From an uncultured Candidatus Peribacteria bacterium (GTDB lineage: Bacteria > Patescibacteriota > Gracilibacteria > Absconditabacterales > Absconditicoccaceae), in the NCBI GenBank assembly GCA_964387665.1, contig CAYLWY010000001.1:10075-74074 (forward strand): a stretch of DNA of 64,000 nt. Direction: 5' to 3'. The position numbers and the translations under genes were made by a program. The notes below the pieces were generated by a model. It ran no database searches. It had not been told where the DNA came from and saw nothing but the letters and a program-made list of their open reading frames with translations. Each line of letters starts with the position of its first letter. Positions within the stretch are counted from its first letter, which is position 1. Below are positions 1-64,000 of this stretch, piece after piece.

Positions 1-2
1 AC

Positions 3-272
3 CGCCTATTTGGGACTTGGTCTGGAGGGTATTTCCACGGCGACAGTTGGCGATTAAACAGTGGAATAACCGAGGCCACTCGCGACGGGGACTACTACTA
101 CTTTTATGGTGCTAGTGGTAGCTGTTACAAGTGCTTCGTGAACGCCTACGGAGTTGCTAACTCTTATGGGCAGAGTGTACTAGACGAACTCATGCAACAG
201 GATATGATGAGATTGGAACTGGTAGAAAACCAGGAAGATTGGGTAGACTTCTTTAAAGACAAATTGGCGTAA
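3..272 (+). CDS. hypothetical protein, 5' end outside window
   Basis: Frame 3 is open from the window edge to TAA 270-272 (ends ...DWVDFFKDKLA). It is absent from the ORF track because no start lies in the window. The stop overlaps the next ATG (TAATG). Confidence 0.5.
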   Translation, partial: RLFGTWSGGYFHGDSWRLNSGITEATRDGDYYYFYGASGSCYKCFVNAYGVANSYGQSVLDELMQQDMMRLELVENQEDWVDFFKDKLA

Positions 273-403
273 TGACAAACATAATACCGGTAAACGATCT
301 AAAAGAACATACGGAAGATTCAACTTGCGAATGTATGCCGTCGATAGAATTCCACTATGGTGAGATGTTCGTCATACACAACGCGTACGACAACAGAGAA
401 TAA
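272..403 (+). CDS. small protein, 43 aa (MTNIIPVNDLKEHTEDSTCECMPSIEFHYGEMFVIHNAYDNRE)
   Basis: ATG 272 overlaps the upstream stop and TAA lies at 401-403. The ORF is below the ORF-track size cutoff. Translational coupling matches the rest of the block. Confidence 0.45.
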   Translation: MTNIIPVNDLKEHTEDSTCECMPSIEFHYGEMFVIHNAYDNRE

Positions 404-425
404 AAACAAAAAAAAAATTATAAAA

Positions 426-617
426 ATGGAAGAAAGATTAACCGTAAAAGAACTAATCGAACAGCTAAGGAAGTTCGACGAAAACAAAGAAGTCCAAGTT
501 GGAGCAGTAGGATTCACTCCTGAAGATAGTTGGGATGCACCTCTTACACTCGAAGAACTTACAGTAGATGAGTTCAAAGGAATTGTTAGGATAAATTTTA
601 GCATCTATCCTATTTAA
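426..617 (+). CDS. hypothetical protein (63 aa)
   Basis: Track ORF 357..617. The in-frame ATG at 426 (MEERLTVKELIEQL...) avoids overlap with the 272..403 ORF. Confidence 0.6.
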   Translation: MEERLTVKELIEQLRKFDENKEVQVGAVGFTPEDSWDAPLTLEELTVDEFKGIVRINFSIYPI

Positions 618-630
618 AAAAAATGTAAAT

Positions 631-837
631 ATGAACAAAGCTAAATTCGCAGTAAAAATACTGCAACAGTATGCCCTTGAGAATGGGATTAATGGAAGGG
701 ATACGACAGACCTCTCTCCTTTAGAAAAGTGGTTAATACTCCAACTTCATGGGACCCAAACCGCAATCGACAATTTTGAACAACTACAAATAAATTACAA
801 TGAGAAGAAGGAACTTAAGCGGGATATACATCTTTGA
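631..837 (+). CDS. hypothetical protein
   Basis: Track ORF, co-oriented and closely packed with its neighbours. No motif recognised. Confidence 0.6.
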   Translation: MNKAKFAVKILQQYALENGINGRDTTDLSPLEKWLILQLHGTQTAIDNFEQLQINYNEKKELKRDIHL

Positions 838-1021
838 TAAATTCCCGGACGAAGAAAAGCGGCAGCCTACTTGTTTTGAGGACTGTCAAGAGGCGACTCA
901 AGATGCATGGCTTACTACCCTAGAGCGCCCGGAGCTTGAAAATCTGGCTAAAATGCTAGGTAGCACAATACGTGCAATTGGGGAGCTATCGGGGTTGGCA
1001 CGAAACGTAGAAGACGAATAG
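800..1021 (+). CDS. hypothetical protein
   Basis: Track ORF that overlaps the previous ORF by 38 nt, so the start is uncertain. The stop TAG 1019-1021 abuts the tRNA-like gene. Confidence 0.5.
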   Translation: MRRRNLSGIYIFDKFPDEEKRQPTCFEDCQEATQDAWLTTLERPELENLAKMLGSTIRAIGELSGLARNVEDE

Positions 1022-1100
1022 GAAGTTGGCGCAGTGGTAGCGTGTCGGTGGGCGAAAGCAACAAACCGAGAGTCGGGCGGTTCGATTCCGCCCACTTCCT
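1020..1100 (+). tRNA. tRNA-like gene, anticodon not assignable (oversized anticodon loop)
   Basis: The acceptor stem is AGGAAGT/ACTTCCT (7 bp), followed by T8. The D arm is GCGC-AGTGGTA-GCGT and the T arm is GGCGG-TTCGATT-CCGCC. The stem TCGGT/ACCGA encloses 15 nt (GGGCGAAAGCAACAA) instead of 7. No CCA is encoded. Confidence 0.55.
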
Positions 1101-1104
1101 TTAG

Positions 1105-1290
1105 AATATACCCGAACCTGCGGAATGTAGGATTAGAAGTGTCCATCATATAATGAGTTGGCCCCTTGTGGGTGCGTACGGTAAAAGCCAATCTCCAAGA
1201 AACTCACTACTGGAGATCGCACGTTGGGCGTAGTGACCCACGTATCTTGGTGTAACAACACACCGCAATAGGTTCGGGTATTTTTTTTTA
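1105..1290 (+). ncRNA. structured RNA candidate, family unknown, ending in a T9 tract
   Basis: There is long-range pairing between 1108-1123 (ATACCCGAACCTGCGG) and 1263-1281 (CCGC aat AGGTTCGGGTAT), followed by T9 at 1281-1289. Internal helices are 1191-1197/1211-1217 (ATCTCCA/TGGAGAT), 1172-1176/1218-1222 (GTGCG/CGCAC) and 1161-1164/1225-1228 (GCCC/GGGC). Confidence 0.4.
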
Positions 1291-1291
1291 T

Positions 1292-1403
1292 AGTCAGGTG
1301 GTGGAATTGGTTAGACGCTATAATAGGTCGCTACTATTATATTAGCAGATGGAAACAACCAAAGAAACAATCTCTGTTACAGGTTCGAATCCTGTCCTGA
1401 CTA
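1292..1403 (+). tRNA. tRNA-like gene (type II-like D arm) with aberrant anticodon and variable regions
   Basis: The acceptor stem is AGTCAGG/CCTGACT. The D region TGGTGGAATTGGTTAGACGC resembles tRNA-Leu/Ser. The T arm is ACAGG-TTCGAAT-CCTGT. Total length is 112 nt. A 7-bp stem ATAATAG/CTATTAT carries the loop GTCGCTA (position 37 would be T), followed by a 38-nt variable region. Confidence 0.5.
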
Positions 1404-1556
1404 CTAAACAAAACAGTATGAAATACATTACAATCCGAGAAGTAGACAATCCGGAGTGCGCAAATGCCGGCTCAAAAAAGAGACGTTTTTCAAACGGCGC
1501 GATGTGTATTTAAAAGAAAGAACACCTTATTTAACCAAAACAATAATCAAATAAGC

Positions 1557-1766
1557 ATGGAAGCACCGAACTTAGACGGAATGGTCACTTGTTTTATCAT
1601 GGCCTTAGTAATAACAGCACTTCTTACGTGGGGCGCAGTAGAACTGGTGTATTGGGCCTTTATTGACGACGCAATTAGGTCAACCGAACCTATAATCCCA
1701 GAGATCGAACTTGTTGTAAAAGACAACGTAGTTGACACTATTTATGTTTATCGTAAACCAAACTAA
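1557..1766 (+). CDS. small membrane protein (69 aa)
   Basis: Track ORF 1464..1766 with an in-frame ATG at 1557. It contains a hydrophobic segment (MVTCFIMALVITALLTWGAVELVYWAF). Confidence 0.55.
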   Translation: MEAPNLDGMVTCFIMALVITALLTWGAVELVYWAFIDDAIRSTEPIIPEIELVVKDNVVDTIYVYRKPN

Positions 1767-1768
1767 CT

Positions 1769-2020
1769 ATGAGACTAATAAAATTAGCAGACATTAAAGA
1801 ATACCTCCCACTATTAGATCGTGGGGAAATCTCCCATTCTAAGTTTGCGGATTTATTAAACGAGGCGGCGCTCAAAGCCTTACGGGAGTACATCACCCAG
1901 AGACCTGCTACTAGCCGTCTTCCAGCTATAGAAAGCATCGACGTCGGTTTTTATTGCATAAAATGTGGGGCTAAATACGATGAGAAGTATAATAAACCCT
2001 GTAAGTGTGATACGGAATGA
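1769..2020 (+). CDS. hypothetical protein with C-terminal Cys4 ribbon
   Basis: Track ORF with the C-terminal motif CIKCGAKYDEKYNKPCKC. Confidence 0.6.
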   Translation: MRLIKLADIKEYLPLLDRGEISHSKFADLLNEAALKALREYITQRPATSRLPAIESIDVGFYCIKCGAKYDEKYNKPCKCDTE

Positions 2021-2061
2021 TACGCAAATATACTAAAATGATACTGTTAAATTAATAAAAC

Positions 2062-2325
2062 ATGAATAAAGAAAACGTATATGAAGCAATTGATTCTGAA
2101 TTGGCCTACATTTCAGAACAAGAACAAGTCGATGATTCTCATGTTGTAGAGGATTTCCCCTTAGCCGCGGGTTTAGAGGCAATACGATACAACGTAGACA
2201 AAGCTAGCCAATTTTGGTATATTGAGCAAGCCCCATACCCAAACGCGATGCACTTCCTAAGAAAAGTAGCCGCTATTTGTGTAAAAATGGGGATTAAATA
2301 TGACATGCCAAAACGAGACCAATGA
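2062..2325 (+). CDS. hypothetical protein
   Basis: Track ORF whose stop overlaps the start of the next gene. Confidence 0.6.
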   Translation: MNKENVYEAIDSELAYISEQEQVDDSHVVEDFPLAAGLEAIRYNVDKASQFWYIEQAPYPNAMHFLRKVAAICVKMGIKYDMPKRDQ

Positions 2326-2840
2326 GCTTAATTGTAGTAGACGTCGAGAGCGACGGGCCTATACCAAACAAATACTCCATGGTATGCTTCGGTGCTGTAG
2401 TAGTAGAGCCTAGTTTGTCGAAAACATTTTATGGACGAACGAAGCCTATATCTAAACTATGGGTACCGGAAGCCTTGGCTGTAAGTGGGTTTAGTCGAGA
2501 AGAACACGAAAAATTCGGCGACCCAAAAGCAGTGATGGAGGACTTCGCGCGGTGGGTTCAATTTATCTCTGTTGGAAAGCCTATCTTTATATCAGATAAC
2601 CCGGCATATGATTGGCAGTTCATAAACTATTATTTCCATTACTATATAGGTAGTAACCCATTTGGGTACTCCGCCCGTAGGATTGGGGATTTATATTGCG
2701 GAATGGTTAAGGATGGTTTTGCAAGGTGGAAGCATTTACGCAAAACAAGGCATGATCATAACCCCGTAAACGATGCAAAAGGAAACGCGGAAGCGTTATT
2801 ACAAATGAAAGAAATGGGGTTAAAAATTCCAACTAAATAA
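2322..2840 (+). CDS. DEDDh-type 3'-5' exonuclease (DnaQ-like fold)
   Basis: Three motifs are readable: VVDVESDG (Exo I), NPAYDWQF (Exo II) and HNPVNDA (Exo III, H-x4-D). Confidence 0.8.
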   Translation: MSLIVVDVESDGPIPNKYSMVCFGAVVVEPSLSKTFYGRTKPISKLWVPEALAVSGFSREEHEKFGDPKAVMEDFARWVQFISVGKPIFISDNPAYDWQFINYYFHYYIGSNPFGYSARRIGDLYCGMVKDGFARWKHLRKTRHDHNPVNDAKGNAEALLQMKEMGLKIPTK

Positions 2841-2847
2841 AATCTAT

Positions 2848-3111
2848 ATGAAAACATTTCAAATTTGGATGGAGGGATACGCCGCAACTGGGGAGCGCGG
2901 TACTGCGAATATGATAGGTACCGGCCAAGGCGAGACCTTTGACGATGCTGTAAGAGATTACATGGCAAGAACCCCCAAACACGGAATTGAGGAAAACGGA
3001 CGAAACCGCTATATTAACGAAAGCGCGTATCAAAGACGCCCTAGTAATTGGAATATCTGGGGATGTAACCTATACGACAACGAAGCGGAAGCCCGAAAAA
3101 CTTTCGGTTAA
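2848..3111 (+). CDS. hypothetical protein
   Basis: Track ORF whose stop overlaps the next ATG (TAATG). Confidence 0.65.
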   Translation: MKTFQIWMEGYAATGERGTANMIGTGQGETFDDAVRDYMARTPKHGIEENGRNRYINESAYQRRPSNWNIWGCNLYDNEAEARKTFG

Positions 3112-3260
3112 TGAAAAAGAAGAAACCAAAGCAGCAGTCTGCCGTAAAGTGGAGCCTCTACAATACTGAGGAAGGATTCCGCCGGCAGAAGCAGACTCAC
3201 GAGTTAAGGAAAAACAAGAAGAAATACAAAAACGATTTTTTAAACGAAACTGACTTATGA
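3111..3260 (+). CDS. small basic protein, 49 aa (MKKKKPKQQSAVKW...)
   Basis: It fills the apparent gap 3112-3256. ATG 3111 overlaps the upstream TAA, and the stop TGA 3258-3260 overlaps the dUTPase ATG (ATGA). It is below the track cutoff. Confidence 0.4.
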   Translation: MKKKKPKQQSAVKWSLYNTEEGFRRQKQTHELRKNKKKYKNDFLNETDL

Positions 3261-3733
3261 CTAAATTAGCTGTTAAATTAATACCTGGGGGCAAGCTCCC
3301 GGTACGCTCTACGGAAATGGCCGGGGCATGGGATATGTTTGCGCGTTCGGTAGAGCTAAAGCACGATGATGGATATACACGCGCTATTATTAGACTTGGT
3401 TGTGCAATGCAACCGGCAGATCCCAATTACCGTATTATGTTACAACCTAGGTCATCTATTACCAAGACGTCGTGGGTTATGCAAAATTCCCCAGGCCTCG
3501 GGGATCCTGATTTCGACCAGGAGTATCAAGCTAGGTTTATACTAATACCGGGGGGAGAAGACGAAGACACGGAAAAGGCGCTTCGTAAGCATCCATTTAA
3601 CATAGGAGACCGTGTTGTACAAATGTACTTAGAACGGATTGAACCGATTGAGATCGAACTATTAGGCGAAGACCGGCCGCTTCCGCACCAAACAGACCGT
3701 ACGGGAGGTTTTGGATCAACTGGTAAAAAATAA
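3257..3733 (+). CDS. dut: dUTPase
   Basis: The five dUTPase motifs are recognisable: AGAWDM, QPRSS, GLGDPDFDQEY, DRVVQM and the C-terminal RTGGFGSTG. Confidence 0.8.
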   Translation: MTKLAVKLIPGGKLPVRSTEMAGAWDMFARSVELKHDDGYTRAIIRLGCAMQPADPNYRIMLQPRSSITKTSWVMQNSPGLGDPDFDQEYQARFILIPGGEDEDTEKALRKHPFNIGDRVVQMYLERIEPIEIELLGEDRPLPHQTDRTGGFGSTGKK

Positions 3734-3743
3734 TTTGTTTTAT

Positions 3744-4097
3744 ATGGCAGTAAATACTTATCTTTGCATTACTTCCTCAGACGAGAGGTTTACCTTAAAA
3801 GTAGAGGTACGCGATGCTTATGAATATGGAGAGGCGTTGTTGACGTTAGCGTTTGCTGACGAACGTCGGACTGTCTATGTAAATGACGCAGACATAATAT
3901 TTGGGCCTATTTTAAACCTAACAGAAGTAGCCTGTCTAAATATAGATTTGGATGGAGACGCTGCTGAACAACTGGAAACAGTTTATGGTATAAAACCAAA
4001 CGATGTCTGTGAACTGTGGGACATGTATTTAGAAGCAAAAAAACTCGGAATATGGGAAGATGATGAAGGGGAGTTACCCCGATTTAGTGACAACTAA
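3744..4097 (+). CDS. hypothetical protein
   Basis: Track ORF 3711..4097. The ATG at 3744 lies just after the dUTPase stop. Confidence 0.6.
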   Translation: MAVNTYLCITSSDERFTLKVEVRDAYEYGEALLTLAFADERRTVYVNDADIIFGPILNLTEVACLNIDLDGDAAEQLETVYGIKPNDVCELWDMYLEAKKLGIWEDDEGELPRFSDN

Positions 4098-4109
4098 AAG
4101 TAACGACGT

Positions 4110-4490
4110 ATGCGATGTCCCGCATGTGGAGGCGATATGCCTTGGGTGTTATCTGAGCTAGTAGCAGGGGCTACTGTAGTAATCTATTTGAAAACGGAAT
4201 CCGCAAGAGTGTTTTCTGGTACCGCAGTCCTAATACGACCGGAACCCTCTTGGCGAACACCGGAGCCTTATCCGATAGTCTTAAAGTGTAAGTCTTGTCG
4301 TCGACAAGTAAACGCAATAGACCAACGGTGGTTAGTGCAATATCCTGATGGATTTGTTACGCATCGTTGGTTGACAACATTAATAAAACCAGGAACAATA
4401 AAAATTGACGATGATAACATTAGTAACAAAGAACCGGAGGAGCTATTGGGAGACGTATGGGACGATAGCGGAGGTACTGACCTATTTTAA
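4110..4490 (+). CDS. hypothetical zinc-ribbon protein
   Basis: It carries CPACGG near the N terminus and CKSCRR about 60 aa later. Confidence 0.6.
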   Translation: MRCPACGGDMPWVLSELVAGATVVIYLKTESARVFSGTAVLIRPEPSWRTPEPYPIVLKCKSCRRQVNAIDQRWLVQYPDGFVTHRWLTTLIKPGTIKIDDDNISNKEPEELLGDVWDDSGGTDLF

Positions 4491-6234
4491 AGACCATACA
4501 CATATTGGATTTGACACGGAAACTAGTGGAATGTCTTTCATGGACTCTGATCTACTCTGTGTACAATTCGGAGATTTTGAGAGGCAATTTGTCATTGAGA
4601 TGGATGACGGGGTTCTAGACGAACTTAAGCCTCTGTTTGAGAAGACTTTGATTCTTCAAAACTCCACATTCGACCTTCCGTTTTTATATCAATACGGAAT
4701 AGTACCAAACATTTATGACACGCTTTTAGCGGAAAAAAATCTTACTCTAGGTCTGCTAGTAGACCGTGGACTGGGCGATCTAGTCTTGCGGTACTGCGGG
4801 GTAGACTTGGATAAGAGTAAGCAGAAAACTATCGTACAAGGACTTATTGATAGGGAGTCTATTGAATACGCCGGGTTAGACGTGAAGTATCTGATTCCTA
4901 TCATGGAAGCGCAGATAGCCCAAGCGGAGAAAGAGCAGGTAATTAACGCCATCACACTAGACTGCCGGTTCGCCCGGGTCGCTGCGTACATGGAGTTCTG
5001 TGGTATCTATGTAAATAAAGATGCCCTAGACAAGATGATCCGAAAAAACGAAGCCTACGAGTATATGGCTGAGGAGGCTTTGTATAAATGGTTAGAAACA
5101 AATGCCCCGGAATATTACGACCCAGAATTCAATTGGGGGTCGTCGAAACAGGTTGTAGAGTTATTTAATGCCTTGGGAATCCCGCCGGTGTACAACAAAC
5201 AGTCCGGAGCCCAAGGTTGTGATATCAAAGAGCTCCGTAAGTTAGAAGACCCAACCGGTTTGCTTAAACTATTTATCGACTATTCCGTTAAGAGAAAGAC
5301 GGTTTCTACATATGGTAGGAATTGGTTAGAGTACATATTTGACGACGGAAGAGTACATTCTAAATTCAATGTTCTTGTAGATACTGGTAGAACTTCTGCC
5401 GGGAATACAAGGCAAGGTCCCTTCCCTAATCTACAAAACCTCTCTAAAAAGGGAGGAATGCGCACAATATTTGAAGGTAAAGGCCCTAACCGGTTAATCG
5501 CTTGTGACTATTCCGGGCAAGAATCCGTAGTCCTCGCCGATATTTCTCAAGAAGAAAAACTGCTAGAGTTCTATCGCGGGGGTTCCGGTGACTTGCACTC
5601 GTTTGTTGCTAAGCTACTCTTTCCAAAAGAGCTGGGCGATGTCGAAGAAACGGCCGTAGCCGATACTCGTGGAGATTTACGGCAACTTGCAAAAGGCGCC
5701 AACTTCGCAGTGGCTTATGGTGGTACTGGATATACAATCTCAGAGAACCTTAACATACCAAGGGCGCTAGGAGACCACGTATACGAATCGTTTCTAAATG
5801 CATTCCCAGGACTTCCGAAGTTCTTTGAAGACAACTTCCAAGACACGGTACGCCGCGGCTTTGTACGTATTAACTACGTAACCGGCCGTAAACGTAAGAT
5901 TGACTTTCTCCAAGATGCCGTTAAACGTAACGACAAACGCCTGTTGGCGCAAATCAATCGCCTAAGTACTAATACCAAAATACAGGGTACGTCAGCTGAT
6001 ATTTCAAAAACAGCTGCGGTATTGTTCTTTGAATGGATTTTGGAGAAGAAATTATTTAACAAAGTTTTAATAAACAATTTTATCCATGATGAGTTGTTGG
6101 TGGAGTGCCACCAAAGTCGCGCGCAACTAGTTGCTGACGTGTTACAAGAAATGATGGAATTAGCCGGGACATATTTCCTGTCTACGTTACCATTGAAAGC
6201 AGAGCCTAAAATCGGAAAAGGATGGGCAAAGTAG
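4405..6234 (+). CDS. family A DNA polymerase with N-terminal 3'-5' exonuclease domain
   Basis: Exonuclease motifs are FDTETSG, NSTFDLPFL and YAGLDVKYL. Polymerase motifs are A (IACDYSGQESVVLA), B (RQLAKGANFAVAYGG) and C (IHDELLVE). The start is either TTG 4405 or ATG 4411. Confidence 0.9.
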   Translation: MTMITLVTKNRRSYWETYGTIAEVLTYFKDHTHIGFDTETSGMSFMDSDLLCVQFGDFERQFVIEMDDGVLDELKPLFEKTLILQNSTFDLPFLYQYGIVPNIYDTLLAEKNLTLGLLVDRGLGDLVLRYCGVDLDKSKQKTIVQGLIDRESIEYAGLDVKYLIPIMEAQIAQAEKEQVINAITLDCRFARVAAYMEFCGIYVNKDALDKMIRKNEAYEYMAEEALYKWLETNAPEYYDPEFNWGSSKQVVELFNALGIPPVYNKQSGAQGCDIKELRKLEDPTGLLKLFIDYSVKRKTVSTYGRNWLEYIFDDGRVHSKFNVLVDTGRTSAGNTRQGPFPNLQNLSKKGGMRTIFEGKGPNRLIACDYSGQESVVLADISQEEKLLEFYRGGSGDLHSFVAKLLFPKELGDVEETAVADTRGDLRQLAKGANFAVAYGGTGYTISENLNIPRALGDHVYESFLNAFPGLPKFFEDNFQDTVRRGFVRINYVTGRKRKIDFLQDAVKRNDKRLLAQINRLSTNTKIQGTSADISKTAAVLFFEWILEKKLFNKVLINNFIHDELLVECHQSRAQLVADVLQEMMELAGTYFLSTLPLKAEPKIGKGWAK

Positions 6235-6587
6235 TAAGTAAGCATTATGAGGAGGTTTTCGATTTGATCGACGCTGCGCAAGAGCTGCACATTAAGAAAA
6301 AGGGTGTAGTTAATTGGCAAGATCGTTCATCTCGGGTTGGGTTTTTTATGACATTGTCTGACGTTATAGCAGAGCATGCTCTTATAACAAAAAGACTTAA
6401 CCAACGAACAGAACGAAAACAAGGACCGCGGCAAGCCTTTTATGCCGCACAACATTTAATGAAAGTCTATGGAAAAGACAATTTTGTAAAAGCAATAAAA
6501 GCATTAGGTTATGTTCAAACTCACAGAGGCGCCGGATTTGACTTCGAGGAATCCGAAAGCGTTGATTTCAGAGATTCATGCGAATAG
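6222..6587 (+). CDS. hypothetical protein
   Basis: Track ORF that overlaps the polymerase stop. Confidence 0.55.
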   Translation: MGKVVSKHYEEVFDLIDAAQELHIKKKGVVNWQDRSSRVGFFMTLSDVIAEHALITKRLNQRTERKQGPRQAFYAAQHLMKVYGKDNFVKAIKALGYVQTHRGAGFDFEESESVDFRDSCE

Positions 6588-7434
6588 GTTTAATTTTGAT
6601 CAACCATTGCCGGATAGGCCTGATTACCTCATTTGGTGTGAAGACTCTTCCGGAGATACCTATGGTATCGCCATGCCAGGGTCAATCATCGAAGTATCGG
6701 GGCAATCTAAAACCCGGAAATCAACATTCTTAGCAACGATTGCCGCTGCTTCGTTAAATCAAGACGGGGTTGCGCTTAATATGCGATCAGCAATTAAGTC
6801 GAACATCTTGTACTTTGATACGGAGCAATCGGATTACGAATTTCGGCGATTCCAAAAAATGGTATGTAGAATGGCTGGGGTTACGTCTCATCCATTGAAT
6901 TACTTCGGATACTCACTGCGCAGGTATGATGAAGAAAGTCGTCTACTAGCTGTAGATACCTTTCTTACACAGATGACCAAGCAGTTCTTGGAAAACATTG
7001 GGTTGATTATTATCGACGGTATTGCGGACTTTTTACCTTCGTCAAACGATTTGGTAGAATCCCGCAGACTCGTAACGCGGTTGACATATTGGGCAGACGA
7101 ACTTCAAGTTCCTATATTCGTAGCTATACACACCAACAAAGACGGAGAGAACTCTACCGGCACTCTAGGTGGATTCCTAGATAAGAAGTGTAGCTATCAC
7201 GTACGAACAGCGAATATCTCAGAAGCCCGGGATTCCCCCACAAGGGTTTCGTGTAAATTTTCACGGCTTGGAGAGGCCTTTCCACCGTTTAATTTTATGC
7301 ACGACTCCGGTACTGGGTTACCAATCCTAACGTCTATTGAGGATATCTCTCTGGACTTTATGGGGAAGACCCAAGAATTCTTCAAAGAAGACCCGCTACA
7401 AGACGAACCAGAAATACCAAAATTTAAACTATAA
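6511..7434 (+). CDS. RecA-fold ATPase, probable replicative helicase (DnaB / T7 gp4 C-terminal-like)
   Basis: It has a P-loop-like motif EVSGQSKTRKST and a Walker B-like motif LIIIDGIADF. It sits between the polymerase and the primase. The start is uncertain because of a 77-nt overlap. Confidence 0.6.
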   Translation: MFKLTEAPDLTSRNPKALISEIHANRFNFDQPLPDRPDYLIWCEDSSGDTYGIAMPGSIIEVSGQSKTRKSTFLATIAAASLNQDGVALNMRSAIKSNILYFDTEQSDYEFRRFQKMVCRMAGVTSHPLNYFGYSLRRYDEESRLLAVDTFLTQMTKQFLENIGLIIIDGIADFLPSSNDLVESRRLVTRLTYWADELQVPIFVAIHTNKDGENSTGTLGGFLDKKCSYHVRTANISEARDSPTRVSCKFSRLGEAFPPFNFMHDSGTGLPILTSIEDISLDFMGKTQEFFKEDPLQDEPEIPKFKL

Positions 7435-7437
7435 AAC

Positions 7438-7887
7438 ATGAGTACACAAGTAGAGGAGACCCTGTTTCCTACAACAACAGGGATAATTAAAAGCGTGGAA
7501 GAGAAACGCCCATTTAAGTCAAGTGACGGTACTGAGTGGCATGGCCGAACAGTTACGATGGCGAACGACGATACTTTTGACGTGTGGAATACGTCTACCG
7601 AGGTATTAGCTCAATTCAAAGTCGATGCTAAGCTTACCTATACTAGGAAACTAGTTAAAAAGAATGAGCGGGAATCTTACAAGCTTCAGGACTATGTATT
7701 TGTTATACCACGCGCCGAGCGGTTTGAGCCCATGGTTGTGGGTAAGATAGCTGATTGTATATCGTATGCCGCCTCATACGCTAAGGACGTTTGCGTAGCT
7801 GAGAATGATATGCAATATTTTGAAGAGTACGCCGAGCGTATGTATTCTTGGATGCGTAGTAAATACCTAGAGGAAACATTTGAGTAA
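7438..7887 (+). CDS. hypothetical protein
   Basis: Track ORF, tightly packed with its neighbours. Confidence 0.6.
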   Translation: MSTQVEETLFPTTTGIIKSVEEKRPFKSSDGTEWHGRTVTMANDDTFDVWNTSTEVLAQFKVDAKLTYTRKLVKKNERESYKLQDYVFVIPRAERFEPMVVGKIADCISYAASYAKDVCVAENDMQYFEEYAERMYSWMRSKYLEETFE

Positions 7888-8375
7888 TGCTAGGATCTAG
7901 TTACAAAGAGTTTCCAGTAGGAGAAGTTGTTTCAGGGGTTTTCTTAAAAAAGGTCGGATACGAATCCGGCGACGGTTGGGAAGCTGCTAAGTTTCTATTC
8001 CATAGAGACGGGGCTTGGCTAAGCGTCGCCGTTTTCAACCCAAAGCCAGTCTCCGATGACAAACTACTCCAAAAACGTCGCTACCGAGCCGCTATGCGCA
8101 TTGAGTCTATTGCCTCTATATTCTTAGGGGAGGAACTGATGCGAGAGTGTTTCAGAGAAGCAGATTCCTTTAGGGGATTTGTACAAAATATCGTAAACGA
8201 AATGAACAATGTCGACTATAAAAACGTTGAACTCGAGCTGAAAACGCTACGAACCGATCGGGGGGTAGATGCTGGATTAACACAGCCATTTATTCGAAAG
8301 AGAGGTGACAAGCGAATGCAATTATCTTATTCTGATTTTGAACTTAAAATTATCACTAATGTTAGGAAAACGTAA
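7887..8375 (+). CDS. hypothetical protein
   Basis: Track ORF whose start overlaps the previous stop. Confidence 0.6.
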   Translation: MLGSSYKEFPVGEVVSGVFLKKVGYESGDGWEAAKFLFHRDGAWLSVAVFNPKPVSDDKLLQKRRYRAAMRIESIASIFLGEELMRECFREADSFRGFVQNIVNEMNNVDYKNVELELKTLRTDRGVDAGLTQPFIRKRGDKRMQLSYSDFELKIITNVRKT

Positions 8376-9003
8376 TGACACCAGAACAACCTGGTTAAAA
8401 TTCTTCGATGGAAATATCGTGCAAGAATGGTCCTCTATGCCGGAAGGTGTAGATGGAATCCAGACGCGGGTAAACAAAAATGACAAAACAGTCTACTACC
8501 TGTCGTACGACTTCTTAGAAGCAGAAATCCTGGATGCGGAGTTACAGACTTCGGAATTCGGAGAATCTATTGTGCTTACCCTTATTGATCCAGAAGCCAC
8601 CTACAAACTAACCATTCAAGCGGCTAGTAGGTATGGGAACTCTTTCTTTTCGAGAATGCACAATATCGATTTAGACAAAGCCGTTAGGTTCTATCCATAC
8701 TCTTTTGTAGCGGAAGACGGAAAGCAGCGTACCGGAATATCCCTATCGCAAGAAGGGACTAAACTAGACTGGTGCTTCCCCAAAGGAACCGTACCGGATT
8801 TGGTAGAAAAGGTACGGGCAGGTAAGACTACGTACGATGATACTGATCGCTACAACTTCTACATTGAAGAGTACAATAAATTTGTAGCTAAGGTCAAGTC
8901 CAGGGTATCCCCCGCTAAAGTATCAGATGCTATGAATTTACCTCCAGATTTTGACGATGTGGTTATGGACGAAGAAGCCGGTGGATACGATCTGCCCTTC
9001 TAA
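8359..9003 (+). CDS. hypothetical protein with SSB-like acidic C-terminal tip
   Basis: Track ORF 8305..9003 with an in-frame ATG at 8359. The C terminus DFDDVVMDEEAGGYDLPF resembles SSB tails that end in D-(I/L)-P-F. It lies within the replication module. Confidence 0.5.
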   Translation: MLGKRNDTRTTWLKFFDGNIVQEWSSMPEGVDGIQTRVNKNDKTVYYLSYDFLEAEILDAELQTSEFGESIVLTLIDPEATYKLTIQAASRYGNSFFSRMHNIDLDKAVRFYPYSFVAEDGKQRTGISLSQEGTKLDWCFPKGTVPDLVEKVRAGKTTYDDTDRYNFYIEEYNKFVAKVKSRVSPAKVSDAMNLPPDFDDVVMDEEAGGYDLPF

Positions 9004-9032
9004 TTTTCTAACCCACAAAGCTGCTGAAAAGT

Positions 9033-9185
9033 ATGGAAGGTCATTATATAGGACTGCTATTTTATTTGTTTTTGTATCTTGCATCTATACAGTTCAAGAA
9101 TGAAAAACATACATTATGGAAGAATCGAATAGTTTATTTTAGTTTTTTCGTTCTTCCTTTTCTTATACCGTTAAATAAATCATGA
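9033..9185 (+). CDS. small two-segment hydrophobic protein, 50 aa
   Basis: The translation is MEGHYIGLLFYLFLYLASIQFKNEKHTLWKNRIVYFSFFVLPFLIPLNKS. The stop TGA 9183-9185 overlaps the primase ATG 9182 (ATGA). It is below the track cutoff. Confidence 0.4.
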   Translation: MEGHYIGLLFYLFLYLASIQFKNEKHTLWKNRIVYFSFFVLPFLIPLNKS

Positions 9186-10108
9186 AGTTATCGGCAATGA
9201 GGTTGCACTACTACGTTAGTGACGAAACAATACTGTTGTACTATTTTGGAGACTTTGAGATAGGGCAAAAATATCGTTCACCTTTTCGCCGAGATCCGAT
9301 ACCGTCTTTCATGATAGGGAATTATGAAGGCCGCCTTTTTTGGAAAGATTTTGGTTTAACAACTGCCGCGCCACTCGATGGCATTGGCTTTGTACAACAA
9401 CTAAAAGATATATCCAGAGAGGCGGCTATTTCTCTCATATGGAAAGATATAGTGCTAGGTAAGCCTGATATAAACAAAAAGCCACGTAGCTTGAATATCG
9501 GATTGCCTTACGATTTGAGGACTACTGCATTACGGGATTTTGAATTAGTCTATTGGCAAAGACATTGTATAGAGGTGCCCACTTTACGTAAGTATGGGGT
9601 TCTTGGCGTAACTGGATTATATAGACACGGTAAGTTACTATATGAATCAACTAGTGAAGAGCCTGCATATGCTTATATGTTTGGTACTGATGTATTTAAA
9701 GTATACAGACCATTATCAGAAGCTAAATTCAGGGGACAAAATAATGGTGAGGTAATAGAGGGGTATAGGCAGTTACCTAAAACGGCCCCGAAGTTAATAA
9801 TATCCTCATCGATGAAAGACACCATGGTACTAAACACGTTAGGCTACGCCGCTTGTAACCCAGGGGGTGAGGCGAACTTTAAGGCTATTGTTAGTAAAGC
9901 TAGAGAGTTAAATAACAGGTTTAGTGATATTTATATCTTATTTGATAATGACGGTCCTGGAATACGCGGGGCTTCCCGTTTGAGCCACCTTACCGGTTGG
10001 AAACCTGTATTCCTACCAAAAGAACTAGCCAAAGACCCATCTGATGTAGTGAAAAAATACGGAAATCGATTTGTAATCACAGAAACCATCAAAAAATTAA
10101 CCATTTAA
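9182..10108 (+). CDS. DnaG-like primase (TOPRIM) with degenerate zinc-finger region
   Basis: The TOPRIM DxD motif is ILFDNDGPGIRGA. The N-terminal SPFRRDPIPSFMI parallels the DnaG zinc-finger motif CPFHxExTPSF, but the Cys and His ligands are replaced. Confidence 0.7.
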   Translation: MKLSAMRLHYYVSDETILLYYFGDFEIGQKYRSPFRRDPIPSFMIGNYEGRLFWKDFGLTTAAPLDGIGFVQQLKDISREAAISLIWKDIVLGKPDINKKPRSLNIGLPYDLRTTALRDFELVYWQRHCIEVPTLRKYGVLGVTGLYRHGKLLYESTSEEPAYAYMFGTDVFKVYRPLSEAKFRGQNNGEVIEGYRQLPKTAPKLIISSSMKDTMVLNTLGYAACNPGGEANFKAIVSKARELNNRFSDIYILFDNDGPGIRGASRLSHLTGWKPVFLPKELAKDPSDVVKKYGNRFVITETIKKLTI

Positions 10109-10118
10109 ATTAATCACC

Positions 10119-10544
10119 ATGGATAAAGTATATACTCCAGAAGAGGTATTGGAGCAAGTCCAAAAGCTTATTATTCACTATAACAATAGGCGGGATAAGA
10201 TAACGGATTCGGAATTAGAAGAAACTCGAGCCTACTTGTCCGTAGGTACTTATCTTTTAGTAGAAACAAATCTCCAGCCGGCATATGCTGAGGTAACATT
10301 GGCTGAAATCAACCTAGAACGAACGGAAGGTACTTTATTTCTAAAGTACTTCCATGATTTCGAAAAGAAATACAGTGCTTCGGTGTCTATGGACTTAGCG
10401 CGAAAGGCGCTGAAAGCTGATCCCGAATACCTAGAAGCTTTGGAAGACCATAGTCGATCGAAGCAATACTCGTATCTCCTAAACAAGATACTAGACCAAG
10501 CTAATCAAGTATTAAATTCAATGTCCAAGAAAAGTCGCTTTTAA
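10119..10544 (+). CDS. hypothetical protein
   Basis: Track ORF that abuts the RNase H gene. Confidence 0.6.
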   Translation: MDKVYTPEEVLEQVQKLIIHYNNRRDKITDSELEETRAYLSVGTYLLVETNLQPAYAEVTLAEINLERTEGTLFLKYFHDFEKKYSASVSMDLARKALKADPEYLEALEDHSRSKQYSYLLNKILDQANQVLNSMSKKSRF

Positions 10545-11003
10545 ATGAATATAGACGCTTACACCGATGGTTCCTTTTCCGTAGTCACAAATGACATGGG
10601 GGTTGGGGTGGTTGTTTTTGTAGATGATAAATTCCATTCATCAATTTCTCTCTATGTTAAGAAGGGCCCAGACGGAAATTCTGCTAATTATGCAGAATAT
10701 GCCGCCGTAAAGGAACTTTTTCGTATGATTGAATTGTTACCCGAATCCACTGTTACGATCCACTCTGATTCTAAGTTGGTAGTCAACCAAATGAAAGGCT
10801 ATTGGAGGGTTGGAAATGGGGCATACGCCTCGATGGCAAAAGAAGTAAGGGATTTATACCGAAAGTGTAAGCACAAAGTTATATTCAAATGGATACCTAG
10901 GAAACAGAACGATCAGGCAGATACGCTTAGCAAAGAAGCTAGGGTGCATCAAAGTCGTATAGTGGTAGTAGGCACAGGTGCCGCATTATTCGGAACATTT
11001 TAA
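10545..11003 (+). CDS. RNase H (type 1)
   Basis: The D-E-D-D catalytic pattern is present: AYTDGS, NYAEYAA, IHSDSK and NDQADTLSK. Confidence 0.8.
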   Translation: MNIDAYTDGSFSVVTNDMGVGVVVFVDDKFHSSISLYVKKGPDGNSANYAEYAAVKELFRMIELLPESTVTIHSDSKLVVNQMKGYWRVGNGAYASMAKEVRDLYRKCKHKVIFKWIPRKQNDQADTLSKEARVHQSRIVVVGTGAALFGTF

Positions 11004-11256
11004 AAACAAGAACAGTGTGAAAGAACCAATAAATATCAAGAGCCCGAGTAAAGACAAGTTACTTATGCAATGTATTAAACAATTTCAACACTTAAGTGAA
11101 GTGTATGATACCCCAGTTTTAGAATCAACAAGAAGCTTAACTAGGGAGATCAGTAGGAGGTTAAATATTTGCCATCACGAGGGTACCTATGCAACTAAAA
11201 TAAACGCTAACGGAGATGAAGTATGCTGTAAATGTAAAAACCCCATATTAAAATGA
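10978..11256 (+). CDS. hypothetical Cys-containing protein
   Basis: Track ORF with an uncertain start (GTG 10978, GTG 11017 or ATG 11065). The C terminus carries the motif CCKCKNP. Confidence 0.5.
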   Translation: MPHYSEHFKNKNSVKEPINIKSPSKDKLLMQCIKQFQHLSEVYDTPVLESTRSLTREISRRLNICHHEGTYATKINANGDEVCCKCKNPILK

Positions 11257-11465
11257 ATGAACTTATAATAAATATGCTTGCGCAATATCTTGTAACTACG
11301 CATTACAAGTATGTCACGCTAGAGGCTAGTGGAGACGTTTACATCTGGAAAGTTAAACCAGAATATAACCGATCTAAAGGTGAGTGGGATGCCGAAGACC
11401 CGGAAGCAAGAAAAGTTGACGAGATTGAGTTCCACAAACTAATAGCCTCTCGTTCGGATTTATAA
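11253..11465 (+). CDS. hypothetical protein
   Basis: Track ORF with ATGA coupling to the upstream ORF. Confidence 0.6.
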   Translation: MNELIINMLAQYLVTTHYKYVTLEASGDVYIWKVKPEYNRSKGEWDAEDPEARKVDEIEFHKLIASRSDL

Positions 11466-11482
11466 ACTATAAAAACAAAAAC

Positions 11483-11788
11483 ATGCACTATTATTTAGAT
11501 GGAAAAAAAATCATTAAAGCAGACAATCTGGACGTATGGTTAGCCAATATCGATATGGTTCAAGTTGGTTTGCACAAAACGGACACTGTATTAGTATCGA
11601 CTCTATTTACAGGAGTTGATGCTAATCAATCCATTCTAGAATTAGAACCACTATTGTTTGAAACATTAGTAATAGGTGGACCTAAAGACGGGGAGCGATT
11701 CTTTTCAGATACTTGGGCAAACGCTGAAGATACACATAAAAGGATTTGCCGACTTGTGGGAATACCCACAAAAGACATTAATGAGTAA
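11483..11788 (+). CDS. hypothetical protein
   Basis: Track ORF whose stop overlaps the RNR ATG (ATGAGTAA). Confidence 0.6.
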   Translation: MHYYLDGKKIIKADNLDVWLANIDMVQVGLHKTDTVLVSTLFTGVDANQSILELEPLLFETLVIGGPKDGERFFSDTWANAEDTHKRICRLVGIPTKDINE

Positions 11789-14700
11789 CTTATTAAAACG
11801 CTGCATAAATATGAATGAAGGGAAAAAATTCCTAAGTGACTTAAAGTTGTATTCGGATTACCTTAAATGGGTACCCGAGAAAAACCGGTTCGAAACCTGG
11901 GAAGAGGCTTGTGAGGATGTTATAAACAACACCTACAGAAAAAAGTACCCCGACAAACGGTTAGACACTGTATTTGACTCTATCCTAGATAGTTACAAGA
12001 AGCGATTAATACTAGCTTCTCAGAGAAGTTTGCAGTATCGCAGTAAACAAATCGAAGCCCACAACGGGCGGCTGTACAATTGCTGTGTAAATTACTGTTA
12101 TTCTCCAGATGCGTTTGCTAAAGGATTCTATGTACTACTTTGTGGAGAGGGGTTAGGGGTTAACCTACACACTAAATTTGTGTCTCAACTACCTAAGCTC
12201 AAACGCCCCGTCTTAGGGACAAAGACTTTCATAGTTGAAGACTCTATTGAAGGTTGGGCCGATGCGGCTAACGCATTAATCTCCTCTTTTTGTGATACCA
12301 ACCCACCGGTTCCGGAATACCAAGGATATGGGATTAAATTTGACTTTTCCAAGATTCGGCCGAAAGGGGCTTTTATCTCCGGTGGATTTAGCGCCCCAGG
12401 GCCTGATGGACTAATTCAGTCATTAAGCAAGATAGAAAGCCTCTTACTTCGTGAAACCGCTAACGGAACGGTCGAATTCGCAGATATCGTTGCCTATGAT
12501 GTCTTTATGCACCTATCGAACGCCGTACTAAGCGGCGGAGTTAGGAGATGCCTACCCGAAGGGACTTTAGTCAAGACTACTAAAGGAAGTAAGCGGATTG
12601 AAGACATCCAGGTAGGTGATGTAATTTCCACCCCCAAAGGAGATAAACGTGTCGTGAATACGTTCTACCAAGGAGTACAGTCAACTATTAAAATCAAGCA
12701 CGTAGTTGGTGAGTTTGAATGTACTAGAAATCACCGTATGGCAGTTTTTACCCAAAAAGGTGAGTGGGAATTTAAAACTGCCGGTACTATAGAAAAAGGG
12801 GACCGCCTAGTTTGGGATAGTACTGCTTGGGCTGGAGAGGTGCAAAAGACCCCTATGCTAGATCTCTTACTTACCGTACCCGCGTCGTACTCCCGAAACA
12901 ATGGGAGGGAAACCACAATAACAAGATATCCGGATAGTACTTGTGAGATAGAGGGGTGTTTGAATATAGGTACAGGTAAAACCCGACTGGGATTGCTCTG
13001 TTCGACTCACGCGCAGAGATTATACAGATTCGGCGACCCACTACTAACCAAGGGGTGGGGTAAGCATATAAATCTACCATCAACTGTGACTGAAGATTTG
13101 GCATGGTTGGTCGGTCTTGTCCAAGGAGATGGGTACGTAAGCCTAATGCCGTCTAATAAGTCAGAGCTACAAGTAGCTAAAGGAGTACTGTCTATAGCCT
13201 TTCACGAAAAGGATACAAAAAGTATCGTTAGGGCGGAACGTATTATAGGTGAAATTTGCCCGGATTCTAAAGTTAAAATACGGAAGTCAAAAGGCGAAAA
13301 GTGCTACAAGCTAGTTGTAAGTTCTAAAAAGTTCGCAATGTGGTTGCACGCGTTCGTTAAGCAAGCGAACATCCCTCTTACAGTTCCCGAGTTTATAAAG
13401 AAATCGCCACCGCAAATAAGATCGGCTTATGTAGCGGGGTTGTTTGACGCCGATGGTTGTGATTCAATGCGCAGGTCATTTTCTTTACTTAGCTCTGTAT
13501 ACGACACCTTCTTAGAGGAGTTAATTGTCCTATGCACCACATTGGGTTTTTGTCCTAGCCTCAGAAAGGTAAGAGACGCTCAAGGTGTCTGGCAACCTCT
13601 ATACAGTTTGAGTATTGTGGGGTACGCTTTTAAAGAAAAAGCTATAGCCTTATTGGCTCAGTATTCCGAGACTTTCGTAGCGGAAAACGTAATGGCTGGA
13701 GATCTCTCCGCTATAAAGGAAGATTTTAACTCTTACCCCAATGGAGATACGGAAAAGGGGGACTCCTTTACTATACCTGTAAAAGTTCTATCTTTAGAGG
13801 AGGGGCGGACTGTACCGACTTACGATATAGAAGTTGAAGATATACACCAGTTTACTGCCAATGGGTTTGTAACGCACAATTCGGCTATGTTAGTAATGTT
13901 TGGTAAACACCAAACGGCCATGGTCGAGGCTAAAATGGGTAATTGGTTTGTAGAAAATCCACAAAGAGCCAGATCTAACAATTCAGTCATGCTAGTTCGT
14001 GGCGAATACACCCAAGAAGAGTTCGATGCTCTTCTAGGTTCCAATGACGGATTAAGTGACATTGGGTTTGTACTTGTTGATAATATCCATCAAGTAGTAA
14101 ATCCATGCCAACCCAGTTGGGCTACGGTCTTAACCCCACGCGGAATCTCAACTATCGGAGAAATCGAAGTGGGTTCTGTTATTTGGGGCGGAGACAAATG
14201 GGTAACCGTAACCAAAAAATGGTCGACGGGAGTTAAAGACGTAAACGCCTATACCACTAATGCTGGAGTATTTTATGGGACTGAGAACCACAAAGTCATA
14301 TCCGGCGGGGAGCGAGTAGAGGCTAAAGATGCCAATTCTATAGATATATCTTCAGGGCCTCTTCCTCGCCAAACTGCGCTTATACCCTCTATAGTGATGG
14401 ATGGTATTGTAATAGGTGATGGTAGTAAAAACACCCCAATGGGAGGTGTTGAGGTTCTTTTGAATATAGGGGCAAACGATGGGGATTACTTCTCCTCAGA
14501 AATAGCTCCGTTTATAGGTCCAGAAAAGCCTTGGCGAGCTGGTTTACATTCAGTAACAACATCAATTACCTACGACGAAGTTCCTAAAATTCATACCAGA
14601 ACTATTCCGGAACGTTTTGTTACTGCGGATGCAGCAACCGTGGCTTCTTTTTTACGGGGGTTGTACTCCGCCAACGGATCTATTTGTGGTAATCGAGTAA

Positions 14701-16325
14701 CGTTAAAATCTACTTCACTAGAACTAATACGTCAGGCTCAATTGATGTTGTCTTCGTTAGGGATAAGGTCGTACATAACAACCAATAAGCCCTCTACTAT
14801 AAAATGGCACAATGGGACTTATGAAAGTAGGGAATCATATGACTTGAATATCTCTTCGGATAGATCTACTTTTGCGTGGTACATAGGTTTCATTCAGCGA
14901 TATAAGCAAGAAAAACTAGAAGCTTTATGTAAGTCTGTTCGAAATGGGAAGGCCAAGCTCTCTTATGACGTAAACAGTGTGGAATATGTTTCTACCGAAG
15001 AGGTCTTTGACATTACAGTAGACTCAGATGAACATACATACTGGACAGGCGGTGTGTTGGTATCCAACTGCGCGGAGATTATGTTTAACTTCTACCATGA
15101 AATTAAAGATAAAAGCGAGGCGGTATTTCAAAAATGTAACCTAAACGAAATAAACGCAGCGGCCTGTGTCGGACCTGACGGTAAATTCAGTAAGGAAATG
15201 TTTATACTTGCGTGTAAAGACGCGGCCGCTCTAGGAACGTTCCAGGCGGGTTTTACTAGTTTTCCTTACCTAGGTAAACAAACCGAGGCAATCGTCGCAG
15301 GAGAGGCGCTCCTAGGCGTATCTATAACCGGTTGGATGGAAAGACCCGAGCTGTTTGATGCCGATTTATTGCGAGAAGGTGCTGAAGAGATTGTACGTAC
15401 CAATGCGCAAATTGCATCTGTCATCGGTATAAACCCGGCGGCTAGGACTACTTGTGTCAAACCTTCCGGAAACGCTTCGGTTGTGTTGCAGACTACTTCG
15501 GGTATTCACCCGGAACACTCGCCGAGATACTTTAGGGTAATGCAACTTAACAAAGGATCTCAGACCGCCAAGTGGTTAGAGGAGAACTACCCCAGTATGC
15601 TTGAGGAATCTGTGTGGTCGGCAACTAAGGCTGACTATGGAGTATTTGTTCCTGTAGTATCGTCTAGTTCCGCTATTTTCAAAGACTCCCTGTCTGGTGT
15701 AGAGCACTTGAAATTAATCAAACTCGTACAGGAGAACTGGGTGAAGCCTGGGAAAGTTGTAGAAAGATGTTACGATCCTTCTGGGAATCACAATACCAGT
15801 TGTACTGTGTTAATCGATTCGTACGATGAGATTGCGGAGTACATGAAAGAGCATTCAGAGGCCTTCACCGCCGTGTCTTTTTTGGCTAGGTCTGGTGATA
15901 AAGACTACAATCAAGCGCCTTTTACCTCTGTTAAGAACAGTCAAGAATTACTTGACGAATACGGCGATGGGGTTCTGTTTGCCTCCGGGCTTATCGTAGA
16001 CGGTCTGCACTACTTCGACGGTAATCTGTGGAAAGCGTGTGACCACGTAATGAATCGTAACTTACCTTTTGAAGGTAGTAGAGATAAGTGCTTACTTCAA
16101 AAAGACTGGGTTCGCCGGGCTAAGAAGTTTGCTAAGAATTATCTCAAGAACGATCTGACAAAAGCGGTGTATTGCCTAAAAGACGTACACCTTTGGCACA
16201 AGTGGCAAACAGTAAAACGCGAGTTTAAAACTGTCGACTTTAATAAAATATTAACAAAGCCAAACTACACTCTAGTATCTGATTACGCCGCCATGGCTTG
16301 CCACGGTGGTTCTTGTGAAATTTAG
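11781..16325 (+). CDS. nrdJ: ribonucleotide reductase, class II-type (NrdJ-like, monomeric size), interrupted by two inteins
   Basis: The spliced extein reads ...VVNP/CAEIMF, which is the NPC(A/G)EI thiyl-radical motif of class II. The C-terminal redox tail is ACHGGSCEI. The extein is about 749 aa once the two inteins (444 and 321 aa) are removed. No small-subunit gene lies nearby. The start ATG 11781 was chosen because it overlaps the upstream stop. Confidence 0.85.
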   Translation: MSNLLKRCINMNEGKKFLSDLKLYSDYLKWVPEKNRFETWEEACEDVINNTYRKKYPDKRLDTVFDSILDSYKKRLILASQRSLQYRSKQIEAHNGRLYNCCVNYCYSPDAFAKGFYVLLCGEGLGVNLHTKFVSQLPKLKRPVLGTKTFIVEDSIEGWADAANALISSFCDTNPPVPEYQGYGIKFDFSKIRPKGAFISGGFSAPGPDGLIQSLSKIESLLLRETANGTVEFADIVAYDVFMHLSNAVLSGGVRRCLPEGTLVKTTKGSKRIEDIQVGDVISTPKGDKRVVNTFYQGVQSTIKIKHVVGEFECTRNHRMAVFTQKGEWEFKTAGTIEKGDRLVWDSTAWAGEVQKTPMLDLLLTVPASYSRNNGRETTITRYPDSTCEIEGCLNIGTGKTRLGLLCSTHAQRLYRFGDPLLTKGWGKHINLPSTVTEDLAWLVGLVQGDGYVSLMPSNKSELQVAKGVLSIAFHEKDTKSIVRAERIIGEICPDSKVKIRKSKGEKCYKLVVSSKKFAMWLHAFVKQANIPLTVPEFIKKSPPQIRSAYVAGLFDADGCDSMRRSFSLLSSVYDTFLEELIVLCTTLGFCPSLRKVRDAQGVWQPLYSLSIVGYAFKEKAIALLAQYSETFVAENVMAGDLSAIKEDFNSYPNGDTEKGDSFTIPVKVLSLEEGRTVPTYDIEVEDIHQFTANGFVTHNSAMLVMFGKHQTAMVEAKMGNWFVENPQRARSNNSVMLVRGEYTQEEFDALLGSNDGLSDIGFVLVDNIHQVVNPCQPSWATVLTPRGISTIGEIEVGSVIWGGDKWVTVTKKWSTGVKDVNAYTTNAGVFYGTENHKVISGGERVEAKDANSIDISSGPLPRQTALIPSIVMDGIVIGDGSKNTPMGGVEVLLNIGANDGDYFSSEIAPFIGPEKPWRAGLHSVTTSITYDEVPKIHTRTIPERFVTADAATVASFLRGLYSANGSICGNRVTLKSTSLELIRQAQLMLSSLGIRSYITTNKPSTIKWHNGTYESRESYDLNISSDRSTFAWYIGFIQRYKQEKLEALCKSVRNGKAKLSYDVNSVEYVSTEEVFDITVDSDEHTYWTGGVLVSNCAEIMFNFYHEIKDKSEAVFQKCNLNEINAAACVGPDGKFSKEMFILACKDAAALGTFQAGFTSFPYLGKQTEAIVAGEALLGVSITGWMERPELFDADLLREGAEEIVRTNAQIASVIGINPAARTTCVKPSGNASVVLQTTSGIHPEHSPRYFRVMQLNKGSQTAKWLEENYPSMLEESVWSATKADYGVFVPVVSSSSAIFKDSLSGVEHLKLIKLVQENWVKPGKVVERCYDPSGNHNTSCTVLIDSYDEIAEYMKEHSEAFTAVSFLARSGDKDYNQAPFTSVKNSQELLDEYGDGVLFASGLIVDGLHYFDGNLWKACDHVMNRNLPFEGSRDKCLLQKDWVRRAKKFAKNYLKNDLTKAVYCLKDVHLWHKWQTVKREFKTVDFNKILTKPNYTLVSDYAAMACHGGSCEI
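12549..13880 (+). mobile_element. intein 1 (444 aa) with LAGLIDADG homing endonuclease
   Basis: The N-terminal junction reads GGVRR followed by the intein start CLPEGTLV. Block B is TRNH. The LAGLIDADG motifs are LVGLVQGDGYV and VAGLFDADGC. The intein ends in GFVTHN, with SAMLVMF as the downstream extein. An extra Cys/His ribbon is present (CEIEGC...LLCSTHAQRLYRFGDP). Confidence 0.85.
14106..15068 (+). mobile_element. intein 2 (321 aa) with LAGLIDADG homing endonuclease, inserted at the radical Cys codon
   Basis: The N-terminal junction reads VVNP followed by the intein start CQPSWATVLTPRG. Block B is TENH. The LAGLIDADG motifs are MDGIVIGDGS and LRGLYSANGS. The intein ends in GVLVSN, with CAEI as the downstream extein. 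The penultimate residue is Ser rather than His. Confidence 0.8.
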
Positions 16326-19300
16326 AACTCACCTTCGGAGATTCGTTTGGCCATTTCTTCAGAGATTTCTCTGTTAGCCTTACGGATCTCCGATCTGAGT
16401 TTTGCGTCAGTTATTTGTTCATCTCTATTAGAATAGTCTAATAATATTTGACTTATACGTTGCCTAAACAACTTTGTATATTCATTTTTTGCTTCAGCGC
16501 TTAGCTCCAATCCTTTCTTTGGATCTGGTATAACTCTAAGATTTCCAACTCCTCGCAATAGTCTTTCCGAATTTACGTTGTCGAGCTGCTCCGCGGCCGC
16601 AAACGTATCCATGGCGTCGTCGCTGTAATAATAACCAGCACCATGCATAGTTGGTCCAAAGAAGTGCAGCATCCTAGCTATTACAGTAGCAGCGTTAGTA
16701 TCGTCGTCATTGCTTAATTCTACTATGGTTTCTAACCCTGCTGATATAGTCAACGGGGTAAGCGCATCTCTTCCTATGATGAACAGTGCATCTAAGTACG
16801 AATCCCCTATCAATCTTCCTCTGAAATCCCTTCTCGTTGCTAACGTCTTCCCTACGGATACTACCGGGTTTAGCTTACCCTCAAGTACTCGCATACCTAA
16901 TGTCCAGACATTCTGGTCGGCTAGTGGTCCTGTCTTAGTTGGATAAGACGTTCCGCCTATAGTTATATTAGCATTAGTAGCTTCGGCAAATCGATCTAGC
17001 ATTTGTGCCCCAGTACGTAGCCAATAAGCATTACCTGCCATATATTCATAAACCGCAGAGCCGCATCTCAAGCGTAAGAAATCAGACCGTCTGTAGTCTA
17101 GTCCAAGACCTCCCCCACCTTCCTCTTCATCGCATGCTAACTTAAATAAACGATGTAATCCAGCGTGTACCGCTAAGAACACAAGTGTTTGTGCTATTGT
17201 ACCCGCAGTTCGGTGTTGGTGCGCCCTTATTTGGCCCGCATATTTACGGTTCATGGCCTCTTTACCATACAACTCCAACTCTGCTTTTTCTGGTATTAGT
17301 CCATGTATTCGAGCATATGCTTGAGCCATACGTAAAGGTGACGTAACTAAATACATCATACCTTTTATCTGCGCCGCGTAGTATCTGGGGGCCCATAAAA
17401 AAGAAGATACAATCGGACTAACCTTGTGGCCTAAGAAAGTATCTGCCCTACCAGTCCATACGTTAATAGACTCCGCTATTAGTTGCATCTCCTCAACGGT
17501 AACTATGCCATTTTGTAGCTCCGCTGCTTGCTGGTAATAAGCCTTAAACATTGCAAATCGCAAGTGGTTTAGGTAAGTAACGTAGTGGGACTCTGATGCA
17601 TCTTTAATCCTAGATGGTAGGTCCGCCATGCCGGCAAGAATTTTATTCTTATCTCCTGTCCGGGCCCATTTCCCCAAATCATCTAAATAAGAATCCATAA
17701 AGTATTCCTCCGCTAAATCCATACCCTCTTTAGGTACTGTAATAGCTAATTTTGCCATCTTGGCAACTGCGTACATTGGGTCATTTATAATCGACTCGTA
17801 TGCCTCTATTGTTTTGGACTCATCTCGTTTTGTCAATTCGTCGGTAGCTGCAATCCACGATTTTTTATAACCCTCTATGAGGTCTGTGAACGAGAATTGA
17901 TTTTTCATACTACCTCCCATTAGACTATACGCCCCCTGGGCCATTGCGATACGTAAGGCCATGCCACCTTGGTTAGAGAAGGATGACATATCAAACATAG
18001 TCTTAGATACACGAATAGTACTAAGCGTTTTCGTTATAGCGGTTAGTATTTTTCCTCTCGTCGCACGGTTCCCATCCTCTATAGCCCGCCTCAATTCACG
18101 GCGTTTAGCCGCTAATTCTGCTCTGGCTTTGGCTACTTCCGGAGCTTCGTATTTCTTGTCGAGTACGGGGGTTAATCCTAAAATAGCCTTATATTTAGCA
18201 GCAGGGTCTACGCTAGTAGCGGCCTGTTTTAGCGTAGCTAGTTTCGTATCTACATCTGCCATAGCCCGTTGAAGTCTTTCCGACTGTTGGAACGATTGGA
18301 TGTTACGAGCATTCTCAAGTATACGCGCTAATTTATCTTCTGTTATTGGGTAGTCATACCGGAATATATTGGTAAATTCAGATTGAAGTCTATTGATGTT
18401 ATTGATTAACCAAGTAGCTTGTTCTGGGCTATGTTCGAAAGCCGCAGCTTGCGCCATAAGCCTATCGATTATCTGGTTTACTAACACAAACTGCTGTTGA
18501 GACTGTGTTTCCGGATATAATTGAGATGCTTTTACTAGTCGTGCAGACTCTTCCCTATCATTTTTATACTCACGTAGTCTTTTCTGTACGTCTATCGCAA
18601 ATTCCGAAACTATAGAAGATAGCTTAGTAGCTGCTTTAGCCGCGGCGATTGTTTCTTTTTTCCAATCTTCATATGCAGTAATGGACTGGCTTACGTGTTC
18701 GACTGAATCGTAAGCCATGGCTACATACACGTCCATTTCACTAAGTTTGTATCCTATACTATCGTATAGTCTGATAACTTCCCCCACTACCGCATCGGGT
18801 GAGCCCATGGTATCCCGACCTACTATAATCGTTACTTGTTTTACATCGTACAAAAACTGACGCATATCCGGCGTAGTGCTTGTTGTAATAAATAACGGTT
18901 TGGACATAGAAGCATTTGGTTTATGCTTTGTTGCCCATTTGGCTAGAATAGCCTGTGCCGTAGTCGGTGCGGCTTTACCGGTAAAAGATTTCGCAAAAGC
19001 CCGTTCAAAAGCGGACTTAAATTGAAGAAATACCCGCTCGTCTGGGTCGTACTGGAACTTCTCAATTGTAGCCTCTAATTTTCTTATATCATCTATTAGC
19101 TTCTCGGCTTTCTTATGATATTGTTTAGGCGCCGTTGGTTTTAGTGCCGCCATAGCCCGCTGCTCATATGTCTTACCAATTCCCCATCTCCTAAATGCCA
19201 AGGCCCTAGCGTGCCCAGTACCGGACTGTTGTACCGCCATAGATATAGCGTGGTACGCGTCTCTCTCTGCTATATACTGCTTGCTGAATAATTGCCAAGC

Positions 19301-22300
19301 CGTAGCATCTGGGTGCCCTGTTTGGTATATTGCCTTAACATCAGCTTCCATCTTATCTAAGATAATCTCTAACTCTTCTGCCCGGGCCTTGGCTTTTTCA
19401 GCAGTAAACATCATTGCGAATTCTGCTGAAACAGGTACACTATCAATCTCCCCGGAGAATAACCGCTCTGCTGTACGTAGCGAGTGTTCAATATTGTCGA
19501 AGTGATGATCGTGTACTGCCGCAGTTACGACGTCAGCTCCCGTCATACCTATCACTGGATCTCGCTTGTCTAGTTTTAGAACCTTATACGCAAGCTCTAT
19601 ATTTCTCTTGTCAGTGTGTATGGCCACCCCGTCCCCCTCTAACTTGTGCTTCCAGCTTTCTGGGGTTGTGTTTTTTAAATTTTCCCAAGAGGCCCGCTGC
19701 TCGGCGGTGAATAAATCAGGAATAACTCCGTCAAAAACCTCCCGTATGTCGTTGTAGGATAACTCCATATACAACGGGTTCTCTTCAAGAGATGCGACAA
19801 ATTCACGATAAGTTATATTTCCGTTAGTAATTAAACGCCAATGCTCTAGTAGTTTGGCTAGCTCTTCTTTTGTTTTTTGTGTCTCTGCTTTTTGTTTATG
19901 CGCATATATATCTGCTGAATCTGTATAGAGTTTATCTAGTGGTATCCCCTGCCCTTTGATCAGCGCATTAGCTAGTCTAGTTGAGAACATGTCTACCGTC
20001 GATAGGTCGTCGAAGAACCCATCAAACACTTCGTTTTTGTCGAAAAACTTGTTTACCCTAGCCGCAGCGTTGGTTAGGCCTAAAGCAGAAAGCACGTCAT
20101 TGAGGAAATTCTGTAGACGCTCTCTTACAGACTTACGTTGTTTTGGTAGGTTCTGGAATACCTTAGCCATGGTCTCAGTGGCTAAGAGTTGCGTTAAGGC
20201 CTCATTGTCGAGTTCGTCGATTAATGCCGCCGCCTCTTCCGGAGTTTCCGGAGCTACCTGGGCGTATCCTTCCCAAGCAAACCCTGCCCAATATCTTTCG
20301 AATAGTATCGGGTCTGATACCATATTAGATACTAAGTCTTTGTATAGGTTTGGTTGCTTAGCGATTAAGTCGATAAGCATTGGGTGTATAGCTTCGTGCA
20401 ACGCCGTCTCGGCTGTAAAATCCCTAGCACCTGTAAACAAATGAATTTGCCCGTTACCATAAATCCCCTTAGAGTTTACAGCCAAGCTTTGAGTAGTACC
20501 TTCGTAAGTACTGATTTGGGCTATACCGTTGGCATAGCTTTCCACTGTGTCGTGTACAAATATTTGAATTCCAGAGTCTTTAAAGGACTTCTGAATCATT
20601 CCGACCAAGTCGTAGAACTTCTTCATTTCTCCCTTGGCCTTACTTGCTCGTCTACGGATTTCAAATCGACTCAATAGCGCCTTCACTGGAAACGCGTATG
20701 GATTTTCCCTACGTAATACTCTACCGGACATTTCCCGTACCCAAGCACGGTCTGCGTCTGATATTGTGGTATCTTCTTGTGTTGGGAAAGCCTCTGATAA
20801 CAGTTGGTTTAGATATCCTTTCGCCGCCTTTGGGTTGCTGCGTAGGTTGGCTATGATTCTAGCCTGTACAGTAGCTTCAGTTACTCCTTCTGGATATCCG
20901 TCAGGGTATACTTCACTAGGTACTAAAGGTAAGCCCTCTGCTATTTGTTTGTCTACATATGCGTCTATGGTTTCTTTTACACCGGCAGGGATGGAAGCTT
21001 GCGTAGGCGAACTGCCTATAGATGCTTTTGGTATTTCTTCGCCTAGCATCGTAGAATAAATATCGACCATGGTGTCGTTTAACTCCAAGTCGATGTCACT
21101 ACCTGTTACTCCGTTGTATATGTCGGTTAGCCATTGTTTGAAGCTCTCGAACGCCTTTTTCAATTTCGGCGTAGGTGCAATACCATCTGCTAAATATTTC
21201 TCAAATCCTCGGGCAAACTTCTCAGAAGTCTTTACTGTCCACTTTTTGTGCCCAGCCCAATCTAAAATAGCATTACGTTCTGCGTCAGTAAGGTAGTGCT
21301 CATATACGTGAGCTAACTCGTGCATAGGTGTGGAGACATTCGGATCGGTCAGGGCGTATACGATAGCCTGGTTGTCCATTGCTGTCATCATAGCACCCCG
21401 AGCCTGTATTGCATCCTTTTGGAATTTAATTACCTCTTCGATGCTTACGGCATTCTCGTCAAATACAACGTAGTTAAACCCTCTTGCTGTATCTGATGTA
21501 GTTCCACGAGCAACGCTTTCCGCTGGAAACTTTATACCGTCAATGCCATTTTCAAGTAAGAATTTTGATGCAGCTTTATCTGAGCCTAATTCTTCTGATA
21601 TACTTTCATATATAGATTGTCCAGAATTTACAGATTTATCTAAATAAGATTCTGCTTCTTCTTTAGTTCTAAAAAGACCTCCTAAATTACCGCCTCTATT
21701 ACTATTTATAACATACCCCCTAAAAGTGCCCCCGTAACCAAAAGATTCTTCTACATCATAGTCGCTCTTATTTACTACACTTAATTCTGGGAGTACTTTT
21801 TTTATTTTGTTTATTATACTATATGGAGTAGATTTATCCCACTCCAACCAAGTGTATTGGTCGGGTGTTTTTCCTTTGTGAAGGGATACTTTGTATAGAT
21901 TTCTACTTATATCTACACTTATATTGTTATTATTTATAAAATCTAATGCTTTTTTATAAACCTCCCTGCCACTTCTAACATAAGCACCCTCTAAATAATC
22001 TATAGATATTCTTTTATTATATTTATCTTTAATACCAACTCCTATGGCGTGTTGGATATGAGCTTGCACTACAATATCAATATCTGACGGGTATTTGTAA
22101 TCTTTTTTATCAATGCCGTTTATTTCTACAACGGGGGTTGATAACTTTTCTGCATAGTACCTCGCAATATTCTCTAAGTCCGTAAAATACAATCCCCATC
22201 CAAAAGCCTGTGCGCCCTCTCCAGTGCCGATGTTTTCAGTTGAAAATTTATCAACCTGATGCGGGCTGCCGTGCCAGGCGTCTATTTGAAACTTAACCCC

Positions 22301-25300
22301 TTCTGGAATGTTGGTGTTTTCTTGAAATAGTACCTCGTTGGTAAGCATGCTTCTTAATCTCCCTTCTGAGAGTACCGCATAAACCCCCTTTCCGTAATCG
22401 ATTACATCATAGCCTTCGCGTTTTATCTTATCGTGTAGTTCTTTTTGTAGCCTACCATAATTAGGTTTTGAGTTTAGAAATTTAAAATCTTCCGACGTAA
22501 TTTTATACGCTTTTCCTAATTCTAATTTCATGGGGATAACTCGAGAGGCCGTATTAATTTCTGCGAATTTACCAGTTACGTGGTCGTAGTCCCCAAATTT
22601 CATACTGTCGTTTTCCGTCGCATAATTAGATGCCTCTTGCGGTGAAACCGTAACAAATACCCCCTTACCGGTATCTCTAAACTTTTTGAAATCCTTATCC
22701 TTAGAAGTGCCATGATACACATCTAGTATTGTCTCAATGTCTTGTAACTTGACTCCTTTAGGTAAGCCCTCCATGGTAGACTTCTCGTAAGCAATCCTTT
22801 GGTACATCTCGTCCTTAGTAATGCCGGCGCGTTTTGCCATGGTCGTAACTAACGCGTCACCTACTGCCGCAGCTGCTTTAGCTTGCTCGTTGTTTAGGCC
22901 GAAAATCTGAGACATTACCTGCAACAAGCCTTTGATATTTCGAGGCTTAGTCTGCACTTTAGCGCCAATTTCTTCGGCAATGGCCGTTTTTTGAGCTTCT
23001 GAAACTGGTTTAGTGGTCGGTTTGGCCACTTCTTTGGCCGTTTCAGTAGTAGCCTTGGCCGGTTTGCTCGTTAAGTTGGCTGCGCGTTCTACTATTTGCT
23101 TACGCTTACCGGTAGGTGCCTTGCCGTCTTTATCCCGAAACTTACCGGTTTCTGGGTCATATGTATAAGTAATGTTATTACGCTGTGCGTCTCTTACGGT
23201 TACTACTTTCTTTCTAGGTACAATGGGCTCTGCCGCAGGTTTAGTTTCTGTTGTAGCCTCGGGCTTCTTAGGAGGCTCTTTAGCTAGCGCCGCGTTTATC
23301 TGTCTCACCCGTATCCCGGGAGCGTTTTTTCCATCGGGGGCTTCCCACTTTTCAGAAGTCTCATTATAGGTGTATGTAACCGCCCCCTTACCCTTAACGT
23401 TAATCGTTGCCGTCGTTTTTGCCGGTTTTTTCTTTGGAGTGTACGCCAACAATTCCTCAATCAACGCGTCCGCATATTGCTTACTAGCCATACCTTGGGC
23501 TTTTTGATCCCAAAGTATATCTTTTCCTATACCAATCTGAATATTTTGTTTATCTAACTCGCTATATACTTTATCTAAAGTCCACTTCTGTTTTTGGCCC
23601 TTTTCCATAATATCCCTAAAGGCCTTCATCTTCTCCGTACGGGCATCTCCTAGATATTGCATTCCCTCACTATCGTCGGCTCGCTTCTTAGAGATTACAA
23701 TACCAAGACGTTTCTTACGTCTCTGCTTTTTATTTCCATCCCCCTCTTCTACTTCTTCCTCTAAAAGACCTCTATTACCCGCGCGCAACAGTCCTGGTAT
23801 CATTACCAAATCTTCAAACGCGTCTAGGTCTTTCGGGATTGGTACCGCCTTTATTTTGGGAATACCGGCCTTATCTCCCAACTGTTCTCTAATAGTTTTA
23901 TTTGGATCTAGCTTTTCCCCAAACCGTTTCAATGACTCTTGTGGGAGTTCCCCAGGTTTTTTATCTAATGCGTCTATCCGCCACGCCTCATAGGTGGCTA
24001 CGTCAGATACGAACGTAGATGTCCCAAGCTTCCACGCTTCTGGATCAACTTCGCGTTTTGTCGTCTTAGCCAGCTCCTCGTACTGTGGGGCTGCCTCTGC
24101 TGGGGCGGCTTCCGGTGTAGCTGTTAAAGTCTCGGGAGCTTTCGTCTCAGGAGATTCTTCCTCAGTATCTACTTTAGGTAGTTTTGGATTGACAATCTCG
24201 GCTAGTTGGTTATCTATTTTCTGGATTTCAAGTTCCAGCGGTTCTAGTATTTGCTTAGACGCGCCGGTTTCTTTTAACGCTCCGTGTTTGTCTATGAGGG
24301 CACCACGCATCATTAGAGCCTGAGTGGCTTTGGCGAGGTCCTTGTCGGACACTTCCATGGCTTTGAGCGCCGAGGAAATCTCTGCAATCTTCTGTCCCTT
24401 AGTAGCCGCTAGTTCCGGATCGATTGCTGCTACTCCTTCTAAATAAGACTCTACAAGTTTTGGATTCTTTAAAACTGTCTGAATAGCGTCGTACGTTAAG
24501 CCCGTCTTGCTATATGCCCCAATGTTGGGTACGCTACCACCAATAGCACCTACGATACCACTAACGAGTAGCGTCTCTGAAATCGCAAGTGGATCTATTC
24601 TAAACTCATCTCCATACACTAAGGCATTATAACCACGTTCTAAAATGTGGTCTTGTACGGTTTCTTCAACCATCTCGCCGGCAGTCGAGCGTATTGTAGA
24701 TTTACCTAACTCCATCAGCGTATCGGTCCACGTCGCCTTGCCTAGGCTATATCGCTGCATAGCCTTAGTTAAAGTACTGGCGGGTACGCCTCCCATCATG
24801 CGAGCGGCCCATTTACCTTCAATAGGGTTAATTAAGCTGGTACCACCAATCATCATTCCCTTGGCGAACTTGTCTAACCAAACTTCACCTCCGGTACGCC
24901 CGGCTTCTAAGGAAGTTTGTACCGCTGCGTCTTGGGTTCTTAAATAACCGGCGCTTACAGTACCAATAGCAGAGGCTATTTTAGTACTAGCTCCAAGGCC
25001 CTTAGCTATTCCACCAACTTTCCGCGTTACTACGGCATCGAAAACTAAATCCCCCAAAACGTCAGCTACAATACTTAAAGTCCCGCTTTTGCTGAATTCT
25101 GTTTGTAGCTCGGCCGTTTGTGCTCGAGTAGAGTCTTCATCAGTTGGTGTATAGTCTTTTAATATATTTCCATCAGCGTCTCTAGCGCCTATTATTTGGC
25201 GGCTTTCTGGGTCTACTATTACGCGATTTCCATTATCGTCCATAAAATAATGAGACCAAGCCTGCGCCATATCATTCGGTCCGGAGGTAACTCGCCGAGC

Positions 25301-26536
25301 TATGACATCGTCAGCGTGCTTGTTTAACCAATCCCACTCCGCGGCTTGTGCTACGTTTTTAAAACCACGTCCAAGTATAGCCATTGTATAATCCAATGGG
25401 CGACCCACTGCTCCCAATACTGGAAAATCTTCTCGAAGTTTCTCCTGCTTAGCCATTAACTCTTCATGCTCGATTAATCGCTGGGCTTCGTTTGGGTTTT
25501 GTTTGATAAGCGCTAATTGCGCGTGACGGGCGTTGTTGAGTCCTCGGATTGCTCCAAGCGCCTTCTTTATAGCTGGATGCTCTAGTTTTCCTTTATTAAC
25601 CCTTTCGTAAGTTTCTAAATCTTTACGACCGGTTGGGGATAGTTGGGCAACAAGTACCATATTTTGGTACTCCTTTAATACTTTATCATATTCCCCGGTA
25701 CCGTTTTCTTGGTCATACTCCTCCTGAGCTTTGGCTATATTCTTCCAAGCGGCTTGTTCGTAGTTCTGCACGGCCTCCGACCCGACTCTAATACGACCTC
25801 GCTCGACTAACTCTGGATTTGAATCGTATATTTTCATACGATCGTCGTAGTTAGTCATCTGCCGTATACCCCAACCAATTGGGTCTTCATCACCCGTAAT
25901 CTCGGGAATGTCAGCTCCTTTTAAACTGCGTTGCTTTGCAGCTTGTTCTTCTACTATATCTTCCGCAGTGGCCATTGCTAGTCCACCAACGGGATTAATA
26001 GCCGCTTTCCAATAACGACGTATAGTCTTAGTGACCTCCTCGAACATTCCAGGCTCTTCCTCCTTGGGGGCCTCTGGTTTAGGTTCCGGTGCCTTCTCCT
26101 TTGCCGCAGGTTCTTGACCCTTCTTAAACATCTCCTCAAAAGCACCGTAACTAACATCAATAGCATCTGGCATCTCTTTCGAGATATCGTCATACACTTT
26201 CCCCAAATCCCCAGAATCCATCCAAGCTTTTGTAAGCTCTGCGTCAGATACGGATCCCATAAACTGCGGGTTCGCCTTCTTGATATTTTTGGCCAAGGTA
26301 GCTAGCTTGCCGGGATCTAGTGGGGCTTTTTCGGGGGCTCTACCCATGGCCTGCTGCAAGAACTGGTCACGGGGCATGTCTACCATATCTGGATGCTTAG
26401 CCTGCAACGTGTCGTAAAAAGACGTCGCGAACCGTTGGTCTTGCATATCAGCCGCCAATTGCTCCGCCGTCTTTTCCGGATATAAAGATGGATCAAGTTG
26501 TTTGATCTGTTTTAATGCTTCAGTTATGTTACTCAT
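16322..26536 (-). CDS. giant multidomain virion/ejection protein (3404 aa), polyvalent-type
   Basis: The ORF is uninterrupted over 10.2 kb. Residues about 1265-1720 hold two paralogous HG[ST]...GxYF/V modules. HExxH motifs lie at about aa 1739 (HELAH) and 2047 (HEAIH). Hydrophobic segments occur near the C terminus. It is the last gene of the late block. Confidence 0.85.
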   Translation of the reverse strand: MSNITEALKQIKQLDPSLYPEKTAEQLAADMQDQRFATSFYDTLQAKHPDMVDMPRDQFLQQAMGRAPEKAPLDPGKLATLAKNIKKANPQFMGSVSDAELTKAWMDSGDLGKVYDDISKEMPDAIDVSYGAFEEMFKKGQEPAAKEKAPEPKPEAPKEEEPGMFEEVTKTIRRYWKAAINPVGGLAMATAEDIVEEQAAKQRSLKGADIPEITGDEDPIGWGIRQMTNYDDRMKIYDSNPELVERGRIRVGSEAVQNYEQAAWKNIAKAQEEYDQENGTGEYDKVLKEYQNMVLVAQLSPTGRKDLETYERVNKGKLEHPAIKKALGAIRGLNNARHAQLALIKQNPNEAQRLIEHEELMAKQEKLREDFPVLGAVGRPLDYTMAILGRGFKNVAQAAEWDWLNKHADDVIARRVTSGPNDMAQAWSHYFMDDNGNRVIVDPESRQIIGARDADGNILKDYTPTDEDSTRAQTAELQTEFSKSGTLSIVADVLGDLVFDAVVTRKVGGIAKGLGASTKIASAIGTVSAGYLRTQDAAVQTSLEAGRTGGEVWLDKFAKGMMIGGTSLINPIEGKWAARMMGGVPASTLTKAMQRYSLGKATWTDTLMELGKSTIRSTAGEMVEETVQDHILERGYNALVYGDEFRIDPLAISETLLVSGIVGAIGGSVPNIGAYSKTGLTYDAIQTVLKNPKLVESYLEGVAAIDPELAATKGQKIAEISSALKAMEVSDKDLAKATQALMMRGALIDKHGALKETGASKQILEPLELEIQKIDNQLAEIVNPKLPKVDTEEESPETKAPETLTATPEAAPAEAAPQYEELAKTTKREVDPEAWKLGTSTFVSDVATYEAWRIDALDKKPGELPQESLKRFGEKLDPNKTIREQLGDKAGIPKIKAVPIPKDLDAFEDLVMIPGLLRAGNRGLLEEEVEEGDGNKKQRRKKRLGIVISKKRADDSEGMQYLGDARTEKMKAFRDIMEKGQKQKWTLDKVYSELDKQNIQIGIGKDILWDQKAQGMASKQYADALIEELLAYTPKKKPAKTTATINVKGKGAVTYTYNETSEKWEAPDGKNAPGIRVRQINAALAKEPPKKPEATTETKPAAEPIVPRKKVVTVRDAQRNNITYTYDPETGKFRDKDGKAPTGKRKQIVERAANLTSKPAKATTETAKEVAKPTTKPVSEAQKTAIAEEIGAKVQTKPRNIKGLLQVMSQIFGLNNEQAKAAAAVGDALVTTMAKRAGITKDEMYQRIAYEKSTMEGLPKGVKLQDIETILDVYHGTSKDKDFKKFRDTGKGVFVTVSPQEASNYATENDSMKFGDYDHVTGKFAEINTASRVIPMKLELGKAYKITSEDFKFLNSKPNYGRLQKELHDKIKREGYDVIDYGKGVYAVLSEGRLRSMLTNEVLFQENTNIPEGVKFQIDAWHGSPHQVDKFSTENIGTGEGAQAFGWGLYFTDLENIARYYAEKLSTPVVEINGIDKKDYKYPSDIDIVVQAHIQHAIGVGIKDKYNKRISIDYLEGAYVRSGREVYKKALDFINNNNISVDISRNLYKVSLHKGKTPDQYTWLEWDKSTPYSIINKIKKVLPELSVVNKSDYDVEESFGYGGTFRGYVINSNRGGNLGGLFRTKEEAESYLDKSVNSGQSIYESISEELGSDKAASKFLLENGIDGIKFPAESVARGTTSDTARGFNYVVFDENAVSIEEVIKFQKDAIQARGAMMTAMDNQAIVYALTDPNVSTPMHELAHVYEHYLTDAERNAILDWAGHKKWTVKTSEKFARGFEKYLADGIAPTPKLKKAFESFKQWLTDIYNGVTGSDIDLELNDTMVDIYSTMLGEEIPKASIGSSPTQASIPAGVKETIDAYVDKQIAEGLPLVPSEVYPDGYPEGVTEATVQARIIANLRSNPKAAKGYLNQLLSEAFPTQEDTTISDADRAWVREMSGRVLRRENPYAFPVKALLSRFEIRRRASKAKGEMKKFYDLVGMIQKSFKDSGIQIFVHDTVESYANGIAQISTYEGTTQSLAVNSKGIYGNGQIHLFTGARDFTAETALHEAIHPMLIDLIAKQPNLYKDLVSNMVSDPILFERYWAGFAWEGYAQVAPETPEEAAALIDELDNEALTQLLATETMAKVFQNLPKQRKSVRERLQNFLNDVLSALGLTNAAARVNKFFDKNEVFDGFFDDLSTVDMFSTRLANALIKGQGIPLDKLYTDSADIYAHKQKAETQKTKEELAKLLEHWRLITNGNITYREFVASLEENPLYMELSYNDIREVFDGVIPDLFTAEQRASWENLKNTTPESWKHKLEGDGVAIHTDKRNIELAYKVLKLDKRDPVIGMTGADVVTAAVHDHHFDNIEHSLRTAERLFSGEIDSVPVSAEFAMMFTAEKAKARAEELEIILDKMEADVKAIYQTGHPDATAWQLFSKQYIAERDAYHAISMAVQQSGTGHARALAFRRWGIGKTYEQRAMAALKPTAPKQYHKKAEKLIDDIRKLEATIEKFQYDPDERVFLQFKSAFERAFAKSFTGKAAPTTAQAILAKWATKHKPNASMSKPLFITTSTTPDMRQFLYDVKQVTIIVGRDTMGSPDAVVGEVIRLYDSIGYKLSEMDVYVAMAYDSVEHVSQSITAYEDWKKETIAAAKAATKLSSIVSEFAIDVQKRLREYKNDREESARLVKASQLYPETQSQQQFVLVNQIIDRLMAQAAAFEHSPEQATWLINNINRLQSEFTNIFRYDYPITEDKLARILENARNIQSFQQSERLQRAMADVDTKLATLKQAATSVDPAAKYKAILGLTPVLDKKYEAPEVAKARAELAAKRRELRRAIEDGNRATRGKILTAITKTLSTIRVSKTMFDMSSFSNQGGMALRIAMAQGAYSLMGGSMKNQFSFTDLIEGYKKSWIAATDELTKRDESKTIEAYESIINDPMYAVAKMAKLAITVPKEGMDLAEEYFMDSYLDDLGKWARTGDKNKILAGMADLPSRIKDASESHYVTYLNHLRFAMFKAYYQQAAELQNGIVTVEEMQLIAESINVWTGRADTFLGHKVSPIVSSFLWAPRYYAAQIKGMMYLVTSPLRMAQAYARIHGLIPEKAELELYGKEAMNRKYAGQIRAHQHRTAGTIAQTLVFLAVHAGLHRLFKLACDEEEGGGGLGLDYRRSDFLRLRCGSAVYEYMAGNAYWLRTGAQMLDRFAEATNANITIGGTSYPTKTGPLADQNVWTLGMRVLEGKLNPVVSVGKTLATRRDFRGRLIGDSYLDALFIIGRDALTPLTISAGLETIVELSNDDDTNAATVIARMLHFFGPTMHGAGYYYSDDAMDTFAAAEQLDNVNSERLLRGVGNLRVIPDPKKGLELSAEAKNEYTKLFRQRISQILLDYSNRDEQITDAKLRSEIRKANREISEEMAKRISEGEF
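21380..22744 (-). other. two tandem PARP/ART-like (H-Y-E type) modules inside the 3404-aa protein
   Basis: Module 1 reads LDVYHGTSKDKDFKKF...GVFVTVSPQEASNYA...GYDVIDYGKGVYAVLSEG. Module 2 reads IDAWHGSPHQVDKF...GEGAQAFGWGLYFTDLENIARYYA...GIDGIKF...NYVVFDEN. Boundaries are approximate. Confidence 0.5.
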
Positions 26537-26537
26537 G

Positions 26538-29165
26538 CTAGCTATTCTGTAGTTCCTTTAACCCACGATCTATTAAAGCGGCTTCTTTTTTACCGCGTTC
26601 TCCAACCGAGTCCTTTTGAACAAGTTCTTTTACTTTCTGCCAATTCTTACTTTTAAGTGCGGCTCCGTACTTGTTTGGGAAACCCGTACTACCTTTTTGG
26701 TAATACTGAGACAAAAGTACGGTTTTTAATGCTACTGGAAGTGTATCAAATTCAATTCCGTATTCTTTTACCTGAGCTCTAACCCCCCTTAGATTAGCCA
26801 ACTGCATAGAGCCCGTAAGGAACTTCGCTTCAGTGGGAGAGATTCTAAGAGGATTCTTCTTTAAGAACGCTACCGCGGCCCCTTTTTTCAGGCCCAAATA
26901 CGGTCTTAACTTCTCGATAAGATAAGGTGGTATGCCCGCTCTTTTAAGTTCTGCTACGCCTTGCCCGCCTAAATCTACTCCTCCACCAATGGTTACACCA
27001 CTGTTAAGTAACGCTTTACCTTCTTTCATTGGAACGTGGCCCTTACCGTTTTCCTTATCACCTTCTACCAAGGTCATGAAGTCTAAGTCTAAGTGCTTTT
27101 TTATAGTACTTTCTATTTTGCTGTAAGCCGTCTCTAGCGTCTGCTTCCTATTTAAAGTAGCTTTCCCAGTGCTGTTTAACCGGTGTAGCGCGTGATTCGT
27201 GTACTTCTTTTTGGCGTTATTCGCCTCGAGAATTTTGGGACCTTGATTAAAATCACTTACCCAAGCCTCGCCAGTCCACGTTTGCATATGTCCATTACCT
27301 CCACCGCCGGCAGATGCTACAATATCCCCAACTTGCCATTGTGATGGATCAGACAGGTAATTGTCTGGTAAAGCTGTTTTTGGGTTATATCCTTTAGACG
27401 CTTGGAAGTCAGCCTTACCGGTTGTGGAAAAATCGTCGGCATTTCCACCGATGTTTTGGGTGGTTGTAAACCAATCCAAACCAGTCATTGCTCCTACGAA
27501 ACACTTAACACCCCGTCCACAAGCGCCCACAGAAGACTTGGCTCCTTTTTCTAAATTAGCCGCAGTTTTCTTACCTAGCGCATCTGTTCCCGCATACGTA
27601 GCAGCTTCTTTAGTCAATCTATCTACTGAAATAGTAGGAGAAGATGTGGTGGTTTCAGTGTTAGTTGTAGTTTCCGTTGCTGGTTGAGTGGCTTCCCCAG
27701 ACATTATCGAAGATAGTGTTATTGGTTTAGTAGCCCCGGGTTGTGCCGCACCGGTCGCTGTTTGAGTCGTTGGTGCAGGGCCTGACATTACCGTTTTAGC
27801 TAACGCATGGACTTCACTCCAGCCTTGTCTAATTGATGCCTCGTCTTCAGACCCAAGAAGGCTTGCTAGCCCGGCCCGCATAGGCGCGTAAGTAGTTTCC
27901 CCAAAGTCCGCCGTAATAAAAGCATCGGCGTCTCGCGCGGCTACCTGTCCTAAAAAGTCTTCATAAGTACCTGTAAAACCATTTTCAGCATTAACCGAGG
28001 CCGTGTATAACGCCCGTAACCTATTACCACGTCTCCAAGCCTCTTTATCTATCGCCGTGTGTACGTCTTTTATTACCTCTTTAGAAGTTTTATTTGCAGT
28101 ATCTTTTTTAGCATTTGCTAATTGTGACAATATTTCACCTACTAAGGCAGTGCTTGCTGGATCTTCTAAGTCTACTCCTTGATTAGTGCCATAGATAAAG
28201 AAGTTATCAAACAGTGCAGCATCTACATCCTTAAGCCCACGTCGGCTAGCTGGAGTTCCGCCTTGAGCGTCTATGCGAAGTCCTGCCGAATTTAGTCCGG
28301 TTTTATTGCTTGGTAAGTTCTTTATACCAACAATCTGTTTAGTTTCTTGATTATAGGCACTAAGGATATCTTGAGTGTATTTTACCCCAGACTCTGTTAG
28401 TTCCCCGCTTTGTGGGTCGAGGTAACCCTTAGCAATCATATTGTTTCGGAACTTAGGGTCTTGCATACGCTCCGCCAAAATACTATCCAATGCCTCTTGG
28501 CTACGTTTTTGTATCTGCTCTTCGTACGAAACAGTATTGTTTTGAATTAGTTCAGACGTAGAGATTTGTGGTATCTTAGAAAACCGATCCATCAAATCCG
28601 CCGTTATATCTAAATCTTTATACGCATCTCCATTTATCTCTAATCCAGTTTTTTCACCATTCTGGTAAGCCCGGACTTGGTCAAAAAACATTTCTTGTAA
28701 TTTAGGATCTGCTGGAGGGTCTTTTACATACGCATTTAAGGTAGAATCAAAGACCGCCTGTTCGCGTATGACGTTCCTAATAGCCCCATCTGATACGAAC
28801 GCCGAAGTAGCTTTTGCGACATTCCCCATTGTATATGGGTTTTTCAATTGCTCGGCGCTCATATTAAACATGTCCTCAGAAATTCCAATACGTTGCTTGG
28901 TTTCTTCAATCACTTGTTGCTGGTTGACATTGTCATATCTGACTTTAGTTATCGCGTCATAAGCAGACGCCAACCCCGCCATATTATCTTGCGCTACTTT
29001 ACGATCCTGTTCTTGGATTTTAGTATACGTATCCAGGGCAGAAGTCAGCGGCGTAAGGCTGACTTCGGGTAAATCTAATGTAGGGGCATATGATACATTT
29101 GGTACACCTAAACCGGTATTAACGTCATGTATTACTGATCCTCCTCTTTGGTATCGCTTTGTCAT
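26538..29165 (-). CDS. internal virion/ejection protein (875 aa) with CHAP/NlpC-like and lysozyme-like domains
   Basis: A Cys...His pair (VGACGRGVKCF ... GNGHMQTW) lies at about aa 549-630. The C-terminal stretch GVTIGGGVDLGGQG resembles GH24/pesticin-type muramidase motifs. Confidence 0.75.
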   Translation of the reverse strand: MTKRYQRGGSVIHDVNTGLGVPNVSYAPTLDLPEVSLTPLTSALDTYTKIQEQDRKVAQDNMAGLASAYDAITKVRYDNVNQQQVIEETKQRIGISEDMFNMSAEQLKNPYTMGNVAKATSAFVSDGAIRNVIREQAVFDSTLNAYVKDPPADPKLQEMFFDQVRAYQNGEKTGLEINGDAYKDLDITADLMDRFSKIPQISTSELIQNNTVSYEEQIQKRSQEALDSILAERMQDPKFRNNMIAKGYLDPQSGELTESGVKYTQDILSAYNQETKQIVGIKNLPSNKTGLNSAGLRIDAQGGTPASRRGLKDVDAALFDNFFIYGTNQGVDLEDPASTALVGEILSQLANAKKDTANKTSKEVIKDVHTAIDKEAWRRGNRLRALYTASVNAENGFTGTYEDFLGQVAARDADAFITADFGETTYAPMRAGLASLLGSEDEASIRQGWSEVHALAKTVMSGPAPTTQTATGAAQPGATKPITLSSIMSGEATQPATETTTNTETTTSSPTISVDRLTKEAATYAGTDALGKKTAANLEKGAKSSVGACGRGVKCFVGAMTGLDWFTTTQNIGGNADDFSTTGKADFQASKGYNPKTALPDNYLSDPSQWQVGDIVASAGGGGNGHMQTWTGEAWVSDFNQGPKILEANNAKKKYTNHALHRLNSTGKATLNRKQTLETAYSKIESTIKKHLDLDFMTLVEGDKENGKGHVPMKEGKALLNSGVTIGGGVDLGGQGVAELKRAGIPPYLIEKLRPYLGLKKGAAVAFLKKNPLRISPTEAKFLTGSMQLANLRGVRAQVKEYGIEFDTLPVALKTVLLSQYYQKGSTGFPNKYGAALKSKNWQKVKELVQKDSVGERGKKEAALIDRGLKELQNS

Positions 29166-29172
29166 ATGTTAT

Positions 29173-31611
29173 TTATTGTCGGTTTGGTGTTTTATTTATA
29201 TCGTAGGCCGGCATCGCTGTTATCGGTGGGAAATTAGGATCACGCGCATCGTAAATTATCTTACCATTTCGATCGCGAATTATTACTACTACTTTTCTCC
29301 CTTTCGCTCCATACTTACCTGTAGTGTCGAGAATTACATCACCTTTCTGGGCATATCTAATAGCCCCTGGGCCTTTTCCTGGGTCTAAGAGATTTGGGCT
29401 AGGTAAGTCTCCGTCTACTTCATTCGTTCCGTAATAATACCTTCCTCCACTAGCTGGGGTTATTTTCCAAGTATTGCCTGCATATGTCTCGATTCGTTTA
29501 CGATCTGCGGAGCTTAATTCGGGGCTTTCTATGAATGTTTCATACTCCGGTCTAGGTGTCTCGGTGGTACTTCCAGGTATCATGGGTATCACGTTAGGCC
29601 AGGAGTCTATTTCTGGTGTATTTTCTTGGGGTATACCTGGAGTTGGTAATAACGTTGTATCGATTTCTTCAATAGTAGGTTGCTCACCGCCTAATGGCAT
29701 CTCGCCACTTTCTAATAAATCCACACCGTCTATCTCTTGATCGGCTTCCGGGCTTGCTACTACCGTCTGCTCTTCCCCAGTTATTGGCTCCGTTTTGGTA
29801 GTGGTAGTTGGGATCGCATCTCTAGCGGTTGTCAAGGGGCCTTTTTTCTGACTTGCCGCTAGTAGGTTTGCGTCGTCGCGTTGTGTCTTCAGAACCTCCA
29901 ACGCTTTTTCTAGATCTTTTCCAACGAATCCTACTTCCGCTAATAATGTCCTATACTCGTTATCTGTGTATTCCTTTTTCGCGCCACGTCTAGTAGCTAC
30001 GTCCATGGTTTCTAGATTAGCTAGATTTTTACTATAATCCGTAGACGTGTCTGCGAGTTGTTGAATTTGTTGATTTTGGGCAGCTAAAATAGCGTTATCG
30101 TTATTCGTCCTGCTCGCCATATTCGCATTCTCTAGCGAGGTTAAGAAGTCAAAATACTGCGCATCTGCCTGGGCATTAGTCGCAAAGCGCTGTGCTGCTA
30201 ACTCGTTTTGACCAGATACGTGTCTACTGTAAAGTGGAGCAAGAAGAGATGATATTTCAGAAGGACGTGCTCCTTGCATACGTAACGTGTCGGCAACTGC
30301 TCTTAGCTGTGACTCGGATTCTACCCGTTTAACGTCGAGTAGGTATTGTGGCATTCTCGACGCCTGCCTTCTTGCGTCTGCAAATCCACGATCCTGTAAT
30401 ACCGGTTTGGTATAAGGGCTTTGCGCTATAGTGCCGGCTGCTGAAGAAGTAAATTGGCGACCGGCATATCCACGTAATTTATCCATTAATGTAGCGTAGT
30501 CTTCTGTAGATGCCGCATAATTAGCCTCGTTATCACTTCGCATCTTGTCGAATAGTTGTGGATACCTAGCGTAGAATTCACCTAACATGTCTTCCATGGT
30601 TTTCGGTTTGTTTGGATCCGAAACCATCGATGTTCCTGGGGTTAGCCTTCTCGCTTCTGGCTCTCCATAAACGCCGCTGTTGGCTGCGTCTAATAAATCT
30701 GCATCTGATATCCCTGTAGATTCTAATGGGTCATACGGATCAATTCCCGAAGTTAAAGGAGGGCCATCTTCTATGTTCGTAACTAAAGGGTTGAACATGT
30801 CAGGTATTGTATAATGAGGGGCCCTTGGGGGTTGCCCAGGGCGTACTGTCTCACCTGTTTGGGGAGCTTCTTCTGGGCTGGGGGTTGTTGGGAATGTTTT
30901 ACTTCCGATAGATGGTAAAGGGGATAATATATCCGCATACGGTCCTTGGGTGTAACTACCCGGTGCTTTTGCTGTTGGTGGCGCTGTTTGTGGTAAAGTG
31001 GGCCTGCCACCTGGTATTGGTGTAAGCTTAGTGGGTAATGTACTAGGGGTAAAGCTTCTGTTTTTATCGAGCATAACTGGGAAAAGGTCACGTTCGTAGT
31101 AGTCTCTCTCTTCCTTAGAATTATCTGCAGCATCATATTCCGCAGTTCCTGGTACTAAACCTAACCCCCTTGTTAGGTAATCTTCGAAATTAGCTTCGAA
31201 TTCTTCTTCAGGATTTGTTGAGTTATATGCTTGTTGATTGCTGTTCCATACCGATCCTCCGCTTTGCTTCTTAGGTATCTCCAAAACCGCGGCGGCTCCC
31301 TTGAACATGTGGTCTGTTCCGGGTTTCATAAGCCGAGGCATTCCGACATTCATATTGGCATCTAGAGGATACCCAACAACAGGAAAAGGCGTATCCTTCA
31401 TGGTGATATTACCACCTGGAATAATATTAAAAGGGTTGTCAAACGACTCTGCCCCGGGCGTGTAGCCCTCCATATTAACAGGAGACCCCCCAAACTGCAT
31501 AGCTAAAGCGCTAACGCCTTTCATGTCGCCCTTCTCTATCAATCTACGTACCTTCCGTTCTAGATGTCTAGGTACTACAACTGTATTTCCAAGATTGTCT
31601 TTTATTTTCAT
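29173..31611 (-). CDS. proline-rich internal virion protein (812 aa)
   Basis: Long ORF with a Pro-rich low-complexity middle region. The C terminus (KGDVILDTTGKYGAKGRKVVVIIRDRNG) is weakly reminiscent of an RlpA-like barrel, at low confidence. Confidence 0.7.
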   Translation of the reverse strand: MKIKDNLGNTVVVPRHLERKVRRLIEKGDMKGVSALAMQFGGSPVNMEGYTPGAESFDNPFNIIPGGNITMKDTPFPVVGYPLDANMNVGMPRLMKPGTDHMFKGAAAVLEIPKKQSGGSVWNSNQQAYNSTNPEEEFEANFEDYLTRGLGLVPGTAEYDAADNSKEERDYYERDLFPVMLDKNRSFTPSTLPTKLTPIPGGRPTLPQTAPPTAKAPGSYTQGPYADILSPLPSIGSKTFPTTPSPEEAPQTGETVRPGQPPRAPHYTIPDMFNPLVTNIEDGPPLTSGIDPYDPLESTGISDADLLDAANSGVYGEPEARRLTPGTSMVSDPNKPKTMEDMLGEFYARYPQLFDKMRSDNEANYAASTEDYATLMDKLRGYAGRQFTSSAAGTIAQSPYTKPVLQDRGFADARRQASRMPQYLLDVKRVESESQLRAVADTLRMQGARPSEISSLLAPLYSRHVSGQNELAAQRFATNAQADAQYFDFLTSLENANMASRTNNDNAILAAQNQQIQQLADTSTDYSKNLANLETMDVATRRGAKKEYTDNEYRTLLAEVGFVGKDLEKALEVLKTQRDDANLLAASQKKGPLTTARDAIPTTTTKTEPITGEEQTVVASPEADQEIDGVDLLESGEMPLGGEQPTIEEIDTTLLPTPGIPQENTPEIDSWPNVIPMIPGSTTETPRPEYETFIESPELSSADRKRIETYAGNTWKITPASGGRYYYGTNEVDGDLPSPNLLDPGKGPGAIRYAQKGDVILDTTGKYGAKGRKVVVIIRDRNGKIIYDARDPNFPPITAMPAYDINKTPNRQ

Positions 31612-33749
31612 TTCCGCTTCTTTGATAAAGCTCCCTTCTTACGTAAGGGAGGTCTGTTTTGTTTCCCAATTCGAGCTAGGTAAATTTGGCTCGGGTCTAT
31701 TTTATCTCCAAACATTTCGGTACGATCTCCAACTCCTTTCGTAGCTTTTTGAGTACTTCTGTATTTTATTCCTACTACGTTTTTATCGTCGTCATATACC
31801 CAATCTTTAAATATTACTGAATGACCAGAGCCATTCTTTCGCCAGATTTGCGCAATGTCGCCGGGTTTTGCGCTTTCGTGGGGTACTTCGTATCCGAGGC
31901 CATACTTCTGCAAAGCCGCAGTTGAAAGCGATTCTTTGTCCCCTTTCTTATAGTCTTTAGCTCCGTACCATATCTGTTTAAAGTCGGCTAGTTGCTTGTC
32001 GTCTAGGTCTTTTAGTAAGCCTGAATCTTGCATTGCTTTTAAAGATACGCCACAGGTATACCCGGAACAGTAAGTTCCTTCGGCTTGCTTGGCTAGTATC
32101 TTAGCGCTGTTGTGTTCTATGTCATATGGAGATCCACTTCCGGAAGGGTCCCAATTGTAACCGCCGCCTTCTAGGGAATCCGCTAATTGTAAAATAGCGG
32201 CGTTATAATCCGGCTCAGATTCGCGATTCACAAAATCAGGTATTGTAAATATTCCTTTTTGGGATTTTTGTACACCCCCGCCTTGTTGGAAAAATTTATT
32301 AGATAATCTATTAAAAGCCTGTCCATCTACTACTTTAATAGCGTCACGTACTTTAGCTCCTCTATCACCTAATATGGGAGTTATGCTATTATGGCCTACT
32401 TGGAGATACCCATCTTCGAACAACGAGCCAGAGGGGACCTTGTTTATATCAAAATCAGGGAAATGCCTATTGTAATTCTTTTTAGCTTGGGATGTAGTCC
32501 TCATCCTTAGTACCTTATTGATAAGCCCTTCGGGCATTTGATCTTTATAGACCTTTACATAGTAAGGATTTTCTCCTCCATATCTAGGTCCTAGCCAAGT
32601 AGGGTCATTTGAATAATATAGAATATCTTTGTTGGTACCTTTAACTAATTCTTCATGCCCACCTGACCTTCTACCTCTATTAAAAACATTGTTAGGGGCT
32701 ACTGTAGTGCCCATATACTTAGCCACATCGTAGGGATCATCTGGGTTTAATCCAGCCGAAGCTATGTTCTGCCTTATTATAGGATCTCGCATTAAATCAG
32801 GGTTAACGTCTACTACTCTATATAAAGGCTTAGTGTTATATTGTTGATCTAGCCATTTATCAAAACCTGCGGGATTATCAGGTATAGATCCCACTAACCC
32901 TTGGCTTTGTAATTTTTTAGCTAAGGCATGGGCTTCTTGTACGTCCGCCGACGTCGCTCCATCAGAAGTCCTTCTTACTATCCGAGCCCAATCGTCAGAG
33001 GGATCAGGTGCGCTTTTGAATTTAATAGGGAACCCACTTGCGGCTACGTTGTGATCTAGCGCCCATTGCATCCCTGGGCTATTACTAGGACTTGTAGGTA
33101 TTTTTTTAGCTAAATCTTTTATTTTACGCGCCGCTAACGACTTGCCTATACCCCTTAGTCCCGCCCCCACGATAGCTGGATCTAGCATGTCTAGGGCAAA
33201 ACCAGGCACGCCACCTACTCCAGTAACTTCTGACATGGTACGCTGACCTCCAGGATAAGTAGTTCCTTGGCCATACAGGGGATTAAATAAATCATAAGGA
33301 CGGCCTTTAAGCGCTTCGTAGCCTTCCGCCAATAATGAGTTACCTATTTGAAAAGGATCAAGAGGTAATAAATCAGTAGGGCTTTCTATCTTTCCGGAAC
33401 CTCTTTTAAGTTTGTCTTCTAGTACCATTCGGGCAGGGCCAGCAAGCTCCGATCCCCAAGGATTTGTTTTTAGACCTTCTAGCGCTTTGTTAAAGTCGCC
33501 GCCGTAATTCTCTTTAGCCCAATGTACTAGCTGTGGTTCCCAAGCTGCGCGTTGATCGTCGGTGAGTGTTGTACCCCCATGTTGCTTCTTTACAGGTACG
33601 ACTTTCTGATATACGTCAGGGTGTGCGTCCTTGAGGTAGGCTAGTGCTGTATGCCGGGCTTTTGTCTTGGACATGCCCTGGGATACGTAGTAAGGAATTA
33701 ACTCAGTATTTAAGTATTCCTTAAGATGTGCTACTCGACTATCTGCCAT
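31608..33749 (-). CDS. internal virion protein (713 aa) with C-terminal NlpC/P60- or CHAP-like cysteine peptidase domain
   Basis: The candidate Cys/His catalytic pair is EGTYCSGYTCG (Cys about aa 561) ... NGSGHSVIFKDW. Confidence 0.7.
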   Translation of the reverse strand: MADSRVAHLKEYLNTELIPYYVSQGMSKTKARHTALAYLKDAHPDVYQKVVPVKKQHGGTTLTDDQRAAWEPQLVHWAKENYGGDFNKALEGLKTNPWGSELAGPARMVLEDKLKRGSGKIESPTDLLPLDPFQIGNSLLAEGYEALKGRPYDLFNPLYGQGTTYPGGQRTMSEVTGVGGVPGFALDMLDPAIVGAGLRGIGKSLAARKIKDLAKKIPTSPSNSPGMQWALDHNVAASGFPIKFKSAPDPSDDWARIVRRTSDGATSADVQEAHALAKKLQSQGLVGSIPDNPAGFDKWLDQQYNTKPLYRVVDVNPDLMRDPIIRQNIASAGLNPDDPYDVAKYMGTTVAPNNVFNRGRRSGGHEELVKGTNKDILYYSNDPTWLGPRYGGENPYYVKVYKDQMPEGLINKVLRMRTTSQAKKNYNRHFPDFDINKVPSGSLFEDGYLQVGHNSITPILGDRGAKVRDAIKVVDGQAFNRLSNKFFQQGGGVQKSQKGIFTIPDFVNRESEPDYNAAILQLADSLEGGGYNWDPSGSGSPYDIEHNSAKILAKQAEGTYCSGYTCGVSLKAMQDSGLLKDLDDKQLADFKQIWYGAKDYKKGDKESLSTAALQKYGLGYEVPHESAKPGDIAQIWRKNGSGHSVIFKDWVYDDDKNVVGIKYRSTQKATKGVGDRTEMFGDKIDPSQIYLARIGKQNRPPLRKKGALSKKRK

Positions 33750-34765
33750 TTGTTTCCAAATTTAGGTGGCGCAGGTGGGGTTCCGTATTTTCTTAGTACG
33801 AATTTATCTTTACCAAACGTTCCGAATTGGAACTCTTCGGGCATCTGCTCCTCCATTTCCCCCTCGCCGCCAATCGTTGAACCCATCCTTCCAGATTCCA
33901 TATTCTTCTGGTCCTGGAGGCTTATTAACTCCATGAGGTAGGGTACTCTCGTTTCTAGATTATCTGTATCGGTTGCGAGGTTTAATATATCATTACTATC
34001 CCCAACAGTCTTTATCTTATTCCGTAGTGTCTTGGCCGCAGCCGCAAAAGTAAGTTTCCCCTTTTTAGGGAGGAAATCTCCTAACAACATCTCCTCGGTA
34101 TCGTAGTCGGTATGTTCGTCGTAGTGTGACATCCCATAACCAATGACTTTATCTTTAACGTCTTTCACGTTAAACTTCATGTTTTTGTCATCAGAAAATA
34201 CATACGAACCCTCTGGTAGTATGTCGGTAACTTTTTCATCCGACATATTCGAGTGCTTCTTCTTTGCCTTGACATTGGGGAGTGTATTGTCGGGGAATAA
34301 AACGACTTCCCCATACTCTGTTTGGGCCATTACATCTCCGGGGGTTTCCCCACCGAACTGGGCATAATACCCTAAATCTTGTGATACTTTTTTATTTTCG
34401 TGTTGTTGCTTTTCGTATAGTTGCCGCAGGTTGTCATATGCACTTGCGTTTCGGGCTGTCGTAAAACCCGCCATTCCCGCTCCTATAAGAGCTCCGGGTA
34501 TGCCTCCTACTGCGGCCCCCTGTAAAGCCCCCGCTCCAATACCCATTGCTACGTTTGGTCTAAATCCAGGCGCATTAGCCCCACTCATGGCTAGTTGAGA
34601 AAGCGGTGCCATAAAAGACCCCGCCGATTTAGTTTCGTCATTCGCGATTTTCCAATACTTTGCCCAACTGTTTTCCTCTTCCTCTACATCTGGGTCGTAT
34701 GTATAATCGTCGTAATTCTCCTCTATTTGAGGTGTGCCAAATTGATATTTAAATAACGGAAGCAT
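33731..34765 (-). CDS. virion protein (344 aa) with glycine-zipper hydrophobic segment
   Basis: The segment is GANAPGFRPNVAMGIGAGALQGAAVGGIPGALIGAGMAGF, with an acidic N terminus. Confidence 0.7.
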   Translation of the reverse strand: MLPLFKYQFGTPQIEENYDDYTYDPDVEEEENSWAKYWKIANDETKSAGSFMAPLSQLAMSGANAPGFRPNVAMGIGAGALQGAAVGGIPGALIGAGMAGFTTARNASAYDNLRQLYEKQQHENKKVSQDLGYYAQFGGETPGDVMAQTEYGEVVLFPDNTLPNVKAKKKHSNMSDEKVTDILPEGSYVFSDDKNMKFNVKDVKDKVIGYGMSHYDEHTDYDTEEMLLGDFLPKKGKLTFAAAAKTLRNKIKTVGDSNDILNLATDTDNLETRVPYLMELISLQDQKNMESGRMGSTIGGEGEMEEQMPEEFQFGTFGKDKFVLRKYGTPPAPPKFGNKWQIVE

Positions 34766-35085
34766 ATTACGGTAATTGTTACTACGATTAGTGGGAATAC
34801 TAAATCGACGTTTTGTAGTAATTGGTAAACGTCGGATTTTTCAAATGAGTAATTGTCGTACATCGGTCGCCCGTAGATGTGGATAAAAACGTTATTCTCT
34901 AAATACGTAAGTGGACAACCGTTGTACAAAAATACAACTGCCACCCACACATATAACGATATATAAAGTCTCAATAAAGCCCGAATTGGCCTAAATCTCC
35001 AGGTAGAGAATACTAGGACAATACCCCATATAAGAAGATAATGCAGTATTGTTACAATTAATTTAGCAGTATCAAAACACATCAT
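34723..35085 (-). CDS. small multi-pass membrane protein (120 aa)
   Basis: It has three to four hydrophobic segments and the motif NGCPLTYLE. It overlaps both neighbours slightly. Confidence 0.55.
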   Translation of the reverse strand: MMCFDTAKLIVTILHYLLIWGIVLVFSTWRFRPIRALLRLYISLYVWVAVVFLYNGCPLTYLENNVFIHIYGRPMYDNYSFEKSDVYQLLQNVDLVFPLIVVTITVICFRYLNINLAHLK

Positions 35086-38000
35086 CCTCTGTTTCTGCTA
35101 TTGTAATAATCCCACGGACTACTAGCTTAACATCCTCAAAGGTACTACTATGTAGCGAATAAACCAAATAATTATCTACTAATGTCTGATTTGTTATATC
35201 TAAAGATAAATTTTGTTTATTTGGAGATTTCGGTCCAATAGCGCATAAACGATCAAACATTACATCATCTGAACTTATTAGTTTATCTTTTAAATCAGAG
35301 AATGTCCATCTTGGGAGGGAGTACTTCAAATCAACTATGTCGTCATTTTGTGTACTGTTTTCTACAATTGACTTCTCGTCTGTGTAAGAAAAGTCAAGCA
35401 TGCCCGTATTTTGGTGACGGTTGAAGGCCATTACCTTATCAAAAGTACGGCGAACCCCATGTACGTACATCCCATCCCCAACCCAACGGCTGGCTTCTGT
35501 ATCAAGTATCGTCGAGTGATATCTAAACGGTCTAGGGTCCGTAGCTACTACTTCTAACACAATTGGATGTTGGGTATCGTAAAACTTGCTAAAACTACCC
35601 ACAACATTGTGCTCCCACATAGCTCTTTGGTCGAAAGAGTATAGAGTAAAACGATTCCACGCATACCAATTAGGCGTATAGTAATGGAAGCTAATCCAAC
35701 TTTTCGACTCAAACGAGTATGAGGCGGTGAATGATTTGTTACAGAAGTATCTAGGATCGCCGGCGTAGACGCGTTCGTTGTCTTCGTTTAAGAAATACCT
35801 GCCATCGGGTGATAAGGTAAGTTTAGTTGGGTCGTATGCCTCATAGTCTATCTTAGTCACGAGTATCCTATTGAGCTCGTTGTCTATTCCTATCGAATAC
35901 CCAACTCCGTAACGCGTCTTTTTGTCTACGAGAGCAAATCCCGGAAACTGGTCTACCAAGCGTAGATTAAGGTTTTCTCGCATAAAATGCTTCAGCCCCA
36001 AATCCGAAATAGGAACAGAGGATTCTCCATTAAAGAAGTTTACTTTCCTCGCTTCTCTATCTACTGATATATGTCCAAACTTAGAATTAACAGATGCATT
36101 GGGGTCTTTAGTTCCTGCGTTACCTTCAACGACGCCGCCGTAAAGAGCATCCGCTTGTCTCATGAATGAACCTGTCCCTAAGTAAATCGAACCATCACCA
36201 CGTAAAGCTAACTCCTCATGATGAGTGTTTAGGTTCCACATATTATCTGTCGTTTGGACAAACATCTTATTTCCAATTACAAAAATATCTTGTATTGCTC
36301 CGGTGTCGAAAGGTAACTCCAGGTAATTGTTTATGTGGAAATTCCTCCAAGCATTAGTGGTTGACCCTACTACTTGTTTATTTGAGTATACAATTTTATT
36401 AGTCTCCTCTCCTACACAAGGCCTAGTATCATACGAAGATGTAACCGAAAATCCTTGATCTATATCATTGACAAGTGAATAATCGTAGTTATATCGTGCG
36501 TAGTTATCCCTGAAGCCGTAGACATTTTCTTCTTCCGGAGCCCCTTGTGCATCGTTTTTACATTGATATATACTTAAGATTCTGTTAATATTAGTACATG
36601 TAAATAAAACAAATACCAAAATAATAAAAAAGGCCAAGAATAGAGCTACACGTACTCCGAATAGGAATATATCTGTATAATCGGCTTCGATCTTAAACCC
36701 GTCTTTAATAAACCATAGTAATGGTACTATAAACGCCGCGGCTCGGATTAAAATCTTTGCAAGCAGTTTCCATTGTGGAATACGTTCGTGCCTAGCCGCA
36801 AAATGATTCAAGAACGCGTTGTCGAAGTGCTCTTCGGTGAGTGATGAATCTAGGGGTTTATTTTTAAGCCTAGGATACGCTAACTCAAAATTGTCAGGAT
36901 CTCCAAGTTCTCTAAACCAGGTATTAGAATCCGCCTCTACCCAAGTTACGATTAACGTTTTCAGAGTTCTTGGATAGTACATATCCCGGATAGAGTCTCT
37001 AAAAAACGCCTCATACCAACCAGGACATGGAGTATCTCGACTAACGCTCGCGTGCCAAGGCCGTAGATTGGCTAAGTTTTTAGGATCTCCACCGTTGCAA
37101 GAAATAGGTAATTTACTACAATCCCCAAAACACATAAATCGTTTCAATGCGCTGGATACTCTAGGTTCTATGTTGTCTCCTACTTTATTCGAGATATACG
37201 ACTTGCGAACCAATGTCCAAGGACCTATATAAGCATCTCCAGAAGAGCCTGTTATTCTCCCACGTAGCGCATCTCCCATGGTACCTTCAGTACCTGTTGG
37301 AATCATTCTGAGACCTTCTACGCTTCCGTATTGGTCGCTTCTGTGTTGAATTAAAGATCCATACCACGCGCCGGCTCTAGGTACCACGCATTCGTGACAT
37401 ACTCCATCTCCTACAAAAGAAGCATCGTCTGTACGGTATTCGGAGTCATTATCCAACAAATCTGCGCGTGTAACTTGATTTAGTGGATTTACGTAATTAC
37501 CCTCAAACTGTACGAACACCGAAGATTCCCTATATCTATTCATTAGTGGCGCAGGTACCGTAACCCGTTCGCCGTTCTCTAATCGTTCGAAAGTAAATCC
37601 CTCATTTGCATCTACAATACTGTCTGCTTCTGCGTACGTAATACCAGCAACGCACTTTTGATGTGGGCCTTTTACCGGTATGTAATGATTTAGGTTAATA
37701 GATTGTCGCGTACCTCGTTGGTCAACTTGTTGTTGGAAGAACGTATCTGGTTCTTCACCCTCGGCATATTGCCCATGACGAAATCCCCAACCCATTAGTT
37801 GCAAATCAAAAACAGCACGATTACTTCCGCCTAGGAATGGCCTGTCAAACGAAGTATCGGGGGAATGGAAATTATATATTGGGAAGTCGTTTGGTTTCCC
37901 TTTCTTTTCGTTATCTATTGGACGGCACGTTCCGGTGGTTCCGCCAGGTGGTGGGCAGGTGGGGCAACTCTCTGGGCACTCTGCGTCGGTGGTACAAGGA

Positions 38001-41000
38001 ATAGCCTCACACTCCGGCTTAGGTACACAAACGTAAATATTACGACACAAGAGATCCCCCATAACTGTGCTCGTTGCGCAGACACCGAAAGGATCTAATG
38101 GATTGTCATAGTTACAGAAACAATTCTCTCCAGAACAATCCGCTGCTGTGCTACAAGGTGAACCACCACATGGGTCGTAACACTCGCAACCCTCTGGACA
38201 ATCCTGTAACGTACAGGTTGAGTTGCTACATACTGTATCAGATACGGGTAAACAATCACAATCCTCGCCGCATCCTACCGCCGGGTCGCAGGGGTTGCCT
38301 GCGCAACTAGGTGGTTCTGCTGGTTGGCAATACCTTATACCTGGATCTGGAAGCGCGCCGTTACATTCGCACCCTGGATTACAGTCCGTATTATAAAAAC
38401 AGTCTGATACACCGCAATCGGCTGTATTCTCAATTTCGTTGTATATATTTCTATCTACATACTCTAAGGAGTTAACGGCGTGCTTGGGGAACACGTAATC
38501 CTTCCCAAATACATTACCCAAAAACGTATGCGTAAACATTCCACTTGCAATAACCCGCTTATTTGTTGGGTCACGTTTGACATATGTAATCGTGAATGGG
38601 TTATTTGGGCAAAGAGGTTTTGGTGGATTTTCCGGTAACTTTATACCTTTATAAGTTAACCATATAGGGCGAATAAACGTATCTTGTAATTCGTAACCAG
38701 AGGCATCTGATGCGTTTACAACTCCGTCGTGATAAGATACGAAATGAGGTTCTATTTCTGAGTTAGGAGTTCGGTGTAACCTAACGGGGGTTCCCGCTAA
38801 TTCACCAAATAGGAAATTACCATTGCAATCTTTAGTCAATGGATATATTTCCGAAGACTGCCAAACCCCTAATTTCCCCTCCGCTACAATTGGATAAAGT
38901 TTATCAACAACCTCACAACCGTCATCACTATATACTCTAATCTTGGCGTATTTCAATTTTGGGTTAGAAGACTCGGCCGCCTCTGCAATTGCCGAAAGTG
39001 GAACTGCTTCGTTAGGAACTACGGTTCCATGGTATTTGTAATACTTCCTTCGTTTACGTCTTTCCGTTACATGGAACAACAAATTCTGAATAGCCTGTAA
39101 AAACGTCTCAGGCTGTTTGAAACATGTAAATCTACAATATCCGTCTTCGTTACATTCGTAACAAGAGTCGAAAGCTAATGGGTCTGAGCAACTTCCTGAG
39201 CCGCCGCATTTCCCAGCACTACCCGAACAAGAAGAGCATGACGACATTGATGGAATCGACGGGATTGTAGACGCCGCCATAGCAGAAGCCTCTAGTTCCC
39301 AATCATTTATAGTCTGCGACGACCCGTCTGGGTATATCGCAATAATTTGGGGGAAGTACCCAATGTTGTAATTCGCAGCTAGTATTTCTATTAAATCCGC
39401 ACTAGCGTTTACTAGGGGGTAGTTGGCGGTTGTGAAGTCTCCTTGTGTACCAGAACCCGTGCCTTCGATCTGTGCAACTGTAGTGGAGGGGTCGAATTCG
39501 ATTCCGATAACCTGTACAGTATCCATTCCGGCAGGTCCGTAAGCGCTATAAAAGTCATCAACAATACTAGAAGTATGTTGGGTAAAGCAAGGGCCGCACC
39601 AAGTAGTAAAAGCCTTAATATAAACAGTTTTACCCGCATCGTTTAGGTCTTTAATGTTATAAAGATTTCCATCGATATCCTCAACTGTGATATCGTTTAG
39701 AAGTGATTGCAGTGGTGTAGTGGTTTGGCTAGGTGGGACATAGCCTTCCGGAAGATCTCCGTCTTGTAAACCCGCGGTGAACCCAGACCCAGCACTTACG
39801 CAATTAAAATACGGTTCTTCTGTACATTGGCATCCATCGGGGCATGGGAAGTTGCGGCAATTATAAGCCGAACAGTTTAGACCTGGATCGTTTCCTCCAC
39901 CTTCGTCGCCTTGATCGGGACCGTCATTGTGTAGGTAGTCTTCTAGGGATCCTATAATATCATTAAATCCTTGTCCGAACCCACCTCCAAAAGTAGATAG
40001 CGTATCTTGTAATCTATTGCAGCACTCTTCTGACAAACCTACGCGTAGGTCGTAATGTGATATGTTTAACGGATTTAGCGTAGTAAGCGTGCCGTCTATT
40101 GTCAGTAACTCCGTAAGACACCCGCAAATGTCCGCAGTCATTTCATTTGGATTATGATCCAATATATCTGCTACTGATTCCGGGATATCTACTGGCTCTG
40201 TTTCTTCTACATATTCTGGTGGCTTGTAAGAAACTTTTTTATTAGGTGGCTTGAATAGCGCACTGGTATCTTTTGCAATGTGCCACTCATCATCAAACGG
40301 ATTATCAGGGTTGGGGAATCGATCCGCCGTGTTGTATACATCCCATTTGGGTTTTACACAAGATGCGCAATTCTCGTCGTTTTCGTCTGGAATTAATTCA
40401 GCCTCTTCTGGAGTTGGTCGTCTTCCTGGGATTATAAAATCCGCAGAGGAAGTACCGTCACAATAATTCCACCTAATACCTAATAGATAATTCTCATCTC
40501 TACGCATCGTTTTAACCAGATGCGCATCCTCTGCGGGTACTAATCCAACCGCATAAGTAACCTCGATCTCGTTAGCTAGGTGTTGATAGTCTAGATTGGT
40601 CTCCCCTAATACGTTATATAGAATTAATCTACCATCGTGTTGTACTAAATTTCGACCACGTATGTAGGAGGGGTTTTTAACTAAAACCGCCTCGAAGGGT
40701 AGGCTGTCCCCTTTTTGGCCATTATAAACTACTGATACTTTTCCGGAAGCGTAGTTTCGCTTGAAGATTACCTCGGGAGGGAATGTTTGCCCACCAATAG
40801 TTTTGATAACCGCAATATTAACCTGCTCGTACTCGTCGTCTAAGTCTGAGATATCTATACGAATAGAGCGGCGGGTTGGTTCCCCGGCGACAAAGTCTTG
40901 TTCGGCTACATATACAGGTTGGGATATTTTGAACCAATTAGTTTGGTTACCATCTTTATCCTCTAGCTGTGCTGCAAATTGATAAGCACCATTCGCCAAT

Positions 41001-41554
41001 GTTCCGCCGCCTTCTTGAATAACAGGCGCTATAATAGGTCCGCAAATACAGCGGAACAATTCCATATCGGCCAGTGTGTAATTACAGCACTCGACCTCTA
41101 GGTTTATATATCGATAAGTGTAATCGTTAGACCAATACGCGTGTAATTCGTTACAGGGTTGCTCTACTTTTAGCTCAATATTAATAAGCTCGTCGTCAAA
41201 ACAGAGTTTACCGTCAGGTAACTTGTCGTCATTTACAACGGTTCTATACGTCTTTGTTCTTTCGTCGATTATCCCGATTTCGGAGATATTCCCCTTCGCA
41301 CTATATAGAAATAGGACAAACCAATCACGCTCTTCAGCATACGCTAAACCACGAATCTCATAGCCCTCTGGTATGAGAGTATGAATCATATTGGACGCTT
41401 CGCTAGCTACTCCAAATCCACTTTCAGTGTCAGTACTATTGACAAGGCCCCAACCCTCTCGGTACGTACCTTTGGGTTGCATAGAAAACGGCGCGTCGGA
41501 ATTCATGCCATTCTCAAAAGTGGAAATGATTATCTTACTATCTTGATCAGCCAT
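35072..41554 (-). CDS. giant cysteine-rich virion protein (2160 aa) with embedded TlpA/thioredoxin-like domain
   Basis: The 6.5-kb ORF is uninterrupted. The WCGPC redoxin domain spans aa about 620-755. Cys-rich arrays lie at about aa 565-600, 770-815 and 1040-1210. Two hydrophobic helices lie at about aa 1590-1650. Confidence 0.85.
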   Translation of the reverse strand: MADQDSKIIISTFENGMNSDAPFSMQPKGTYREGWGLVNSTDTESGFGVASEASNMIHTLIPEGYEIRGLAYAEERDWFVLFLYSAKGNISEIGIIDERTKTYRTVVNDDKLPDGKLCFDDELINIELKVEQPCNELHAYWSNDYTYRYINLEVECCNYTLADMELFRCICGPIIAPVIQEGGGTLANGAYQFAAQLEDKDGNQTNWFKISQPVYVAEQDFVAGEPTRRSIRIDISDLDDEYEQVNIAVIKTIGGQTFPPEVIFKRNYASGKVSVVYNGQKGDSLPFEAVLVKNPSYIRGRNLVQHDGRLILYNVLGETNLDYQHLANEIEVTYAVGLVPAEDAHLVKTMRRDENYLLGIRWNYCDGTSSADFIIPGRRPTPEEAELIPDENDENCASCVKPKWDVYNTADRFPNPDNPFDDEWHIAKDTSALFKPPNKKVSYKPPEYVEETEPVDIPESVADILDHNPNEMTADICGCLTELLTIDGTLTTLNPLNISHYDLRVGLSEECCNRLQDTLSTFGGGFGQGFNDIIGSLEDYLHNDGPDQGDEGGGNDPGLNCSAYNCRNFPCPDGCQCTEEPYFNCVSAGSGFTAGLQDGDLPEGYVPPSQTTTPLQSLLNDITVEDIDGNLYNIKDLNDAGKTVYIKAFTTWCGPCFTQHTSSIVDDFYSAYGPAGMDTVQVIGIEFDPSTTVAQIEGTGSGTQGDFTTANYPLVNASADLIEILAANYNIGYFPQIIAIYPDGSSQTINDWELEASAMAASTIPSIPSMSSCSSCSGSAGKCGGSGSCSDPLAFDSCYECNEDGYCRFTCFKQPETFLQAIQNLLFHVTERRKRRKYYKYHGTVVPNEAVPLSAIAEAAESSNPKLKYAKIRVYSDDGCEVVDKLYPIVAEGKLGVWQSSEIYPLTKDCNGNFLFGELAGTPVRLHRTPNSEIEPHFVSYHDGVVNASDASGYELQDTFIRPIWLTYKGIKLPENPPKPLCPNNPFTITYVKRDPTNKRVIASGMFTHTFLGNVFGKDYVFPKHAVNSLEYVDRNIYNEIENTADCGVSDCFYNTDCNPGCECNGALPDPGIRYCQPAEPPSCAGNPCDPAVGCGEDCDCLPVSDTVCSNSTCTLQDCPEGCECYDPCGGSPCSTAADCSGENCFCNYDNPLDPFGVCATSTVMGDLLCRNIYVCVPKPECEAIPCTTDAECPESCPTCPPPGGTTGTCRPIDNEKKGKPNDFPIYNFHSPDTSFDRPFLGGSNRAVFDLQLMGWGFRHGQYAEGEEPDTFFQQQVDQRGTRQSINLNHYIPVKGPHQKCVAGITYAEADSIVDANEGFTFERLENGERVTVPAPLMNRYRESSVFVQFEGNYVNPLNQVTRADLLDNDSEYRTDDASFVGDGVCHECVVPRAGAWYGSLIQHRSDQYGSVEGLRMIPTGTEGTMGDALRGRITGSSGDAYIGPWTLVRKSYISNKVGDNIEPRVSSALKRFMCFGDCSKLPISCNGGDPKNLANLRPWHASVSRDTPCPGWYEAFFRDSIRDMYYPRTLKTLIVTWVEADSNTWFRELGDPDNFELAYPRLKNKPLDSSLTEEHFDNAFLNHFAARHERIPQWKLLAKILIRAAAFIVPLLWFIKDGFKIEADYTDIFLFGVRVALFLAFFIILVFVLFTCTNINRILSIYQCKNDAQGAPEEENVYGFRDNYARYNYDYSLVNDIDQGFSVTSSYDTRPCVGEETNKIVYSNKQVVGSTTNAWRNFHINNYLELPFDTGAIQDIFVIGNKMFVQTTDNMWNLNTHHEELALRGDGSIYLGTGSFMRQADALYGGVVEGNAGTKDPNASVNSKFGHISVDREARKVNFFNGESSVPISDLGLKHFMRENLNLRLVDQFPGFALVDKKTRYGVGYSIGIDNELNRILVTKIDYEAYDPTKLTLSPDGRYFLNEDNERVYAGDPRYFCNKSFTASYSFESKSWISFHYYTPNWYAWNRFTLYSFDQRAMWEHNVVGSFSKFYDTQHPIVLEVVATDPRPFRYHSTILDTEASRWVGDGMYVHGVRRTFDKVMAFNRHQNTGMLDFSYTDEKSIVENSTQNDDIVDLKYSLPRWTFSDLKDKLISSDDVMFDRLCAIGPKSPNKQNLSLDITNQTLVDNYLVYSLHSSTFEDVKLVVRGIITIAETEDDVF
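39290..39697 (-). other. TlpA/ResA-like thiol-disulfide oxidoreductase domain (WCGPC at 39587-39601)
   Basis: The domain reads GKTVYIKAFTTWCGPCFTQHTS ... VQVIGIEFD ... NYPLVNASADLIEILAANYNIGYFPQIIAIYPDGS. This matches the redoxin-family pattern GK-x-hhhhFWA-WC-x-PC ... vigvs-D ... P-t-fhhD-dG. Confidence 0.75.
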
Positions 41555-42561
41555 TACTTCTTAGTTAATCTCGACATGGTAGTGTCGTATGGATCTCTTT
41601 GTTTTCGTCCCATTTGTTGGAAATGGTCGTAATACGGATACACTCTTGAAGTTACGTTTTCCATAAACGCCCACCAACTTTGGAAATCTGGAGTTATTAA
41701 GGCTTCCCTCGCCCTGGCCATAGCCGTTTCTTTCTGTTGCATCGCATACTGCGAAGCTCTTAGATTTGATGGGTCCTTACCCGTGCGGAACTCCCTATAC
41801 AGCATACGCTCTTCGATATACCAACTTACGGCCTCAAACGCGTATGGGTGATTCGGTAGTAGTAAATAACCATCCTCACTCGTACGTCTAGCGAAATAGG
41901 ACAATAATATCTGTCCCTCTTTAACATTAAGCCTAAGTATCGGTGGTTCGTGCGAGAACTCGTATGGGACATCGGCCATTAGTTTTTGGTCTAAATTCAA
42001 ACAGCCCTTGATGTAGAAATCAGCATTGAAAAAATTGTGCTGCGCTGCTCGTAGGATAACGAACTCGGGGTGGTAGGTCGATCTTGGTAGCCCATCATTG
42101 ACCCACCCCCCTGTTCTAACAAAGTGTGACATGTACCCATATTTAAGCTCGGGGTGGTTCATTTCCCACATTCTATCCACGTCAATGATTACTTCGGGAG
42201 ACGCACACGAGCAGTCTGCTTGTTTACACCTGGGGCAGTCCATTGTTATAGTGAACTCGCAACCCGAACCATCCAAAGCTTTTTGGGTCCATTCTACAAT
42301 TTCATAGCGACGAGCTTTCCTTGTTACTTCGGGGCGCAGCGCTACTTGGGTTATTTTAGCAAGATCATCGGGTAATCTTACTATATGCCCCCGCACGTCA
42401 AGGAGGGCTACTTTATGAATTAAGTTATCTTCAAACTGTAGCTTAAGCGCTACGTCATTTGCCCATTTTAATATTGTACTCTTCTCTAACCGTCCTCGAT
42501 AGTCGGTTAAGTCAAGATACTCGTCAATTGCCGTTGTTATTGGAACGAAATTTACTTTCAT
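41554..42561 (-). CDS. virion-associated hypothetical protein (335 aa)
   Basis: Track ORF carrying the Cys cluster MDCPRCKQADCSC. It is coupled to the downstream gene. Confidence 0.65.
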   Translation of the reverse strand: MKVNFVPITTAIDEYLDLTDYRGRLEKSTILKWANDVALKLQFEDNLIHKVALLDVRGHIVRLPDDLAKITQVALRPEVTRKARRYEIVEWTQKALDGSGCEFTITMDCPRCKQADCSCASPEVIIDVDRMWEMNHPELKYGYMSHFVRTGGWVNDGLPRSTYHPEFVILRAAQHNFFNADFYIKGCLNLDQKLMADVPYEFSHEPPILRLNVKEGQILLSYFARRTSEDGYLLLPNHPYAFEAVSWYIEERMLYREFRTGKDPSNLRASQYAMQQKETAMARAREALITPDFQSWWAFMENVTSRVYPYYDHFQQMGRKQRDPYDTTMSRLTKK

Positions 42562-42563
42562 AA

Positions 42564-43091
42564 TCAGTCTATATGGGCTCTATAATCCGGAACTGCTGGA
42601 TTTTCGGAGCAGGCTTTTATGTGTTTGGCTAACCCTAAATTACCAACCCATTCCTTGTTTTTGGTACCTCTAGTTGGGATGAATTTATAAGGCGTTAAGA
42701 TCTTTGGCGTAAGGCCATTTTTTCGCATTACGATTTTAAACAACCGCCCACTGGAATGCATATTGCTATGGCGTACCAATTTTCTAAGTTTTTTCGAAGA
42801 TACCCAATCTACGGGACGTCTTTGACCAACCATTTCTTTAACATAAAACTCCAGCTTAGTGTATGGCATTTGAAATCGCCACAACTCTGTCACCATAGCT
42901 TTATAAATCTCGGTATGGACGCGCTTTAAAATGTCAGAAAATTCAGAGTACGAGTAGGCCTCACCTCTTCCTTTTTTGTACATGCGCCATAAATACTCAC
43001 TTTGTATTACTAAATAACCGTTACGATTTGCTTTGTATCTATGTTTACTGTTTACTGCTCGTGTTTTGTACTGCTGCATCGGGTATATCAT
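42564..43091 (-). CDS. hypothetical basic protein (175 aa)
   Basis: Track ORF with an uncertain start (it overlaps the upstream ORF by 47 nt). Confidence 0.6.
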   Translation of the reverse strand: MIYPMQQYKTRAVNSKHRYKANRNGYLVIQSEYLWRMYKKGRGEAYSYSEFSDILKRVHTEIYKAMVTELWRFQMPYTKLEFYVKEMVGQRRPVDWVSSKKLRKLVRHSNMHSSGRLFKIVMRKNGLTPKILTPYKFIPTRGTKNKEWVGNLGLAKHIKACSENPAVPDYRAHID

Positions 43092-43809
43092 TATTTATGA
43101 GATCCGCCCCGGCATACGCACCTCGTATACCTTGAAGTGCCTGGAAAGCGTACTCAAATACTTGTGCTTGTAATTCTGGTTCTATATGAAATTCTTGGTC
43201 TAAAATATTGCATAATGGTTTTACTTCTTCACCACATGTAGGAAAAGCTAAAACCTCTAGTGGGTCTTTAAATACTGCCGTAACTGCGACCCCTCTTAAT
43301 TCCGGATACCGTTCGTTATTTGCGTATATGTATAAATGGGTATCCATGTCTACGTCTTTTAACGTATAGTAAAGGCCTTTAGATTGGGCCGCAATTCTGG
43401 AATTTACTTTATAGTGCATGTTATTCCAGCGTACGTAATCAAACTCTTTTACTTCGCCGCCACAGTTAATGCACTCAGACCCTAATACAGATACGCTAAG
43501 TGGTAGCCCATCTAGCATACTAGGTAATTTGTGCTTACTTTTCATAAAATAACATCCAGATGGCGGTGCGAATGGAGTCTCGACTACATCTACTGCCATA
43601 AGTTCTATACAAGGTAACGTCTGTATAATACCTTCGTCAATGTTCAGAGATGATCGACGAGTTTTTTCTTGAAATAGTACCCGCTTGTGGTACATATTCA
43701 AATAATAGTAAATCAGTTTAGGAGGATGTAATATCGTTTGCGATGGTCGCCCGGTACGATCCTCAAAAAAATGAAGAAAAGAATCTACTGCGTCTCGTAT
43801 GGTGTTCAT
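43045..43809 (-). CDS. hypothetical protein (254 aa)
   Basis: Track ORF, co-oriented and tightly packed. Confidence 0.65.
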   Translation of the reverse strand: MNTIRDAVDSFLHFFEDRTGRPSQTILHPPKLIYYYLNMYHKRVLFQEKTRRSSLNIDEGIIQTLPCIELMAVDVVETPFAPPSGCYFMKSKHKLPSMLDGLPLSVSVLGSECINCGGEVKEFDYVRWNNMHYKVNSRIAAQSKGLYYTLKDVDMDTHLYIYANNERYPELRGVAVTAVFKDPLEVLAFPTCGEEVKPLCNILDQEFHIEPELQAQVFEYAFQALQGIRGAYAGADLINNDIPDAAVQNTSSKQ

Positions 43810-44045
43810 CTCATAGATTTAGACCCCTTACATTTCCATTTTTTACGAGAAAGTGCGTTGGGGCTGTTTGGGTTACTTTTCCAGTCACCCTTTATTTTGG
43901 CGCTTCTGGCACAGTAGGCATCGCCTTTTTTAGTGCCCGGGGCTATAGTTGCATTGGCGTCTCCGAAAGAAACCTTTCGCTTACGCCCCGTTTTTGGGTC
44001 CTTGTATTCTTTGGTATATTTCTTACCCTTAGCTGGTTGTGCCAT
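43806..44045 (-). CDS. small basic protein (79 aa)
   Basis: Track ORF, Lys-rich, containing GDAYCARSAKIKG...KWKCKG. Confidence 0.6.
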   Translation of the reverse strand: MAQPAKGKKYTKEYKDPKTGRKRKVSFGDANATIAPGTKKGDAYCARSAKIKGDWKSNPNSPNALSRKKWKCKGSKSMR

Positions 44046-44354
44046 TTATCTTAAATAAAAACGTACTTCAATGGTATCCGTAACTCCTGTTATGTAAATA
44101 GCGCCGCCAAATAAAGCAACGCTTAGTACTGTAGGTACGCCGGCAGTTATTAGTTCTGCCGCAGCTATCTCTGTTCCCGCCGGCGTAGTACCTATATCGA
44201 TGGTTTGATTAACCGCAGACTCTATAACAATATTGTCAATAAGTTTAGTTTCCGGAATATCAAAAGAGAAGTCATCTACTGCGGTGACTTTCCGAGGGCA
44301 ACTAGCGCAATTGAGAGCGCGTTTGACTTTTTCATAGAATGCGTAATCAGACAT
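44046..44354 (-). CDS. hypothetical protein (102 aa)
   Basis: Track ORF that abuts the next gene. Confidence 0.6.
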   Translation of the reverse strand: MSDYAFYEKVKRALNCASCPRKVTAVDDFSFDIPETKLIDNIVIESAVNQTIDIGTTPAGTEIAAAELITAGVPTVLSVALFGGAIYITGVTDTIEVRFYLR

Positions 44355-44364
44355 GAGTTTCTTT

Positions 44365-45657
44365 TTAGAAATAGAAGTTTTTAGCGGAAAGTACTAGTGG
44401 GGTATCGTGGGCTACTATTTCAAATTCAAACCCTTTATATCCCGCTCCGTAGTTATGCTGAATCCAGGACGATGCTCCAAACATTGACATGACGTTTTTA
44501 TATCTAAAACGTTTGGCGTACTCTTCATTGCTACTGTGTAAATCGCCCTTTATCAAATGGATACACGCACGTTCTTGGCTATATTCAAGATGTTTGCCCA
44601 ATCCATAGTAATCGATATATTCAGAAATGAACTTCTCTGTATCTGGATCGAGTTTCATTGGAAATGGGCGTTTTCTATATCTATCGTCCTTACCGTGGGT
44701 ATATATAAATCTGTGCATACCGTAAGCTTGGTGGAACATGAAATCCCTAGTAACGAAAGTTTCTAAATCCGGAAACTTTACATTTAAATATTCCTGTAAG
44801 GCCCGGGCCGCTACATACATGCCAAAACCACCGTGGTTGTCGTTACAAGCTACTGTGTATTTCAGTTTCTTCGTAACCCCCATTTTATGTATAGCGTCAA
44901 ATAAAGTCTTATGAGCGCCTACGTATAGGTCAAACTGATCGGTATCTTCTAAATACTGGTCTAACCCATGCCCTCCCCGAGTAGTTACCCCTCCTACCCC
45001 GTCAATTCCGTCTCCTAAGTCTATGAAGTTAATAGTATCTATTTCTCCAACAAAACCATATACTAGCTGAACCGCTTTCAGGGTTTCTTGAAGTCTCCGC
45101 TCGAACTCCGTATTATCATAATGCGAATCAAAAAGTGGCCTACGAAGTAAAGAGCCGGCGTGTTTATCTGTGGTATAGATATGTAGTGCATACTTCGTAG
45201 CGTTGTCTTTAATTGTAGGTAATTTTACGGGAACGATATTCTCGTCAGTTACCAACACTCGGACCTTATCTATAATATCTTCTTGGAACTTTTGTAAGTC
45301 CGCCAACTCTGAATCAAATTCGTATGAGTGTAGCGTTACAATTTCCCCGTCTTTTGTACGTTGTTCCCAAGCGCGTCTAGGTTTTACCCCATCATATTTG
45401 TCTGGAAATTTTGTAGGAACTGCTCCTAAATCGAGAGCTCCAAGGGCGCTATCAACTTTTTCTGCCCACTCTTTCTCTACGGGAATTCCGGGTAACCATT
45501 CTTTTTTGTTTGGGTATTTGGACCTGAATTTCCTTAACCAACCACGTAAGCACTCTCCATTCTCACCGTAAGTGTCGCTGTATTCAGCGTACGTCTTTCG
45601 TTTTCCCTGAGATACGTCGTTTAGGTACTCTTTTAAAAACGCAATTCTTTTGCTCAT
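44365..45657 (-). CDS. calcineurin-like metallophosphoesterase (430 aa)
   Basis: The motif series is TTDKHAG (DxH), IDLGDGIDG (GDxxD), CNDNHGG (GNHx) and YTHGKDD (GH). The start was moved to ATG 45657, just past the upstream stop. Confidence 0.7.
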   Translation of the reverse strand: MSKRIAFLKEYLNDVSQGKRKTYAEYSDTYGENGECLRGWLRKFRSKYPNKKEWLPGIPVEKEWAEKVDSALGALDLGAVPTKFPDKYDGVKPRRAWEQRTKDGEIVTLHSYEFDSELADLQKFQEDIIDKVRVLVTDENIVPVKLPTIKDNATKYALHIYTTDKHAGSLLRRPLFDSHYDNTEFERRLQETLKAVQLVYGFVGEIDTINFIDLGDGIDGVGGVTTRGGHGLDQYLEDTDQFDLYVGAHKTLFDAIHKMGVTKKLKYTVACNDNHGGFGMYVAARALQEYLNVKFPDLETFVTRDFMFHQAYGMHRFIYTHGKDDRYRKRPFPMKLDPDTEKFISEYIDYYGLGKHLEYSQERACIHLIKGDLHSSNEEYAKRFRYKNVMSMFGASSWIQHNYGAGYKGFEFEIVAHDTPLVLSAKNFYF

Positions 45658-45673
45658 ATTTTTGGTGTTGTTG

Positions 45674-46852
45674 TTAACAAGTTCCTCCAGCGCATCCGCC
45701 ACCCCCGCCAGAAGAACCGCCACTTCCTAACGAATTAGGATACGTGCCTCCTGCTGATTGAAGTGCGGCTGTGTTACCATCGCAACATGCCTGGATTTGA
45801 CCCTGCAAGATAGTAACTTTTTCTGATAACTCCTTAAGTTTTTGTTGTAAATCGCAAATAATATCACCTTGCCTTTTAAAAGCTTCGTGTACGGTAACTT
45901 CAATTAAGTTATCTCCGCATTCATCGGAGCACTCTCGATATTGAATCTTATTTAACTTATCAAGTATTTCTAAAATATCACACAGCTCAGATGCGTGTAC
46001 TGCAATAATTGCTTTTATATCTGTATTTGGGTACTGAATCTTGTCACAACCTAATAGTTGGAGATTTCTCAGTTGGTCCAATCCTTGCTTTGTATCGCAC
46101 ACTTGCGCAGCGACAAGTGCGTTAAATGTCTCTTGCGTAAGTAGTCCGACCCCCTGTGCATAATCTTTTATAGTAAAAGCCTGCCCGGCAGCTTGCGACA
46201 CTGCGGAAGGTACTACCAACGTGTGTACCATATCAATGGTACCGTTTGGGGAATTTACACGTACTTGAAAATCGGCTACAATTGGAAAGCGATCGTTCTC
46301 TACATGAATAGACGCAGCCGGTTGGGAAGATGTTGCAATGACTGTTTTTCCATTTTTCATCTTACCAGAAACCGTAACCGACATTCGACCTAATGAATAC
46401 CCGGCGGGTAATCCAGAAATACCCGAACTCATGTCATATCCAAAAGAACTGCCGACAGTCGCCGGTTCTACGAAATATTGATAACCCCTGCCTAATAGAG
46501 ATACGCCGTCAACTGACATAGAATTACCCCCGAGGCAGTATAACGGTCCGGAATGAATAATATCGGCAGAAGTTAGGGTACATATCTTATCTATTAAGAT
46601 CTGAACCGCTTCTGGAACCGGAACTACCGGATCACACGTATTACAACTATTTGTATAAAGGCAATGTAGGGATACTTTTTGGTCCAGCAAAAAACGTAAA
46701 CGCTCTATGAGGGCCATAGTTACTTGGCTATAACGAAATCCGTTATATACATTAACGATTTCCATATCAGGGCCGGTATAGATGATGCACTCGTCTCCGT
46801 GCTCTTCCATACATCCACAACCTATACAATCTTTATTTAAACGATTAGCCAT
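45674..46852 (-). CDS. Cys-rich virion protein (392 aa) with Gly-rich C terminus
   Basis: The N terminus carries DCIGCGCMEEHGDEC and the C terminus reads SGGSSGGGGGCAGGTC. Confidence 0.7.
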   Translation of the reverse strand: MANRLNKDCIGCGCMEEHGDECIIYTGPDMEIVNVYNGFRYSQVTMALIERLRFLLDQKVSLHCLYTNSCNTCDPVVPVPEAVQILIDKICTLTSADIIHSGPLYCLGGNSMSVDGVSLLGRGYQYFVEPATVGSSFGYDMSSGISGLPAGYSLGRMSVTVSGKMKNGKTVIATSSQPAASIHVENDRFPIVADFQVRVNSPNGTIDMVHTLVVPSAVSQAAGQAFTIKDYAQGVGLLTQETFNALVAAQVCDTKQGLDQLRNLQLLGCDKIQYPNTDIKAIIAVHASELCDILEILDKLNKIQYRECSDECGDNLIEVTVHEAFKRQGDIICDLQQKLKELSEKVTILQGQIQACCDGNTAALQSAGGTYPNSLGSGGSSGGGGGCAGGTC

Positions 46853-48450
46853 GTTCCTTCGGTTCTTAAATCATTTGATGGGCCTATACCTACAAGTCTA
46901 CTAACGTGCCCAGCCGAGGCCAAAATAACTGGATCTAGTGAAGGTACGTCTCTGACGGTATCATCTATGTACTCACCTATTGCGGAGTAGATATTGACCG
47001 CGTCCGCGCCTACGTTTTTAATCGTAATAGACTGCCCTTCTAAAGATGATGGGAGTACTACCGTTACGGGTACGCCTACTCCAGGTTCTACCATTACTAA
47101 ATTGTGGCGCTTACTGCTAAACGAAAGTGTGTTTAGGTTTGTATCAGCAGCCACGTAGAATATTAAAAATTGCGGAACCTCATGTGATGTTTCTAGTGCC
47201 TGAAGGGCTTGTTTTACAGTTACGTTATCTGGAATAGTAGTTCCTGTAAACGTCCCGAGATTTGCCGCATTTGCCGCGACACCACTCAGCGTAATAAGGT
47301 TCGTTACGTTAGTAGCTGAAGCCTTTGTCTCCAAAGAAGTTTCTAGCGCTTGAAGGGCTTGTTTTTCGGTCTGATTGTCTGGAATAGTAGATCCCGTAAA
47401 TGTTCCCAAATTGGTAGCGTTAGCCGCTACTCCACTTAACGTAATGAGGTTGGTTACTCTAGTAGTTTGGGTTGAAAGGTCGCCGTCTAGTTCGTTTATG
47501 GCAGCCTGCACCGTAATAGACGCAATAGTACCGGCTGGTACATTCGTTACATTACTAGCTGTGTAGTCGCCGTTTGCCGCCACTACTGCCCCAGTTCTGC
47601 CGAAGACTGATGATACTGGGCTTGGAGTACCTTGAACTCCTTGCGGTCCTTGAGAACCCTCCACACCTTGCGGTCCTTGGGCTCCAGTTGCACCCTGAAC
47701 GCCTTGCGATCCCGCCGGTCCCTGAGCGCCGGCGATTCCTTGGGTTCCTTGTGGACCAGTTGCGCCTTGAGTTCCTTGGGAACCTGTAGAACCTTGAGGG
47801 CCTTGTGGGCCGGAAAGTCCTTGAGTTCCTTGAGGGCCTTGTATTCCTTGTGGACCCGTAGAACCTTGCGCACCGGTCGTACCTTGAGGTCCCTGAGCGC
47901 CTGTAGTTCCTTGTGGCCCTTGCGAACCGGCGTCTCCTTGTGGGCCCTGTGCTCCCGTATCACCTTGGGTTCCTTGTGCACCTTGGGGTCCGACAACTCC
48001 TTGAGTTCCTTGTGGACCTTGCGCGCCGGCGATAACCCACGGATCGTTAATAGATCCAGATCCTGGTATTGGATTTCCTATTGAATCTACTAAAGATATA
48101 CAGGAACGAATATCGCAACACGTTTGAGTTTCCTCAATCTGGCTTACCCAAACGTTGTCTGATAAATCATCCCCGGAAGTAGATGTGCTTACTGTCGCGG
48201 TCATCTCAAACGATGTCGGACAGTCGCCTTCATAAATAAGGCAAATTTCTATAGTCTCTTCTTGGAGTGGGATTAACGTTCCGACAGTCCAAGTAAGTAC
48301 ACTGAACGAACCCGTGCTTGGGGTAGTGCTATCTATTACGAATCCCGACGGAATGGTTAATACCATTTCTACATCGTCCGCATTGGTAGTTGGGTGGGTA
48401 TTGCGTACCGTTCTAGTAAAGCAAAATATCTCACCGGGAGTAAGTATCAT
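46837..48450 (-). CDS. collagen-like fibre protein (537 aa)
   Basis: There are 45 uninterrupted G-X-Y triplets (aa 142-276), followed by two 50-aa tandem modules. Confidence 0.85.
   Translation of the reverse strand: MILTPGEIFCFTRTVRNTHPTTNADDVEMVLTIPSGFVIDSTTPSTGSFSVLTWTVGTLIPLQEETIEICLIYEGDCPTSFEMTATVSTSTSGDDLSDNVWVSQIEETQTCCDIRSCISLVDSIGNPIPGSGSINDPWVIAGAQGPQGTQGVVGPQGAQGTQGDTGAQGPQGDAGSQGPQGTTGAQGPQGTTGAQGSTGPQGIQGPQGTQGLSGPQGPQGSTGSQGTQGATGPQGTQGIAGAQGPAGSQGVQGATGAQGPQGVEGSQGPQGVQGTPSPVSSVFGRTGAVVAANGDYTASNVTNVPAGTIASITVQAAINELDGDLSTQTTRVTNLITLSGVAANATNLGTFTGSTIPDNQTEKQALQALETSLETKASATNVTNLITLSGVAANAANLGTFTGTTIPDNVTVKQALQALETSHEVPQFLIFYVAADTNLNTLSFSSKRHNLVMVEPGVGVPVTVVLPSSLEGQSITIKNVGADAVNIYSAIGEYIDDTVRDVPSLDPVILASAGHVSRLVGIGPSNDLRTEGTWLIV
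47186..47465 (-). repeat. tandem 150-nt (50-aa) duplication within the fibre gene
   Basis: T(R/N)VTNLITLSGVAANA(T/A)NLGTFTG(S/T)TIPDN.T.KQALQALETS occurs twice. The DNA units start near 47191 and 47341. Confidence 0.8.
47623..48027 (-). repeat. collagen G-X-Y coding repeat (45 triplets)
   Basis: The run GAQGPQGTQGVVGPQ...GPQGVQGTP was read directly from the translation. It generates spurious ORFs in other frames and on the other strand. Confidence 0.9.
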
Positions 48451-49682
48451 ATTTCTTTAATTCCGCACCACCGCTCGTCGTACCATCCTTTCAAGGCGAT
48501 TAGGTGGGCTCCGATTATTGGGATCTTGGGATCGTCCCACCAGTATTCCACAATACGAGCTTTTTGAAATCTACCCGTATATTGTGGTCGTATAAACCGC
48601 GCCTGCTTTTCGTTAGTATAATATTCGAACGACAGTAAGTTAAAAAACTTTTTATGTGTAGGGTCGGCGAATGCGCCATCTCCCTTTACGCTAGGTACCT
48701 CTAATAAGAGGAAGCCACCTGGAGCTAATACCCGGAACGCCTCGTTGAAGAAGTGAATTGGGTCTTCTAAATGTTCCAATAAATGGTACGCCCTAATAAC
48801 GCCTATACTATCGTTGGCAAAAGGCCATGGCCCTTCTAAATCGACGATAATATCCGCGTCTAGTAAATCTACTGATTTATAACCTACGGGACAATTAAAC
48901 CGCCCGCCTAAATCAATAGCCGCTAACCCCTCGTCTTTGGCCCATCGTAAATACATCTGCTCTGCGTATTTAACGTAGTTCCGATCGACCTGTTCTTGAA
49001 CTTCTCGGTTCTTATTGTCCGCTGAGGTGTTATCACCATGGAGTCTATAATAATACAAACACTTATCAATGTGTTTGAAACCCCTCTCGCCGTACTTTAT
49101 GTAAAACCGGCAACAGAGATCGTGGTCATCCCCCACTTCTAGAGGCATATATTCCAACGTCTTATATGCCGAAGCCCGATACGCGCGTACGTGATTTGGA
49201 GCCCACCAAATATTTCTAAGATAATGAGCCGTAGCTGGAAACGCTACGTTTTCTTCGAACCCCTCTTCGGTTACACGATGTGTCCAACCAAAAGCTTTAC
49301 CGTATGTTAAAAAAGACCCGTCATTACGGACCTCTATTGAATTGGAATATACATACTGAACCGCTTCATCTTCGAAGGCTTTCGAAACTTCTTCTAAGGC
49401 CGTCGGTAAAAGCTCATCATCATAATCTAATTCTACTAAAATATCTCCTTTTGCATAATTGCAGCAAGCCCACTTTAAGGCTCCGATATTTCCGTTATCT
49501 TTTGGGTCTGCCGTTATCACCCTTGCCCATGGTACGATTTCTTTAACCCAAGAGGCCCGGGCTTGCCCGTTTACTAGTAAAATCCATTCGACCTCTCCTT
49601 TGTAGGTCTGTTTAGAAATACTGTCTGCTGCGAGGCGTAAGAATACATTTTCTTTGTGAATTGGTGTGAATATGGTTATCAT
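48447..49682 (-). CDS. bifunctional GT2 glycosyltransferase / class I SAM methyltransferase fusion (411 aa)
   Basis: The N-terminal GT-A signature is ITIFTPIHKEN...SKQTY...EWILLVNG...VELDYDDELLP...GDDHDLCCRF. The C-terminal methyltransferase signature is AIDLGGR...HLLEHLEDPIHFFNEAFRVLAPGGFLLLEVP. Confidence 0.75.
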   Translation of the reverse strand: MITIFTPIHKENVFLRLAADSISKQTYKGEVEWILLVNGQARASWVKEIVPWARVITADPKDNGNIGALKWACCNYAKGDILVELDYDDELLPTALEEVSKAFEDEAVQYVYSNSIEVRNDGSFLTYGKAFGWTHRVTEEGFEENVAFPATAHYLRNIWWAPNHVRAYRASAYKTLEYMPLEVGDDHDLCCRFYIKYGERGFKHIDKCLYYYRLHGDNTSADNKNREVQEQVDRNYVKYAEQMYLRWAKDEGLAAIDLGGRFNCPVGYKSVDLLDADIIVDLEGPWPFANDSIGVIRAYHLLEHLEDPIHFFNEAFRVLAPGGFLLLEVPSVKGDGAFADPTHKKFFNLLSFEYYTNEKQARFIRPQYTGRFQKARIVEYWWDDPKIPIIGAHLIALKGWYDERWCGIKEI

Positions 49683-50278
49683 GTTTCAAAAATTAAGTAT
49701 CCCATATAGCCATCATTACTATCTAGTACTGTGGCAGTAACGCTGCAAGATACAACTTCTTTTGATTTTGAAACAAAATTTATTTTACCAAAAACATCAC
49801 GTTTATCATTCAAGGCAGATAGTAACTCGAGTACATAATCTTGGTCTTGATCTAAGAAGTTATGCCAGCCCATCCCGCTCAGTTCTTCTTTTGTCGATTG
49901 TAACCGATTGGCGAATGTTCTATTTATGTAGAAAAAACGCCCATTAAAATCGCACATAAAAATTCCATATGGGTGTAGGTCCATACCTACATGGGCTTGT
50001 GCCGCTAAGCGGCGGACCAACTCCTCCGTTCTCGTCAACGAGTCCTTTAGAGATTGTCCGCCATTTCGCTTTAATTCATGATTTAGAAGTTCCTTTAAAT
50101 CGCCAAGATCTTTCTCAACCTTTTCATACTTTAGATTGCTTTGTGATATTTCTTCTATTCCTTTGTAAATCAACCGTATTGGCTTCCACTTTAGCTCGAG
50201 TATTATCAGGGCTGCTAATACAGCCCAGGAACCAAAGAGGTCCCATAAATATGGTAAAATTTTTATAATCTCCTCCAT
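49679..50278 (-). CDS. membrane-anchored PAS-domain protein (199 aa)
   Basis: It has an N-terminal hydrophobic helix (WAVLAALIILEL) and a coiled-coil linker. The PAS-like core reads PYGIFMCDFNGRFFYINRTFANRLQSTKEELSGMGWHNFL...VSCSVTATVLDSNDGYMGYLIFE. No output domain is present. Confidence 0.65.
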   Translation of the reverse strand: MEEIIKILPYLWDLFGSWAVLAALIILELKWKPIRLIYKGIEEISQSNLKYEKVEKDLGDLKELLNHELKRNGGQSLKDSLTRTEELVRRLAAQAHVGMDLHPYGIFMCDFNGRFFYINRTFANRLQSTKEELSGMGWHNFLDQDQDYVLELLSALNDKRDVFGKINFVSKSKEVVSCSVTATVLDSNDGYMGYLIFET

Positions 50279-50312
50279 ATTTCATTTTTACGGCTTTGGG
50301 TTTGGTTTTAAA

Positions 50313-50801
50313 TTATTCCTTATTTCTAGCCGCTAAAATCTGTTTTTTCTTCTCTGTAGTATGTACGCCCGTAAGTGCCATAACCACAGCAGTTAACCAA
50401 AACATGACTTTGGCTAAAATACCAGTAGTGTCATTAATAAAACAAGAATTAGTAGCCACTGTAATGAACTCGTTGGTTGGTGAATCCGTTACCTTGAATA
50501 CCCAAGTAGCTATACCACCTTTATCTGCAAAGACTATGCCATCTTCGTCGTTAACCCACGTTCCTACAAGCGAATCCGCAATAAACGTATTTAAATTAAT
50601 ACTGTCTCCGGGGCTGACGTGTACATAATGATCAGCAATGACATTCTTTTCCCAATCTGAGCATACCACGCCTTTATTCGTGGCCTCTGTAAGTAATCCC
50701 AATAAAGCCAAAAGGCCCACTGAAATCATACCAAAAATCTTAGGGTTTCGGACTTTGAAAAAATCCGCAGCCCATACCAATAACGTATCGATTAGTAACA
50801 T
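50313..50801 (-). CDS. two-TM membrane protein (162 aa), holin-like topology
   Basis: The TM segments are IFGMISVGLLALLGLL and ILAKVMFWLTAVVMALTGV. The C terminus is basic (EKKKQILAARNKE). Confidence 0.55.
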   Translation of the reverse strand: MLLIDTLLVWAADFFKVRNPKIFGMISVGLLALLGLLTEATNKGVVCSDWEKNVIADHYVHVSPGDSINLNTFIADSLVGTWVNDEDGIVFADKGGIATWVFKVTDSPTNEFITVATNSCFINDTTGILAKVMFWLTAVVMALTGVHTTEKKKQILAARNKE

Positions 50802-50819
50802 CTGTTTGTATTTTATAAG

Positions 50820-51035
50820 TTACGCCAGCAACGCTAGCAATGCTTCAATTTGATCTCCAGTTAAAACTACGCGCTCCCCGTCCGAGTTTTTCAAGGCAAG
50901 GTAGCCGTCGCAGCAACTAATGCCACAACCACACTTTGCCTCTTCATCTAGGATATCACGAAATTTTGTAATCTGTTCCCCTTTCTTGTCGAATGCGACG
51001 CCGGGGATAAATACTACACCTTGGTTCTTTGCCAT
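50820..51035 (-). CDS. small Cys-cluster protein (71 aa)
   Basis: Track ORF containing the motif KCGCGISCCDG. Confidence 0.55.
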   Translation of the reverse strand: MAKNQGVVFIPGVAFDKKGEQITKFRDILDEEAKCGCGISCCDGYLALKNSDGERVVLTGDQIEALLALLA

Positions 51036-51046
51036 TTCTTAGGTTT

Positions 51047-51505
51047 TTAATTAATTTGTATATTAAGCGCAGCCTCTGGGCACAATCCGGTACACGGATC
51101 ACAAGAGTCGTGGCACTCTATTGGACATGGGTTAGCGAAGCATATGTACACATTTCCAGTAGCACTTAGTATGTTACACGGACATGTTACCTTATACTTA
51201 ATTACTGGATATTCGTTGAATTCGTACCAGTCTAATGTAGTTCCTGTCAATTCGCCGGCTGCCGACACCGCGACACCGGTAAAGGCGTCCGTGTCATAGG
51301 ATACCAATGAGTAGACAGGTACGCCGCAATCGCAAGCCGTTAGGTCGTTGCCTACGGTTAGGTCGATTGTGAATGCCTCCCCGCAAGGATCAGGACCGCT
51401 ATCGCAAGGTAGGCGGTAGCTGCTCACCACCAAACAGTCATCACAGGGTTGTGATTCTGGGGTTGGGGGGATATTGTATTGTAAATTTCCGCAATTACAG
51501 GGCAT
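51047..51505 (-). CDS. Cys-rich virion protein (152 aa)
   Basis: It starts MPCNCGN and ends NPCPIECHDSCDPCTGLCPE. Confidence 0.65.
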   Translation of the reverse strand: MPCNCGNLQYNIPPTPESQPCDDCLVVSSYRLPCDSGPDPCGEAFTIDLTVGNDLTACDCGVPVYSLVSYDTDAFTGVAVSAAGELTGTTLDWYEFNEYPVIKYKVTCPCNILSATGNVYICFANPCPIECHDSCDPCTGLCPEAALNIQIN

Positions 51506-51508
51506 GGG

Positions 51509-54500
51509 TTATTGTTCGCAATTAAAGAATACGGCTTCGGTTTTCTCACAACCATCTACAACAATTCTGATACTAGCAGAACTCGGTGCTGTTGGTGGTG
51601 TGTATTCAAATACTGGGGCGGTGCCATTGTACAGAAGAGTAGCGGATGTACCTACGATTAAGTAAACCTGCATGGCTTTTGGGCCTACAGTACCGTTTGT
51701 AACTACTAGCGTACCTACTGCTCCTGGACCATTACCACTTCTACATTCAATCGCCAACGTAACCTGGTCGGTAATATCCTCGCAGCAATCATCGAAATTG
51801 AACGTAGTTAGTAACAGGTCATCGCATCCAGATGTACTTGCTGATCTAACGGTTACAGAATAGGTTCCATCTAGCGTTTTAGTCACCGTTTGGAGTCCTG
51901 AAGAACTTGCCGTTATCGTCTTTGTCGCGATTACTGTACCCGAAGGATTTTTCACTTCGAAGATAGTCGTAATAGCTGAATTATTCGTCAGCGTCAGTCT
52001 AATCTGTGTAGCCTCTATACATTCTTGCTCTACCAAGAAGTCGCCTACTTCCAAATTTCCGCAGCAATTTAAAGTTACGTTAGTATCAGTAACTGCGCAG
52101 GTTGGATCCGCATTCAGCGAGAACGTAATGTCGACAAGTGTATTCTCTGGGAACGTAACTGTTCCAGTACCACCTGGAGCTACGTTAGCTGAGCCTAAAG
52201 AGGTTAGTGTACCTGCGGCGAATACTTGTAGCGTAGCTGAGGAGCCAAAGTTATTCGTACCTCGTACGTATGCGGTGCTACCTGAACAACCAGTGTTTAG
52301 GAGTAGTTTCGCAGCGGCTGAAGAACCGGCTGGGTCTAGCAATTGCGTATCAGTTATTCCGACACTATCACTTAATCTTACTACATTGACTGTAATAGGC
52401 TCTGGGCTTACTGGGTCGGTAATACCGGTAATAGTTACCGTTGGTCCGTAGAAAGTACCAGAAGCTAATGACGCTGGGACAGTATCAAGAATATCATAAG
52501 ACTGCTGAACCAAGGGCCCTGCATTAGTCGTAATAGTAACTGAGAAGGTTCCGGAAATATCGCAAGATGCTTTAGACATACTGAATACCCCCTCAAACCT
52601 TTCGCAATCGCCCGGCACGTCAATGTCACAAATGTGGCAGACATCTTCTACAAGTCTAAGTCCTACAGAAGTTACCGGTGATGGTGAAACGATAGTACCT
52701 AGCGCTACCAGAGGAATAGTTCCGGCTGCTGCCGTAACCACTGGGACTGAATTGAGTACCGCACCGTTTACGAGAACTCGGTATTGAGGATTACCGGCCG
52801 CCATTACGTCGCATGTAATTGTGATGTCTGAATCGAAGTCAAACTCCGTACAATTAGTAGCTGGGTCAATCGTATAAAGTAAATCAGAATCTTCCAAGTG
52901 GCAGAATACTAATTTAGTGGGCAGCTCGCCGGGGCCATAACATGAGTATAGGGCGGGGGTTGCACAACCACAATCTACTGATACTCTGTGATATTGGTTG
53001 TAGCTGATTCCTTCGGCTAAGTCCGCCTTTGCTACCCAGATTTTCTGGTCAGTCGGAGATGGCGGGATAACCGCCGTTCCATACTCATAATGGAAAGCTG
53101 CGTTAGAGGTGGCCAAGGCTTGGGTAGTTCCTTTTTGGAATACAAACAACGGTGCTCTGCATTGAGTTACTTTCGTAAACTGTAAGCCCATATCGGCTGC
53201 GTCGAACGCTGCGATAAACTGAGTAAAGTTCTGTAAACCAAGACTTTCGAATACAATCGTATCGCCTTGTAGTTGGTACTCACACTGGTTCGCTAAGGTC
53301 AGAGAGCCGGTAAAGAAGTACACTACTTTAGAAATTCCTGTTGGATTTCCAAGTGGGTCAAATCCGGGGAATGCGTGCGTAAAGTTACGAACTGAAGTAT
53401 CGTCGCCAATCAAATCTGATGAGATATTAATAGACGTCGTCTGCTCTGAGCCGTTTGTGAAATAAACCGTTCTACGCAATCTAATATCTACCGCAGTTGG
53501 AAGTACTGGATTTCCAGAGGGGTCTAATACGGTTGTCAAAAGAGGTAAATCATTCCAATCATCACTTCCCAGATTTCCTACACGTAATGTAGTTGTTGCT
53601 GTGGCTCCATATCCAGGGCCGGCAGCGGTGGAGAAATCTACGGCGATAACTAAGTCTTCACAACTACAACAATCTTTTTGGGACAGCGTAGCCACTAATT
53701 CACACGTATCATCGTCTTTGCCTACAATCAATAAGTCTTTACAACCCTCTTTGCCGCAATCGAAGTTTTCTGGAGGACATGGTTGGCATAAACCACCTTC
53801 GCAGAAGCAGTTAATACCGCAATCTCCGTTGTTCTCACAGTAGTTATTTCGGCAAGGATTACCCATACAGATACCATCATCGCAATAACAGCCTTCTGGG
53901 CATGGGTCGCTGTCACAAGTATAGGCTTGGCATTTTACGCATTCTCCGCCGTAACAGCCGCAATCAACACCGTCACAATTATCTGCATTTACACACGCCT
54001 CTTTACAAGGGGATGGTTCGCAGTTATTATCTATACAATCACAACCCGCGGCAAACGCGCATTGGTTGCCTTCGCAAACTAAATCTTCACAAGAAACGCA
54101 GTTACCTTGGTAACATCCGCAACCGGGGCCGCAATCGTTACTTGACAAACACGCCCCAACGCAACCAGAAGGTGCGCAGTTTATGCCTACGCATTCGCAC
54201 CCACTAGTTTGGGCACATTCCGTAGTTTGGCAAGATGCCGACTCGCAAGGGTAGCAATACCCTTCGAAACAACCGCAACCCTCACCGCAATCACCTCCAT
54301 TATGGCAAATACCATAGCATGGGTTTGGTTTACATTGGCCGTTGTCGCAATAGCAACCTTCCCCACAATCTACATTGGCATCACAAGCTCCGAAACAGGA
54401 GGTACAAACGCAAACGTCCCCCGCAATGGGGATACAGTTTTCAACACCAGGACATGCCGGGGCGTCACAATCGCATTCTTTTTGGCAACAAGGGAAAGTA

Positions 54501-55285
54501 CCGGTGAATACATATCCAGCAGGGCATGATTGAGGTTCACACCCCGTTACGGAATCACAAATATAACAATCGGGGCAATCTGCGTCAGTTAAGCAACCTG
54601 GATCTGGTACGCAATCTCCTAGAGAGTCCCGTACAAAACCAAAGCAACATTCGCATTCATTGCTTATACAACACTCGTTATCACCCGCACAATCACCAGT
54701 TCCGTTACATTCTACGCAATCACCACTTACAGGATCGCATACACCTTCTGGGCAAATCTTAGGCTCACAACCATCTGCCGAACAGACATAGCAAGGATCA
54801 CAATCAGAGTCCGTGAGACAATCTGAGCAACAACCTTTAGAGTCGACATTTGTCTTACCGGGAGGGCATTGGCAGTCTCCATTAACGCACACTTGATTGC
54901 AAGGGCAAGGTACCGTATCGTCACACTCTACACAATCTCCACCAGAGCAAAACTCTCCAGTCAAACATGTAGTAACGCATAGGTTATCTTGGCATACTTC
55001 GCAATCTGGGCAATCTGCGTCGACTTCGCATGGGCAAATTTTAATTCGCTCAGGCTCGCACTCGCCGCAGTCGTCGAGACAATCGATGATTACATAAACG
55101 CAAGGATCCGGGCAATCCTCCGGAATCTCTACCTTTAATATGGTAGTTCCGTCGGTTTGCTCGGTAAAGCATCTGACATCTGTACAATACGGCTCCTCCC
55201 AAGTTACGGAAGGCGTTGTACACAAATTACCGTTCTGGGATATGTCCTCTAGACGGATTTCGTAAATTTTGCGGTTGATGGCCAT
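51509..55285 (-). CDS. giant Cys-rich repeat protein (1258 aa), probable fibre/decoration protein
   Basis: About 500 aa of tandem Cys-rich modules are followed by a Cys-poor, Thr/Val/Ser-rich region that looks beta-rich. Confidence 0.85.
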   Translation of the reverse strand: MAINRKIYEIRLEDISQNGNLCTTPSVTWEEPYCTDVRCFTEQTDGTTILKVEIPEDCPDPCVYVIIDCLDDCGECEPERIKICPCEVDADCPDCEVCQDNLCVTTCLTGEFCSGGDCVECDDTVPCPCNQVCVNGDCQCPPGKTNVDSKGCCSDCLTDSDCDPCYVCSADGCEPKICPEGVCDPVSGDCVECNGTGDCAGDNECCISNECECCFGFVRDSLGDCVPDPGCLTDADCPDCYICDSVTGCEPQSCPAGYVFTGTFPCCQKECDCDAPACPGVENCIPIAGDVCVCTSCFGACDANVDCGEGCYCDNGQCKPNPCYGICHNGGDCGEGCGCFEGYCYPCESASCQTTECAQTSGCECVGINCAPSGCVGACLSSNDCGPGCGCYQGNCVSCEDLVCEGNQCAFAAGCDCIDNNCEPSPCKEACVNADNCDGVDCGCYGGECVKCQAYTCDSDPCPEGCYCDDGICMGNPCRNNYCENNGDCGINCFCEGGLCQPCPPENFDCGKEGCKDLLIVGKDDDTCELVATLSQKDCCSCEDLVIAVDFSTAAGPGYGATATTTLRVGNLGSDDWNDLPLLTTVLDPSGNPVLPTAVDIRLRRTVYFTNGSEQTTSINISSDLIGDDTSVRNFTHAFPGFDPLGNPTGISKVVYFFTGSLTLANQCEYQLQGDTIVFESLGLQNFTQFIAAFDAADMGLQFTKVTQCRAPLFVFQKGTTQALATSNAAFHYEYGTAVIPPSPTDQKIWVAKADLAEGISYNQYHRVSVDCGCATPALYSCYGPGELPTKLVFCHLEDSDLLYTIDPATNCTEFDFDSDITITCDVMAAGNPQYRVLVNGAVLNSVPVVTAAAGTIPLVALGTIVSPSPVTSVGLRLVEDVCHICDIDVPGDCERFEGVFSMSKASCDISGTFSVTITTNAGPLVQQSYDILDTVPASLASGTFYGPTVTITGITDPVSPEPITVNVVRLSDSVGITDTQLLDPAGSSAAAKLLLNTGCSGSTAYVRGTNNFGSSATLQVFAAGTLTSLGSANVAPGGTGTVTFPENTLVDITFSLNADPTCAVTDTNVTLNCCGNLEVGDFLVEQECIEATQIRLTLTNNSAITTIFEVKNPSGTVIATKTITASSSGLQTVTKTLDGTYSVTVRSASTSGCDDLLLTTFNFDDCCEDITDQVTLAIECRSGNGPGAVGTLVVTNGTVGPKAMQVYLIVGTSATLLYNGTAPVFEYTPPTAPSSASIRIVVDGCEKTEAVFFNCEQ
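53696..55198 (-). repeat. array of Cys-rich modules (consensus about C-x3-4-[DN]-C-G-x-[GN]-C-x-C-x2-G-x-C-x2-C)
   Basis: Examples are ACDANVDCGEGCYCDNGQC, ICHNGGDCGEGCGCFEGYC, ACLSSNDCGPGCGCYQGNC, ACVNADNCDGVDCGCYGGEC and YCENNGDCGINCFCEGGLC. By eye, roughly a fifth to a quarter of residues are Cys. Confidence 0.8.
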
Positions 55286-55288
55286 AGT

Positions 55289-56266
55289 TTATAAATCTAG
55301 GACGTTAAAGTCACAAGAAAAGATATCTTCTGTTAGTTCACTTAAATCTAAGTCGTTATATAGGTGGACTGATGTAGTCCCTACTGTCAAAACTGGGCAT
55401 AATTTCTTGGCGTCATAACTTACAGTCAAACCACATGAAACCAGTTTTGCAATTATGTCGGTAGTCATGTTACACGCTAAGAGTGATACATAAGTACCGA
55501 AATCAAGATTACATTTGGTTTGCTTTATCAGGAGGTTGTAGGCTAATTTACACTCCGCGGCTTGTTCTACTGTAAGTCCGTAAGATAAACACTTATCTAA
55601 ATCTATCTTTCTGATTGACTTAAGTACCGTTAAGTCGCACTCCACCGGTTTGGCTGTCCAAACTACATCGTAACAGTTTTCCTGCGTATTGATACTGTAT
55701 GCTTTAATCGCATACATTACAGAACACTTATCTAAAGTGCTTGTGGAGATTGTGTAGACTAACTTGCAAACTTCAGCTAAAGTGGTTACTTTTTCTACAC
55801 GTATTCCGAGGGTTGGGCAAGCCTTTCTAAAGGACTTTTCCCACTCTTCGTAAACAACGCAGCTGGTGTTAAGTAAGTTCCATTCGTCTTGCCCGGATTT
55901 GTCAATTATAAGATCCCTCCTTTGAGGGTCTTTACAACACGAAAGCCCTACTATACTCTGCGCCGCCTCGAGGATTGTTTGAATCTCGTTGGGGCATAAG
56001 CATGTAGGGTATCCATTTCGTAATGCATCAATGTGGGTTTTTAAAGCTCTTCGATATACGTAAAGTCTATTTTTCGCTATCGGTTTTTTCTGGGAGTACC
56101 CCCATCGCATCTCACAAACAGTCTGCTCTAAATTCTCGGAAAGCTTATAATTTACTGCGTAAAGTACCTCTTCTATTTTCGATAACCGATGGTCGTAACA
56201 ACCGGGACAATCATTGCAGGTTTTGCAACAACTATTAGTGTTAACATCCGCATGATCCACAGTCAA
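55289..56266 (-). CDS. Cys-periodic virion protein (325 aa)
   Basis: The N terminus carries NSCCKTCNDCPGC. Single Cys residues then recur about every 12-20 aa. The start is non-ATG (TTG 56266 or GTG 56260) and uncertain. Confidence 0.6.
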   Translation of the reverse strand: MTVDHADVNTNSCCKTCNDCPGCYDHRLSKIEEVLYAVNYKLSENLEQTVCEMRWGYSQKKPIAKNRLYVYRRALKTHIDALRNGYPTCLCPNEIQTILEAAQSIVGLSCCKDPQRRDLIIDKSGQDEWNLLNTSCVVYEEWEKSFRKACPTLGIRVEKVTTLAEVCKLVYTISTSTLDKCSVMYAIKAYSINTQENCYDVVWTAKPVECDLTVLKSIRKIDLDKCLSYGLTVEQAAECKLAYNLLIKQTKCNLDFGTYVSLLACNMTTDIIAKLVSCGLTVSYDAKKLCPVLTVGTTSVHLYNDLDLSELTEDIFSCDFNVLDL

Positions 56267-56753
56267 GGTGTTCTACTTTTTTCTTTAGTAACTTATAAAT
56301 ATCGCGAGCGGTTTCTACTTTGCCCAACTCCGCGTTGGTGTAGACGCCATCCAGCATCGTCTGTAGTTCTAGTATCTTTGAAAAGTCCTGCTCGTCTTTG
56401 GCTGCCGCTATAAGTGAAGTTATCCTACACTCTAACGTACATAAAACGGCTCTGGATATCGTGTATGAAATTCCACAACTCTCCGTTTTAAAACAGTAGA
56501 TTTCGTCAGGGAAGCAAAGGGGCTCTGCCGTTCCGAAAAAGCCCACAGTGCTAAATACATTTCTCTTCCCCGTTTCGATCTGTATAGAGATGTCTCGATT
56601 CCGAGATGGAACCGAGACTTCTACTGTTATAGTATCTGGAATTGCGTACCCAGCATCTTTTATCCACTTACTCTGGTCTTCGATTACCAAGGACTTGCAG
56701 TCCAAGTGCCGGAGCGACAGGTCGAAGTGGTTTTGAATACAGGCACAACTCAT
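56241..56753 (-). CDS. Cys-containing virion protein (170 aa)
   Basis: It starts MSCACIQ and ends LDCGSCGC. Confidence 0.6.
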   Translation of the reverse strand: MSCACIQNHFDLSLRHLDCKSLVIEDQSKWIKDAGYAIPDTITVEVSVPSRNRDISIQIETGKRNVFSTVGFFGTAEPLCFPDEIYCFKTESCGISYTISRAVLCTLECRITSLIAAAKDEQDFSKILELQTMLDGVYTNAELGKVETARDIYKLLKKKVEHLDCGSCGC

Positions 56754-56763
56754 ACATTAGTTA

Positions 56764-58293
56764 TTAGTCTTGCGTACAGGATACAACTGAGTCCTCGCAA
56801 AGTCCTAGTTTGACTAATTCAGTCAAGTAGGTTTCCCAAGAGGTACGGGTAGTCGTATCAGCCGAAGGGATTAGAATGAACGATGCATCAGTATTGCTCA
56901 CACTGAAAGCATTGTTAAACCTAAGATTCTTGGTCGCTGTAGACAAGATGTTGTATACACAATATGTGCGGTTACAAGCAATCGTTGTGTTGGAATCGCG
57001 AGAAGCGCTATCAGGAAGACCTATAATTCCGACCTTACGGTTAGAGTAACGATAGTCACGTCCCTGGCCACCATTGTGTTGGTACCTTTCGCGGTCCTGG
57101 TAGAAGTAACCAAATCCTTCTGGTAATACTTGATCACCAGCTTTGTACACTTCGAAGTTATCCTTAACCCAACCTTCTCCTATTTTCTGCACATCTAGTG
57201 TACGGCCATAGTAGTTAGGTACAGGAAGGTTAGCTGGCCAATCGCATAGACATTCTACGGTAATAGGATCTGCTACTAGGCGGAAACCGCAAGTAAGCGA
57301 AGTACCATGTACGGTGAATGGGTTGGATTGAACTGAAGGCGCAATCAAGTTATCTACTGGATCTACCCCGGCTCCGTCTAGCAAAATAATCGCGGCGCTA
57401 GAGCTGATTTGGATACAGTAAGGGCAACAACCATGAAGACCGTAGGTCATATGCGCATCACCTACACCGGCAGCAGAAAGAGCCTCTTTGATTTGCTCGA
57501 TAACTGCGGGCATTTGACCTACCAACGTATCGCCATTTGCGTCTACCGTTCCGACAAATTCAGTAACCTCACCTCCGATAGAAATACCTCCGATTCCGCC
57601 TGCTACTAAAGTACAGGTATCGCAATCAGCGTCTCCCAAATCAAAGCAATACTCTTTTAGGGAGTTCGCTGCGTTGTACAGAGGAAGTGCGCGGAATGGC
57701 TGATACTGTTGCTCAGCACGTCTGCGTTGGAACCAAACATGATCTGTTGGGTTGTCAGAGAAGTTGAAATTCAGTTGCTTAACAATCTGATCGCGAACTT
57801 CTACGCAAGGTACGTCCGTTTCGCAATCGTCGCAACCACCACACTCAGTTTGAGCCGTATAGATATACTTGGCACGTTCGTTTACGTTGTAACGCGAGCG
57901 GACTAAGGAATCATCCAAGCCTACCTGAATAGCATAGTTTTCATCACACTTGGTGCAATCGAAAAATACATCTTGTGCTTCGGGGGCTGCGCATTGAGGC
58001 GGGGTTGCCAGTGCGCTAAGCTTGGCGGTACAGAGATTGAACTCCTCACCAGCCAAGAACCGTAAAGAATCGGCCATCTGGCCCTCTTTACCTACACCTA
58101 CCGCAATAGATACGCGGTCTTGGGTAAGAACCGAAGCCGCAGCTACGGTTAGGTTTGTTTTCGGGTTAAATACTACTAGCTCGCCTGTGTATACATTTAA
58201 CCTGCCTGAAGGCAAGTAAACTTCTTCGCCGGCTGCTTTGACCACGCGATCACCACTGGTGGCTAGATAGGTGTAACGATTAAATTGGGCCAT
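56764..58293 (-). CDS. structural protein (509 aa), Cys-rich
   Basis: Long ORF starting MAQFNRYTY and containing clusters such as ECGGCDDCETDVPC and HGCCPYC. Confidence 0.7.
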   Translation of the reverse strand: MAQFNRYTYLATSGDRVVKAAGEEVYLPSGRLNVYTGELVVFNPKTNLTVAAASVLTQDRVSIAVGVGKEGQMADSLRFLAGEEFNLCTAKLSALATPPQCAAPEAQDVFFDCTKCDENYAIQVGLDDSLVRSRYNVNERAKYIYTAQTECGGCDDCETDVPCVEVRDQIVKQLNFNFSDNPTDHVWFQRRRAEQQYQPFRALPLYNAANSLKEYCFDLGDADCDTCTLVAGGIGGISIGGEVTEFVGTVDANGDTLVGQMPAVIEQIKEALSAAGVGDAHMTYGLHGCCPYCIQISSSAAIILLDGAGVDPVDNLIAPSVQSNPFTVHGTSLTCGFRLVADPITVECLCDWPANLPVPNYYGRTLDVQKIGEGWVKDNFEVYKAGDQVLPEGFGYFYQDRERYQHNGGQGRDYRYSNRKVGIIGLPDSASRDSNTTIACNRTYCVYNILSTATKNLRFNNAFSVSNTDASFILIPSADTTTRTSWETYLTELVKLGLCEDSVVSCTQD

Positions 58294-58298
58294 GTTTC

Positions 58299-59015
58299 TT
58301 AAAGATTAGGTTCTATTTGAAGAATTTTAGTTAATTGCATTTGCATTTCTTTCTGGTCTCCGATATCGGTTCGTCCTAACAATACTGCTATATCTACTAT
58401 TTTTCGATAAGCGAATGTGTTGTCAAGCTCCAGATCTACATCCTTTTTTTGAATTACCCCGTTCCAGTCTTCGTACTCCTTTTTAGTAGTCATCGACGGT
58501 GCGTGTAATTCTGCCGGTTTACGATAGTAATCTGTGTAGACTTCTTCTACAACAAAATCACCTCCGTGATATAAGTAAAGACCTTCTTTACCCTCGTCGC
58601 CTATCAGATGCTCCCATTCAAAAGAAGATCTCCAATTTGCATTTTTTAATGCCCTACTCAAGTCGTCTGTCGCCATTTTAATGACTGGGACTATCTTTTT
58701 AGGGCAACCTTCCCTGGATATCAACGCAGTAGATCGTAAGATTTGAAAATAATCTTTAGGATACTCCGCAATAGCCATTTCTGGTAAATGCTTTTTGATC
58801 TTGAGCTTTCGCTCTTTCTCTTCTAAAGGTCGCAACTCTTCCCGAACAGTGGAATTAATTTCAGCGAGCTTTACCCGGTTTTCAAAGAATATCTGAACAG
58901 CTTCATTAAGCAGGCTCAGTTTGTGTTCTAGTCGTAACTTGGCTTTATTTTGCCCGGCGAATCTATCAAATCTTCGGTCGAACTCTACTATAAGCCTAGA
59001 TGTCTTTATTGGCAT
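58299..59015 (-). CDS. hypothetical structural-module protein (238 aa)
   Basis: Track ORF, tightly packed. Confidence 0.65.
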   Translation of the reverse strand: MPIKTSRLIVEFDRRFDRFAGQNKAKLRLEHKLSLLNEAVQIFFENRVKLAEINSTVREELRPLEEKERKLKIKKHLPEMAIAEYPKDYFQILRSTALISREGCPKKIVPVIKMATDDLSRALKNANWRSSFEWEHLIGDEGKEGLYLYHGGDFVVEEVYTDYYRKPAELHAPSMTTKKEYEDWNGVIQKKDVDLELDNTFAYRKIVDIAVLLGRTDIGDQKEMQMQLTKILQIEPNL

Positions 59016-59914
59016 TTGTCTAAAATCTCGTCTAAGATATCCGCATTTTCGACGTTTCCTAAGTATTCCCGAACTTCAGATAGGTTTTTACCTAACGTTA
59101 TTTGTCCAAATTTATACTTACCGTCTTTAGCTTTATTGATAACCCGAGATTGACGTGCTCTTTCAATAAGTCCTTGTAAGTTTAGGTCTTCGGAGGTTGT
59201 TGTAGCTAACCGCAAGAATGCTTCTATGTTAGTTTCCAATCCACCGGTTACGTTACGAAGGTTTTTCTCTTCAGTAATCCTGCGGAATAAAGTATTTTTA
59301 ACTACTTTAGGGTCCGGATTCTTTGAGTCAATACCCATTGCTCTCAAAATATTGACCTGCTTCTCGTAGTCCATAGCATTTAGCAACTCAGCTGCTTTCA
59401 TACTCTGATCAGTTGCTTGGTCAATTTTCGCAACGTTCTCCTCTGCTTTTGCAATTGTAAATCTTACGTTTGCTGCAATAGCCGGGTTTACTTCGTCTCC
59501 CAGCATTTTAAACTGAGGATCTGATTCAAAACATTTGATGAAAAACTTATCTCTTGGGTTCTCATCATCTAGAGTCGCGCTCATGTTTTCCATGTACAGA
59601 CTCGTGCTAACATGCTTCCAAAAGGGCGCGGACTCGTTAGTCAGAGGTGCATCTACGATCTGGGCACCGTTATCTTCATACAAGTGCATTTCCTTTACCA
59701 ACGCATTTAGTTCCTCCTGAGATAGGTTTACTAAATAGCGCCGCTTTCGGAGGCTATATTTTGGACGATACACTCTGGAGGCTCCTGGAACTGTTGGCTG
59801 TGTATATTTGCCTTCGTCCACAATCTCTCCCTCTGCGGTAATTCTCCGTTTTTCAGGAGTACCTTTTACCGACATGAATGTATTCTTCTTTGTGTAGTTT
59901 ACTGTATATAGCAT
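59006..59914 (-). CDS. hypothetical structural-module protein (302 aa)
   Basis: Track ORF. An alternative start is MSVKGTPEK, 13 codons downstream. Confidence 0.65.
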   Translation of the reverse strand: MLYTVNYTKKNTFMSVKGTPEKRRITAEGEIVDEGKYTQPTVPGASRVYRPKYSLRKRRYLVNLSQEELNALVKEMHLYEDNGAQIVDAPLTNESAPFWKHVSTSLYMENMSATLDDENPRDKFFIKCFESDPQFKMLGDEVNPAIAANVRFTIAKAEENVAKIDQATDQSMKAAELLNAMDYEKQVNILRAMGIDSKNPDPKVVKNTLFRRITEEKNLRNVTGGLETNIEAFLRLATTTSEDLNLQGLIERARQSRVINKAKDGKYKFGQITLGKNLSEVREYLGNVENADILDEILDKCQ

Positions 59915-59948
59915 ATTGTTTTATGTTTTTAGTTATGTCGTATTTTAC

Positions 59949-60242
59949 TTAGCTTTTACAACCTTTCGACTTTATTTTTCCGCCACGTTTGTAATTAGGG
60001 GGCAATACTCTATCTTCTAGTTTTGGTACTTTTAGCCCTTTCGTTGTTACGTTTGGTATCTTAGGTACTTTTGGTCGTTCTTTACTTGTGGGTAAGACCC
60101 TGTCTTCTAGTTTTGGAGCTTTAGGGCCCTTCGTAGTACTGTCGGGTAGTTTTGGTAACTTCGGACGTCCTCCAGATTGCATCTTCGGAGGCTTGGTAGC
60201 TGTCTTTTTACTAGCGACTTTTTTTGTAGGCTTCCCTCGCAT
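59949..60242 (-). CDS. very basic Lys/Pro-rich protein (97 aa) with internal 30-aa tandem repeat
   Basis: RPKLPKLPDSTTKGPKAPKLEDRVLP and RPKVPKIPNVTTKGLKVPKLEDRVLP form the repeat. The ORF overlaps the upstream 49-aa ORF. Confidence 0.65.
   Translation of the reverse strand: MRGKPTKKVASKKTATKPPKMQSGGRPKLPKLPDSTTKGPKAPKLEDRVLPTSKERPKVPKIPNVTTKGLKVPKLEDRVLPPNYKRGGKIKSKGCKS
60000..60167 (-). repeat. 90-nt tandem coding repeat (2 copies)
   Basis: This is the DNA counterpart of the 30-aa repeat. It is visible as cttctagttttgg...tt(t)agg/gcc motifs spaced 90 nt apart. Confidence 0.7.
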
Positions 60243-60360
60243 TTGTATTAGATTTAGAAGTCTGTTCTACTTTGGCGGCTTTGGCTTTAGCCCGACTTTC
60301 AGCTTTTGCTGCTCGAAGGGCTCTTGCCTTAGCGCATGGAGAACAATTAGTAGCTGCCAT
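60211..60360 (-). CDS. very basic Ala/Lys-rich protein, 49 aa (MAATNCSPCAKARALRAAKAESRAKAKAAKVEQ...)
   Basis: ATG 60360-60358 overlaps the TAA of the upstream ORF (TAATG). It is below the track cutoff. Confidence 0.5.
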   Translation of the reverse strand: MAATNCSPCAKARALRAAKAESRAKAKAAKVEQTSKSNTNAREAYKKSR

Positions 60361-60593
60361 TACTTTTTCTTTGCAACAGGTTTCTTAGTTACGGGCGTCT
60401 TTTTAGCTGGTGGTTTATATGGCGTAGAAAACGGGAGTGGTCCGGCGTTTCTCGCGGACTCTAAGTCACGCTTACGCTTTGATTCCTGCATCTGCGCCTT
60501 CTTCTTCTTCTTGGCAGCACGTTCCTTACGGTCGTTATCCCAATCGAATCCAACGGTATATCCGCCATATTGCTTCTTGGTCGCTTTCGCCAT
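60360..60593 (-). CDS. very basic Lys-rich protein (77 aa)
   Basis: Track ORF 60360..60617, trimmed to the ATG that overlaps the capsid gene TAA (TAATG). It ends PPAKKTPVTKKPVAKKK. Confidence 0.6.
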   Translation of the reverse strand: MAKATKKQYGGYTVGFDWDNDRKERAAKKKKKAQMQESKRKRDLESARNAGPLPFSTPYKPPAKKTPVTKKPVAKKK

Positions 60594-62149
60594 TACACAA
60601 TCGCTGGTTGGTACCAAATACAGAACCCTGGGTCTTTCATTACTAGGCCAAACATTTCTTCGTGGATGTACCAGTAAGCGTTCTCACGAGTACCTGCCGA
60701 AGCGAAACGTCCTGCAACATTAGAGCGTCCGAGAACTGGGCCCATTGGAGACCAAGTACCTACTGCGTAGCCGTATTGTGATACGTCTTCGTTCTTCAGA
60801 AGGTGTACATTCGAATCACGTCCGTCGCCATAACCAAAGTTAAACACGATAAACTGATAGGAAGTAACTGGTAAGCCATTATAAGTACGAGTCTCAACTT
60901 GCTCAGAGTCTAGGAAAGGTAGGTAGTGTACACGAACCAAACCAAAAGGCTCGATAAATGCAGCACGATACTGACGTGCTCCGATAGCAACTCCTTTACG
61001 ACCTGAGAACAAGGCCTCTTCGTTTCCGTAGTTTAGTTCGGCTGTTTGGAGTACGCCGGCAACGTCTGCCTTCTCGCACCATTTCTGCCATAAAATCAAA
61101 CCACCTGTACCGGTGTAGATATCAACTCTACGGTTTTCGGGGTCTACTTTATCGTGCCATAGGCTAGGTAGGTGTTCGCGGAACATATCGATGCCGCCAC
61201 CGGTGATAGAGTATTCGTATATTCGGCTAGATTCTAGGAATTCGAATAAACCAGGACCTGCCTGAAGGGGTTTTTCGGTAATGCCATCGAGGAATTTACC
61301 AGCAAATCTACCAGCGCTACGACCGTACGTCAACCACAAGTCTTTCTGGTGGTTTACGGCAGCCATAAATTTAAGCTCCAGAGAGTTGACGAGAACGTCA
61401 GCACCTCCCAACGGAGTTTTAACATCAGCTTGATCACGTGGTTGTAGACGGTAGTTCTTGGACGCCAAGTGGGCGTTGTCTGTAATCTTCATCTCCCAAC
61501 CCATACGGGTCATTGGTACTTCGAATTCGATAAACGCCTCGCCGTCCCCGAAGTGGATATTACCACGCTCCATAGTAGCCTCGCCAATCAAAGATCCGAC
61601 CTGCAACAGGCGGGTTCCTAAGTCAAGGTATTCCAATGGGAAGTAAGCGGATGGGTTATCATCGAATAGGCGTACCTCGTATTTCCAAGCGGTTCCATCG
61701 GGGATGGCCTCAGATATTACTAAGATAGGTACTTCACGCAGTCCTTCAAAGATCAAAAGATCGTTAGGACCAAACCATTCTACGTCCAAACCGATTTCAA
61801 AAACGTTACTATGACGGCCTACGTATTCGTTTCCGGCTTCGTAGTTTTTGATAAAAGTTGCACGGATGTCGCCGGGGTTAGTATAAAGGCGCCATTGAAT
61901 ATAGCGGCTCTTTGTATTAACTACACGCGCATTTGATTCAAATACTCGCATAAGGTTACCATCTTTATCGATGATGTTACCTCTTGAGTATGAGGAAATC
62001 TGACGCCTAGCGGGGTCCAGTGTTTCATAGTCAATCAAGTTTGGGTACACTTCAAAAAGCGCCCGCTCGTCTACCAGCTTATTAAAGTACTGGTGTTGAT
62101 TGATGTCCTCTTCGTAAATTTTGAATTTGGATTCGACTACGTTAGCCAT
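60593..62149 (-). CDS. probable major capsid protein (518 aa)
   Basis: The call is positional: it lies immediately downstream of the scaffold-like gene in a portal-scaffold-capsid order. The ORF is long with few low-complexity regions. No motif-level proof is available. Confidence 0.5.
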   Translation of the reverse strand: MANVVESKFKIYEEDINQHQYFNKLVDERALFEVYPNLIDYETLDPARRQISSYSRGNIIDKDGNLMRVFESNARVVNTKSRYIQWRLYTNPGDIRATFIKNYEAGNEYVGRHSNVFEIGLDVEWFGPNDLLIFEGLREVPILVISEAIPDGTAWKYEVRLFDDNPSAYFPLEYLDLGTRLLQVGSLIGEATMERGNIHFGDGEAFIEFEVPMTRMGWEMKITDNAHLASKNYRLQPRDQADVKTPLGGADVLVNSLELKFMAAVNHQKDLWLTYGRSAGRFAGKFLDGITEKPLQAGPGLFEFLESSRIYEYSITGGGIDMFREHLPSLWHDKVDPENRRVDIYTGTGGLILWQKWCEKADVAGVLQTAELNYGNEEALFSGRKGVAIGARQYRAAFIEPFGLVRVHYLPFLDSEQVETRTYNGLPVTSYQFIVFNFGYGDGRDSNVHLLKNEDVSQYGYAVGTWSPMGPVLGRSNVAGRFASAGTRENAYWYIHEEMFGLVMKDPGFCIWYQPAIV

Positions 62150-62162
62150 ATTTTTAGATTAA

Positions 62163-63290
62163 TTAGGGTAACTCCCTTCTTTGAATTGTGTCTGAATTAA
62201 TTTCTCTAACTCCTTTTATAGTGACTTGAACAGATTTGTTCAGTTCTCTAAGCGTGTCATTTTTACCTTTAATCCTGCCGGTCTCTTCAATCGATTTGGC
62301 GTCATAGCCTAAAATAAAATCGACTACAGATTTAAGGTTCTTTTCAAAATCGTTCTGGTACTCCCAACGTTTTTTCTCGTAAGGTGTTACTCTATAACGA
62401 TTCCCTTCAGCGTCTACGATTACCTCCGATTTCTCAAATAACGCCTTTTTTACTTGGGCTATCTGTTCTTGGCTGTATTTTGTACCTGCGATTTCGCCGC
62501 GCGTTAGGTAGTCGTTCATTCGCTTTACCTGCGCCTCTGCTTGGGCTTTCTTTTGTTGTTCCGCTTGCTTCTCGGCTTGCTTGAACTGTTGGTACATTAA
62601 TCCGGCCCTATCTCTGAAGTAGTTCTGTGCGTCTTCTACTACGCTCTCTACTTCGGGATCTTCTAAATCACGGTAAACATAACGATCAATTTTATCTTGT
62701 GCGAAACCTTTGTCCGCATAAAATTGTGTTAATATCTGGCGTGCGTATTCTTCGTAGTTGTCGTCTTCTGGGTCAAGTTGAACTTCCCCCATTATACGAT
62801 ACGCGTCGGCCTGCGTGATTGCTTCTTTCGGAACACCTGACTTAATTAGTTTCGCTGTTTCTAGAATTTCTGGATCGTAACCCTTCTCCTGCATTTCTTG
62901 TAAGAGCCTGGTGCGAACCTCTTGTTCTATAAGCGATTCTTTGTGTGTCCGATAGACTTCTTCTAAATCCTCTTCAGAAAGATCTTCGGGTACTTCGTAC
63001 TCATCTGGAAGGTAGCCTTTGCTTTTCCAGTCTTTGGCTATAATAGCTATTGGATTTCCGGATATTTTTACATCGTATTCAAGTTCCTCTTTTTCAGGTT
63101 CTCGAATAGGTGCGTCATTATCATCATCCTCTAACTCTGGTGCGACATGCGATTCCGTATCTTTTCGGATAATTGGTTCATCGCGACCTTCATCTTCTAA
63201 CCTATCTAAATCCTCTACTAATGGATCTTTTCGTAGATCGTCTTGTAGTAATTCAAACGGTGTTAATGGGGTTCTTTCAATTGTTGTCAT
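62163..63290 (-). CDS. probable scaffolding protein (375 aa)
   Basis: The composition is highly acidic, Glu/Lys/Gln-rich and helical, consistent with a coiled coil. It lies between the portal-like and capsid-like genes. Confidence 0.55.
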   Translation of the reverse strand: MTTIERTPLTPFELLQDDLRKDPLVEDLDRLEDEGRDEPIIRKDTESHVAPELEDDDNDAPIREPEKEELEYDVKISGNPIAIIAKDWKSKGYLPDEYEVPEDLSEEDLEEVYRTHKESLIEQEVRTRLLQEMQEKGYDPEILETAKLIKSGVPKEAITQADAYRIMGEVQLDPEDDNYEEYARQILTQFYADKGFAQDKIDRYVYRDLEDPEVESVVEDAQNYFRDRAGLMYQQFKQAEKQAEQQKKAQAEAQVKRMNDYLTRGEIAGTKYSQEQIAQVKKALFEKSEVIVDAEGNRYRVTPYEKKRWEYQNDFEKNLKSVVDFILGYDAKSIEETGRIKGKNDTLRELNKSVQVTIKGVREINSDTIQRRELP

Positions 63291-63356
63291 GGCAAATGTC
63301 TTAATTTTTTATTTACTGGCAAAGTGTTTGGTTAACAAAAATGAGTCACCTATGCC

Positions 63357-64000
63357 TTATGACCGATTTTTGGTTGCTTGATTTTTATATTTCAAATCGG
63401 CTTCGTAATATTTGAAGTCCAATTCGTTTTCTTTGATCTCTTCATCAATTTCTTTCATTTTGCTATCATGTTGCATTTGTTGAATAGCCTTTTCTAATGA
63501 GTCGTTTATTCCGTCCCTATTAACGTCGTTGGCATTTTGTAACAACATAGCGTTTAATTCCGCCATCTGTATCTTAGCCTGTCTGTCTCTTTCGTTTTGT
63601 TCTGCGGTGAACGCCTGCTGTAATTCCATCTGTGCCTTCTGCATCTCAGCTTGTTGTTGTGACATGCTCTGTTCGTGTTGGCGCTGTTCTTCGACTTGCT
63701 TGATTCTACGACGTTCTGATTTATCGAGAATGTCTTTAATCTCGCCCATAGATCTAGCTGATACCACTTCTGCAATATCGTTTACAGATCCACCGTTTTG
63801 TAATATCGTCATAGCTAATTGGCGCATTTGCTCCAAACGTTCTGATTCACGGAAGTCGTCTACTACGTACAGACCAAGTTCGCAAGCTGCGAATGGTTCC
63901 ATGGCGTTTTCCAAATAAGCCTTACCGAAATCATCTAGCAATACACTTTTAGCGTACTCGTTATTTTTAATCGCCGCCAAGGATACATCCAATAAGGCGT
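63357..64000 (-). CDS. probable portal protein, C-terminal part (5' end outside window)
   Basis: The frame stays open to the window edge, so the track start (a TTG) is an internal Leu. The Gln/Glu-rich C-terminal helix resembles a portal barrel. It is positioned upstream of the scaffold gene. Confidence 0.45.
   Translation of the reverse strand, partial: ALLDVSLAAIKNNEYAKSVLLDDFGKAYLENAMEPFAACELGLYVVDDFRESERLEQMRQLAMTILQNGGSVNDIAEVVSARSMGEIKDILDKSERRRIKQVEEQRQHEQSMSQQQAEMQKAQMELQQAFTAEQNERDRQAKIQMAELNAMLLQNANDVNRDGINDSLEKAIQQMQHDSKMKEIDEEIKENELDFKYYEADLKYKNQATKNRS

Follow-up and report, generated by a model that had tools for sequence, protein, structure and literature searches.

A thioredoxin-fold domain of Bacteroidota ancestry in the predicted tail-tip protein of a crAss-like phage suggests that redox chemistry may assist host attachment or entry

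We report that the predicted muzzle (tail-tip) protein of an environmental crAss-like phage carries an internal thioredoxin-fold (Trx) domain of the TlpA/ResA type, and that this domain is related to surface proteins which Bacteroidota secrete through T9SS. These findings suggest that redox chemistry may help the phage to attach to, or enter, its host. The gene lies in a 64,000-nucleotide stretch of DNA, which was analysed as a whole and is referred to as the window, and the coordinates of the relevant features are collected in Table 1.

The ORF is intact and encodes a product of 2160 aa with 74 Cys, which by sequence is assigned to the Crassvirales muzzle proteins. The Pfam model crAss_MUZ (PF25731) was matched with E 3e-16 (59 bits, against a cutoff of 27) and PHROG 15100 with E 7e-46, and hhalign aligned the C-terminal part of the protein to residues 995-1331 of crAss001 gp44 with a probability of 98.2%. 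The genes for tail ring proteins 1 and 2 are located directly upstream and large cargo/RNAP-like genes downstream, an order repeated in 15 related loci, and a Crass_capsid gene is also found in the window. A previous sequence-only reading had described the product as a virion protein, an assignment which the PF25731 match and the adjoining ring genes uphold and sharpen to muzzle. The exact sequence of the 2160-aa protein has no database record, and the cultured phages gave distant C-terminal matches only (Flavobacterium and Leptolyngbya phages), with no close relative among them.

Three blocks of the muzzle are conserved, namely aa 1-412, 874-1037 and 1214-2150. The first corresponds to positions 5-322 of the crAss_MUZ model and, on the domain map of gp44, approximately to the ring-joining domain, the first propeller blades and IG1 (PMC10172136); the last ~400 residues of the third align with the propeller and C-terminus of gp44. 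The third block also contains a strongly hydrophobic, transmembrane-like hairpin, common at the same site in many environmental homologues and without counterpart in crAss001 gp44. The muzzle of crAss001 is a hexamer which closes the tail tip and must rearrange in order to open (PMC10172136). By homology, the protein described here would also be a hexamer at the tail tip and would display six copies of any domain it carries.

Table 1 Features of the predicted muzzle gene and its neighbours in the window.
Feature	Coordinates	Strand	Basis
Predicted muzzle (tail-tip) protein gene	35072..41554	-	Pfam crAss_MUZ, PHROG 15100, hhalign to gp44
Conserved N-terminal block, aa 1-412	40319..41554	-	BLAST blocks common to all close muzzle homologues
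Upstream six-Cys knot, aa 561-585 (CSAYNCRNFPCPDGCQCTEEPYFNC)	39800..39874	-	Alignment of Trx-bearing homologues
Linker 1, aa 589-617, G/S/P-rich, predicted flexible	39704..39790	-	pLDDT <50, AlphaFold2 model of aa 548-838
TlpA/ResA-type thioredoxin-fold domain, aa 613-760	39275..39718	-	HMM envelope, Pfam Redoxin, PDB profile, AlphaFold2, Foldseek
Active-site motif W652-C653-G-P-C656, N-terminus of helix alpha1	39587..39601	-	Alignments and AlphaFold2 model
Glu686, IExD motif after second central strand	39497..39499	-	Invariant in phage set and cellular family
Pro735 in YFPQIIAI, presumed cis-proline	39350..39352	-	Invariant; directly before model strand 127-131
Linker 2, aa 762-788, S/G/P-rich, Cys-studded, predicted flexible	39191..39271	-	AlphaFold2 pLDDT <50
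Downstream Cys array, aa 773-811, G/S/C repeats then DSCYECNEDGYCRFTC knot	39122..39238	-	Sequence and alignment
Second variable insert, aa 1047-1210	37925..38416	-	Cys census
Conserved C-terminal block, aa 1214-2150	35105..37915	-	Homologue BLAST blocks and hhalign
Strongly hydrophobic transmembrane-like hairpin, aa 1597-1662	36569..36766	-	Kyte-Doolittle mean up to 2.9 over 19 residues
Tail ring protein 1 gene (context)	41554..42561	-	Pfam CrAss_Ring_1, E 1.4e-21
Tail ring protein 2 gene (context)	43045..43809	-	Pfam CrAss_Ring_2, E 6e-14

The agreement of sequence profiles and a predicted structure on a genuine TlpA/ResA-type thioredoxin-fold domain at aa ~613-760 goes well beyond chance. 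The isolated domain scored 27.1 bits against Pfam Redoxin (gathering cutoff 26.6, E 4e-6), a score which drops to 22.4, below the cutoff, when the whole muzzle is scanned, and it came just under the cutoffs of AhpC-TSA and Thioredoxin. A profile of 13 domain sequences matched ResA and a tryparedoxin-like thioredoxin in the PDB over the full length of the domain (E 5e-10 to 3e-11). The AlphaFold2 model (pLDDT 93.2, pTM 0.87) shows a thioredoxin fold that includes the central insertion characteristic of TlpA/ResA, and Foldseek matched it to ResA, DsbE, DsbF and TlpA with probability 1.0, TM 0.67-0.75 and rmsd 2.2-3 A. The curated NCBIfam cutoffs were missed for both ResA (NF002854, 27 against 170) and TlpA (NF047696, 18.4 against 230), and no NCBIfam match to DsbE (TIGR00385) was reported for the phage domain. 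Local hmmsearch of the rest of the window and of 19 related loci found no second Trx-like domain. The sequence-only reading had placed a TlpA/thioredoxin-like domain with a WCGPC motif at 39290-39697; these coordinates are exact (aa 620-755, with WCGPC at aa 652-656), and Redoxin, the ResA profile (E 5e-10), AlphaFold2 and Foldseek all agree with that identification.

In the numbering of the domain model the CxxC corresponds to C44 and C47, with a strand at 34-40 and a helix at 45-53, and the W, C and C of WCGPC are invariant in 13 phage sequences and 50 cellular relatives. Pro735, also invariant, aligns with the Pro of ResA and of 4fyu and occupies the position expected for the cis-Pro loop, and Glu686 is a candidate active-site acid, as in ResA-type enzymes. 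Two other readings of the domain were rejected: it is not a peroxiredoxin, as its motif is WCxPC rather than PxxxTxxC and its best matches are ResA, DsbE and TlpA, nor a Sco copper chaperone, given a WCxPC instead of CxxxC plus His and the ranking of the matches.

On each side, the domain is predicted to be joined through a flexible linker of ~30 residues to a conserved Cys knot. Cys arrays at both flanks had been noticed from the sequence and are indeed present, with six Cys at aa 561-585 and eight at aa 773-811. Across 11 Trx-bearing homologues, five of the six upstream Cys are invariant and the sixth is kept in at least 90%, and seven of the eight downstream Cys are invariant. The AlphaFold2 model of aa 548-838 gives the Cys knots moderate confidence only (pLDDT 55-73, about 65-73 for the upstream one). 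A third array is found in the second variable insert, where 28 Cys are arranged in repeated C-x3-DC-x2-GC-x-C modules; this insert is missing from homologues P0008 and P0013, both of which have the Trx domain. The flanking Cys are nearly as conserved as the active site, a pattern which would also fit an action of the domain on the muzzle's own cysteines.

The domain is located in a variable stretch between the conserved blocks aa 1-412 and 874-1037. Because the first and third blocks match the two ends of gp44, remote homology places the insertion in a hypervariable distal region approximately equivalent to the IG2/crass-domain part of gp44. In gp44 that region has been described as exposed at the surface, insertion-prone and a likely site of contact with the cell (Bayfield et al. 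2023, PMC10172136), and the same remote homology would put the Trx domain on the outer surface. The CxxC, the presumed cis-Pro and a Glu are kept in 15 muzzle homologues, and 13 of 150 columns are invariant in the phage copies of the domain, with W, C, C, cis-Pro and Glu among them. The catalytic residues of the phage domain therefore appear to be under selection, as they are invariant at domain identities as low as 26%. More distant muzzle homologues lack the Trx domain. A scan of IMG/VR with the muzzle alignment returned 12 loci, none of which has it, a scan with the single 2160-aa protein returned no matches, and a scan with the domain alignment returned only a small stand-alone phage thioredoxin.

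Cellular relatives were identified in an exhaustive HMM search with the domain profile. The nearest ones outside phages lie at the N-terminus of surface proteins that Bacteroidota secrete through T9SS (HMM E ~1e-36), and the cellular matches listed have E 7e-36 to 2e-28 and 36-47% identity to the phage domain. In every non-phage protein among the top 150 HMM matches the domain comes directly after the signal peptide. A T9SS sorting domain (Por_Secre_tail) was present in 37 of 50 such proteins, others having SprB, PKD or HYR repeats, and the matches from MAGs belong to Saprospiraceae, Bacteroidales, Lentimicrobiaceae and Flavobacteriales. These proteins constitute an unnamed Bacteroidota family with a signal peptide, an N-terminal Trx-like domain and a T9SS C-terminal sorting domain, of which the ORFs in L020-L024, L029 and L030, and P0073-P0219, are examples. 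About 1,400 clusters at 50% identity match the domain profile below E 1e-10, a number which may include broader thioredoxin-like proteins.

The phage domain and this family have the motif DDGKxV..FFTTWCxPCW..YGP.G..IE.D..TT..L.G.G..T.G[DN]W..YP in common, and the residues W, C, P, C, E, G, W and P do not vary in either the phage set or the 50 cellular relatives. Unlike its cellular relatives, the phage copy is internal and has neither signal peptide nor sorting domain, which indicates that the phage captured the domain only and not the T9SS cargo architecture. In a neighbour-joining tree without support values the phage copies are monophyletic, and the domain thus appears to have been acquired once from the Bacteroidota family and kept in the Trx-bearing muzzle lineage.

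What could a thioredoxin-like domain do at the tail tip? It is quite possible, if still short of probable, that it acts by thiol-disulfide exchange on the host envelope, at adsorption or at the start of ejection. The six copies which homology with gp44 puts on display would react with some constituent of the host envelope, through reduction or isomerisation of a disulfide or through transient covalent capture via a mixed disulfide with Cys653. The domain would then be a tail-tip enzyme, with a logic similar to that of tail-borne depolymerases and lysins and a chemistry that is redox. On a free virion in oxic water a CxxC would be oxidised, with no electron donor present, and therefore only a single turnover, or a role as oxidant or isomerase, would be possible. 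An example of such activity at a cell surface is HBP35, a surface protein secreted by T9SS that contains a thioredoxin motif and has CxxC-dependent disulfide reductase activity (PMC2907840). We are more doubtful of, but do entertain, a proposal in which covalent thiol-disulfide chemistry serves adsorption or ejection either by attack on, or capture of, host-surface disulfides or by isomerisation of a disulfide lock within the muzzle.

The sequence-only reading had favoured a catalyst of virion disulfides comparable to that of poxviruses, and had counted at least eight Cys-rich neighbours. This count was roughly right: six ORFs (45674..46852, 51047..51505, 51509..55285, 55289..56266, 56241..56753 and 56764..58293) have 4-10.6% Cys, and three more in the window have 2-2.5%. 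We also observed a sharp rule in the distribution of this residue in these phages: Cys is very abundant in outer tail and decoration proteins and almost absent from the ejected cargo proteins.

The virion-disulfide catalyst itself is not supported, because relatives of the muzzle that lack the Trx domain have equally Cys-rich virion proteins. They adjoin ORFs which are as rich in Cys or richer (117-167 Cys per ORF; giant ORFs with 7-10% Cys in six Trx-less loci), and their muzzles contain comparable Cys arrays at the same site. Pfam scans of all but about four of the window's ORFs of at least 100 aa revealed no Erv-type oxidase, DsbA/B, VKOR or glutaredoxin, and the scanned ORFs included no cytochrome c or copper-centre maturation genes and no CcdA/DsbD context. 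The family from which the domain derives also disfavours this role, as it consists of extracellular T9SS cargo, mostly with few Cys. An NCLDV-like pathway was rejected, since the redox domain does not track Cys-rich virion proteins and no oxidase was found among the window ORFs scanned. The alternative of the sequence-only reading, action on the host envelope at entry, would fit the tail-tip location and the ancestry of the domain better than catalysis of virion disulfides.

Put more fully, the main idea of that reading is a self-acting folding catalyst which would, in the course of assembly or later, oxidise or isomerise disulfides in the muzzle Cys knots next to it and perhaps also in further Cys-rich virion proteins. 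We consider it unlikely. Cys arrays flank the Trx core in 15 of 15 domain-bearing homologues, with 13 invariant or nearly invariant flanking Cys, but the Trx-less relatives have comparable arrays and giant Cys-laden ORFs nearby, and P0008 and P0013 keep the domain without the 28-Cys array. The several phage proteins with 4-10.6% Cys would agree with such a role; however, the Trx-bearing locus L016 has no hyper-Cys-rich ORF within 10 kb, and six copies fixed at the tail tip would be badly placed to service capsid or fibre proteins. Among the cellular relatives, a Flavobacteriales MAG variant of the domain is found inside Cys-rich proteins of 1500-2100 aa, yet this variant has CxxS or no Cys, and most members of the family have only 5-11 Cys. 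HBP35 complements an E. coli dsbA mutant (PMC2907840), whereas the scanned window ORFs offer no Erv, DsbB or VKOR oxidant. A redox-gated trigger, in which binding to the receptor would lead the CxxC to attack disulfides in the Cys-studded tethers of the muzzle, possibly between subunits, and so open the gate, seems less probable still. It is consistent with the predicted flexible G/S/C linkers next to the domain, with the need of the muzzle to rearrange for opening (PMC10172136), with the use of inter-subunit disulfides in crAss001 tail assemblies and with the documented precedent of MLV Env (PMC11575397, PMC9967133). Furthermore, the 13 conserved flanking Cys are an odd number, and therefore at least one would be unpaired or in an inter-chain bond. 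However, no muzzle structure shows a disulfide lock, and in crAss001 disulfides have been reported from the tail barrel, the fibre hubs and the portal vertex protein gp57. Moreover, the muzzles of relatives that have similar Cys arrays and no Trx domain must manage to open all the same, and partner cysteines of this kind are missing from the cellular relatives.

Two explanations remain. We give a similarly low probability to a non-catalytic binding module, in which the fold would provide an adhesin or receptor-binding surface, or mimic a host protein, and the CxxC would be a structural disulfide. Such a module would be in keeping with the MAM adhesion domain found at the same insertion site in another lineage (homologue P0029), with cellular relatives that form the distal part of adhesin-like T9SS proteins containing SprB and PKD repeats, and with a domain whose rate of evolution equals or exceeds that of the muzzle core (identity to P0014 is 31% for the domain and 48-49% for the core blocks). 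What argues against it is the invariance of W-C-x-x-C, the presumed cis-Pro and Glu in the phage copies and the 50 cellular relatives. Thioredoxin-fold domains which lose catalysis usually lose the CxxC and the cis-Pro, as in the b domains of PDI. Very improbable, in our view, is an antioxidant guard, a peroxiredoxin-like protein or partner in methionine sulfoxide repair that would shield tail-tip proteins from oxidation. Weak matches to Pfam AhpC-TSA, and Foldseek matches that include glutathione peroxidases and pneumococcal surface Etrx proteins, point in this direction, but the motif is not that of peroxiredoxins, the top matches are ResA-, DsbE- and TlpA-type reductases, and neither a reductant nor an Msr partner is available to a free virion.

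Thiol-disulfide exchange with the host envelope, the reading which we tentatively prefer, would be new among phages. We found no redox-active thioredoxin-fold domain at a phage tail tip in the literature searched, in 50,697 phage records, in BFVD or in IMG/VR, and the literature on thioredoxin in Crassvirales and phage tails yielded only the unrelated phiCbK ribonucleotide reductase fusion and T7 polymerase processivity. The literature and BFVD searches are thus in line with the earlier remark that no such phage system had been described. The known enzymes of phage tails are hydrolases and lyases with polysaccharide or peptidoglycan as substrate. An active domain would bring thiol-disulfide exchange into the mechanisms of phage entry and would offer a handle on how crAss-like phages engage Bacteroidota surfaces. 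Action on host-surface disulfides, if true, would make it a new class of tail-associated enzyme, and isomerisation of a muzzle lock, if true, would be the bacteriophage equivalent of the CXXC trigger in retroviral Env. The finding also highlights a large family of surface proteins which are secreted through T9SS and carry a thioredoxin-like domain at the N-terminus, and the phage copy may point to the substrate of this family.

Among known systems, the predicted muzzle protein resembles crAss001 gp44 in its conserved N- and C-terminal parts, in the gene order Ring2, Ring1, muzzle, cargo and in an insertion-tolerant middle, but gp44 is shorter and poorer in Cys (1371 aa and 10 Cys, against 2160 aa and 74 Cys) and has no thioredoxin-fold domain, no Cys arrays (three here) and no transmembrane-like hairpin. 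The domain shares with ResA, TlpA, DsbE (CcmG) and DsbF the fold with its central insertion, a WCxPC-type site, the position of the cis-Pro and a nearby conserved Glu; unlike ResA, TlpA and DsbE, it has no membrane anchor or signal peptide and is embedded in a phage structural protein. HBP35 of Porphyromonas gingivalis, compared by architecture only, is likewise a T9SS-secreted surface protein with an N-terminal thioredoxin motif, and its CxxC-dependent reduction of insulin is experimental (PMC2907840); it differs in that it also binds hemin. Gamma-retroviruses have a CXXC within the entry protein of the virion itself, and that of MLV Env SU isomerises the SU-TM disulfide as a step of entry (PMC11575397, PMC9967133). 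This is a functional analogue only, as the Env motif is bare rather than part of a thioredoxin fold, belongs to an enveloped eukaryotic virus and has no homology to the phage domain. Lastly, the poxvirus/NCLDV E10R-A2.5L-G4L system is similar in that a virus with many structural disulfides encodes a protein of the thioredoxin superfamily. The poxvirus pathway depends on soluble relay proteins and on a sulfhydryl oxidase of the Erv type, neither of which was found in this window, whereas the phage domain is predicted to be fixed in the tail tip and to descend from extracellular proteins.

As judged by its Pfam capsid, ring and muzzle matches, the window is crAss-like phage DNA. With a profile of 33 homologues, residues 1681-2088 of its muzzle protein aligned at 98% probability to residues 995-1331 of crAss001 gp44, the reference muzzle protein, a hexamer closing the tail tip. 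Comparison with 71 homologues delimited conserved blocks (aa 1-412, 874-1037 and 1214-2150) separated by two variable inserts, the first of which contains the thioredoxin-like (Trx-like) domain in the part corresponding to the distal muzzle. The distal 'crass' and IG2 domains of gp44 are surface exposed, tolerate insertions and have been proposed to contact the cell and start gate opening (PMC10172136). A very hydrophobic helical hairpin in the muzzle looks transmembrane-like, its 19-residue Kyte-Doolittle means reaching 2.9; it is kept in position in many environmental homologues, is absent from gp44 and could be a membrane-inserting element for ejection.

Features of the window discussed in the text.
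Feature	Position	Strand	Remarks
Hint/intein ORF	11676..16325	+	1549 aa
Presumed ejected cargo/RNAP-like proteins	16322..34765	-	344-3404 aa, 0-2 Cys
Presumed cargo protein with lysozyme domain	26538..29165	-	875 aa
Muzzle ORF, intact	35072..41554	-	2160 aa; Pfam Crassvirus muzzle protein family, E 3e-16
Hydrophobic hairpin	36569..36766	-	muzzle aa 1597-1662
Trx-like domain	39290-39697		extent given in the sequence-only reading, exactly muzzle residues 620-755; WCGPC at 652-656
Tail ring protein 1 gene	41554..42561		Pfam
Ring protein 2 gene	43045..43809		Pfam
Unusual genes between capsid and tail genes	46837..50278	-	
Collagen-triple-helix protein with DUF11 domain	46837..48450	-	
Glycosyltransferase-2/methyltransferase fusion	48447..49682	-	
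PAS-domain protein	49679..50278	-	
Cluster of five hyper-Cys-rich ORFs	51047..58293	-	
Giant Cys-rich ORF	51509..55285	-	1258 aa, 133 Cys (10.6%); no Pfam match
Crassvirus major capsid protein gene	60593..62149		Pfam

The sequence-only reading had recognised a TlpA/thioredoxin-like domain in this protein, and several independent lines of evidence agree in confirming that aa 613-760 form a thioredoxin-fold domain, far beyond chance. Scanned alone, this region scored 27.1 bits against Pfam Redoxin (cutoff 26.6), with AhpC-TSA and Thioredoxin slightly under their cutoffs. In PDB sequence searches the single sequence matched Bacteroides and Bacillus thiol-disulfide oxidoreductases, ResA and TlpA, and a 13-copy profile matched ResA (E 5e-10) and a tryparedoxin-like thioredoxin (E 3e-11) over the whole domain. 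AlphaFold2 modelled the 13-copy alignment with a pLDDT of 93.2 and a pTM of 0.87, placing the CxxC after strand 34-40 and ahead of helix 45-53, with an invariant Pro immediately before strand 127-131 (model numbering), and Foldseek against PDB returned ResA, DsbF, DsbE, TlpA and Bacteroides TlpA-like proteins (probability 1.0, TM 0.67-0.75). As neither the phage domain nor its cellular family reached the NCBIfam ResA, TlpA and DsbE cutoffs, 'TlpA-like' can refer only to fold and superfamily.

Of the muzzle homologues examined, the closest 15 (overall identity 87-34%) have the domain, and it is missing from all the more distant. Its thioredoxin-type active site was shown to be intact and under purifying selection: despite identities to the window copy down to 26%, W-C-x-x-C, the presumed cis-Pro and the Glu of the IExD motif are invariant in the phage copies, among only 13 invariant columns in 150, the CxxC varying between CGPC, CSPC, CGGC, CQPC and CEPC. 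Dense Cys arrays on both sides, reported earlier, are real in the sequence. All 15 domain-bearing homologues have exactly two Cys in the core, those of the CxxC, preceded by a six-Cys knot (DPGLxCxxYxCRxxxCPxGCxC...C) and followed by a Cys-studded Gly/Ser-rich stretch and a DSCYECxxDGYCRxxCYK knot; among 11 sequences, 12 of the flanking Cys never vary and a thirteenth is kept in 90% or more. Because an AlphaFold model of aa 548-838 shows the core folded and pLDDT <50 at aa ~589-617 and ~762-788, the domain appears to be tethered by two flexible linkers. Since relatives lacking it carry other Cys arrays at the same insertion site and one of them, homologue P0029 (aa 424-559), a MAM adhesion domain, the site acts as a slot in which interchangeable modules are displayed. 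Homologue P0058 has DUF5122 beta-propeller repeats further downstream.

The nearest relatives (36-47% identity) in prokaryotic genomes, scanned at one per species, came from MAGs of Saprospiraceae, Bacteroidales, Lentimicrobiaceae and other Bacteroidota, in ORFs where the Trx-like domain immediately follows a signal peptide and a T9SS sorting domain lies at the C-terminus. When 1.84 billion representative proteins were searched exhaustively with an HMM, 7855 matched; among the best 150, three were muzzle-sized with an internal domain and 147 carried it at residues ~25-160. A T9SS sorting domain was present in 37 of 50 checked among these 147, and others of the 50 had SprB, PKD, HYR or CARDB repeats, which are characteristic of adhesins and surface proteins. 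The signature motifs of the phage copies recur in the cellular consensus, where W, C, P, C, E and P are likewise invariant, and in a neighbour-joining tree, built without support values, the phage copies formed one clade adjoining the bacterial ones. These data show that the phage domain has its ancestry in domains of extracellular surface proteins from the host phylum. Flavobacteriales MAG loci (L025-L028, e.g. L026:2713-7983) encode a variant of this subfamily with degenerate WCLPS, WCPPS or WCAPS motifs, the second active-site Cys being lost; the secreted proteins that contain it reach 2130 aa and have 40-99 Cys, MopE-type metal-binding repeats and a subtilase domain.

If the domain served to form or shuffle the many virion disulfides, as the poxvirus-like proposal held, its distribution should follow that of Cys-rich virion proteins, and across 19 muzzle loci it does not. 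Immediately upstream of their ring genes, six phages lacking the domain encode giant ORFs with 117-167 Cys (7-10%), one Trx-bearing locus has no giant Cys-rich ORF within 10 kb, and homologues P0008 and P0013 keep the domain while the 28-Cys array (muzzle aa 1047-1210) is absent. Scans of all but about four of the window ORFs of at least 100 aa detected neither an Erv-type oxidase nor DsbA/B, a glutaredoxin or a thioredoxin reductase, and no second Trx-like domain was found in the window or related loci; cellular relatives of the domain mostly have 5-11 Cys. The earlier count of at least eight Cys-rich neighbours is about right, with six ORFs at 4-10.6% Cys and a further three at 2-2.5%.

The giant Cys-rich ORF carries in its N-terminal ~500 aa repeated C-x3-DC-x2-GC-x-C-x2-G-x-C modules, of the type seen in muzzle aa 1047-1210, and comparable giant ORFs, of 117-167 Cys, are encoded by relatives L005, L010-L012, L014, L015 and L017. 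Tail and decoration proteins upstream of the muzzle are Cys-rich, unlike the presumed cargo directly downstream, which is near-Cys-free in nearly every related locus (L001-L019) and in crAss001 gp45-47; there may be a constraint against disulfides in proteins threaded through the tail. At the C-terminus of one presumed cargo protein is a pesticin-type lysozyme domain (E 3e-28), and relatives have Peptidase_M15_3 or PG_binding_1 domains in the gene at that position, which points to exchange between lineages of the cell-wall-degrading enzymes that are ejected. The Hint/intein ORF, in which splicing domains occur together with a LAGLIDADG homing endonuclease and which weakly matches the insertion domain of B12-dependent ribonucleotide reductase, is probably an intein-interrupted RNR gene; its end coincides with the strand and GC skew switch at ~16.3 kb.

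We tentatively favour, as a real possibility, that the six domain copies would act at the host surface in adsorption or early ejection through thiol-disulfide exchange, by which a host envelope disulfide would be reduced or isomerised, or transient covalent capture would occur through Cys653. What chiefly counts against this and every other catalytic model is the lack of an electron donor on a free virion, the CxxC of which would be oxidised in oxic water. A self-acting folding or isomerase role limited to the neighbouring muzzle Cys knots is unlikely, though the cysteines of those knots are conserved together with the domain. Somewhat less likely still are a redox trigger that would open disulfide locks in the muzzle, by analogy with gamma-retroviral Env, and, equally, a non-catalytic adhesin; antioxidant protection of the virion is very improbable.

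The earlier impression that no such phage system had been described held up: in the literature searched, no paper connects a thioredoxin-like domain with Crassvirales or with phage tails, the viral thioredoxins, nucleoredoxins and peroxidases in BFVD are all small stand-alone proteins, and no Trx-bearing muzzle occurs in IMG/VR or the GenBank phage collection. The sole characterised protein found with the cellular architecture, and comparable in architecture only, is P. gingivalis HBP35, which reduces insulin in a CxxC-dependent manner and can complement a dsbA mutant of E. coli (PMC2907840). The enzyme family and the structural protein were each known before, and what appears to be new is their fusion and the tail-tip redox activity that it would imply.
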